Source of the DNA: Phycisphaerae bacterium
GTDB lineage: Bacteria > Planctomycetota > Phycisphaerae > UBA1845 > Fen-1342
Assembly (NCBI GenBank): GCA_050115495.1
Contig: JASFQK010000051.1
Span: forward strand, 1 to 37,273
Length of the DNA stretch: 37,273 nucleotides
Direction of reading: 5' to 3'
The position numbers and the translations under genes are program-made. The first letter of the stretch is position 1, and every line of letters starts with the position of its first letter. This document shows positions 1 through 37,273 of this stretch, piece after piece. The notes beneath the pieces are model-generated. The model saw only the letters and a list, made by a program, of their open reading frames with translations, had not been told where the DNA came from and searched no databases.

Positions 1-95
1 TGAACATCGGCGAGTCCTCCTGACTAAGTCTTGCTCAATAACCAACTTAGATCAGCGAGGACTCTATTCTGTCAAGACCAAGGTTAGTACCATTG
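1..95 (-). mobile_element. IS left end (IS4-family-like) with the transposase start codon, truncated by the window edge
   Basis: 1-98 is the exact reverse complement of 37147-37244. The minus strand reads CAATGGTACT...AGGAGG-N8-ATG TTC. It is AT-rich relative to the flanks. The family call is inferred from the CAAT terminus only. Confidence 0.75.
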
Positions 96-112
96 GGCAT
101 GGCCCGCCCTAC
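96..112 (-). repeat. GTAG-type REP-like palindrome truncated by the IS insertion
   Basis: The minus strand reads GTAG-GGCGGGCCATGCC|IS, matching intact copies at 787-807, 831-851, 2291-2311 and 2859-2878. Confidence 0.7.
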
Positions 113-115
113 CGC

Positions 116-373
116 CTACTTCTTCTGCGTCCGTTTCGCCTTCGGCTTGGGCGGGTCGGGGATGATCTCGACTAAGTCACCGAATGTGACATCCAACCCG
201 AGGCAAATCTTCTCAAGCGTGTTGACCGTCGCGTTGTAACCGAGTCGCTTGCCGATGACCTCCAATGTGCCCTTCGCAACACCAGTACGCTCGGCCAGAA
301 TCTGGTACGTCATGCGCTGACCGGTCCGCCGTTTGTAGGCCTGCATCGCCTCTCGGAGCTTTATGGCGACCAT
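116..373 (-). CDS. Cro/C1-type (HTH_26/XRE-like) transcriptional regulator, module 1
   Basis: 85 aa with the HTH pattern MTYQILAERTGVAKGTL...TLEKICLGLDVTFGDLVE and a basic tail. Paralog of 848-1120. Confidence 0.85.
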   Translation of the reverse strand: MVAIKLREAMQAYKRRTGQRMTYQILAERTGVAKGTLEVIGKRLGYNATVNTLEKICLGLDVTFGDLVEIIPDPPKPKAKRTQKK

Positions 374-443
374 GACACGGGCTCCACGGACCCTGAAAAG
401 GGCTCAATGACACCATAAATGGTACCCAGAAGCCCCGTTTCGC

Positions 444-472
444 TTGACCGCTTACGAAACACATGCTATCTT
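444..472 (+). promoter_or_regulatory. sigma70-type promoter divergent from HTH1
   Basis: TTGACC (444-449), 17 bp spacer, TATCTT (467-472), with an extended -10 TG. Confidence 0.6.
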
Positions 473-532
473 AATGGCAGTCTTGAATGTTCGCTATGGC
501 AGCCCCCGCAACCCGCTGCCAGGTTACTACTT

Positions 533-595
533 GGATTCGTCTCAGCAGGCAACCGTCAAACCTCAGTCTCAGCGGTGCGGCCGCGTGGCGATACC
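533..595 (+). ncRNA. putative C4/CI-like antisense RNA, module 1 (imperfect)
   Basis: GGCAACCGTCA (548-558) pairs with 675-686 (one bulge, G-U pairs). CGGCCGC (578-584) pairs with 668-674 (one mismatch). Weak closing stem 533-541/587-595. Confidence 0.4.
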
Positions 596-610
596 GTTGT
601 GACGTCTGAT

Positions 611-788
611 CCGGGTGAGTGTCCGCGCTTATCATGCGGGCGCTACCCGGTGCGCGGAGTCGTGTGGGCGACCGTGACGGGTTGTTCACGGCTCTTAGCG
701 CATCGGGTGGCGCCCGTTTCCTTTTGGTGCCATCAGCTTTCGACGTTTCGCCGTCTCCAACGGCGTCGCCACCCCTGCGCGCGAATGT
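611..788 (+). repeat. conserved structured RNA-like element, copy 1 (variable loop 665-686)
   Basis: Direct repeat of 1373-1548 with about 4 substitutions outside the loop. Stems are rich in G-U pairs on the + strand. Confidence 0.9.
637..725 (+). terminator. long terminator-like hairpin with a competing antiterminator stem, copy 1
   Basis: 19-bp stem 637-655/698-716 followed by TTTCCTTTT. A mutually exclusive stem forms between 611-626 and 636-650. Confidence 0.55.
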
Positions 789-851
789 GGGGCGGGCCGT
801 TCCCGCCAATTCCCCCGGTCCACATCCACCGGCGGGCGCGGCCCGCCCTAC
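787..851. repeat. inverted REP doublet (REPIN-like)
   Basis: GTGG-GGCGGGCCGTTCCCGCC (787-807) and inverted GTAG-GGCGGGCCGCGCCCGCC (851-831). The GTAG overlaps the HTH2 stop codon. Confidence 0.7.
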
Positions 852-1120
852 TTCTTCTTCTGCGCGCGTTTTGGCTTCGACTTGGGCTTGGGCGGCTCAT
901 CGATCAGTTCCAGCATGTCACCAGGGGAGGCGTCAAGCGCTTTGCAGATCCTGGCGAGGGTTGCGAGACTCGCATTGTAGTGCGGCCGGCTACCCATGTT
1001 CTGGAGCGTGCCAACTGCCAACCCGGTGCGTTGGGCCAGAATCTCGTACGTCATTCGTTCGCCCGTACGGCGCTTGTAGGCAAGCATGGCTTCTCGGAGC
1101 TTCACGATGATCTGTGCCAT
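848..1120 (-). CDS. Cro/C1-type (HTH_26/XRE-like) transcriptional regulator, module 2
   Basis: 90 aa, MTYEILAQRTGLAVGTL...TLARICKALDASPGDMLE. Clearly homologous to 116-373. Confidence 0.85.
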   Translation of the reverse strand: MAQIIVKLREAMLAYKRRTGERMTYEILAQRTGLAVGTLQNMGSRPHYNASLATLARICKALDASPGDMLELIDEPPKPKSKPKRAQKKK

Positions 1121-1125
1121 AATGC

Positions 1126-1145
1126 AGTCAATTAGAAACTTGACT
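1126..1145. promoter_or_regulatory. candidate operator palindrome
   Basis: AGTCAA-N8-TTGACT between the HTH2 start and the divergent promoter. TCAATTAG occurs twice nearby. Confidence 0.4.
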
Positions 1146-1163
1146 TTCTCAATTAGGTTTATC

Positions 1164-1191
1164 TTGACAACGTCAGAGTACAGGGTATACT
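1164..1191 (+). promoter_or_regulatory. near-consensus sigma70 promoter divergent from HTH2
   Basis: TTGACA (1164-1169), 16 bp spacer, TATACT (1186-1191). Confidence 0.75.
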
Positions 1192-1293
1192 ACCAACGTT
1201 GCTGTTCAGTGGCCAGACTGAAGACAGCCCTGAACGGGATACCGGGATGAGCAGAGTGACCATCTGACGGGTGCGTGCTGCGTCCGAGAACGT

Positions 1294-1365
1294 TGCCCTG
1301 GCAGGCAAACCGCTAGGCTGGTCGGGTTGTATGTCCCGACCAGCAATGCCACCGAAGCCAAGGCA
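1294..1365 (+). ncRNA. putative C4/CI-like antisense RNA, module 2
   Basis: Outer stem 1294-1302/1357-1365 and a perfect 10-bp inner hairpin 1317-1326/1335-1344. The two single-stranded arms, 1304-1316 and 1348-1354, together pair with all 20 nt of 1427-1446. Confidence 0.65.
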
Positions 1366-1372
1366 TCCTCGC

Positions 1373-1548
1373 CCGGGTGAGTGTCCGCGCTTATCATGCG
1401 GGCGCTACCCGGTGCGCGGGGTCGTGCGGTGGCTTAGCGGTTTGCCCACGGCTCTTAGCGCATCGGGTGGCGCCCGTTTCCTTTTGGTGCCATCAGCTTC
1501 CAACGTTTCGCCGTCTCCAACGGCGTCACCACCCCTGCGCGCGAATGT
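1373..1548 (+). repeat. conserved structured RNA-like element, copy 2 (variable loop 1427-1446)
   Basis: Direct repeat of 611-788. Confidence 0.9.
1399..1485 (+). terminator. long terminator-like hairpin with a competing antiterminator stem, copy 2
   Basis: 19-bp stem 1399-1417/1458-1476 followed by TTTCCTTTT, upstream of ORF 1621. Confidence 0.55.
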
Positions 1549-1620
1549 CGGGCGGTTTCCTCGCGCGGGCCACGCCGGTCCGACGGACTACAGCCTGTAT
1601 CCAACGAGGGAAGAACGACG

Positions 1621-2217
1621 ATGCTGCAGCCCATCATCACGCACGAGGACGATCGGACGACGTACATCGGCGACCAGGTCCGCTTCACCGATCGACCCAC
1701 CGACGTCTTCCGCTGCCGCATGCAGCAACTCGAAGACATCCACCGCTGGCTCGCCGGCTACTTCCAGGCCGTCGCCATCCTGCTCCAGATCCCCGGCGCC
1801 GCCGACTACCGCCACCAGGACTACGCCAGCGACGACGACCTCTGGGATCTCATCTGGAACCCCGATCCCGACAGCACGCTCAACGTTCTCGCCGCCACGC
1901 TCGAACGCCTCGACGCTGGCGAACTCCTGGCACAGGTTCCCGGCGGCGACGGCTTCAAACGCCGCCCGCTGCCGGTCGAGGCCCGCGTTCACCTCGCTGA
2001 ACGCGACCGCCTGGGTCTGCTCAACGTCGTTGCCGATTGTCTGGACCGCCTGTTGGTCGCGCCGCATATCCCCGGCGAAGCGGAAGCCTGCGGCCTGACG
2101 ACCGAGGACGACCCGCAGCCCACAGGCCGACCCAAGCCCGCCGAATCCCGTGCACCACGCCGGACGCGTTCTGCTCGCCAAAGCGACGTCCGTCGCAGCA
2201 AAGGACAAATACGATGA
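1621..2217 (+). CDS. hypothetical protein
   Basis: 198 aa, GAGGG RBS, host-like codon usage. Contains LNVLAATLERL and LNVVADCLDRLL motifs. Confidence 0.7.
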   Translation: MLQPIITHEDDRTTYIGDQVRFTDRPTDVFRCRMQQLEDIHRWLAGYFQAVAILLQIPGAADYRHQDYASDDDLWDLIWNPDPDSTLNVLAATLERLDAGELLAQVPGGDGFKRRPLPVEARVHLAERDRLGLLNVVADCLDRLLVAPHIPGEAEACGLTTEDDPQPTGRPKPAESRAPRRTRSARQSDVRRSKGQIR

Positions 2218-2243
2218 CAACCAGTCGCAACGGCGAAAACAGC

Positions 2244-2311
2244 GCAGGGCGAGCCGTGCCCGCCAATCGCGAATCCGTCCGAACGCATCCGACGGGCACG
2301 GCCCGCCCCAC
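2244..2311. repeat. inverted REP doublet (REPIN-like)
   Basis: GCAG-GGCGAGCCGTGCCCGCC (2244-2264) and inverted GTGG-GGCGGGCCGTGCCCGTC (2311-2291). Confidence 0.7.
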
Positions 2312-2385
2312 CGCCTTCAACGGAACTCACCTACCGGCGTCGCGGCCGGCGAAACCCATAGTCCGATGCGAAAGGAGATCGCAAG

Positions 2386-2802
2386 ATGTTTGACGAACAC
2401 ACCCGGAACTACCTGACCACGATGGCGTTCTTCCAGCGACTGCCGGCCGTCCAGATGCAGGGCATCGGCGGCGAGGACGACGAAACGGTGCCGCAGCCGG
2501 CGGCCGACCTCATCCGAGACTGGCGGCGGATGCAGCACCGGAACCTGCCAACGGCCGTGCAGGAGGAACTGGTCCGCTGCGACGACAACACGCTGTTCAA
2601 CGTCGTGGGCCACTGCTTCGACATTCTGCTCCGGCGGATCGTGCCGAAGTACGACTTGCACCGCCAGCGCCGCCGGGAGCAGAAGGCCCGACGGCAGGAG
2701 CGAGCGGGCGCAACGCGCACCAGTGCCCTGGCGACGGCCTTGAGCGGTGCGACCGAGCAGCCCGCCGGATCCGAACCGGCCCTCGCGCCAACCCCGACCT
2801 GA
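2386..2802 (+). CDS. hypothetical protein
   Basis: 138 aa, strong AAGGAG RBS. The motif FNVVGHCFDILL resembles the one in ORF 1621. Confidence 0.7.
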   Translation: MFDEHTRNYLTTMAFFQRLPAVQMQGIGGEDDETVPQPAADLIRDWRRMQHRNLPTAVQEELVRCDDNTLFNVVGHCFDILLRRIVPKYDLHRQRRREQKARRQERAGATRTSALATALSGATEQPAGSEPALAPTPT

Positions 2803-2823
2803 TCCCCCGGATCGCCGAACCCA

Positions 2824-2878
2824 GGCGGGCCGTGCCCAACAGCACCAACGACAAGCCAGCGGGCACGGTCCGCCCTAC
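2824..2878. repeat. inverted REP doublet (REPIN-like)
   Basis: GGCGGGCCGTGCCC (2824-2837) and inverted GTAG-GGCGGACCGTGCCCGC (2878-2859). Confidence 0.65.
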
Positions 2879-3026
2879 CAGTCTCGCGCGGTTCCTGACA
2901 CCCGCCAGGATCTACGGGCCCACAGCGTGTCTCTTTCCTCAGACGAGCACCGCCGGTTTGACACACGAGACCATGCGGCTATCGTGGCCGCACGTGCGCT
3001 CGGCAACCCGCATCAGCGCTGTCCGA

Positions 3027-3114
3027 GGTTGAGAAACGGGACTGGCTTCGAGCTCGAAGACCCCGACGACCTCGGCAACCGCGCGACGCGAGGTGCCCGT
3101 CCCCTTTCTCAACC
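3027..3114. repeat. MITE-like miniature inverted-repeat element
   Basis: Terminal inverted repeat GGTTGAGAAAcGGGACtGGC ... GCCcGTCCCcTTTCTCAACC around a short non-coding core. Confidence 0.55.
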
Positions 3115-3138
3115 GAGCGCCGCTGGCCGGAGAGAACA

Positions 3139-5247
3139 TTGGAGCTGTACGGCCTGCACGTGGTGGACGTCGGCGTACTCGCCCTGTACGTCGTCGTCAT
3201 CCTCTGGATCGGCCGCCACATCGGCCGCCGCACGCGCAGCACCGACGACTTCTACATCGCCGGCCGCCGCCTCGGCCGCTTCTACCAGTTCTTCCTCAAC
3301 TTCGGCAACTCGACCAACGCCGACCAGGCCGTCGCCGTCTCCCGCGAGATCTACCGCCAGGGCATCGGCGGCATGTGGATCCAATACATCGTTCTGTTCA
3401 TCACGCCCTTCTACTGGATCACCACGTTCCTCTTCCGCCGCTGCCGCCTGATCACCATCGGCGACTACTTCACCGAACGCTTCCGCAGCCCCTTTCTCGG
3501 CGGCGCCTTCGCCGTCTTCACGCTGGCCATGGCCTTCCTCGGCGGCGGTGTGAGCTACATGGTCGCCGGTAAGATGATGATGGCCCTCACGCCGAAGCCG
3601 GAATCCGCGTACACGGCGGAGGAACGGGCCGCCGTCGAGCAATACCGCGAATACCAGGCGCTCAAGGACCGGCTGCCGGCCGGCCTGGCCCCTGCCGAGC
3701 AGCAGCGCTACGACGAGCTGCGCGAACGCGAGAAGCGCGGCGAGCTCCGCTCGTTCATCTCCTACCTCTCCGCGTCCACGTTCTACATCGCCTTCGCCAT
3801 CATCGTCGCCAGCTACACCGTGCTCGGCGGCTTCACGGCCGCGGCCATCACCGACGCCATCCAGGGCTTCCTCATCATCACCTTCTCCGTGCTGTTCATC
3901 CCCATCGGCCTGCGCCACGTCGGCGGCTTCTCCGGTCTGCACGCCCGCGTCCCCGACTACATGTTCGAGCTCTTCGGCTCGGCGGCCACCAGCGAGTACG
4001 CCTGGTACACGATCGCCGCCATGGGCCTGGCCAACCTCGTCTCCATCATCGCCTCCGGCCCCATGATGGCCACCGCCGGCTCGGCCAAGGACGAGATGAC
4101 CGCCCGCGTCGGCATGATCAGCGGCATGTTCGGCAAACGCATTCTCATGCTCTTCTGGGCCCTCGCCGGCCTGCTGGCCATCGGCCTCTACGGCGACCAG
4201 CTCCACGACCCCGACCTCATCTGGGGCTACATGACCCACAACCTCCTCTGCCCCGGCGCCATCGGCCTCATGCTCGCCGGCGTCCTCGCCGCCAACATGT
4301 CCTCGCTCGACGCCCTCTCCGTCACCAACTCGGCCCTCTTCATCCGCAACATCTATCAGCCCCTCGTCCCCGGCCGCTCCGATCAGCACTACATCAACGT
4401 CGGCCGCCTCGTCATCGTCTTCATCCTCCTCGGCGGCATCGCCACCGCGTTGTTCATCAACAACATGCTCGACCTCTTCAAGTACTTCATCTCCATCCCC
4501 GCCATCTTCGGCGCCGCCATCTGGCTCGGCTTCATCTGGCGCCGCCTGACCAAGTGGGCCGTCATCATCCAGGTCCTCGCCTGCTTCCTCCTTTATGCGG
4601 TCATCCCGAACGCGTTCCAGGCCTTCGACGCCACGCGCCGCTGCCCGCGCTTCCTGCTCGAAACCGAACAGCGTGAGGTCACCATCGCCACCGCCGCCCT
4701 CGAGGATGACGTCGCCGCCGGCCGCGCCGACCATGTTGGCCAGACCATCCCCCGCCCGCACAGAATCGAGCCTTGTGGCATCTTCTTCGACAAGGTCGTG
4801 CGCACCGACCCCACCGACCCCAACTCGCCGAAGATCGGCCAGGGCCGCTTTCACACCGAGCTCTGGCTGATCAGCGCCTGCGGCGGCGATCTCACTCGTT
4901 GCAGCAAGGCGCAGCTCGTCGCCCTGCGTTTTGGCGTCGACGCGCTCCTGCCGTTCGTGCTGCTCTTCCTGCTCAGCGCCGTGACCCGCCCCGTCCCCCG
5001 CGGCGACCTCGACCGCTTCTTCGCCCGTCAGCACACCTCGGTACAGCCCACACCCGAAGCCGACCAGCAAGCCGTCGCCGACGCCGTGGCCAACCCCGAG
5101 ATCGTCGCGGTGAAGAAGATCTGGCCGCGTTCGAGCTGGGAGATCCTCCGCCCCGGATGGATCGACGTGATCGGCTTCGGCGGAAGCTGCCTGCTGGTCG
5201 TCGTCGTGATCTTCCTGCTCTGCGGCCTGGTCACGCTCGGCCGCTGA
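3139..5247 (+). CDS. sodium:solute symporter (SSS/SLC5) family protein
   Basis: DDFYIAGRRLG, YTVLGGFTAAAITDAIQG and LAANMSSLDA motifs; many transmembrane helices; TTG start after GGAGAG. Confidence 0.92.
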   Translation: MELYGLHVVDVGVLALYVVVILWIGRHIGRRTRSTDDFYIAGRRLGRFYQFFLNFGNSTNADQAVAVSREIYRQGIGGMWIQYIVLFITPFYWITTFLFRRCRLITIGDYFTERFRSPFLGGAFAVFTLAMAFLGGGVSYMVAGKMMMALTPKPESAYTAEERAAVEQYREYQALKDRLPAGLAPAEQQRYDELREREKRGELRSFISYLSASTFYIAFAIIVASYTVLGGFTAAAITDAIQGFLIITFSVLFIPIGLRHVGGFSGLHARVPDYMFELFGSAATSEYAWYTIAAMGLANLVSIIASGPMMATAGSAKDEMTARVGMISGMFGKRILMLFWALAGLLAIGLYGDQLHDPDLIWGYMTHNLLCPGAIGLMLAGVLAANMSSLDALSVTNSALFIRNIYQPLVPGRSDQHYINVGRLVIVFILLGGIATALFINNMLDLFKYFISIPAIFGAAIWLGFIWRRLTKWAVIIQVLACFLLYAVIPNAFQAFDATRRCPRFLLETEQREVTIATAALEDDVAAGRADHVGQTIPRPHRIEPCGIFFDKVVRTDPTDPNSPKIGQGRFHTELWLISACGGDLTRCSKAQLVALRFGVDALLPFVLLFLLSAVTRPVPRGDLDRFFARQHTSVQPTPEADQQAVADAVANPEIVAVKKIWPRSSWEILRPGWIDVIGFGGSCLLVVVVIFLLCGLVTLGR

Positions 5248-6457
5248 CCCCGCCCGGATAGCAGACGTACCCGTTCAGATCCACCGCCGTCCCACCCCGC
5301 GCCCACGACAGCCCCAGTTCCGCCGGCAACGCCGCCTCGTCGTAACACTTGCGCAGCGCCTCCGCCAGCCCCTCCACCCACACCAGCCGCGCCGCCCCCG
5401 GCACCCGTTCCCGCACCATCGCCGCCGGAAACACTGCCGGCTCCCCCGCCGAATCCTGCGCCCCGTTGACACTGAGCGTTTGCGCGCCAGCCGCCGCCAA
5501 TTGGCAACAGGGCGCCGCACCGCCCGCCACCGCCGCCACGCAATCCCACAGCTTCTGCGTCTGGGGTGTATCGTCCGGCGATCCGTACTCCCGCCGCGTC
5601 CCGTCCTCCAACTCGGCCACGATCGGCGACGATCCGCCCTCAAACGTCACGTACGCCCGCTCGAACTCGCCGCAGAAGATCGGGTCCTGCACGTCGGCGA
5701 CCGCATGCGAGCCGTAGAACAGAATCTCCGCCCCCTCCGCCGTCTCCACCCGCACCGCCGCCGTATCACAATTCTCAATATCATTCGCGCGGTACAGCTC
5801 GGCGGTGACGCGTACCGGCCGCGCACTCGCCTCTACCCGCGACCCGAGCACGTACAGCGCATTGTGCAGATCGTGCGCCATCGCGTTGTTCACGGGGCTA
5901 TCGAGCACCCAATGCCCCCGCCCGTCGCTCTTTCGCCCGGCCCAGTCGTTCCGCCCGTAATACGCCTCATCCCGCGGCCACAGGCACAACGTCCGCCACC
6001 GCCGCGCCCGCCCGAAAACACCGGCGATGACGTCCCGCTTCAACTCCTGAATCGCCCGCGAATACGACCACTGGTACCCGATCGCCACCCAACGCCCGCT
6101 CCGATCGGCGGCCGCCGCCATCTCCGCCACTTCCTGCACCGTCGCCGCCGCCGGCTTCTCGCACAGCACGTAGCTCCCGTGGTGGAGCGCCAGACACGTC
6201 TGCGGGCCATGCTGATGAATCGGCGACGAAATCACCGCCAGGTCCGCCCGCTGCTGGCGATAGAACTCCTCCAGCGTCGCGTACACCGGCACGCGCCGCG
6301 CCCGCAGCTCCTCCAGTCGCCCGCAACGCTCCGGCTCCGGATCAACCGCTCCGACCAGCCGCTGTGTCGGCCGCCCCTGCTCATCTAGCAATCCGCCGAG
6401 ATACACCTCGCCGTAGCCACCCAACCCGACCAGCACGATGGAAACCGCTTCGCTCAT
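5231..6457 (-). CDS. Gfo/Idh/MocA family oxidoreductase
   Basis: N-terminal GLGGYG Rossmann motif, VLCEKP, AHDLH. Confidence 0.92.
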   Translation of the reverse strand: MSEAVSIVLVGLGGYGEVYLGGLLDEQGRPTQRLVGAVDPEPERCGRLEELRARRVPVYATLEEFYRQQRADLAVISSPIHQHGPQTCLALHHGSYVLCEKPAAATVQEVAEMAAAADRSGRWVAIGYQWSYSRAIQELKRDVIAGVFGRARRWRTLCLWPRDEAYYGRNDWAGRKSDGRGHWVLDSPVNNAMAHDLHNALYVLGSRVEASARPVRVTAELYRANDIENCDTAAVRVETAEGAEILFYGSHAVADVQDPIFCGEFERAYVTFEGGSSPIVAELEDGTRREYGSPDDTPQTQKLWDCVAAVAGGAAPCCQLAAAGAQTLSVNGAQDSAGEPAVFPAAMVRERVPGAARLVWVEGLAEALRKCYDEAALPAELGLSWARGGTAVDLNGYVCYPGGVSGRA

Positions 6458-6458
6458 G

Positions 6459-8954
6459 TCACTTCCGCTTGATCGGCCGCTCCATCAGATCCACTTCGAC
6501 GAGCCGCTTGCTTCGCCGCCGATAGCGCAGCGTCTTGATCTCGAACGCCCCGAGCTGCACTTTCTGCTGCACGCCGTCAGACGGCAGCGACACCGTCGTC
6601 TGCCGCGCCCGCCCCGTCGGTTCGAACAGCCGAATGATGAGGTCCGGCCCGTCTTCGGCCTGCTTGAACACGGTCATCTGCACGACCTGGTCGCTCAGCA
6701 CGACGCCCGCCGCCGGCCGCCGCCCTTCGCCCGACGGGAACATCGACAGCGCCTGCGGCTGCTCGTGGTGCGCGAGCGCCTCGCGATCCACCCGCGTCAG
6801 CCGCTCCTGCACAGCACCGCCGCTGAGCCAGAAGTGGAACACGTGCTCACCCTGGTCATGCCGCGGCGTAAACCGATCCTGCTTGACGATCGGCCGCCCC
6901 TTCAGCGCGAACCCCGAATGTGCCGGCGCCCGCAGCAGCGACAACCGCATTTCGCCACCAGCCATGTCCGACCCGTACGTCGCATCCGTGATGCACGTCA
7001 GCGCTGCGTCCTCCGCCGACGACACGACCGCCACCCACTTCTGCGCCACCGCCTCATCGGTCCCCACCGGCAGATCCGCCACACCGTACGCCACCTGCCC
7101 GCGATACGCCGCCTGTTCAAACGGTGTCGGCACCGACAGCTTCAGGATGCGGTCCTTCTCGGTCCAGTGCACGCGCGTCTCGATCTCGATCTCCGTGCCC
7201 TCGCGCGGCAGCTTGTACCGCTGGCACACGCACGAGTGCCCGTGAATCAGCAGCACTTCGACCACGCTCCGCACTGGACCATCCTCGATCACGCGCACCG
7301 GCGCCAGCTTTCCACCTTCCACACCCGCGAACCACGCCGCCTCCGCCGGCGTCATCAGCCGAAACCGCCCCACGACCTGCCGGAAGCTCCGCACCGTCGT
7401 TCCCCACGCGTCCGCGTTATCCCGCACGACGAGCAGCCGCCCCGCCCCGCTCTTCACGTAGTCCCGCCCGTTCGCGCGATACCGTTCGAACAGACCGGTC
7501 CGCGTGTTGATCACCACTTCGAGCGCTGCGGTCTTGAAGCGAATCCGCCCGCCACTCGCCTGCAACTTCGCCGGTGGCTTGGCCGGCAGCATCTTCACCC
7601 GGCAATTAAACCGGTTCATGCAACTCGGCGCCAGCTCCGCCCGAAACACCACGCGCTTGCGATGATCCTCGTTGATATTCGCGTGCTCCTGCTCCGCCTG
7701 CGACGGCAGCGGCGCCCGGCCCGCGTACACCTGCGGCTGGCTGAACTTGCCCGTCTGATGCGGCCACGCCGGCTGAAACTCGCACGCCACCGTCGCCGTC
7801 ACCCGATACGGATGCGGGTTGTACACCAGGATCGGAAACTCGTCCGGCTGCCCCGGCCGCTGCCCGCCACTCAGCGCGAGGAAGCACCGCGTCTTCACCC
7901 GATCCACAATCTCCAGCCCGTGATCGAGCATGCGCACGACGTGCTCTTCCACCGGCGGAATCGAACTGCCCGGCAGCGCATCGTGGAACTCGCTCCGCAA
8001 CAGGTCCCGCTGCGCCTCCGCCAACTCCGCCCGCGGATACGGCACCAGCCCCTGCATCGCCGCCGTCGTCGCCATCTTCTCGACGGCGTACAGCTCGTTT
8101 TCCAGCTTCCGATGCCGCCGCTTCACGCGCATCATCGACGTGTAGCAGCCCACCGCCCACGGATTCAGATCCCCTTTGTGCTGCGGCAACGGCGCCTCCC
8201 GGCGCCGAGCGTCCTCGAAGTACCGTTCCGGCGTCGAGTGAAACAAGTCGACGTCGCGTCGCTCGCGGCCCAGCTTGATCAGCTCCGCCGCATCGATCCG
8301 CGCCGGCCCGCCCCCGTGATTGCCGACGCCATACAGCACCAATCCGCACGCGACGTGCGCATTATCCGCCAGCCAGCCGCAGACTCGCTCCCGTGCCTTT
8401 CCCGGCGGCGAGTTGTAATGCGTCTCCGCCCGCCGCGCCAGCACCTCCGACCCGTCGTAGCCGACCCAACGGAACGCTCCCGCCGGCAGTGGCAGATCTT
8501 CCGCCCCCGGCCGGCAGAACAGGTACGCGTCGTACCCGCTCCGCGCCAGGATCTGCGCCAACCCGCGCGTATGCCCAAAGGCGTCCAGACTGGCGGCTAC
8601 GGTCGGCTCAACGCCGAACTTCTCCGCGAAGTACCGCCGACCGACCAGGATCTGCCGCACGAACGACTCGCCGCTCGGCATGTTGCAGTCCGGCTGGAGG
8701 TACCACCCGCCCATGACGTGCCAGCGTCCCCGCCGCACCAACTGCCGAATCTCGCGGAACAGCGCCGGATCGTGCTCCTCGATCCACTCGTAGTACATGA
8801 CCTCGTTGCGGTTGAAGATGAACGCCGGAAACTCCCGGCAAACGGCGACCGCCGCCCGCGCCATAGCCAGCGCCTCGGCCAGCCCCTCGGGCCACTCCCA
8901 CAGCCAAACCGGATCGAGATGCGAGTTACAAACGAGGTGCACGCTGTTCTTCAT
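6459..8954 (-). CDS. glycoside hydrolase family 38 alpha-mannosidase
   Basis: SHLDPVWLW, PDCNMPSGES, DAFGH (nucleophile), YGVGNHGGGP, EFHDALPGSSI. Confidence 0.93.
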   Translation of the reverse strand: MKNSVHLVCNSHLDPVWLWEWPEGLAEALAMARAAVAVCREFPAFIFNRNEVMYYEWIEEHDPALFREIRQLVRRGRWHVMGGWYLQPDCNMPSGESFVRQILVGRRYFAEKFGVEPTVAASLDAFGHTRGLAQILARSGYDAYLFCRPGAEDLPLPAGAFRWVGYDGSEVLARRAETHYNSPPGKARERVCGWLADNAHVACGLVLYGVGNHGGGPARIDAAELIKLGRERRDVDLFHSTPERYFEDARRREAPLPQHKGDLNPWAVGCYTSMMRVKRRHRKLENELYAVEKMATTAAMQGLVPYPRAELAEAQRDLLRSEFHDALPGSSIPPVEEHVVRMLDHGLEIVDRVKTRCFLALSGGQRPGQPDEFPILVYNPHPYRVTATVACEFQPAWPHQTGKFSQPQVYAGRAPLPSQAEQEHANINEDHRKRVVFRAELAPSCMNRFNCRVKMLPAKPPAKLQASGGRIRFKTAALEVVINTRTGLFERYRANGRDYVKSGAGRLLVVRDNADAWGTTVRSFRQVVGRFRLMTPAEAAWFAGVEGGKLAPVRVIEDGPVRSVVEVLLIHGHSCVCQRYKLPREGTEIEIETRVHWTEKDRILKLSVPTPFEQAAYRGQVAYGVADLPVGTDEAVAQKWVAVVSSAEDAALTCITDATYGSDMAGGEMRLSLLRAPAHSGFALKGRPIVKQDRFTPRHDQGEHVFHFWLSGGAVQERLTRVDREALAHHEQPQALSMFPSGEGRRPAAGVVLSDQVVQMTVFKQAEDGPDLIIRLFEPTGRARQTTVSLPSDGVQQKVQLGAFEIKTLRYRRRSKRLVEVDLMERPIKRK

Positions 8955-9445
8955 ACGCTCTCAACCCTCATCCCCGTCTCATCTTCACCGATCACCGTGA
9001 ACCCGTATCAACCAACCTCGTCGCGCACAGGCTGTACCCGCCCCCGCCCCGCCCGTCAATATCGCCGATCCCCCACTGTGGCACCGGATTGCATCCGGTG
9101 CGTCATCACCGCCTCGCCCGCTCATCCCCCGTGCCGAACGTCTTCGCACGGGCACCCCGCCCCGGCTGCCCGTGTCTCTTCGCCTTCTGAACCCGCCTCG
9201 TCTCTCGCATCGCCGCGCCCGACTGCCAGTGTGGCACCTGCCAATGGCTGGTGATCCCCTCCGCTGCGGAGCCCCGCACGATCCACTCGCGGCCCTCCCG
9301 CCCCGCATCATCCGCTCCCCTCTCCAGCCCAAACCTACCTTTGCCCCCATCGATGCGCCTATGTAGACTGCAAGCATGCTCCACAGGCGCGCGCCGACCA
9401 CCCGGACACCTCACACAACACCCAGGCCACAGAGGGGTACGCCAC

Positions 9446-10045
9446 ATGAAGGAAGACATCCTCGAACAGCTCGTTGACGATTACTTGCAGCTCCAGGGCT
9501 ACTTCACGCAGCACAACCTGAAGTTCCGACCTCGGCCGGACCACCCGGACTTCGACTCCCAACACGACTCGAACCACAGCGACATCGACGTTCTCGGGTA
9601 TCACCCGAGACTCCGCGGTCCGCGGCGCGTCATGGTGGTAAGCTGCAAGAGCTGGCAGACCGGCTTCCCCGTGTGTGCGATCATCGATGAGTTGGAACAT
9701 AACAAGGTGCGCTCCGGCCGCCCGACGTGGAAGGCCTTTCGCGAACTGGTGTGTCCGAAGTGGAGCGAGGCCCTCATCGCCGCGGTGGAGTCCGCGACAG
9801 GCTGCCGGCAATTCACATACGTGACCGCCGCAACGAAGATCACGGGCGATCGGAAGGAATGGGAAGCCTATCCGCCGTTCCGCGAGGCGATGCGCGGCAA
9901 TCCCATCAAGCTCCTGTCCCTGCGCGAGATGCTGACCGCGTTCACGGCCTCACTGAGCACAACGGTGGCCAACTCGGAACTCGGCCGGACATTGCAGTTG
10001 CTGAAGGCCGCGGGGTACGTCGACGCTGACCATTCCCCCACATGA
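9446..10045 (+). CDS. PD-(D/E)XK restriction-endonuclease-like protein
   Basis: 199 aa from MKEDILEQLV, with a GAGGGG RBS. E...DIDV...SCK pattern. Confidence 0.65.
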   Translation: MKEDILEQLVDDYLQLQGYFTQHNLKFRPRPDHPDFDSQHDSNHSDIDVLGYHPRLRGPRRVMVVSCKSWQTGFPVCAIIDELEHNKVRSGRPTWKAFRELVCPKWSEALIAAVESATGCRQFTYVTAATKITGDRKEWEAYPPFREAMRGNPIKLLSLREMLTAFTASLSTTVANSELGRTLQLLKAAGYVDADHSPT

Positions 10046-10072
10046 CACCAGCGGAGAAGACACCCGACTCGC

Positions 10073-10492
10073 TCACCCCCCCGCCGACTTCCGCCTCTGC
10101 TCCAACACCCAGTTCACCGCCTCGCGCAGCGTCTTCGCATCGATGGGCTTCTCCAGGAACATGTCCACCGACATCGCGTCCGGGCATACCTCCTGCCCGT
10201 ACTCCATGCCCACCGACTGCCCGATCGCCGAAATCAGAATGAGCGGGATCTTCTTCAGGTGCCGGTCTCGCCGCATCTCACACGCGATTTGCAGCCCCTC
10301 CGACGGGTGCGACAGCATGATGTCCAGGAGAACCAGATCGGGCGGCTCGTGGCGTATCGCCTCCAGCCCCGCGGCCCCCGTCTCGTAGCAGACGACGGCG
10401 AACCCCACGGGCTCAAGGATCATCTGGACGGCCAGGTGCATGTCCAGGTCGTCGTCGATGAGCAAAACTCGCGTCGGCCTCGAGGCGTCCAC
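10073..10492 (-). CDS. single-domain response regulator (receiver)
   Basis: LLIDDD, PDLVLLDIML, ILISA and FLEKP receiver motifs. Confidence 0.9.
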   Translation of the reverse strand: MDASRPTRVLLIDDDLDMHLAVQMILEPVGFAVVCYETGAAGLEAIRHEPPDLVLLDIMLSHPSEGLQIACEMRRDRHLKKIPLILISAIGQSVGMEYGQEVCPDAMSVDMFLEKPIDAKTLREAVNWVLEQRRKSAGG

Positions 10493-10615
10493 ACCAACCC
10501 GCCTTTCGACGCACAGTCTAGCCGCCGGCTAAGAGAGGGTACAGACTCCTCACACCGCACGGCTCCTGCGCCCGGGCCTCTCGGCTCGGAGCCGGCCTCC
10601 GCTCTCAACGGGCGG

Positions 10616-11062
10616 TCAGTCCTCGGCCGCCAGTTGCACGAGGGCCCCTTGCAGCCGCCGGCTGAGCGTACCCGCCAGCACCTTGAGCAGATGGTACCCC
10701 AGCGAGTGGTCGCGCTCGCAGAGCTCACGAATCCCGCGGGCCTCGATGCGCACCACCGTACCCGGCTCGCGCGGGACCGCGGTCGCCGTGCACTCGTACG
10801 GGGCGACCAGCGAGGACCAGCCGATGAGGTCGCCGGCCACGACCGTGTCCACCACGCGGCCCTCGTCGATATGCGCCTGGTAGACGATGTCGACCTGGCC
10901 GCTGCGGAGGATGAACAAGGCCGGCGCCTCGTCACCCTCGGCGAAGAGCGGCTCACCCACGTTGAGCGAGCGTTCTTCGGTGATCGCCGCCACCGCCTTC
11001 AGGCTCTCCGCGCCGACGCCGGCGAAGTACGGAAATGAGCGCAACACCTCGATGGATACCAT
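10616..11062 (-). CDS. cyclic nucleotide-binding domain protein (Crp-like sensor without HTH)
   Basis: LFAEGDEA...ILRSGQVDI...GDLIGWSSL; GGAGG RBS. Confidence 0.88.
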   Translation of the reverse strand: MVSIEVLRSFPYFAGVGAESLKAVAAITEERSLNVGEPLFAEGDEAPALFILRSGQVDIVYQAHIDEGRVVDTVVAGDLIGWSSLVAPYECTATAVPREPGTVVRIEARGIRELCERDHSLGYHLLKVLAGTLSRRLQGALVQLAAED

Positions 11063-11067
11063 GGTCC

Positions 11068-11556
11068 TCACCTCCACTCGGTCAGGAGAGTCTGCACGAG
11101 CTCAGCGGCACGCGGCACACCAGCCTCCACCGCGGGCGTGCACTGCTCGCCAAACGTCTCCACGTCGGCGGCCTCGATGGCAACAATGCGAATGTCGCCG
11201 GCCGCCGGCAGTTCCGCTCCGGCCCGCCGCCCAAATTCCAGGGCGGTCCACAGATCCATGTCATGTACCGAATCGCCGTGCTGCGTCGGCCCTGCGGTGT
11301 CCAGAACGCACACCGTGCCCGGCGGAGCCCCCGTGCGCTGGGCATCGATGATTATAACCCGCTCGTAGCCGACGATGCGCTCCATAAGCCGCAACCCGCC
11401 CCAATAATCCTCCGCCAATTCCAGGTCCGGCCGGCCAGCCAGCACCGGCCGCAACTGCTCCAGCACGCGCAGCCCAACAGCGTCGTCGGTCAACAGGGGA
11501 TTCCCCAGACCGAGCACGAGCGTTCTCGCGGCCGGATGTTGCGTAATCGCCGACAT
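11068..11556 (-). CDS. hydrogenase maturation protease
   Basis: LGLGNPLLTDDAVG, IIIDA, SVHD; directly downstream of the large subunit. Confidence 0.92.
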   Translation of the reverse strand: MSAITQHPAARTLVLGLGNPLLTDDAVGLRVLEQLRPVLAGRPDLELAEDYWGGLRLMERIVGYERVIIIDAQRTGAPPGTVCVLDTAGPTQHGDSVHDMDLWTALEFGRRAGAELPAAGDIRIVAIEAADVETFGEQCTPAVEAGVPRAAELVQTLLTEWR

Positions 11557-11567
11557 GATGTGTCCGG

Positions 11568-13049
11568 TTACGGCTGCGTCTCGCCGCGGGTGATCGTCCG
11601 CAGCACTTGTCCGTCGGGATCGCGCAGGACGACGGTGAGTGGCATCTTCCCCGGCAGGCAATGCGTCGCGCAGCCGAAGCAGGGGTCGTACGCCCGGAAC
11701 GCCATCTCGATGCGGTTGAGCAGGCCCTCCGTGACCGTCGTCCCCTTGCGGATGAGCGCCTTCGCGGCCTCCTTGACGGAGAGGTTGATCGGGGCGTTGT
11801 TGTTCGTCGTGCCGACGATGAGGTTCACGCGGGTCAGTATGCCGCGCTCGTCACTCCAGTAGTGGTGCGTCAGCGTGCCGCGCGGGGCTTCGACGCAACC
11901 GACGCCTTCCTCGGGCGTGGCCGTCGGCAGGACGCGGTATTCCTTCCCCGTGATTTCCGGGTCAGTGGCCAACTCGACCCACCGCTCGGCGGAGTAGAGC
12001 AGCTCGATCAGCCGGGCCCAGTGCGTGGCCAGCGTGTGGTGCACCGGCTTGCCACCGAGCGTCTCGTACATCCGCTCGTATTCCTTCTGCGCCAGCGGCG
12101 TGGCCATGCCGTCGGCGGCGTTGAGACGCGAGAGCGGCGTGGCCTTGTACACGCCGGAATCCGCGCCGTCGACGAAACCCTTCCAGCCGACCTTCTTCAG
12201 ATACGGGAACTTCAGGTAGGACCAGGGTTCGACGCGCTCGGCGATGTAGTCGCGGTAGTCCTTCGCGGCGTATTTCGCGTGCTCGCGGCCGTCCGGCCCG
12301 ACCACGCGGACCCGGCCATCGTAGAAGTTGACGCGGTTGTTCGCGTCGACCAGGCCCATGTTGTACGTGCGGTGCGTGTACGCATCACTCGTGATGAGCT
12401 GCACATAGTCGCTGTTACCCAGCACGATCTGGTTGAACAGCTCCAGCGAGAATTTGCCGAACTCGATCGCATCGCGGCCGAGGCGCTCGATCTCGATTCG
12501 CTGCTCCTCGGTGATGCCGCGGCTGACGCCGCCGGGCAGGCCCCAGTTCGGGTGCACCTTCCGGCCGCCGATCATCTCGATCAAATTGTGGCCGTCGCGG
12601 CGCATCTTGAGGACCTTGCCGGCGATCTCCATGCCGACCTTCTGAATGACGCCGAGGATGTTGCGCTCCTCCTTCGGCGCGTCCGGCCCCATGACGAAGT
12701 CGGGCCCGCCCAGGGCGTAGAAGTGCGTCGTGTGGTCCGTGGCGAAGAAGATGCAGTAGAACATCTCGCGCAGCTTCTTCGCTGTCGGCGGCGGATCGAC
12801 CCGGAACAGCGCGTCCAGGGCCTTCGTGCCGGCGATGTGGTGCGCCTCCGGACAAACGCCGCAGATGCGCGACGTCAGGTTCGGCATGTCCTCCGCGAGG
12901 CGGCCGACGCAGAAACGCTCGAAGCCGCGCAGCTCGGGGATCTGGAGGTACGCCTCGGCCACGTCGCCCTTCGGTGTCAGGAAGATGTCGATCTTGCCGT
13001 GGCCTTCGAGCCGCGTGATCGGGTCGATGCTGATGCGCTGGGTTGTCAT
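11568..13049 (-). CDS. mvhA: [NiFe]-hydrogenase large subunit, group 3c (MvhA-like)
   Basis: IDPITRLEGHG, L1 motif RICGVCPEAH, EAPRG, L2 motif YDPCFGCATH with a C-terminal extension; clustered with hdrA and mvhD. Confidence 0.9.
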   Translation of the reverse strand: MTTQRISIDPITRLEGHGKIDIFLTPKGDVAEAYLQIPELRGFERFCVGRLAEDMPNLTSRICGVCPEAHHIAGTKALDALFRVDPPPTAKKLREMFYCIFFATDHTTHFYALGGPDFVMGPDAPKEERNILGVIQKVGMEIAGKVLKMRRDGHNLIEMIGGRKVHPNWGLPGGVSRGITEEQRIEIERLGRDAIEFGKFSLELFNQIVLGNSDYVQLITSDAYTHRTYNMGLVDANNRVNFYDGRVRVVGPDGREHAKYAAKDYRDYIAERVEPWSYLKFPYLKKVGWKGFVDGADSGVYKATPLSRLNAADGMATPLAQKEYERMYETLGGKPVHHTLATHWARLIELLYSAERWVELATDPEITGKEYRVLPTATPEEGVGCVEAPRGTLTHHYWSDERGILTRVNLIVGTTNNNAPINLSVKEAAKALIRKGTTVTEGLLNRIEMAFRAYDPCFGCATHCLPGKMPLTVVLRDPDGQVLRTITRGETQP

Positions 13050-13064
13050 CGGCGAATGCTCCAC

Positions 13065-14078
13065 CTAGGCCTGAGAAGCGGCCTTGGGCCGCGGCAGTTC
13101 GTGACGTTCGGCGTCCGGCACCAGGGCCGCCCGCCGCAGCAGGCTGCTGGCCAGACTGAACCGGTAGAAGCTCCCGACCGGGTCGGGAATGCCCTCGCGG
13201 ATGATGCGTTCGATCTCTTCGGGATCGGTGGCGTCGATCACCGAGGCCAAGGCGGTGATGAGCCGCGCCCCGAAGTCCTCGACGCCGGCGTTCGGCCCGT
13301 AGCAGCCGATGCACGGCGAATTCACCTGCGGGCAGCGGGCCCCACAACCGGCGCGCGTCGCCGGCCCGCAGCACAGCAGCCCCTGTTCCAGCAGGCAGAT
13401 GTCCGGATCGGGGATGACCTCCCACGTCCGCTTGAACGCCTTGATCTTCTTTTCCGTCCGCGTCCGCGGGCACTCGTCGCAGCAGGTCGTCGTCGGCCCG
13501 ATCACCGACCCCGCCGGCGGCAGCTTGCCCTCCAGGATCGCCACCACCGCGTCCCAGATGCACGACGCCTCCGGCGGGCACCCCGGCAGGTAATAATCGA
13601 CCGGCACCGTCTGCCCCAGCGTCCGCACCGTGTCGTAGAACACCGGCAGCGACAGGTGATACCCGTTGACCTTCGTCTCCGGCTGCGGCACGGCGTTGCT
13701 GCGGTTGTCCGTCGAGGAGTTGTCCAGGAAGACCGTCTCGAAGATCTCGTCGCGGCAGGTCAGGTTGGCCAGCCCCGGGATGCAGCCCTCGCTGGCGCAC
13801 GAGCCGAACGCCACCAGGACCTTCGACTTCTGCCGCAGCAGCTTCGCCATGTACTCCTGCTCGCTGTTGCGGATGCTGCCGTTGAACAGGCACACGTCGA
13901 CGTACTGGTCGGGCCAGTGCTCGACGTCGCGTACCTTGGTGTCCATGATGCACGGACACAGGACGATGTCGAACGCGGCCGCCACGTCGAGGATCTTCTC
14001 GTTCAGGGCGAGGATCGAGATCTCGCACCCGCCGCACGACGCCGCCCAGTAGATCGCCAGCTTGCCCTTGTCGCTCAT
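13065..14078 (-). CDS. mvhG: [NiFe]-hydrogenase small subunit (MvhG-like)
   Basis: SCGGC, AFGSCA, PGCPP, CLLEQGLLCCGPATRAGC...CIGCYGP. Start at MSDKGK after GGAGG. Confidence 0.9.
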   Translation of the reverse strand: MSDKGKLAIYWAASCGGCEISILALNEKILDVAAAFDIVLCPCIMDTKVRDVEHWPDQYVDVCLFNGSIRNSEQEYMAKLLRQKSKVLVAFGSCASEGCIPGLANLTCRDEIFETVFLDNSSTDNRSNAVPQPETKVNGYHLSLPVFYDTVRTLGQTVPVDYYLPGCPPEASCIWDAVVAILEGKLPPAGSVIGPTTTCCDECPRTRTEKKIKAFKRTWEVIPDPDICLLEQGLLCCGPATRAGCGARCPQVNSPCIGCYGPNAGVEDFGARLITALASVIDATDPEEIERIIREGIPDPVGSFYRFSLASSLLRRAALVPDAERHELPRPKAASQA

Positions 14079-14572
14079 CGTCCGACCTCCATGGCGCTCT
14101 GGTGCTCTTGCAGGATCTTCTCGACGTCGTCGAGGTGGCCGCTCTCGCCGGCCCAGTTGCTCGACCAGTGCAGCGGGCCGAGCGTGCGCACGTCCTCGAC
14201 CATGTCGTCGATGGCCTCGGCCAGTTGCAGCGCCTCGGCCGCCGAGGCCCACACCAGCCGCACGCGCCGCTCGCTGATACCCAGCGCCCGCAACATGTGC
14301 TGGAGCATCGTGTAGCGGCGCATGGTCTTGTAGTTCTGCTCGATGTAGTGGCACTCGCCCGGGTGACAGCCGGCGATGAGCACGCCGTCCGCCCCCAGCG
14401 AAAGCGCCTTGAGCACGAACGACGGATCGACCCGCCCGCTGCACATCAGCCGCACCACGCGCACGTTCGGCGAATGCTTGATGCGGGCCGTACCGGCTCC
14501 GTCGGCCGCCCGGTACGAGCACCAGTTACAGAAGAAACCGACAATTTTCGGCTCGAAGATCTCGCGCTGCAT
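14075..14572 (-). CDS. mvhD: hydrogenase iron-sulfur subunit MvhD/FlpD
   Basis: FCNWCSY, MCSGRVDP, GCHPGECHY, WASAAE. Confidence 0.93.
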   Translation of the reverse strand: MQREIFEPKIVGFFCNWCSYRAADGAGTARIKHSPNVRVVRLMCSGRVDPSFVLKALSLGADGVLIAGCHPGECHYIEQNYKTMRRYTMLQHMLRALGISERRVRLVWASAAEALQLAEAIDDMVEDVRTLGPLHWSSNWAGESGHLDDVEKILQEHQSAMEVGR

Positions 14573-14582
14573 CCCGTCACTC

Positions 14583-16613
14583 CTACGACGCGGTAGGTTC
14601 CAGGCTCGGCTCGCCGGCGACCCCGGCCGCCCGCCCGTTGCCGTTGGCGTCCCACAGCAATCCCGCGATTTCCGCGTCCACCTGGTTGTTGTCGAAATGC
14701 GCCCCGGCGATGGCCCCCGCCGGACACGCCGCCACGCACGTGCCGCAGCCCTTGCACAGCGCCGCGTTCACCTTGCTGACCTTCTCGTCCACCAGGTAGT
14801 CGATGGCGTTGAACGGACAGAGGTTGTTACAGATGCGGCAACCCGAGCAGTTGTCGGCGTTGATCGACGCCACCACCGGCTCGATCATCACCGTCCCTTT
14901 CGTGATCATGCCCTGCACCCGTGCCGCCGCCGCCGCGCCCTGCGACACCGAGTCGGGAATGTCCTTCGGTCCATGGCACGCGCCGGCGATGTAGATGCCG
15001 TCGGTCATGGTCGCCACCGGGTCGAGCTTCGCGTGCCGCTCGATGAACCACCCGGCCATGCTGCACGAGATGCCCACCTTCAGGCCGGTCTCCCGGGCGT
15101 CACGCCGCGGCTCGATCGCCCCCATCAGCACGACCATGTCCACCGGGATGCGCCGCTGCTTGCCCAGCAACGTATCCTCGACCTGCACGACGAGCTTGCC
15201 CTCTTCCTGCGGCGTGCGGGCCACGTCCGTGATCTCCGCCACTTTGCCGCGCACGAAGAGCATGCCCTCGTCCAGCAGCCGCTGATAGAACTCCTCGTAG
15301 TCCTTCTTGTTCGGCCGCATGTCGATGTAGCAGGCGTGCACCCGGGCGTTCGTCTTCTCCAACACCAGGTGCCCCAGCTTCAACGACAGCATGCAGCAAA
15401 TGCCCGAGCAGTACGTGTTGTAGCGCTGATCGCGGCTGCCCACGCAATGCACGATGCACACCGACTCCGGCGGCGTCACGCCGTCACGCAGCACGATCCG
15501 CCCGCCCGTCGGCCCCGACGCGTTGCACATCCGCTCGAATTCGAGGCTGGTGAAGACGTTCGCCAGCTTCCCGTAGCCGTACTGCGGAATCCGCCCACAA
15601 TCGAACAGGTCCCACCCCGTCGCCAGGATGATGTTGCCCACGTCGACTTCGAGGATCTCATCCTGCTGCTCGAAGTCGATCGCCCCCGTCGGGCACAGCT
15701 TCTCGCACGCCCGGCAGCGCTGCCGCTCGAACCAGATGCACGAGGCCCGGTCGATCACCGGAATCTTCGGCACCGCCTGCGGGAACGGCGTGTAGATGGA
15801 CTTGCGATAGCCCATCCCCGCCTCGAACACGTCGTCCACCACCTTGCGCGGACACTTCTCGATGCACAGCCCGCAGCCCGTGCACTTGTCCTCGCGCACA
15901 TAGCGGGCCTTCCGCCGAATGCGGGCCCGGAAGTTGCCGACCGAGCCGGACACCTCCTCCAGCTCCGAATGGGTCAGCAGCGTGATGTGCTCGTGCTGGC
16001 CGACCTCGGACATCTTCGGCGTGAGAATGCACGCGGCGCAGTCCAGCGTCGGGAACGTCTTGTCGTACTGGGCCATGTGCCCGCCGATGCTCGGCTCCCG
16101 CTCCACCAGGTAGACCGGGTAGCCGGCGTCGGCCAGCTCCAGTGCCGCCTGAATACCGGCGATGCCCCCGCCGACGACCAGCGTGTGCGGGTTCACCTTG
16201 ACCGGCATCGGCTCGAGCGCCCGGTGGTACTGCACGCGGGCCACCGCCCCGGCCACCAGCGCCTTCACCTTCTCCGTCGCCACCCGCTTGTCCCGCGTCA
16301 CCCACGACACGTGCTCGCGGATGTTCGCCATTTGCAGGAGGAACGGGTTCAGGCCGGCGTTCGCACACGCCCGCCGGAACGTCCTCTCGTGCAGGTGCGG
16401 CGAGCAGGCGGCGATGACGACGCGGGTCAGCCCTTCCTTGCGGATGTCGTCCTCAATGAGCGCCTGGCCCAGCGACGAGCACATGAACTTGTACTCACGC
16501 GAGACCGTCACCCCGTCGAGCGTGCCCGCCCAGCGGGCCACCTCCTCGACGTCGACGGTACCGGCGATGTTGCTGCCGCAGTGGCACACGTATACGCCAA
16601 CACGCTCGGCCAT
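14583..16613 (-). CDS. hdrA: heterodisulfide reductase subunit A (bifurcating flavoprotein)
   Basis: GVYVCHCGSNIAG, VVGGGIAG, DKTFPTLDCAACILTP, HCVGSRD and four ferredoxin CxxCxxC motifs. Confidence 0.95.
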   Translation of the reverse strand: MAERVGVYVCHCGSNIAGTVDVEEVARWAGTLDGVTVSREYKFMCSSLGQALIEDDIRKEGLTRVVIAACSPHLHERTFRRACANAGLNPFLLQMANIREHVSWVTRDKRVATEKVKALVAGAVARVQYHRALEPMPVKVNPHTLVVGGGIAGIQAALELADAGYPVYLVEREPSIGGHMAQYDKTFPTLDCAACILTPKMSEVGQHEHITLLTHSELEEVSGSVGNFRARIRRKARYVREDKCTGCGLCIEKCPRKVVDDVFEAGMGYRKSIYTPFPQAVPKIPVIDRASCIWFERQRCRACEKLCPTGAIDFEQQDEILEVDVGNIILATGWDLFDCGRIPQYGYGKLANVFTSLEFERMCNASGPTGGRIVLRDGVTPPESVCIVHCVGSRDQRYNTYCSGICCMLSLKLGHLVLEKTNARVHACYIDMRPNKKDYEEFYQRLLDEGMLFVRGKVAEITDVARTPQEEGKLVVQVEDTLLGKQRRIPVDMVVLMGAIEPRRDARETGLKVGISCSMAGWFIERHAKLDPVATMTDGIYIAGACHGPKDIPDSVSQGAAAAARVQGMITKGTVMIEPVVASINADNCSGCRICNNLCPFNAIDYLVDEKVSKVNAALCKGCGTCVAACPAGAIAGAHFDNNQVDAEIAGLLWDANGNGRAAGVAGEPSLEPTAS

Positions 16614-16624
16614 GAGCGGGCCTC

Positions 16625-18673
16625 CTATTGCGGCGCCAAAGTGGCACCGACACTCGCAGCCGGGGCGCCGGCCGGCGCAGCGCCGGCTTCGCAGGCCTCG
16701 GCCACCAATTCGATCAAGTCCTTCACGACCATGCGGCCTTCAAGCCCGGCCGTCTTCACCGCGTCGCGATACATCGTGAGATCCTTCGGGCAGGCCACGA
16801 CGAAGACCTGCACGCCGGGCAGGGCCGCCGCCTCGCGGACGCGACTCTCCGCGGGACGCTCCTTGACCTGCCCCTCCTCCATCCAGATCCGCCCGCCGCC
16901 AGCACCGCAGCACAAGGCCCGGTCGCGATTGCGGGGCATCTCGACCACGCGGCAACCGAGGGCTTCGAGCACACGCCGCGGCGCGTCGTACACGCCGTTG
17001 TAGCGGCCGAGATAGCACGGATCGTGATACGTCACCGCCGCGCTCAGCCTCTGCCGCACGGGCAGCCGGCCGTCGCGGATCAGCTCGTCCAGCAACTCGC
17101 TGTAATGCACCACAGGAAACGCCGAACCGAGCGGGCGGTCCTGCCCGTTCGTCCAGATGTACTCGTTCTTCAGCGTGTTGTAGGTGTGCGGATCGGTCGT
17201 GACGATCCGCTCGAACTGACACTTGTGCAGGGCGGTAAGGTTCTTCTGCGCGAGCAGCTCGAACAGCCCCTCCTCACCCGCCCGGCGAAGGTCATTACCC
17301 GCGTTCCGTTCGGCGTCGAAGAGCAAGCCAAAGTCGAGCCCCGCCGCCTGGAACACGCGCGCGGTCGCCTGCGTCGCCTCGGTCAGCGCCGGGCTGTACG
17401 AGGCGTAGTCGCCGACGAACCACAGGTACTGCGCCGGCTGCTTGCGGATGTCCTTGGGCTTGAAGCCGAGACCGGTCGTCCACTTCGCCCGTTGCTTGTC
17501 GGACTTGCCGAACGAGTTGCCATATCGCCGAAGGTTCTCCAGCGCCCCGGTCAGCATCTTGTCGCCGCGCTGCTGCGCCAGCAGCGATCGCCGCAGATCG
17601 ACGATCGGCTGCACGTGCTCGACGAAGAGCGGGCACTCACGATCGCACGCGTGACACGTCGTGCACGCCCACAGCATCTCGTCCGGCAGCACGTCCCCCG
17701 TGAGATGCTGGGCCAGCACGGCTTCCGCTGCGGGACCGCCCCCCCGCAGCGCCTGCCCCCGCTCGAACAGATGCGCCCGCAGCTTCATGATGAGCAGCTT
17801 CGGCGAGAGCGGTGCACCGCTGTTGTGCGCCGGGCACACGTCCTGGCACCGTCCGCACTCGCTGCACGAGTACCAGTCGAGCATCTGCCGCCACGTGAAC
17901 TGCTCGATACGCTCGACACCCTCGGGACCCGCCGCCGGCGCCAGGCGCCCCACCGGCGCCCGGTTGCGCAGCAGCACGCTGAAGATCGACGTGACGACGT
18001 GGAAGTGCTTGCCCAGCGGCAGCAGCGTCAGGAAAACCAGCACCACGCCCAGGTGAATCCACCAGCAGACGGCCGCCATGACGTTCTGCGCCTCGGGGGC
18101 CAGCCCGCGGAAGATATACCCGACGGCCGTGGAAATCGGCTGCCAGCCGGCGGCGACGTGCGCCTCCCCCAGATTCTGTCGAATGCCGCTGTGGCACAGC
18201 AGCGTCACCATGATCGTCAGAATGAAGAACAGAACGAGGTTCCCCTCGAACTGGTGGCTGCCCTGGTAGCGCTCGGGCCGAACGATCATGCGGTAATACA
18301 GCCCGAACAGCACGCCGGCGATCACCGCCACCACGATCAGGTCCTGGAGAAACAACAGCGGCCCGAACGTCGCGAAGAAAGGCAGCACCACGCCGGGGAA
18401 GAGCCCCTCGATCAGCGCTTGCAGAATCGTCGGCAGCAGCAGCACGAACCCCCAGAAGATGAACACATGCGCCAGGCCGGTGCTCTTGACGCGGAACAAC
18501 CGAGCCTGTCCGCAGAAGAACATCAGCACATCGCGCACGCGCTGCCCCCACTGCCCGAACGGCTCCGCCCGCCGCCCCAGCCGCAGATGCTGCACGCGCT
18601 GATAGCAGCGGAAGCCGAACACGCCCGTGGCGACGATCGCGCCAATCAAGACGATGACCACAGAAGCCGACAT
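16625..18673 (-). CDS. membrane-bound FeS/CCG oxidoreductase (HdrF/DUF224, EMO-like)
   Basis: N-terminal transmembrane domain with candidate heme His residues; CSECGRCQDVCP and CTTCHACDRECP; C-terminal YHDPC...CCGAGGG...ACP; adjacent to etfAB. Confidence 0.85.
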   Translation of the reverse strand: MSASVVIVLIGAIVATGVFGFRCYQRVQHLRLGRRAEPFGQWGQRVRDVLMFFCGQARLFRVKSTGLAHVFIFWGFVLLLPTILQALIEGLFPGVVLPFFATFGPLLFLQDLIVVAVIAGVLFGLYYRMIVRPERYQGSHQFEGNLVLFFILTIMVTLLCHSGIRQNLGEAHVAAGWQPISTAVGYIFRGLAPEAQNVMAAVCWWIHLGVVLVFLTLLPLGKHFHVVTSIFSVLLRNRAPVGRLAPAAGPEGVERIEQFTWRQMLDWYSCSECGRCQDVCPAHNSGAPLSPKLLIMKLRAHLFERGQALRGGGPAAEAVLAQHLTGDVLPDEMLWACTTCHACDRECPLFVEHVQPIVDLRRSLLAQQRGDKMLTGALENLRRYGNSFGKSDKQRAKWTTGLGFKPKDIRKQPAQYLWFVGDYASYSPALTEATQATARVFQAAGLDFGLLFDAERNAGNDLRRAGEEGLFELLAQKNLTALHKCQFERIVTTDPHTYNTLKNEYIWTNGQDRPLGSAFPVVHYSELLDELIRDGRLPVRQRLSAAVTYHDPCYLGRYNGVYDAPRRVLEALGCRVVEMPRNRDRALCCGAGGGRIWMEEGQVKERPAESRVREAAALPGVQVFVVACPKDLTMYRDAVKTAGLEGRMVVKDLIELVAEACEAGAAPAGAPAASVGATLAPQ

Positions 18674-18698
18674 GCCGATCCGTCCTCAGATCCGAAGG

Positions 18699-19667
18699 CT
18701 ACGTTGTCAGTTTCTCCGCCAGGGCGGGCATCAGTTCGAGCGCGTTGCAGGTCGCCCCGAAGTGCGCCACGTCGAAGATGGGCGCCTTGGCGTCCGTGTT
18801 GACGGCGAGGATCAGGTCGGCCTCGGGCACACCTTCGAGGTGCTCCGGAGCCCCGCTGATGCCGATCGCCAGGTACAGCTTCGGCTTGACCTGCTTGCCC
18901 GATTTGCCGACCAACCGCGTCGTCGGCAGCCAGCCCTGGTCCACGACCGGCCGCGAGCCGCAGACGACGCCCCCCAGCGCCTCCGCCAGCTTCTCGGCCA
19001 CGGTGAGGTTGTCCTGGTTCTGAATGCCGCGACCGACCGAGACGAGTACCGGCTGCTTCGCGATATCCACATCCGTCGCCGGCGGCTCGATGTACTGCTG
19101 GAACTTCGTCCGCACCTGGTCGAGGCCGGCGGGAGCGGCGACGCTCTCCACCGCGGGCGCCTGGCCGCCGCGGCCGTCGTCGGGCTTGTAGCCGCCGGGC
19201 ATCACCGTCGCCAGACATGTCGGCTCCGGCAGCGGCCCCGTGGCGATCAGCTTCCCACCACAGGTCGGCGCCGAGTACTGCACCCCGCCGTCTGCCACGG
19301 TGAACGTCCGGCACGACGTGGCCACCGGCACGTGCAGACGCTGCGCCAGCCCGCAGGCCAGATCGGTCCCCATCGCCGTGTGCCCGAAGAGCACCACGCG
19401 CGGCTTGTGCTGTTCGAGCATGCCGCTCAGGACGGCCAGATAGGCCTCAGGATTGAAGTCCGCCAGGCTCGCATCCCCGACGCACACGACGCGGTTGGCC
19501 TTGCCCAATTCGCCGGCCAGTTTCTGCACGTCATGGCCGATCAGCAGCGCCGTCACCTTCGTCTTCAAGCCGTCGGCAATCTGCCGAGCGGCGGCGAGCA
19601 TCGTGAACGTGATGTCCGTAACGCTACCCCGCAACGTTTCCACTACAACGCACACTTCACCGCACAT
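18699..19667 (-). CDS. etfA: electron transfer flavoprotein subunit alpha
   Basis: VSVGRG, GSRPVVD, VGKSG, YLAIGISGAPEH, AVNTDAKAPIF. Confidence 0.93.
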   Translation of the reverse strand: MCGEVCVVVETLRGSVTDITFTMLAAARQIADGLKTKVTALLIGHDVQKLAGELGKANRVVCVGDASLADFNPEAYLAVLSGMLEQHKPRVVLFGHTAMGTDLACGLAQRLHVPVATSCRTFTVADGGVQYSAPTCGGKLIATGPLPEPTCLATVMPGGYKPDDGRGGQAPAVESVAAPAGLDQVRTKFQQYIEPPATDVDIAKQPVLVSVGRGIQNQDNLTVAEKLAEALGGVVCGSRPVVDQGWLPTTRLVGKSGKQVKPKLYLAIGISGAPEHLEGVPEADLILAVNTDAKAPIFDVAHFGATCNALELMPALAEKLTT

Positions 19668-19711
19668 GGCATTCCCTCGCACGGGCCGCAGCGCCCGCGA
19701 TCCTCGTTTCG

Positions 19712-20482
19712 CTACGCCACCACGCCGCGCTCACGCAGCAGTTGCACGAACTTGTCCGCTACCTGCCGGGCGTCGCCGTCGATCATCTCCGCGTGGCTGC
19801 CGGACTCCGGCATCGCCATCGCCGAGACCGCCAGCTCGCCGTCCACCGTCACGTCATCCGCGACGATCTCCTCGATCTCGGCGCTCTTCATCGCCTCCAT
19901 CACCTTGCTGGTCACGACATAGCGCGGCGGCTTCTCCGCCGCCTGAATGCCGAGCACCGCCGGCCCCTTCACCTCGATCTCGGCGTTCAGCCCGCCCGGA
20001 TACTCCTTCTGCGCCACGAGTTGCCCCGGGCTGCCGCCGACCCGCGTCACGTACCCGACGTACGGCAGGCCGAGCTGCTCCGCGACGAGCGCCCCGACGA
20101 ACCCGTCCAGGTCGTCCACCGCCTGCGTACCGGTCAGGATCAGGTCGAACGGAATGTCGCCCAGCGCCTGCCGGCACACCGCCGCGATCCGCCGATTCCC
20201 CGGCCCCTGATCGAAATCGTCACCAGTGATCTTGATGACGCGATCCGCCCCCTTGGCCACCGCCGTGAAGAGCGTCTCGTCCACGTCGCCCGAGTCGAGC
20301 GTCAGCACGGTGACCTTGCCCCCATGCCGCTCCTTGAGCAGCAGCGCCTCTTCGAGCGCGTGATCGTCCAGCTCGTTCGGCATCAGCCGCAGGAAGGTGC
20401 GGTCGAGCAGACCGCTGTCGGCGTCGATCTCCAGGTCTTCCACCAGGTCCGGCACGAACTTCACCAAAACGACGATGTCCAT
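19712..20482 (-). CDS. etfB: electron transfer flavoprotein subunit beta
   Basis: MDIVVLVKFVPD, NELDDHALEEALLLKE, GAD, DLILTGTQAVD, PPRY; AAGGAG RBS. Confidence 0.93.
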   Translation of the reverse strand: MDIVVLVKFVPDLVEDLEIDADSGLLDRTFLRLMPNELDDHALEEALLLKERHGGKVTVLTLDSGDVDETLFTAVAKGADRVIKITGDDFDQGPGNRRIAAVCRQALGDIPFDLILTGTQAVDDLDGFVGALVAEQLGLPYVGYVTRVGGSPGQLVAQKEYPGGLNAEIEVKGPAVLGIQAAEKPPRYVVTSKVMEAMKSAEIEEIVADDVTVDGELAVSAMAMPESGSHAEMIDGDARQVADKFVQLLRERGVVA

Positions 20483-20549
20483 TGTGGACTCCTTGCGAGC
20501 TTTCACTCCCCAGCCGCCAACGATCAACCAGATTCCGCTCGGTCTGTCC

Positions 20550-20583
20550 GGCTGATGGCTGATGGCTGAAGGCTGACGGCTTA
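20550..20583. repeat. intergenic heptamer tandem repeat (GGCTGAN)
   Basis: GGCTGAT GGCTGAT GGCTGAA GGCTGAC GGCTTA. Confidence 0.75.
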
Positions 20584-21774
20584 CCCAAACATCGATTCCG
20601 CCAGCAACTCCGCGATGTCCTTCACCGCGAGCTTGCCCTCGTTCCCCGTGCTCTTGACAGCATCCTCGAATCGCGGCGTCTCGTACGGGCAGGCCACGGC
20701 CAGCACGTCGGCCCCGACGGCCAACGCCTCCTTGATGCGCCAGTCGGTGGTGCGCGTGTGCGCCTTCTCCCACGAGAACCCGTCGAGCCACATGCCGCCG
20801 CCGCCGCCGCCACAGCAGATGCTCATGGCGCGGTTGTGCGACATCTCCACGAAGTCGAGTCCGGGGATCGCCTGGAGGATCTGCCGCGGTTCCTCGTAGA
20901 TGTTGTTCTCGTTCGCCCGCCCGAGATAGCACGGATCGTGGTACGTGACGCGCAGCTCACCGCGGTTCTGCAGCAGCGGCCGCAGCCGATCGATGTGCTC
21001 GACGAGATACTGCACGTAGTGCTTCACCGTATGGTCGAAGCCCAGCCGCGGATACTCGTGCTTCAGCGCGTTGTACGCGTGCGGATCACCGGTGATGATC
21101 TCGCCGAAGTTGTACTTCTTCATCGCTACGGCGTTCTTCCGCGCCAGCAGTTCGAACAGGCCCCACTCGCCCGTGAACGCCTGCGTGTCGCCGTCGCTGC
21201 TCTCCTCCGGCCCGAGGATGCCGAACTTCACCTCCATCGCGTACAGCACCTTCGCCAGCGCTCGCGTCGCCTGCTGCACGCGCGGATGGTACGAGCCGTA
21301 GTCGCCAACGAACCACAGCACGTCCACCGGCTGCTTGTGCGTGGCCATCACCGGCACCGGCACGGTGAAGTCCTTCGCCCAATCGGCCCGCTTCTTCGGC
21401 GATTCCCCCAGCGCGTTGCCATATCGGCGGGAGTTCCCTAGCGCCGTCTGCAACTCCGCCGGAATGCTGCCGCCGACCAGCATCTCCGTCTTCAGCGTAG
21501 AGAGCAGGCCGCGCGTCAGCGGAATTTTGCTCGGACACACGCTCGCGCACGCGAAGCACGACACGCACAGCCAGATCGTGTCGCTCCCCAGCACGCCGTG
21601 CCAGTCTTCGGCACGCAGTGCGGCGATCAGCGAACGTGGCGGGTAGTCCATCGCGAAGCCGTACGGGCAGACACCGCTGCACGTGCCGCATTGCAGGCAC
21701 TTGCGAATCTGCTTGCCGTCCGGCGTGGCGTGAATCACCTTGTCGAGAAACTCGTACGATGTGGCTACCGACAT
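20581..21774 (-). CDS. soluble HdrC/HdrD-like FeS-CCG oxidoreductase
   Basis: CLQCGTCSGVCP, WLCVSCFACASVCP, YHDPC...CCGGGGG...ACP. Start at MSVATS after GAGGTG. Confidence 0.88.
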   Translation of the reverse strand: MSVATSYEFLDKVIHATPDGKQIRKCLQCGTCSGVCPYGFAMDYPPRSLIAALRAEDWHGVLGSDTIWLCVSCFACASVCPSKIPLTRGLLSTLKTEMLVGGSIPAELQTALGNSRRYGNALGESPKKRADWAKDFTVPVPVMATHKQPVDVLWFVGDYGSYHPRVQQATRALAKVLYAMEVKFGILGPEESSDGDTQAFTGEWGLFELLARKNAVAMKKYNFGEIITGDPHAYNALKHEYPRLGFDHTVKHYVQYLVEHIDRLRPLLQNRGELRVTYHDPCYLGRANENNIYEEPRQILQAIPGLDFVEMSHNRAMSICCGGGGGGMWLDGFSWEKAHTRTTDWRIKEALAVGADVLAVACPYETPRFEDAVKSTGNEGKLAVKDIAELLAESMFG

Positions 21775-22207
21775 GGTTGGGCACCTCATGGCGACAAGCG
21801 CACACTCAGACTGGGTACGCCCCGGCGGGCGTACGAACGATGGCGACGAATGACGTTGAACTGCCGAATGCCGCGCAGCCACCAGCCACGCCGGCGGACG
21901 CGGGCCCGACCTCCACGGCCACCCGTGGAGACCGAACTCACGACCGTCCCGCGCGAGCCACACGGCCCGCGTCAGGCGAACGTCTTCGCCGCCTCTGCTA
22001 TGGCACTACGACGCACCGCCCATCCGACGGGCGGCTACGTTTGGACACTGCGCGAAAGCCCGCCGTGGAACGCGGGCCGGCTCCGCGCCGCAGCCGCGCT
22101 TCGCGGCCCGGTGCGGAACACCTGCAACTGAACTGAACAAGCCCACAAAGGCACGACTCGGAAGCGCCGCTCCCTGACGAAATGCTGATTGGACGCGCTT
22201 CGACCCG

Positions 22208-23170
22208 TCATGCGTTGATCACTCTGCTGCGTGGCGCCTGCGACTCACCGGGCAGCACTTCCAGCCCGCCCGCATCCTCCACCATCGCCGCCCCGTCGAA
22301 TCGCTGATCGTCGTCCCCCTCCAACAGGTTGACGCACAAACGCGGCGCCCGGCTCAGCGGCGTGCGCGACAGACGCGCCAGCAACTGCCCCCGGCTGTTC
22401 ACGTCAAACCGCCGGTACAGCCGCTTCACATGGTCATGGATCGTGTGCGGACTGAGCCCGAGCCGGACCACAATCTGTGGCTCGCTCAGACCATCCAGCA
22501 GTAGCTCGAGCGTCTGCTGCAACGCCGGCGACAGCGGCACGCCGGCCTCCTCACACCCCTGCCGCCACAGCCGACCCAGCTCCGCATGAAACAGGGCCAC
22601 AACTCGGCGATCCAGCTCGTTGAAGGGTTGCTCGCGCCCCGACCGCGTCAGGATGACGAGATGGACGCAACGAGCCGACGGCAGGTACTGGTTCGAACAG
22701 ATGAAGTGCTCGCAGTTGAGCGTCCGCCAGGGGTCGAGGTCCGGCCGATGGAGCCACGCCCGACTCTCCGCCATCTGCGGCCGCGTGCGGATCAGCGCCG
22801 TATTGGTCGGATCGGCGAGGCCCTCCCGACGAAGATCGCAGGCGTAGCCCCCCCGTTCCACCAACGCCCGATAAACAGCAACCAGCCGCCGATCCTTCAC
22901 ACCCCCGATAACCGTACCCAGCAACCGCGGCGTCCCCGGCGTATCCGGAACCACCGCCTCCGCCGCCACCCCGGTACTCGCCCCCGCCAACCGCAACAAG
23001 CCGGCGACCATATGCCGCCGCCAGGCGATGGGCGACACGCCCAGATCCCGCACCTCATACAACAGCCGGAAGACAGATCGGACGTTGCTCAGCGTGAGCC
23101 GGTTTGCCTTGCGAGCCAAGGACCCCTGTTTAGGTGTCCCGCTTTCCCCGGCTCGCTGAACAAGAGACAT
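22208..23170 (-). CDS. LuxR/NarL-type C-terminal HTH transcriptional regulator
   Basis: LSPALQQTLELLLDGLSEPQIVVRLGLSPHTIHDHVKRLYRRFDVNSR, preceded by a GAF-like region. Confidence 0.85.
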   Translation of the reverse strand: MSLVQRAGESGTPKQGSLARKANRLTLSNVRSVFRLLYEVRDLGVSPIAWRRHMVAGLLRLAGASTGVAAEAVVPDTPGTPRLLGTVIGGVKDRRLVAVYRALVERGGYACDLRREGLADPTNTALIRTRPQMAESRAWLHRPDLDPWRTLNCEHFICSNQYLPSARCVHLVILTRSGREQPFNELDRRVVALFHAELGRLWRQGCEEAGVPLSPALQQTLELLLDGLSEPQIVVRLGLSPHTIHDHVKRLYRRFDVNSRGQLLARLSRTPLSRAPRLCVNLLEGDDDQRFDGAAMVEDAGGLEVLPGESQAPRSRVINA

Positions 23171-23271
23171 GGTGAACCCCTGATTAGGGGAGACTACCCC
23201 GATGTCCACTGTGAGAACTATAACGGAGCCGGTAACCGAGTGCAAGGATCTTCAATCACTTTCCTAGAGAC

Positions 23272-23310
23272 AATGCTCTAAACGCCCCATACAACACATA
23301 TTAGAGCATT
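23272..23310. promoter_or_regulatory. perfect 10-bp inverted repeat in an AT-rich divergent intergenic region
   Basis: AATGCTCTAA-N19-TTAGAGCATT. Confidence 0.4.
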
Positions 23311-23588
23311 CGATCTATTCCCAACAATCCCCCTCTCATTGCCCCGCGCAGCTAGCGATTCATCGCTCTGCCCGGCGTGCCTTCACAATCGGCCGCTCAT
23401 CCAGCGTCTCGAGCAGCTCAATGAACCGCGGCCGCCGGCCGGAAATTCGCCCCGATTCGCCATCAATACTTGACCTAACGGATGCCGAACTATATATTCG
23501 GTGTTTGTTTGGTGCAAGCAGCCAGCCGCGCGGCCGGGCTCGAAGTGAGGTGGGCGGCCCGTCGCGGTCGCGTCCGGGGAGTAACCGC

Positions 23589-25796
23589 ATGAATCTCGAA
23601 AACCACCAGGGCGGCGACCGGTCGCCGCGGAGCACACGTTCACCCGCCGCCAGCCAGGCCGCAGCGGCACCGCCACGCAGCCGCCGCACCGCACCCAGCC
23701 GGCCACCGACAACCGGCAATACACCGGCCCATCGCCCGGCCAGCCGCCACGCCCCCGCCGAAACGCAACGACCGACAACCGCACGCAACGGCCCACAGCC
23801 ACCGGCCATCGCCTCCAACCGCACGCCGCGAACCAACGGCCCGCCCGCCGGCCCGCGTTCAGCTCAGCCAGCAGGCCGAACGCCCGCTGACGTGCTCCGG
23901 CAGGTCTTCGGCTTCGCCGAGTTCCGTGAGGGCCAGCGGGCCGTCATCGACCGCCTGCTGGCCGGCCGGAGCGTGCTGTCCATCTTCCCGACCGGTAGCG
24001 GCAAGAGCCTGTGCTACGAGCTGCCCGCCCTGCTGCTCAGCGGCCTGACCGTCGTCATCTCGCCGCTGATCGCGTTGATGAAGGACCAGGTCGACTTCCT
24101 CACATCACGCTCGATACCGGCGGCGCGACTCGATTCAAGCCTCGACCGCGACGAAACGCTGAAGGTCTACGACGACCTCTCCGCCGGCCGGCTGAAGCTG
24201 CTGTACGTCTCGCCCGAGCGTCTCGGCAACGAGCGCTTCCTGCACCTGCTCGAACGGCACACGATCTCGCTCCTCGCCGTCGACGAGGCCCATTGCATCA
24301 GCGAATGGGGCCACAACTTCCGCCCGGACTATCTGAAGATCGCTCGCCTCGCCCGCCACCTGCGTGTCGAGCGTGTGCTCGCCCTGACCGCGACCGCCAC
24401 GCCGAGCGTCGCCGGCGACATCGCCCGCGAATTCGCCATCGCCGCCGACGACGTCGTGCACACCGGCTTCCACCGCCCGAACCTGCACCTGCGGGTCACG
24501 CCCTGCCTCGCGGAGGAGCGCCGGCGCATCCTGCTGTCGCGCCTCCAGGAGCGCCCGCCGGGACCGACCATCATCTACGTCACGTTCCAACGCACGGCCG
24601 AGGAGGTGGCGGCGTACCTGTCCAAACGCGGCTTCGCGGCGAGCGCCTACCACACCGGCATGGACGCCGAAGACCGCCACGCCGTCCAGGACGCGTTCAT
24701 GGCGTCGGGCCACCAGATCGTCGTGGCGACCATCGCCTTCGGCATGGGCGTCGACAAGGCCAACATCCGCTACGTCTACCACTTCAACCTTCCCAAGAGC
24801 CTCGAAAGCTACATGCAGGAGGTCGGCCGCGCCGGACGCGACGGGGTGCCGGCAACGTGCGAATTGCTCGCCTGCGCCGACGACGTCGTCGCCCTCGAGA
24901 ACTTCTCCTACGGCGACACGCCCACGCCGGCCGCCGTTGTCGGCTTGCTCGCGGATATCCTGGGACAAAGCGAGCAATTCGACATCTCCGTCTACGACCT
25001 CTCGCGGCAATACGACATGCGCCCGCTGGTCGTCGAGACACTGCTCGCCTACCTCGAGATCGAAGGCGTCATCCGGGCGACCGGACCGTTCTACAGCGGC
25101 TTCAAGTTCCAGCCGCAGCGGTCTCAGCAGGAAATCCTCGCCGGGTTCGACCCGTCGCGGGCGGCGTTCCTCCGGTCGCTCTGGCAACACGCCCGCAAAG
25201 GCCGAACGTGGTACAGCCTCGATATCGACGAGGTCAGCCGGGCGATCAACGAGCCCCGCGACCGCATCGTCAAGGCCGTCGGCTATCTGGAGGAGAAGGG
25301 CGACCTGGTCGTGCAGGCTGCCGGCCTGCGCCTGGGCTATCGCCGCGAACGGGCGACGGTCGACCGCCCGGCCCTCGAAGCCGCGATGACCGTCCGCTTC
25401 GCCCGCCGGGAGGAGCACGACATCGCCCGCACGCGCCTGGTCTGCGACTGGGCCGCGGCGGATGGCTGCCTGACGCGTCGCCTGCTGGAGTATTTCGGCG
25501 AGAAGCGTGGCGACTGCGGCCATTGCGGGCGCTGTGCCGGCGAACCCGCCCGCCCCCTGCCGGCGACGCCGCGGAAACCGCTCGGCGAACCCGAGGCTGC
25601 CCGCCTGCGGGCCCTGCTGGCGCAAGACCACCCGGCCCTGGCCACGCCGCGGCAGCTTACGCGCTACCTCTGCGGCATCTCCTCGCCGGCGACAACGCAC
25701 GCCAAGCTACGCAACCAACCGGACTTCGGCGTATGGCAAATGACACCATTCGCGGAGGTCCTAACGTTCGTCGAGCGCATCGCCGGCCGGCGATAG
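23589..25796 (+). CDS. recQ: RecQ family ATP-dependent DNA helicase (no HRDC domain evident)
   Basis: PTGSGKS, SPLIALMKDQ, DEAHCISEWGHNFRPDY, QEVGRAGRDG and a C-terminal CGHCGRC Zn motif. Start is uncertain because of the low-complexity N-terminus. Confidence 0.9.
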   Translation: MNLENHQGGDRSPRSTRSPAASQAAAAPPRSRRTAPSRPPTTGNTPAHRPASRHAPAETQRPTTARNGPQPPAIASNRTPRTNGPPAGPRSAQPAGRTPADVLRQVFGFAEFREGQRAVIDRLLAGRSVLSIFPTGSGKSLCYELPALLLSGLTVVISPLIALMKDQVDFLTSRSIPAARLDSSLDRDETLKVYDDLSAGRLKLLYVSPERLGNERFLHLLERHTISLLAVDEAHCISEWGHNFRPDYLKIARLARHLRVERVLALTATATPSVAGDIAREFAIAADDVVHTGFHRPNLHLRVTPCLAEERRRILLSRLQERPPGPTIIYVTFQRTAEEVAAYLSKRGFAASAYHTGMDAEDRHAVQDAFMASGHQIVVATIAFGMGVDKANIRYVYHFNLPKSLESYMQEVGRAGRDGVPATCELLACADDVVALENFSYGDTPTPAAVVGLLADILGQSEQFDISVYDLSRQYDMRPLVVETLLAYLEIEGVIRATGPFYSGFKFQPQRSQQEILAGFDPSRAAFLRSLWQHARKGRTWYSLDIDEVSRAINEPRDRIVKAVGYLEEKGDLVVQAAGLRLGYRRERATVDRPALEAAMTVRFARREEHDIARTRLVCDWAAADGCLTRRLLEYFGEKRGDCGHCGRCAGEPARPLPATPRKPLGEPEAARLRALLAQDHPALATPRQLTRYLCGISSPATTHAKLRNQPDFGVWQMTPFAEVLTFVERIAGRR

Positions 25797-25975
25797 CTGC
25801 CGGCGGCCCGCGGCCGGCTGCGTCATTTGCGCAGAAGGCGACAACCGGCGCCAAAATGGTGCCTGTTACTGCCAGAATGCGGATTGTCTGTGGCAGCGGG
25901 CCCGCTACGGCGGAGAATCTGTGGCGAAGCGCCACGCCGCACGGGCACGCCGCGAACCGAAACACGAGGACAACC

Positions 25976-27034
25976 ATGCGGGTATTCGGCAGGATCAGAC
26001 GCGTGCGTTGGCGGATGGCGTTGCTCGCCCTGGCGGTGCTGCTCGTCCCGGTAGCGGCACAACAGGTGGATCGCAGCAAGCTCGTGGCGGAGCGGCAGGC
26101 CTTCAGCCAGGCCTACAACCGCAAGGACTGGCCGCGGGCCATCGAGGTCGGCCTGCGTATCGATCAGCTCCTGCCCAACAACTCCACCCATCAATACAAC
26201 ATGGCCTGCGTGTACGCCCTCAACGGCGACGCCGACACCGCCGAAACGTGGCTGGGCCGGGCGGCGGTGAACGGTTTTCTCTGTGTCTCACTGATGGAAC
26301 GAGATACAGACCTGGAGTCGATCCGCCAACGGCCGGGATGTACCGCGGCGTTGCAGCAGGCGCGCAAGAATCTCGAACAACTGCACGCCAGACTGCGCGA
26401 GACGTATACCAAGCACCCGCCGCGCGTCCTTGTGCCACCAGAGTTCGATCGGTCGAAGCCGGCGCCGCTCATTATCGCCCTGCACGGGTATGGAGATCAT
26501 GCGGACGGGGCGCCGCTGTATTGGCGCAACGTAGCGGCGGAGATCGGGGCGGTGCTCGTGGCGCCGCAAGGGCCGTACGTGGTGCCGGGCGCGCACCGAA
26601 GCTGGGTGCCGTCCGGCACGCAGCGCGTGGATGATGGCGACTATGTCATTCTGCACACGTTGGAGGACATGCGGCGGCGGTTCAAGGTGGACGAGAAACG
26701 CATTGTGCTGACGGGGTTCTCACAGGGAGCGTTCATTGCGTTCAGTGCGGTGGTACGTCATCCGGAGTTGTTCTGCGGCGTGATTCCGATGGCGGGAGGC
26801 TACGTGCCAGCCATGGATGCACCGCCGCCGGCGGGCGAGCAGGCGCCGCGGTTCTACTTCATGGTGGGGGCGAAGGACCCAGTGGCCCCGCAGGACCGCC
26901 GGGCGGTAAACGACTTCCGCACCGCCGGCTACACCGTCGAGCTGCGCGTCTATCCCGCCACCGGTCACGCCTTCCCCAACAAGGACCGCCAGGAGGAGCT
27001 GCGCAAAGCGCTGCGCTACGCCCTCGGCGAGTGA
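25976..27034 (+). CDS. secreted TPR-like plus alpha/beta-hydrolase (phospholipase/carboxylesterase family) protein
   Basis: Signal peptide, YNMACVYAL TPR-like motif, ALHGYG, GFSQG, D (GAKD) and H (TGHAF) triad residues. Confidence 0.85.
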   Translation: MRVFGRIRRVRWRMALLALAVLLVPVAAQQVDRSKLVAERQAFSQAYNRKDWPRAIEVGLRIDQLLPNNSTHQYNMACVYALNGDADTAETWLGRAAVNGFLCVSLMERDTDLESIRQRPGCTAALQQARKNLEQLHARLRETYTKHPPRVLVPPEFDRSKPAPLIIALHGYGDHADGAPLYWRNVAAEIGAVLVAPQGPYVVPGAHRSWVPSGTQRVDDGDYVILHTLEDMRRRFKVDEKRIVLTGFSQGAFIAFSAVVRHPELFCGVIPMAGGYVPAMDAPPPAGEQAPRFYFMVGAKDPVAPQDRRAVNDFRTAGYTVELRVYPATGHAFPNKDRQEELRKALRYALGE

Positions 27035-27189
27035 GCACGCGCCGTACGGCCGCCAACGCACGACAGAATCCCACAACTGGCGACAAATGCGGCCCTTCCC
27101 CTGGCGAGCCCGGCGGCTATCCTGCACGTAATCAGCCGCGCGAAACGCCGCCGCGGCGACAACGTGCCCGTCACGAGACGTCAGCAGCC

Positions 27190-27816
27190 ATGTTCCCCCT
27201 CGCGGATTGCCCCGTCTGCAACGGTCCGCTGCACTGGAGTTACGTGCTCCGTCCGCTGTGGTCACAATGGCGCTGCCCGGCGTGTCGCTCGCTGCTGGGC
27301 ATCAACGCCAGACGGCGGCTCCTGGGCATCCTGATCTACGTGCCGCTGATGGTCACCCTGTTATCGCTGATGATCCACAACGGGTGGGACAGCTTTCTGC
27401 TGCTCGCGGTCGTCGCCCTCGCCGGCCTGCCGGTCTTCCTGCTGGTGGATCGGCCGCGGGTGATCGAGCGCTGCGGGCTGTACTGCCAGTCGTGCGGCTA
27501 CGACTTGCAGGGACAGACCGTGCCCCGCTGCCCGGAATGCGGGCGCGAGCTGAGCGATGCTGAGCGCAAGTACTTCGAAACCGGCACGTATCCTTCACCG
27601 AGCAGGCGCGGCCGATACGCCAGACTCATCCTGACCATAACCGTCTTTGCCATGCTGCTGTTGGCGGTGGCCATGGGGATCCTGAGCTACACCGCGGCCC
27701 TGCGGCGTCCGCCAGCGACTTCCATGCCCACCACGCTCCCCGCCGCCGGCGTCACCTCTGCCCCGGCGAGCGCCCCGAACGACACGACAGACGCACCGCC
27801 CGCAACACAGCCGTGA
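27190..27816 (+). CDS. membrane protein with zinc ribbons
   Basis: CPVC/CPAC, transmembrane helices, CQSCGYDL...CPECG. Confidence 0.7.
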   Translation: MFPLADCPVCNGPLHWSYVLRPLWSQWRCPACRSLLGINARRRLLGILIYVPLMVTLLSLMIHNGWDSFLLLAVVALAGLPVFLLVDRPRVIERCGLYCQSCGYDLQGQTVPRCPECGRELSDAERKYFETGTYPSPSRRGRYARLILTITVFAMLLLAVAMGILSYTAALRRPPATSMPTTLPAAGVTSAPASAPNDTTDAPPATQP

Positions 27817-27852
27817 CGACCAGCCCCGGCCGCGCCCGACGGGAAACGCCCA

Positions 27853-28356
27853 ATGTCGGAGAAACCCGCACAGGATGACCACGTTCGCGATGCCCGCGGC
27901 CGCCGCATGACGCTGCTCGATCCCCTCACACTGCACTTGCTCCGGCGTCACGACGTGGTGCCGGCCGAACCGCTCAGCCAGATCGTCCAAGAAATCGGAC
28001 CCGGCATGCCTCGCTGGCAATACCGCGCCTACCTGGCATCCGCGGTGGCCTTCCTGGCGTGCTTCATCTTCCTGGTCGCGTGGAAGCTCATGCGCCGCCG
28101 GCCGATGGACCTCCTGGAGCGTTGCCTCTGGCCGTTTAACGTGGCGGCCTTCGCGTTCAGCGCGTTCATGACCTGGCGTCACGCCCGAGCGACGCGTGGA
28201 CGCCACGTCCGCCGCGTGATGCTCGCCCACCAACGCTGCCCCCACTGCGGCTACGACCTGCGCGGCCTGCCGTCCGACCCAACGGACGGAGCCACGATCT
28301 GCCCCGAATGCGGCTGCGCCTGGCAACTGCCGGCCTGCGCCGCTACGGGATGTTGA
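27853..28356 (+). CDS. membrane protein with a C-terminal zinc ribbon
   Basis: Two transmembrane helices, CPHCGYDLRGL...CPECG. Confidence 0.75.
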   Translation: MSEKPAQDDHVRDARGRRMTLLDPLTLHLLRRHDVVPAEPLSQIVQEIGPGMPRWQYRAYLASAVAFLACFIFLVAWKLMRRRPMDLLERCLWPFNVAAFAFSAFMTWRHARATRGRHVRRVMLAHQRCPHCGYDLRGLPSDPTDGATICPECGCAWQLPACAATGC

Positions 28357-28984
28357 GAGGTGTCGGCCACCAGGGAAGAGAACGGCAGAAGGCGAGCAGT
28401 TCCATCGCCGCGCCGAGAACGATGATCCCGTACACGCGGGCGAACTCCCTGAGGAACTCGCCCATCTTGATCTCGACGGTCCCGGGCCGGCCGAGCGCCA
28501 CGCGACGCGGCCAGAAGCGTGGCGTAACCGCGCAATACTGGCGATAGGCATCGCCGAAGCAGGACACGGCGTGCCGTTCTTCCGACGGAATGATCGCCAC
28601 CGCGTAGAACCCGGCGATGAATAGTGCCGCGGCCAGGACAACGGGGCTCGCCAGGAACACAGCGAGAGACAGCAGGATAAGGAAGGACCCGACGTACAGC
28701 GGGTGTCGCCAGATCGCGTACGGCCCCTGCGTGACGAGCGTCATGCTCTTGTGCCCGCCGATGTAGAGGGTGGCCCACAGGCGCACGAACACACCGGCTC
28801 CCAACAGCAGCCAGGCGACGAAGTCGAAGCCGATGTCTCCCAGGTCCCCCTCGCCGACGAGTGGCTTGCTCAGGCACGCCACGACGATGGCCGGAAAGAT
28901 CAACGCCGCACTCAGCCATCCCCGCCAGGCAAAGAGCTTCTCCTGGTGCATCATCACCTCGCTGCTGTCATGTCCGCCGGACAT
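28343..28984 (-). CDS. isoprenylcysteine carboxylmethyltransferase/PEMT family protein
   Basis: LVTQGPYAIWRHPLYVG, EE...FGDAYRQY...PRFWP. Confidence 0.88.
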   Translation of the reverse strand: MSGGHDSSEVMMHQEKLFAWRGWLSAALIFPAIVVACLSKPLVGEGDLGDIGFDFVAWLLLGAGVFVRLWATLYIGGHKSMTLVTQGPYAIWRHPLYVGSFLILLSLAVFLASPVVLAAALFIAGFYAVAIIPSEERHAVSCFGDAYRQYCAVTPRFWPRRVALGRPGTVEIKMGEFLREFARVYGIIVLGAAMELLAFCRSLPWWPTPLNIP

Positions 28985-29291
28985 CCGCTACGGGCCCTAG
29001 CCACGCAGCCCGCCGGCGGCGATCCGGTCGGGCTCGGCGTCCCCATCACCATGCCTGCCGACGCCCCACCGCCGGTTGTTCCCCAGCGATCGCGTCGACC
29101 GGCTGACATTGTGCCAGTAACAAGGTCCGCCGGACAGCCCACCCGCGAGCCGTAACCACGACCTGTCAGCAATCGGGCCGCACCCACGTTCCATTGAGCT
29201 TAGGCCGTGATAGAATGCTGTCGTCGGCGTGCGCTTGGCGCATGTGGAGTGACCGGCGACACCGGCAGGTCGAAGAGGGGTATCCGCGTTC

Positions 29292-30641
29292 ATGGCCATC
29301 TCTTTGTTCGGACTACTGATTGGCGTCGCCGTGCTGTTGGCCGGCTACGGGAAGATCGGACAACGCCGCCGGCGACGAGGGTTCATCATCGGCGGCTGGT
29401 TGATCCTCGGCGTCCAGGTCGCGATCATCGTCGGCTTCCTGGCCAATGTCCTGTACACGCAGATCGACTGGATCCGCTTTGTCCCCACCAGCCGGCTCCT
29501 TCCGGCGGTTGAGTCGGGCAGCTGGAGGTGGTCGAACGAATACAACGAGCTGGTGCGGCGGCTCAAAGCCGGCAAGCTGAGCGACGAAGACCGCCAGCGA
29601 CTGGCCACTGCCGCGATCGCCCAGTTCGTGCGAACCGACGACTATCTCTTCGCGATGGAAGTCGAGGCCCTCAACACGCTACGGAAGATGGGCAACCTCT
29701 CATCTGCCCAGACGGAGGACTTCTTTCGCCACCTCGTCACGCTGGCTATGATGGCCAAGCCCATCGTCGCCGCGGACGAAGCCGTCCCGGTGCGGATCGA
29801 CATCACACCCCAGGCCGACTGGAGCGACTGCGACTTGTGGTGCATACCGACCATCACTCCCGTCACCTCCGCCAGCGACCCCGGCGTCTCGGCGGCGCAG
29901 TGGTCCGCGCCCGACGTGCGGTTCGGACGATTTACACGCTGGAACACAGTACAGAGGGCCGGCGAGGTATCGCCGTTGGCCGGCGGCTTCGGTCCGTTGC
30001 AGGCGCCGACGTTCGCCCGCTGGCTGGCGACGGCCCGCGTCGCCGGCGACGCCGAGCCCACGCTGGCCTGTGACGTCCAGATCAGCTTCTTCGACCAACC
30101 GCCGACCGGGGCGTCGCCGCGACCCGCGTACACGACGACCGCGCGTCTGTCGGCGACCACGCGCGTATCCAGCGCCGAAGCCGCCACTGTGAAGCTGACG
30201 CTCGAACCGGAACTGGCCCCGAAAGTGCTGGGGCCGGACTCGGTCCGCGCGCAATTGCGGCACGATGCCGGGCTGTGCCAGATCGCCGCGTACTTCTGCA
30301 ACCCGGTGCAAACCACGCAGGGACGGATGCTGAAGACGTCGGTCTACATCTACAATACGGAGACCGGGCTCGCGTTCGACGCGACGTTGACGGTGAACGG
30401 CGTGGCGTACGATGCGGGCACGATCTGCCAACCCGTAGGCGAATCGTGGGAGTGGATCGTGCAAGCCCCTTACCCGTACGACGCAACGGGGACCGTCACA
30501 CTGACGCTCACACCGAACGCCGACCTCGCGGCGAGCCGCGTCGATCTGCCCGAGATCTGGGGCCGAACGGTTACGATCCGCAACCTGCCGCCGCAAGCGC
30601 CCGTGATGCACATGCGTGCCTACACGCCCTCCCGACCATAG
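29292..30641 (+). CDS. hypothetical membrane-anchored protein
   Basis: 449 aa, two N-terminal transmembrane helices, GAGGGG RBS, coding-like codon usage. Confidence 0.7.
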   Translation: MAISLFGLLIGVAVLLAGYGKIGQRRRRRGFIIGGWLILGVQVAIIVGFLANVLYTQIDWIRFVPTSRLLPAVESGSWRWSNEYNELVRRLKAGKLSDEDRQRLATAAIAQFVRTDDYLFAMEVEALNTLRKMGNLSSAQTEDFFRHLVTLAMMAKPIVAADEAVPVRIDITPQADWSDCDLWCIPTITPVTSASDPGVSAAQWSAPDVRFGRFTRWNTVQRAGEVSPLAGGFGPLQAPTFARWLATARVAGDAEPTLACDVQISFFDQPPTGASPRPAYTTTARLSATTRVSSAEAATVKLTLEPELAPKVLGPDSVRAQLRHDAGLCQIAAYFCNPVQTTQGRMLKTSVYIYNTETGLAFDATLTVNGVAYDAGTICQPVGESWEWIVQAPYPYDATGTVTLTLTPNADLAASRVDLPEIWGRTVTIRNLPPQAPVMHMRAYTPSRP

Positions 30642-30679
30642 CCAGCCGCAGACCGGACAAACGCGTCGCGCCGCGGCCG

Positions 30680-32353
30680 CTACTCCGTCACTTCCGCCGC
30701 GTAGTACTTCGCCGTCAGCGGCTCGCCCGTCGCCCGGCGGGTCAGCTCGTTCCAGGCATAGAGACTGCCGGGGGCGAACACCTGCTCGCGGAGATAGTCG
30801 CCGACCTGCGGGGCCCGGTAGAAACAGGACCGGCCCACGTCGTCGCGGTGCAGCACGTCCGCTGTAATCTTGTGCCGCACCTGCGCCGCGAACAGCTCGC
30901 CCATCAAGTAATTGTGGTAGTACGCCGGCGTGCTGAGAATGTGCGTCTTGGCCGCGTAGTCCGGCCGCTGCGTCGATTCCGGCGGATTCAGCATCTGGTA
31001 GCGCTGCTTCAGATCCCACCACAGCTTGCCGAGATCCTGGTCCGGATTCGCGTACATGCCGTACTCGAAGTGCAGCATGACCTGCGACCAGCGGCTGAAG
31101 ATGAGCCGCTCGGCCCGCAGCGCCGCCCGGGCCGCCGCCCCGACCTCCGCCGCCTTCGCCGCATCGACCCCGATCACCTGGCGCAGGTACTCCTCGTTCT
31201 TCGCCAGCGCACCGAACATCTGGGCGATACCCTCGGTCGTCAGGGCGTGCGACGCCATGTGCACCACGAACGGCACGTCCGCCCCGATGTACTTGTCGTA
31301 CACCGCGTGGCCAAGCTCGTGCAGGATCGTGTCGGCCCAATACACGTTGCGGGTCATGTTGCAGAGGATGCGCACGTCGCCGGACCGGTTGATATCCGCA
31401 CAGAACGCGTGCGGACACTTGCCCGGCTTCTCGTACAAGTCGCTGCAGGCGAGGATGTCGTCGACGGGCAGACCGATACTGGCGTAGTACGTCTTCGCCA
31501 GCGCGACCAGATCGGCGTCGGCGAACAGCGTGTCGAGGTTCATCTCGTCGTCGCGCGGCACTTCCTGGAAGAACAGGTCGCCGAAATGCCACGGCCGCAG
31601 CTCCGCCGGCTTGACGCCGAAACGAGCCGCCCGCACCGCGTCGAGATCGTGCTTGAGCTGCGTGAACGGCCCGCGCGTCAGCGCATCGAGCTCCTCGAAC
31701 AGCTTGAACAGCTCCTTTTCGTCGATCTCCTGAATCGCCAGTTGCAGGCTGAAGAAGTTGTCGTAGCCGAGCTGGCGGGCCAATTCGTTGCGCAACCCGA
31801 CGAGTTCGTGCAGCTTCGCCTCGGCCTTGCGACCGATCTCCATGTAGCCCTTCCACGCAGCCTCGACGGCGGCGGAATCGGTCGAGGTGGCGAGAATGGC
31901 CCGCACCACGTTCTCGCTGAGCTGCTTGTCGCCGACCTGGCTGCGGTGCGTGTTGAAGAGCTGATCGAGATCGGCTTCGAGGTCGGCGATGCGTTTGGCC
32001 AGCGCCGGGTCGGCCTGTCCGGGCAGGAAGGCCAGGTACATCACCTCGAGCTCGCGTGCCAGCACTGGGTCACGGACCTCGCCGCCGGCCCGCAGCGCCT
32101 TCAGCTTCGCGAACACGTCATGGTCGCTATGCAAGTCGATGAGCGCCTTGCTGGCGGCGCGAACGCGGGCGTAGTCGGCGTCCGTGCCGCTGATGTTCGC
32201 GGCCCAGTTGGCCTCCTCCAACTCTATATACGCCGGGCGAAAGCGCGCCACGTAGGCGTCACGCAGGGCGGTGAAGTCCGCCTCAGCAGCTTGCGCGAAA
32301 GCGGAGACCGCCATCGACAGCGAAACGAGCACGAGAGGAAGTGCGCAGCGCAT
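30680..32353 (-). CDS. M2/M3-type (gluzincin) metallopeptidase, secreted
   Basis: Signal peptide, HELGH, downstream EGIA, DLYEKPGKCPHAFC, THI...YYHNY. Confidence 0.88.
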   Translation of the reverse strand: MRCALPLVLVSLSMAVSAFAQAAEADFTALRDAYVARFRPAYIELEEANWAANISGTDADYARVRAASKALIDLHSDHDVFAKLKALRAGGEVRDPVLARELEVMYLAFLPGQADPALAKRIADLEADLDQLFNTHRSQVGDKQLSENVVRAILATSTDSAAVEAAWKGYMEIGRKAEAKLHELVGLRNELARQLGYDNFFSLQLAIQEIDEKELFKLFEELDALTRGPFTQLKHDLDAVRAARFGVKPAELRPWHFGDLFFQEVPRDDEMNLDTLFADADLVALAKTYYASIGLPVDDILACSDLYEKPGKCPHAFCADINRSGDVRILCNMTRNVYWADTILHELGHAVYDKYIGADVPFVVHMASHALTTEGIAQMFGALAKNEEYLRQVIGVDAAKAAEVGAAARAALRAERLIFSRWSQVMLHFEYGMYANPDQDLGKLWWDLKQRYQMLNPPESTQRPDYAAKTHILSTPAYYHNYLMGELFAAQVRHKITADVLHRDDVGRSCFYRAPQVGDYLREQVFAPGSLYAWNELTRRATGEPLTAKYYAAEVTE

Positions 32354-32628
32354 GGGTATTGCTCCAATTGGCTCGGTGGACAATTCATCCCACCGCGTCC
32401 GACCCGCATTGTCAAGACAGACCGGCGGCGCCGGGCAGCACGCCACCCGCCGGCCTGTAAGATCCTGTAGCCCGGACATCGCCCAACCCGGGCGGCTATG
32501 CTACGCTGAATGTCCCGATGCACGGGTGGTGTGACGGCTGGCGAGCGCGCCGAGCCCACCTCGTGCTCGCCTTCCTCTACGCTTTGGCCACAACTCGACC
32601 CTCTCTGCGGACCAACGGAGTCTCCGAC

Positions 32629-34848
32629 ATGCTGAAGCGATCGTACCCCCTCTGGGTGATCGGCCTGCTTGCGCTCGCCGCCACGCCACCGGCCGGCGCC
32701 CAACAGGACCAAACGTCCACGCCGCCCGCCACGACCCAGCCCGCCGGCGAGCACGGCGACTATCTGCCCGTAGCCGGCGGCCGGCTCTACTACGAGGTCG
32801 CCGGCAGCGGCCCGGCCATCGTTCTGCTGCACGACGGCCTGTTGCACAGCGCCGCCTGGGACGCCCAGTGGCGCGAGCTCACGCCCCAATACCGCGTCGT
32901 GCGTTACGATCGGCGGGGCTACGGCCGCTCGGACGCACCGACCGCACCCTACTCCGACCTCGAGGACCTGGAGGCCCTGCTGGCCGCCCTGGACATCCAC
33001 CGGGCCACGCTCATCGGCTGTTCTGCCGGCGGCGAACTCGCCGTGCACTTCGCCGCGGCCCACCCGGACCGGGTCGACGCCCTCGTCCTCATCGGCGCCG
33101 TGCTGGATCCGCTCGGCTGTTCCGCCCACTTCATTCAGTGGCTGTTCGCCAGCGAAGGCGCCGCCGCGGAGGACAAGATCGCCCGCTGGGCCGCCGACCC
33201 ATACCTGACCGCCGCCGGCAACGACGCCGCCCGGGCGCGCATCACCGAGTTGCTCACGGCGTATCCCGCCAATCTCGACCGCTCCCGGTACCAGTACTTG
33301 CAGCCGACGCCGCCGGAGGTCGTCGCCCGCTGGCGCCAGATCCGCGCCCCCGCCCTGCTCATCGTCGGGTCGGGTGACATATCGGACGTGCACGCCCACG
33401 CCGGCGCGATGGAAGCCGCCATCCTCGGCGCTCAGCGCATCGTCATGCCCGACACCGGCCACCTCGCCTACCTCGAACAGCCGGCGGCGTTCAACCGCAC
33501 GCTGCGCGACTTCCTCTCGCTCATCGCCCGCCGACTGAAGCCGAGCCGCAGCGCGCCGAACTTCGAGAGCGGCTTCGCCCGCGCCGACGGAACCGCGGTC
33601 TACTACGAAGCTCAGGGCGCCGGCGAACCGCTCGTGCTCATCCACGGCGGCGGGCTCGACCACCGCATGTGGGACGAGCAGTTCGACACGTTCGCCCAGC
33701 ACTACCGCGTGATCCGCTACGACGCCCGCGGGCACGGCCTGACCAAGGGGCCCCCCGGCCTGTACCGCGACACCGCCGACCTCGCCGCACTCCTGAAACA
33801 CCTCGGCATCCCCCGCGCCCACGTCCTCGGCCTCTCGCTCGGCGGGCGCATCGCGATCGACTTCGCCCTCGAATACCCGGAGATGACCGGCTGCGTGATT
33901 CCCGTGTCGCCGGGGCTGAGCGGCTACGACTTCGTCGGCGAGGATCTTCAGGAGAGCAGCGCCCGGCTGGCGGAAGCATTTCGCGCCGGCGACTTCGACC
34001 TGGCCCGCGAGTACATGCAGCGCTCGTGGACCGACGGACCGCAGCGCACGCCCGAGCAGGTGGACCCACAGGTCCGCCGAGCAGTCCGCGAAATGTTGGA
34101 ATGGAGTATGGCGCCGGCGAAGAACCTCAGCCGGTCGTACGTGAAGAAACCGCCGGCAGTCGAGCGGCTCGCCACGATCCACGCTCCGACGCTGGCGATC
34201 GTCGGCACGCTCGACATGTCCGACATCTACAGGATCGTCGAGCGGCTGGTCGCGGAGGTCCCCGGCGCGCAGCGTGTGGACATCGCCGGCGCCGCCCACA
34301 TGGTCAACATGGAAAAGCCGGCGGAGTTCGACCAGGCCGTGCTGGCGTTTCTCAAACAGCACGCCGGCGAGTTGTCGGCCCCCACCTCATCCGCCGAGCA
34401 GTCCGGCACCGCTCTCAAAGCCGTGGAAGACGTCGTCGCCGAGCTCTACCGGCGGGTGACGATCGAACCCGGCCAGTCGCCGGCGTGGGACGACGTGCGG
34501 GCCCTGTTCCAGCCCGAGGCGGTGATCGTCCTGCGCACGAGCCGCACGAACACGTCGGTATTCACGCTCGACGGCTTCATCGACGACTTCGACCGCTTCA
34601 TCGAACGTGCCAACGCCCGCGAGCGCGGCTTCTCCGAGACGATCGTGCAGATGCAGCCCCTCATCTTCGGCGACATCGCCCACGTCCTGGTCCTCTACGA
34701 AGCCCAACTCGGCGGCCCCGACCAACACCCACAGCGCGGCGTAGACAGCGTCGAACTGATCCGCCAGAACGGCCGCTGGCGAATCGTCTCCGTCACCAAC
34801 GAAATCTGCACCCCCACCCGCCCCCCACCGGCGGAGCTGGTCGAATGA
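32629..34848 (+). CDS. secreted tandem alpha/beta-hydrolase with a C-terminal NTF2/SnoaL-like domain
   Basis: Signal peptide; two hydrolase domains (GCSAGG and GLSLGG; YDxRGxG); C-terminal FGDIAHV...GVDSVELI...WRIVS. Confidence 0.85.
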   Translation: MLKRSYPLWVIGLLALAATPPAGAQQDQTSTPPATTQPAGEHGDYLPVAGGRLYYEVAGSGPAIVLLHDGLLHSAAWDAQWRELTPQYRVVRYDRRGYGRSDAPTAPYSDLEDLEALLAALDIHRATLIGCSAGGELAVHFAAAHPDRVDALVLIGAVLDPLGCSAHFIQWLFASEGAAAEDKIARWAADPYLTAAGNDAARARITELLTAYPANLDRSRYQYLQPTPPEVVARWRQIRAPALLIVGSGDISDVHAHAGAMEAAILGAQRIVMPDTGHLAYLEQPAAFNRTLRDFLSLIARRLKPSRSAPNFESGFARADGTAVYYEAQGAGEPLVLIHGGGLDHRMWDEQFDTFAQHYRVIRYDARGHGLTKGPPGLYRDTADLAALLKHLGIPRAHVLGLSLGGRIAIDFALEYPEMTGCVIPVSPGLSGYDFVGEDLQESSARLAEAFRAGDFDLAREYMQRSWTDGPQRTPEQVDPQVRRAVREMLEWSMAPAKNLSRSYVKKPPAVERLATIHAPTLAIVGTLDMSDIYRIVERLVAEVPGAQRVDIAGAAHMVNMEKPAEFDQAVLAFLKQHAGELSAPTSSAEQSGTALKAVEDVVAELYRRVTIEPGQSPAWDDVRALFQPEAVIVLRTSRTNTSVFTLDGFIDDFDRFIERANARERGFSETIVQMQPLIFGDIAHVLVLYEAQLGGPDQHPQRGVDSVELIRQNGRWRIVSVTNEICTPTRPPPAELVE

Positions 34849-34867
34849 CGGCCCGACGAGCGGTATA

Positions 34868-35548
34868 TCAGACCGGCTCTCGCTCCGAAAGTGCCTCGAG
34901 TCGGCGAACCCACGCAGCGAAGTGTGGGCATGTCTCCTTCATACGGGCCAGACCGATTCGCTTGGCGGCGATCATGCCACGGCTGACCTTCTGATACCCG
35001 TCGGCCTTGGCGATGATCCGTTTCGATGGTGCGGTGCTCGCGCCGTCATCGATCGCCTCCGGTTCCCCGCACTCCGCGACCACCTCATCGAAGTGCCTCT
35101 GCAAGCTCGGTTCCCCGACCACTTCGGCCAGGACACGCGTATCGCTGAAGAGCAGTGCCTCGAATTCGTGCATCTGGATGTAGGGGATGAAGCGATCCGG
35201 GTTGAACGAGCCACCGAGCGCCTCACAGATGTCTACATGGACCGCTCGTTCGATTAGCTCCGCCGCCTCCCCAAACGGCTTCTTCCGGGCTTCGCCGGCT
35301 CCGGGCCAGTCAGCGGGCAGCCCGTAGAAATCGAACATCGTCGTGCAACAGCGCTGTCGATCCTGCTTCAGTGCGGCCAGGAACTCCGAGCGAACCCTCG
35401 CCCAGGAGCGCACCCCGCCTCTCCCCCCCGGCCTTCCAATCAAGCACGCCGTCAGAAACACGTTCTGGCGGGCAAGATCAGGAGCCAGGATCTGCTTCAC
35501 AAACGCCTGTTCGGTTTGGCCCTCGACGAGTGCCAGCACTCTACTCAC
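34868..35548 (-). CDS. DUF4276-like (TOPRIM-like) protein
   Basis: VEGQTEQAFV, TMFDFYGLP, PYIQMHEFEALLFSD, CPHFAAWV. The GTG start overlaps the ATPase stop. Confidence 0.8.
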   Translation of the reverse strand: MSRVLALVEGQTEQAFVKQILAPDLARQNVFLTACLIGRPGGRGGVRSWARVRSEFLAALKQDRQRCCTTMFDFYGLPADWPGAGEARKKPFGEAAELIERAVHVDICEALGGSFNPDRFIPYIQMHEFEALLFSDTRVLAEVVGEPSLQRHFDEVVAECGEPEAIDDGASTAPSKRIIAKADGYQKVSRGMIAAKRIGLARMKETCPHFAAWVRRLEALSEREPV

Positions 35549-36689
35549 AGGCTGGCCCCCCCTCGAAGACATTCTTCTGCCACAGCTCGCCCAGCGAGTA
35601 CTGCTCGAGCCATTCGCTCAATTGCGCCTTGTCCAACCGCCGGAACTGCGACGCGCCGTCCTTCCGGTCCACGACGATGACGTCTTCAGGCTCGAAGCAG
35701 TCGAGCAGCGCCGCCGACTGTGTCGAGACAATGAGCTGTGTCTGTGTCTGTGTCCGTGTAGCCGCCTGCTTCATCAGCCCGGCGAGCACGTTGAGCGCGT
35801 ACGGATGCAGGCCCAGCTCGGGTTCATCGAACAACATCGTGGCGGGCGGATGCGGCTGAAGAAGCGCTGCTGCCATGCACATGAACCGCAACGTGCCGTC
35901 TGAGAGCTGGCTCGAGTGGAATGGGTAGTCGCTGCCCTTCTGCGTCCACTCCAACGAAACCACTTCGTCCTGTCCGTTCGGTTCCGGGCGGAGCTTGAAG
36001 TCGTCAAAGAACGGCGCCACAAGCCTAACCGCGTCCCGAATGAGCTCGTACGCGGCCTTCTCCTTCTTCAGGATTGCACCACTGCGTCCTTCGCGCAGCC
36101 TCAGCAGGAAGGCGGCCAGATTCCCAGCGTCTGCGTGCAATCGCTCATTATCGCGTACCGAACACTCACCCCGGACGGGAGCGGTGTCACTCGTATCGTG
36201 GAAGTGGTAGACGGTCCAGCTCGCCACCGACCGGTAAACGTAGTGCTCGATGCCCTTCTTCCCGAGAACGCCGGGCTCGTCCTTGTACTCCTTCAACGTC
36301 GCCTCAGCATGACCCTTCCCCAGAACGTCTTCCTTCTCGCCCAAACCGCCGCTGAACCCGGCTGCTTCTTCCGCGAAGAAGAGCTCGTTGCGAACCGTTC
36401 GTTTCAGCTTGATCCGATACCAGTTCGGCGGGAAATGCAGTTCACCGACAACCTCCCGCGTCACCTTCGGTCCGAGGAACAAGTGGGCGTCCGCCCTGCC
36501 ATGCTCGTACACATAGACTTGAAGGTTCTGGTCCACCATTTCCCGGAGCATCGTGAAGAAATCGACGAAGTTGCTCTTCCCGGCGCCGTTCGCCCCGATG
36601 AGCACGTTCAGCGAACGGAGCTCGAAATCCTCGAGCGCACGGATCGACTTGAACCCCTTGATCGTCAGCTTCTCAATGGCCCTGCTCAT
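35541..36689 (-). CDS. ABC/AAA_21-type ATPase
   Basis: IKGFKSI, Walker A GANGAGKS, signature LSDGT, Walker B/D-loop FDEPELGLHP, STQS. Confidence 0.9.
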   Translation of the reverse strand: MSRAIEKLTIKGFKSIRALEDFELRSLNVLIGANGAGKSNFVDFFTMLREMVDQNLQVYVYEHGRADAHLFLGPKVTREVVGELHFPPNWYRIKLKRTVRNELFFAEEAAGFSGGLGEKEDVLGKGHAEATLKEYKDEPGVLGKKGIEHYVYRSVASWTVYHFHDTSDTAPVRGECSVRDNERLHADAGNLAAFLLRLREGRSGAILKKEKAAYELIRDAVRLVAPFFDDFKLRPEPNGQDEVVSLEWTQKGSDYPFHSSQLSDGTLRFMCMAAALLQPHPPATMLFDEPELGLHPYALNVLAGLMKQAATRTQTQTQLIVSTQSAALLDCFEPEDVIVVDRKDGASQFRRLDKAQLSEWLEQYSLGELWQKNVFEGGPACE

Positions 36690-37136
36690 ATGGCTACCTA
36701 TACCTTCTGTAGCGCGCGTGCCACGGCACACCGCCCAATCGACCGAGGACTGACCGGCACGGGCCTCAGAATGCTGCCGTACCGAAAGTGCTCACGAAGC
36801 AGCGGTGGCGCTCACGCAGCAGCATAGCTATCGGCGGAGCCCCTGACAACCGCACCGCAGTGCGTCCAGTACTCCCGTGGAGCGAACGCCAATTGAACGC
36901 ACGCTCCCTGGCACGCGATGCAAGGGCTCTCTCGACTGAGCCGCAGACGGGCCAACAGACGGCCGGAGCTTCGACGGGCTCTGTCCGTCGCTTCGACCAC
37001 GCACCAACCCGGCGTCTTCTCGGCGCCACCGGTCACTTCGCGGCTGGCAAACGACCGTTTCTTAGTCAGACCCTCTGGGAAGCGCTCGTTTCATAGCGAG
37101 CGCGGCGGGGCAGTCGCGTGGCCCCACAGAGAATCC

Positions 37137-37149
37137 GGCGGGTACGGCC
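37137..37149 (+). repeat. REP-like palindrome truncated by the IS insertion
   Basis: GGCGGGTACGGCC|CAATGG, the same register as the left-end junction. Confidence 0.6.
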
Positions 37150-37273
37150 CAATGGTACTAACCTTGGTCTTGACAGAATAGAGTCCTCGCTGATCTAAGT
37201 TGGTTATTGAGCAAGACTTAGTCAGGAGGACTCGCCGATGTTCACGGATGAACACAGACGTATCGTATGGGAT
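37150..37273 (+). mobile_element. IS left end (IS4-family-like), truncated by the window edge
   Basis: Inverted identical copy of 1-95. Contains TTGACA (37170-37175) and an internal stem-loop 37181-37233. Confidence 0.75.
37238..37273 (+). CDS. 5' fragment of a probable transposase (MFTDEHRRIVWD...)
   Basis: AGGAGG (37224-37229) then ATG, open to the window end. Product inferred from context only. Confidence 0.55.
   Translation, partial: MFTDEHRRIVWD

Follow-up and report, generated by a model that had tools for sequence, protein, structure and literature searches.

What does a bacterial leader RNA control when one of its variable segments is complementary to a divided site further upstream in the same leader? 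The question is raised by a contig of a Phycisphaerae bacterium, 37,273 nt long and analysed as a whole (the window), which carries two related modules of this kind near its left end. The answer favoured here, with a probability of roughly 0.65, is that the variable segment (the key) and the divided site (the lock) form a transcription attenuator that regulates itself and uses a private RNA code, with the key RNA acting in trans.

Layout of the lock and key in the window

In module 2 (Table 1), the key pairs gap-free with both arms of the lock, as the original prediction had it and at the same coordinates; two arms covering 20 of 20 key bases were reached in 3 of 1000 dinucleotide-shuffled leaders, which gives the chance level. 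The arms were also correctly placed around a 10-bp hairpin (1317–1344) inside an outer stem, which forms eight of nine pairs with one C–A mismatch, and the minimum-energy fold of 1195–1625 includes the lock–key pairing. The paired interval was said to coincide exactly with the segment that differs between the window's two copies: this holds for the block 1427–1446, but one more substitution lies outside it, at 1420. Mistaken, by contrast, was the description of the key as an open variable loop of 20 nt, as it is the bulged upper stem and 4–6-nt tip of an 80-nt hairpin (1398–1477; −62.7 kcal/mol, z −6.9) that is followed by TTTCCTTTT. Past this U tract, at 1487–1540, lie further hairpins able to pair with strand C in the read-through state; these are present in the copies of G000 and G194 and absent from those of G265 and G150.

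Table 1. Features of the two modules at the left end of the window, in order of position
Feature	Position	Strand	Remark
Module 1 divergent Cro/C1-type HTH gene	116..373	-	PF13443, E 4e-9
Module 1 promoter P1, TTGACC-17-TATCTT	444..472	+	match to consensus only
Module 1 lock arm 1, orphan	548..558	+	complementary to the L061 key rather than to its own
Module 1 terminator hairpin and U tract, key 665-686	636..725	+	predicted always to terminate
Palindrome, GTAG/GTGG-tagged	787..851		between module 1 and the end of the second HTH gene; probable bidirectional terminator or REP-like repeat
Module 2 divergent Cro/C1-type HTH gene	848..1120	-	PF13443, E 1e-11
Module 2 promoter P1, TTGACA-16-TATACT	1164..1191	+	11/12 consensus
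Lock outer stem, 5' strand	1294..1302	+	family consensus TGTCTTGGC
Lock arm 1	1304..1316	+	pairs with the 3' part of the key; 13 bp, one G-U
Spacer hairpin between the arms	1317..1344	+	10 bp here; length and sequence vary among copies
Lock arm 2	1348..1354	+	pairs with the 5' part of the key; 7 bp
Lock outer stem, 3' strand	1357..1365	+	GCCAAGRCA
Antiterminator strand A	1367..1389	+	pairs with 1397-1420; TCGCCC at 1369-1374
-10-like hexamer TATCAT in the antiterminator loop	1392..1397	+	17 nt 3' of TCGCCC; putative role
Long terminator hairpin	about 1398..1477	+	5' strand B 1398-1420; 3' strand C ends at 1476
Key, variable upper stem and tip of the terminator hairpin	1427..1446	+	CGGTGGCTTAGCGGTTTGCC
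Apical hexamer TTAGCG of the window key	1434..1439	+	family form TTGACG
U tract TTTCCTTTT	1477..1485	+	immediately 3' of the terminator stem
ORF A, novel helical protein	1621..2217	+	downstream of the RNA; gene predicted to be guarded by the switch
Palindrome like 787-851	2246..2311
Second downstream ORF	2386..2802	+	one short motif in common with ORF A (by eye; repeat D14)
Third palindrome	2822..2879		probable right module end; presumed boundary

Module 1 had been read as a case of compensatory covariation, its different loop pairing with its own different leader. Its lock, however, binds its own key at only −1.6 kcal/mol and the key of L061, a copy in another genome, at −21.5 kcal/mol (−0.2 and −18.3 kcal/mol after opening costs). 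Compared with L061, module 1 is short of about 19 nt between two CCGG repeats, a stretch that held an outer-stem strand and TCGCCC, and it is without a downstream ORF A; the 3' half of its key resembles the key of L161, which has a fitting arm of its own. Module 1 is a decayed, chimeric relic. Further mismatched elements are L013 and L022, both in the window's genome, and L054.

A multi-copy family and its pairing code

The RNA scaffold occurs in 15 copies in the window's genome, each with its own key and most with a divergent Cro/C1-type HTH gene and a sigma70-like promoter. In a typical copy, TGTCTTGGC and arm 1 are followed by a variable hairpin, then by arm 2 and GCCAAGRCA, and finally by the constant scaffold bearing its own key. 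Identity among these copies is 0.96–0.97 for strands B and C, 0.63 for the keys, and 0.50 for the locks. Many of them lie at contig ends, where the assembly is interrupted by the repeated genes downstream.

Like mobile DNA, the family is multi-copy and patchy as well as narrow in range, and it is sampled from metagenome-assembled genomes (MAGs), where absence is uncertain. A search with the HEPN-fold gene found 15 of 279 genomes of the order; a covariance model of the RNA gave as many as 14 matches in a single genome among five chosen from these hits and was matched in 4 of 151 genomes in an even draw of the order, in none of 150 other genomes of the phylum, and in none of five genomes of the same genus. 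An exact pattern found 18 loci in GTDB contigs, which belong to Phycisphaerae, to unclassified MAGs, and in one case to a Dehalococcoidia MAG, and none in viral contigs, and a looser one found 87 metagenome stretches, 80 of them among the matches listed. RNA BLAST in 100 relatives gave two marginal matches only, and the whole element had no match in phage and plasmid records. In the window, no relevant Rfam family reached gathering score, with miRNA-hairpin noise as the only output, and neither the window nor 48 loci contain a tRNA. No published account of this RNA was located in literature that lay largely outside subscription journals, and the supplementary motif tables of comparative screens could hold it.

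Some individual loci deserve mention. Two elements with different keys share one metagenome contig, about 9 kb apart (L168 and L169), as the window's two modules share theirs. The MAG titled Dehalococcoidia holds a full element with an ORF A close to the window's (L109:2450–2591), which may reflect either cross-phylum transfer or a binning error. In L025 and L026 (G265 and G095), the divergent HTH gene, promoter, ORF A, and ORF B are present without lock or key RNA between them; the cassette thus also exists without the RNA switch.

Two sets of elements were compared. Set 1 holds 40 genome elements, of which 38 were used; set 2 derives from 98 loci (GTDB contigs and the listed metagenome stretches), from which 7 non-elements, 23 duplicate keys, and 3 cut leaders were dropped to leave 65. 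Together they comprise 103 elements with 90 distinct central keys, and as these elements are mutually related, permutation counts overstate significance. The proposal of a lock-and-key RNA–RNA code is strongly supported by the comparison of cognate with swapped pairs that had been suggested as its check: cognate lock and key bind at −18.2 kcal/mol and swapped ones at −6.2 kcal/mol in set 1 (0 of 100,000 permutations), and the values are −17.0 and −6.4 kcal/mol in the independent set 2 (0 of 20,000). The cognate partner is the best one in 28 of 38 rows of set 1 and in only 32 of 65 rows of set 2 (among the top three in 51 of 65); recurrence of key classes is part of the reason.

Covariation was counted position by position. 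For arm 1, elements were anchored solely on the shared core, independently of the tested positions (65 of 103 could be so anchored); 348 of 390 cells at six flanking positions pair, compared with 243 ± 7 for shuffled partners, and these positions show up to four Watson–Crick types each. Rigid anchors gave a marginal result for arm 2 (225 versus 200 ± 8, maximum 230), where the register slips, and without a fixed register a run of at least 7 was found in 89 of 103 elements, against a mean of 23 and a maximum of 36. Lock–key covariation as such is therefore true at the level of the family, although module 1 is a broken copy, and these sequence comparisons show that a cognate lock–key code is common to the family. 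The key core is TTGACG in 57 of 103 elements, and the key tip begins with a YUNR-type pattern in 87 of 103, a start that has a U-turn role. Pairs of keys at least 90% alike were found neither among co-resident keys (0 of 105, 0 of 36, and 0 of 36 pairs) nor among keys of different genomes (0 of 523), which are as dissimilar as co-resident ones; key divergence thus does not establish selection against cross-talk.

A predicted terminator switch and proposed action in trans

The original prediction did not say what is under the control of this code. The key forms the tip of an intrinsic-terminator hairpin, and a bound lock is predicted to favour a rival antiterminator. Strand B (1398–1420) pairs alternatively with strand A upstream or strand C downstream. 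In the terminator (B:C), 97.8% of cells are paired and 15 pairs show double changes versus 4.8, in an alignment fitted to this structure, with plus-strand G–U pairs frequent in the helix; the antiterminator (A:B) is 95.7% paired with only three double changes and hence conserved with little covariation. A U tract (at least 6 T in 8 nt) is found in 34 of 38 elements of set 1 and 50 of 65 of set 2, and is retained even where the sequence beyond it diverges or is unrelated. This alignment evidence shows a terminator hairpin with a U tract to be conserved across the family.

Partition-function folding of intact full leaders makes the terminator dominant in 22 of 38 elements, whereas it dominates in 37 of 38 when the lock arms are blocked, and in all 38 when the lock is deleted or the keys are swapped; in the window copy, the terminator rises from 0.00 to 0.98. 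In truncated transcripts, the lock–key pairing is formed in 36 of 38 elements immediately after key emergence, and in 34 of 38 when the transcript is nine bases short of the complete stem, so that the read-through fold comes first. Since the terminator wins in 22 of 38 full leaders at equilibrium, read-through needs kinetic trapping in many copies. These computations make a terminator/antiterminator switch in cis highly probable. Leader-peptide attenuation, on the other hand, does not resemble this family, in which a short ORF of any kind with a ribosome-binding site is present in just 24 of 103 leaders, with no conserved peptide.

The proposed mechanism runs as follows. According to the folding, and with the pairing backed by covariation, the lock would be made first and the emerging key would pair with both of its arms in cis; strand B would then stay in the antiterminator, the terminator would not form, and ORFs A and B would be transcribed. 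Were the lock already occupied, the key is computed to zip into the long hairpin ahead of the U tract, and transcription would stop. We infer the source of the key RNA, its action in trans, and the biological purpose: the occupier would be a short RNA of the key hairpin, derived either from an internal promoter, P2, or from terminated P1 transcripts, and pairing would begin at the U-turn-type tip, with specificity from the bases beneath it. Lacking its own key RNA, as in a new cell or upon decay of the key, each copy would express ORFs A and B in a burst and would then shut itself off, and differing codes would be needed for co-resident copies to avoid mutual silencing.

Trans binding stronger than −5 kcal/mol after opening costs was computed for 93 of 103 cognate and 84 of 515 swapped pairs, with topology ignored, and for 12 of 15 cognate and 20 of 210 swapped pairs in the window's genome; co-folding of the whole folded hairpin without pseudoknots gave −5.0 kcal/mol for cognate and −3.7 kcal/mol for swapped pairs, which is weak and unspecific. 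The family keys vary in the bases below the tip, the same place as the specificity bases of engineered loop–loop attenuators, in which, according to the text available from PMC3753616, a common TTGGCG loop is combined with orthogonality from the bases below. A TTGGCG-like hexaloop with specificity from under-loop bases and interior loops is likewise a feature of antisense attenuators (pT181, pIP501, and pCF10) and plasmid loop–loop antisense systems (pMU720, R1, and ColIb-P9), in the available parts of PMC3753616 and, for pCF10, PMC13401043. Excerpts of PMC4825925 and PMC10111431 describe P4 CI RNA as terminating transcription by pairing with sites on its own transcript; such trans termination by a stable RNA has computed support here, from folding and binding energies.

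A possible source of the key RNA lies in the loop of the antiterminator, where a TANNNT hexamer with free middle positions is found in 36 of 38 elements of set 1 and all 65 of set 2 (101 of 103); the search pattern for set 2 excluded this region, and set 2 alone has 12 different hexamers. The hexamer 17 nt past a TCGCCC-type anchor, chosen without a search for TA..T, fits TANNNT in 93 of 97 anchored elements, and seven bases beyond the hexamer a C is followed by G or A in 103 of 103. Such a combination is typical of a sigma70 −10 box with its start site. In the window, judging by this pattern, TATCAT may be the internal promoter P2, with a predicted start near 1404, for a key RNA without the lock; alternatively it may, by analogy, act as a sigma-dependent pause, long enough for a trans key to bind, or it may be a cleavage site. 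The predicted transcript from 1404 is without the bottom 6 bp of the terminator, so that poor termination is expected by the classical rule, and TCGCCC makes a poor −35 and is under a pairing constraint that alone could conserve it. In L063:1501–1646 and L076:1501–1643, 4–6 nt are inserted between the −10-like hexamer and strand B, and an internal transcript could therefore include the full terminator base there. A search for sigma70-type patterns found a plus-strand promoter upstream in 62 of 93 elements and a minus-strand one, as for a countertranscript, in 1 of 93. A single-stranded-DNA promoter and a leftward promoter with TTGACG as its −35 were considered and rejected, with no conserved −10 seen by eye at the right distance.

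Every covariation result fits pairing in cis equally well, and the lock–key pairing could be an internal antiterminator set by polymerase speed, by a pause at the −10-like element, or by a protein (HTH, ORF A, or ORF B), with codes drifting by compensatory change. Such an attenuator working in cis only would suit the weak trans binding of the whole hairpin, and precedents are at hand in what is accessible of the literature: a −10 repeat can provoke a sigma70 pause and sigma70 can load onto elongating polymerase (PMC5001585, PMC4604602), and the zipper-type attenuator of pLS20 reads through by default (PMC13401043). It is nevertheless the less likely account by a wide step, as it leaves unexplained the conserved outer stem holding the arms open (at least 7 bp in 94 of 103 elements, a raw count with no control), the U-turn-type tip, and the confinement of divergence to the recognition segments. 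The polarity could also be reversed, with an mRNA from P2 stopping at the key hairpin and a lock RNA from the HTH-controlled P1 activating in trans by opening it, after the logic of IsrK or small transcription-activating RNAs. Binding energies are symmetrical, the −10-like element lies just 5' of the hairpin, and the short IsrK isoform activates the long one in trans in the portion of PMC4825925 available. P1 transcripts are, however, predicted to read through in cis regardless, the P1 elements are near consensus, and strand A lies upstream of P2 and is thus unable to act on the P2 transcript, which together render this polarity improbable.

Both remaining accounts are more improbable still. 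The original prediction had itself offered the alternative of a programmable guide in a fixed scaffold, masked by the leader, and the key might accordingly guide a protein such as the HEPN-fold ORF B or sense foreign RNA. The scaffold is indeed fixed around a variable segment of 20–23 nt, 18 of the 30 elements with sufficient sequence have a HEPN-fold gene after them, and several nearby genes have a defence-like character (AbiTii; DarT with a macro domain). Unlike in CRISPR-like or bridge-RNA-like systems, however, the key has a fixed core and recurs, the window's key together with its own lock in four metagenome copies, and acquiring a new guide would mean writing the split lock that matches it simultaneously. 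The suggested search for other matches to the loops also went against a guide: keys of the window's genome have no more off-element genomic matches than shuffled keys, the window key has no exact match in viral contigs, and the element is absent from phage and plasmid records, in which the host's phages are poorly sampled. Nor is the complementarity at all likely to be a DNA-level by-product, whether of template switching across the spacer hairpin or of single-stranded DNA structure for movement. The element is multi-copy and patchy and sits between REP-like palindromes, and rigid anchors over both arms count 25 G–U against 31 A–C, a figure distorted by the register slips of arm 2; by contrast, positions 1–5 of arm 1 show 10 G–U/U–G cells and 3 A–C, plus-strand G–U pairs are frequent in the terminator helix, promoter, U tract, and gene order agree on one direction of transcription, and the strict palindrome pattern was found at none of six Y1 transposase loci.

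Cassette genes, related attenuators, and significance

The self-regulating attenuator would form part of a cassette of about 2 kb, in the order HTH ← P1 → lock, antiterminator, key/terminator, ORF A, and HEPN-fold ORF B. Among elements outside the window's genome with enough sequence, 60 of 80 have the divergent HTH gene, 49 of 52 have ORF A, and 18 of 30 have ORF B; the window copy is without ORF B. ORF A has 45 close homologues and a confident helical model, with no Pfam, PHROG, or PADLOC match at E < 0.05, no usable Atlas match, no fold match (best Z 5.6), and none in the viral fold search.

The modelled fold of ORF B is HEPN-like. Its top VIA match (2hsb) has Z 10.5, rmsd 3.7, and 119 aligned residues, in a range (Z below about 13) that helical bundles may reach generically; HEPN or HEPN-like entries make up most of the top 19 rows, the best Foldseek E is 0.045, and Abi_C clusters are the lead at 0.89. 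It shares with the Abi_C/AbiJ HEPN toxins an ExR motif in the first helix but differs from them in having SxKGSH in place of RxxxxH, with K134, G135, and H137 invariant, and in having no Pfam, PHROGs, or PADLOC match; motif hits in P0001–P0068 are SxxxxH 68 times and RxxxxH once. The catalytic Arg is thus replaced and RNase activity is putative, and HEPN families without the Arg exist, as noted in the accessible text of PMC3710099. Distant relatives of ORF B (P0136–P0256) are mostly 250–400 aa long and combine an N-terminal domain with the same Ser-for-Arg HEPN-like domain; 40 of them were scanned with no meaningful Pfam match, and on sequence grounds they appear to be an unnamed AbiJ-like family.

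Among the 76 of 161 candidate neighbour ORFs scanned were AbiTii, DarT with a macro domain, a Zeta-like ATPase, DUF4062, DUF3800, DUF4365, and TPR proteins; none was an integrase or a transposase. GTAG-type palindromes often border modules, and in the window GTAG/GTGG-tagged palindromes of the GGGCGGGCCGTGCCCGCC type (95–113, 787–851, 2246–2311, and 2822–2879) divide the cassette parts; the half palindrome at 95–113 may mark a third module beyond the contig start. The genome has 49 strict palindrome matches, 6 of them within 2.5 kb of an RNA copy, and several palindromes lie on contig C65 by related patterns; the strict pattern was absent from all six Y1 transposase loci. No mobility gene and no clean empty site were found for the cassette, and in same-genus genomes the flanking orthologues are present without the module, with synteny broken. 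Elsewhere in the window, a DUF4276 and AAA_21 ATPase pair, common as a defence or toxin–antitoxin-like pair, lies at 34868–36731 on the minus strand, and 12 long ORFs scanned in the approximately 17 kb from 5480 to 22136, some possibly wrong-frame picks, had no Pfam match. Near the copy on C55, two ORFs of similar size (about 425 aa; L020:6548–7825 and L020:12389–13666) were noted, of which the one scanned had no Pfam match.

Attenuation driven by RNA is a known principle; what is new here is a set of copy-specific lock–key codes within one family. The family would work like P4 CI or a pT181-type attenuator, yet belongs to neither by membership features. With P4 CI (seqA/seqB/seqC) and P1/P7 C4 it shares a regulator in the leader and a complementary site upstream in the same transcript. 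C4 RNA has the shape of a cloverleaf, whereas this family has one hairpin and its key is the tip of the intrinsic terminator itself. Rfam models separate them as well (C4 is RF01695): C4, c4-type, and isrK had no match at gathering score in the window, none at E ≤ 10 in 400–1700, and none at E ≤ 1 in six homologous loci. A downstream site of the seqC or a2b2 type is also lacking, as the cognate site downstream of the key scored −20.6 kcal/mol and shuffled partners −20.7 kcal/mol (93 elements, 190 nt). Nor is there a phage, satellite, or integrase context: integrase, primase, and ash/icd/ant were sought, with no viral contigs or phage records found, no such Pfam in 76 of 161 neighbour ORFs, and no PHROG for ORF A or B. 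Finally, 15 differently coded copies occupy one chromosome. In the known systems, according to excerpts of PMC4825925, PMC10111431, and PMC8198154, a small RNA encoded in the leader pairs with the upstream site and causes premature termination before genes that include a harmful one.

From the antisense attenuators of pT181, pIP501, and pCF10 the family would take an antiterminator and an intrinsic terminator that exclude one another ahead of the first gene (computed here, with weak covariation of the antiterminator) and, as predicted, default read-through with an RNA-induced switch to termination. Its regulator, unlike theirs, is no countertranscript, judging by the sigma70-type pattern (minus strand in 1 of 93 elements), and the complement is a split, two-arm site on the same strand; lock and key are separate, unlike overlapping sense and antisense genes, and both must therefore mutate in step. 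The available part of PMC4825925 has a short terminated isoform of Gifsy-1 IsrK working in trans on the long isoform of its locus, which is similar, but IsrK activates translation, whereas termination is predicted here, and no sequence or model match links the two. The zipper-type cATT of pLS20 resembles the family in its long imperfect hairpin, near-equal terminator and antiterminator energies, and default read-through; it is, however, single-copy, precedes a conjugation operon, and belongs to Gram-positive plasmids, and no variable cognate code is described for it in the accessible portion of PMC13401043. The part of PMC8708921 available holds no RNA-pairing mechanism. Likenesses to retrons, hammerhead, H/ACA, T-box, and attC elements were set aside, with no RT or conserved core seen.

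This structured RNA family is missing from Rfam and constitutes an unusually large natural record of co-evolving RNA–RNA recognition, with 90 keys in 103 elements. If the attenuator model is true, one bacterium runs about a dozen orthogonal RNA attenuators in parallel; synthetic biology, in the available text of PMC3753616 (2013), noted a dearth of natural orthogonal attenuators and reached seven by engineering. The family makes testable how specificity is encoded beneath a shared U-turn loop and how paralogous mobile cassettes escape mutual silencing, and, as lock and key are separate sequences on the same strand, the way in which they come to change together is itself a question of interest. 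A more far-reaching interpretation, offered tentatively and with the odds somewhat against it, is that these are small selfish cassettes with RNA-only self-recognition, in which the terminator hairpin is the regulator, a sigma70 −10 hidden in the antiterminator loop makes or times it, lock and key are rewritten jointly to let 10–15 orthogonal circuits share a chromosome, and recombination within the constant scaffold gives rise to mismatched, permanently silent copies such as module 1. Were this so, ORF A and the HEPN-fold protein would be produced in a burst only while their own key is missing.
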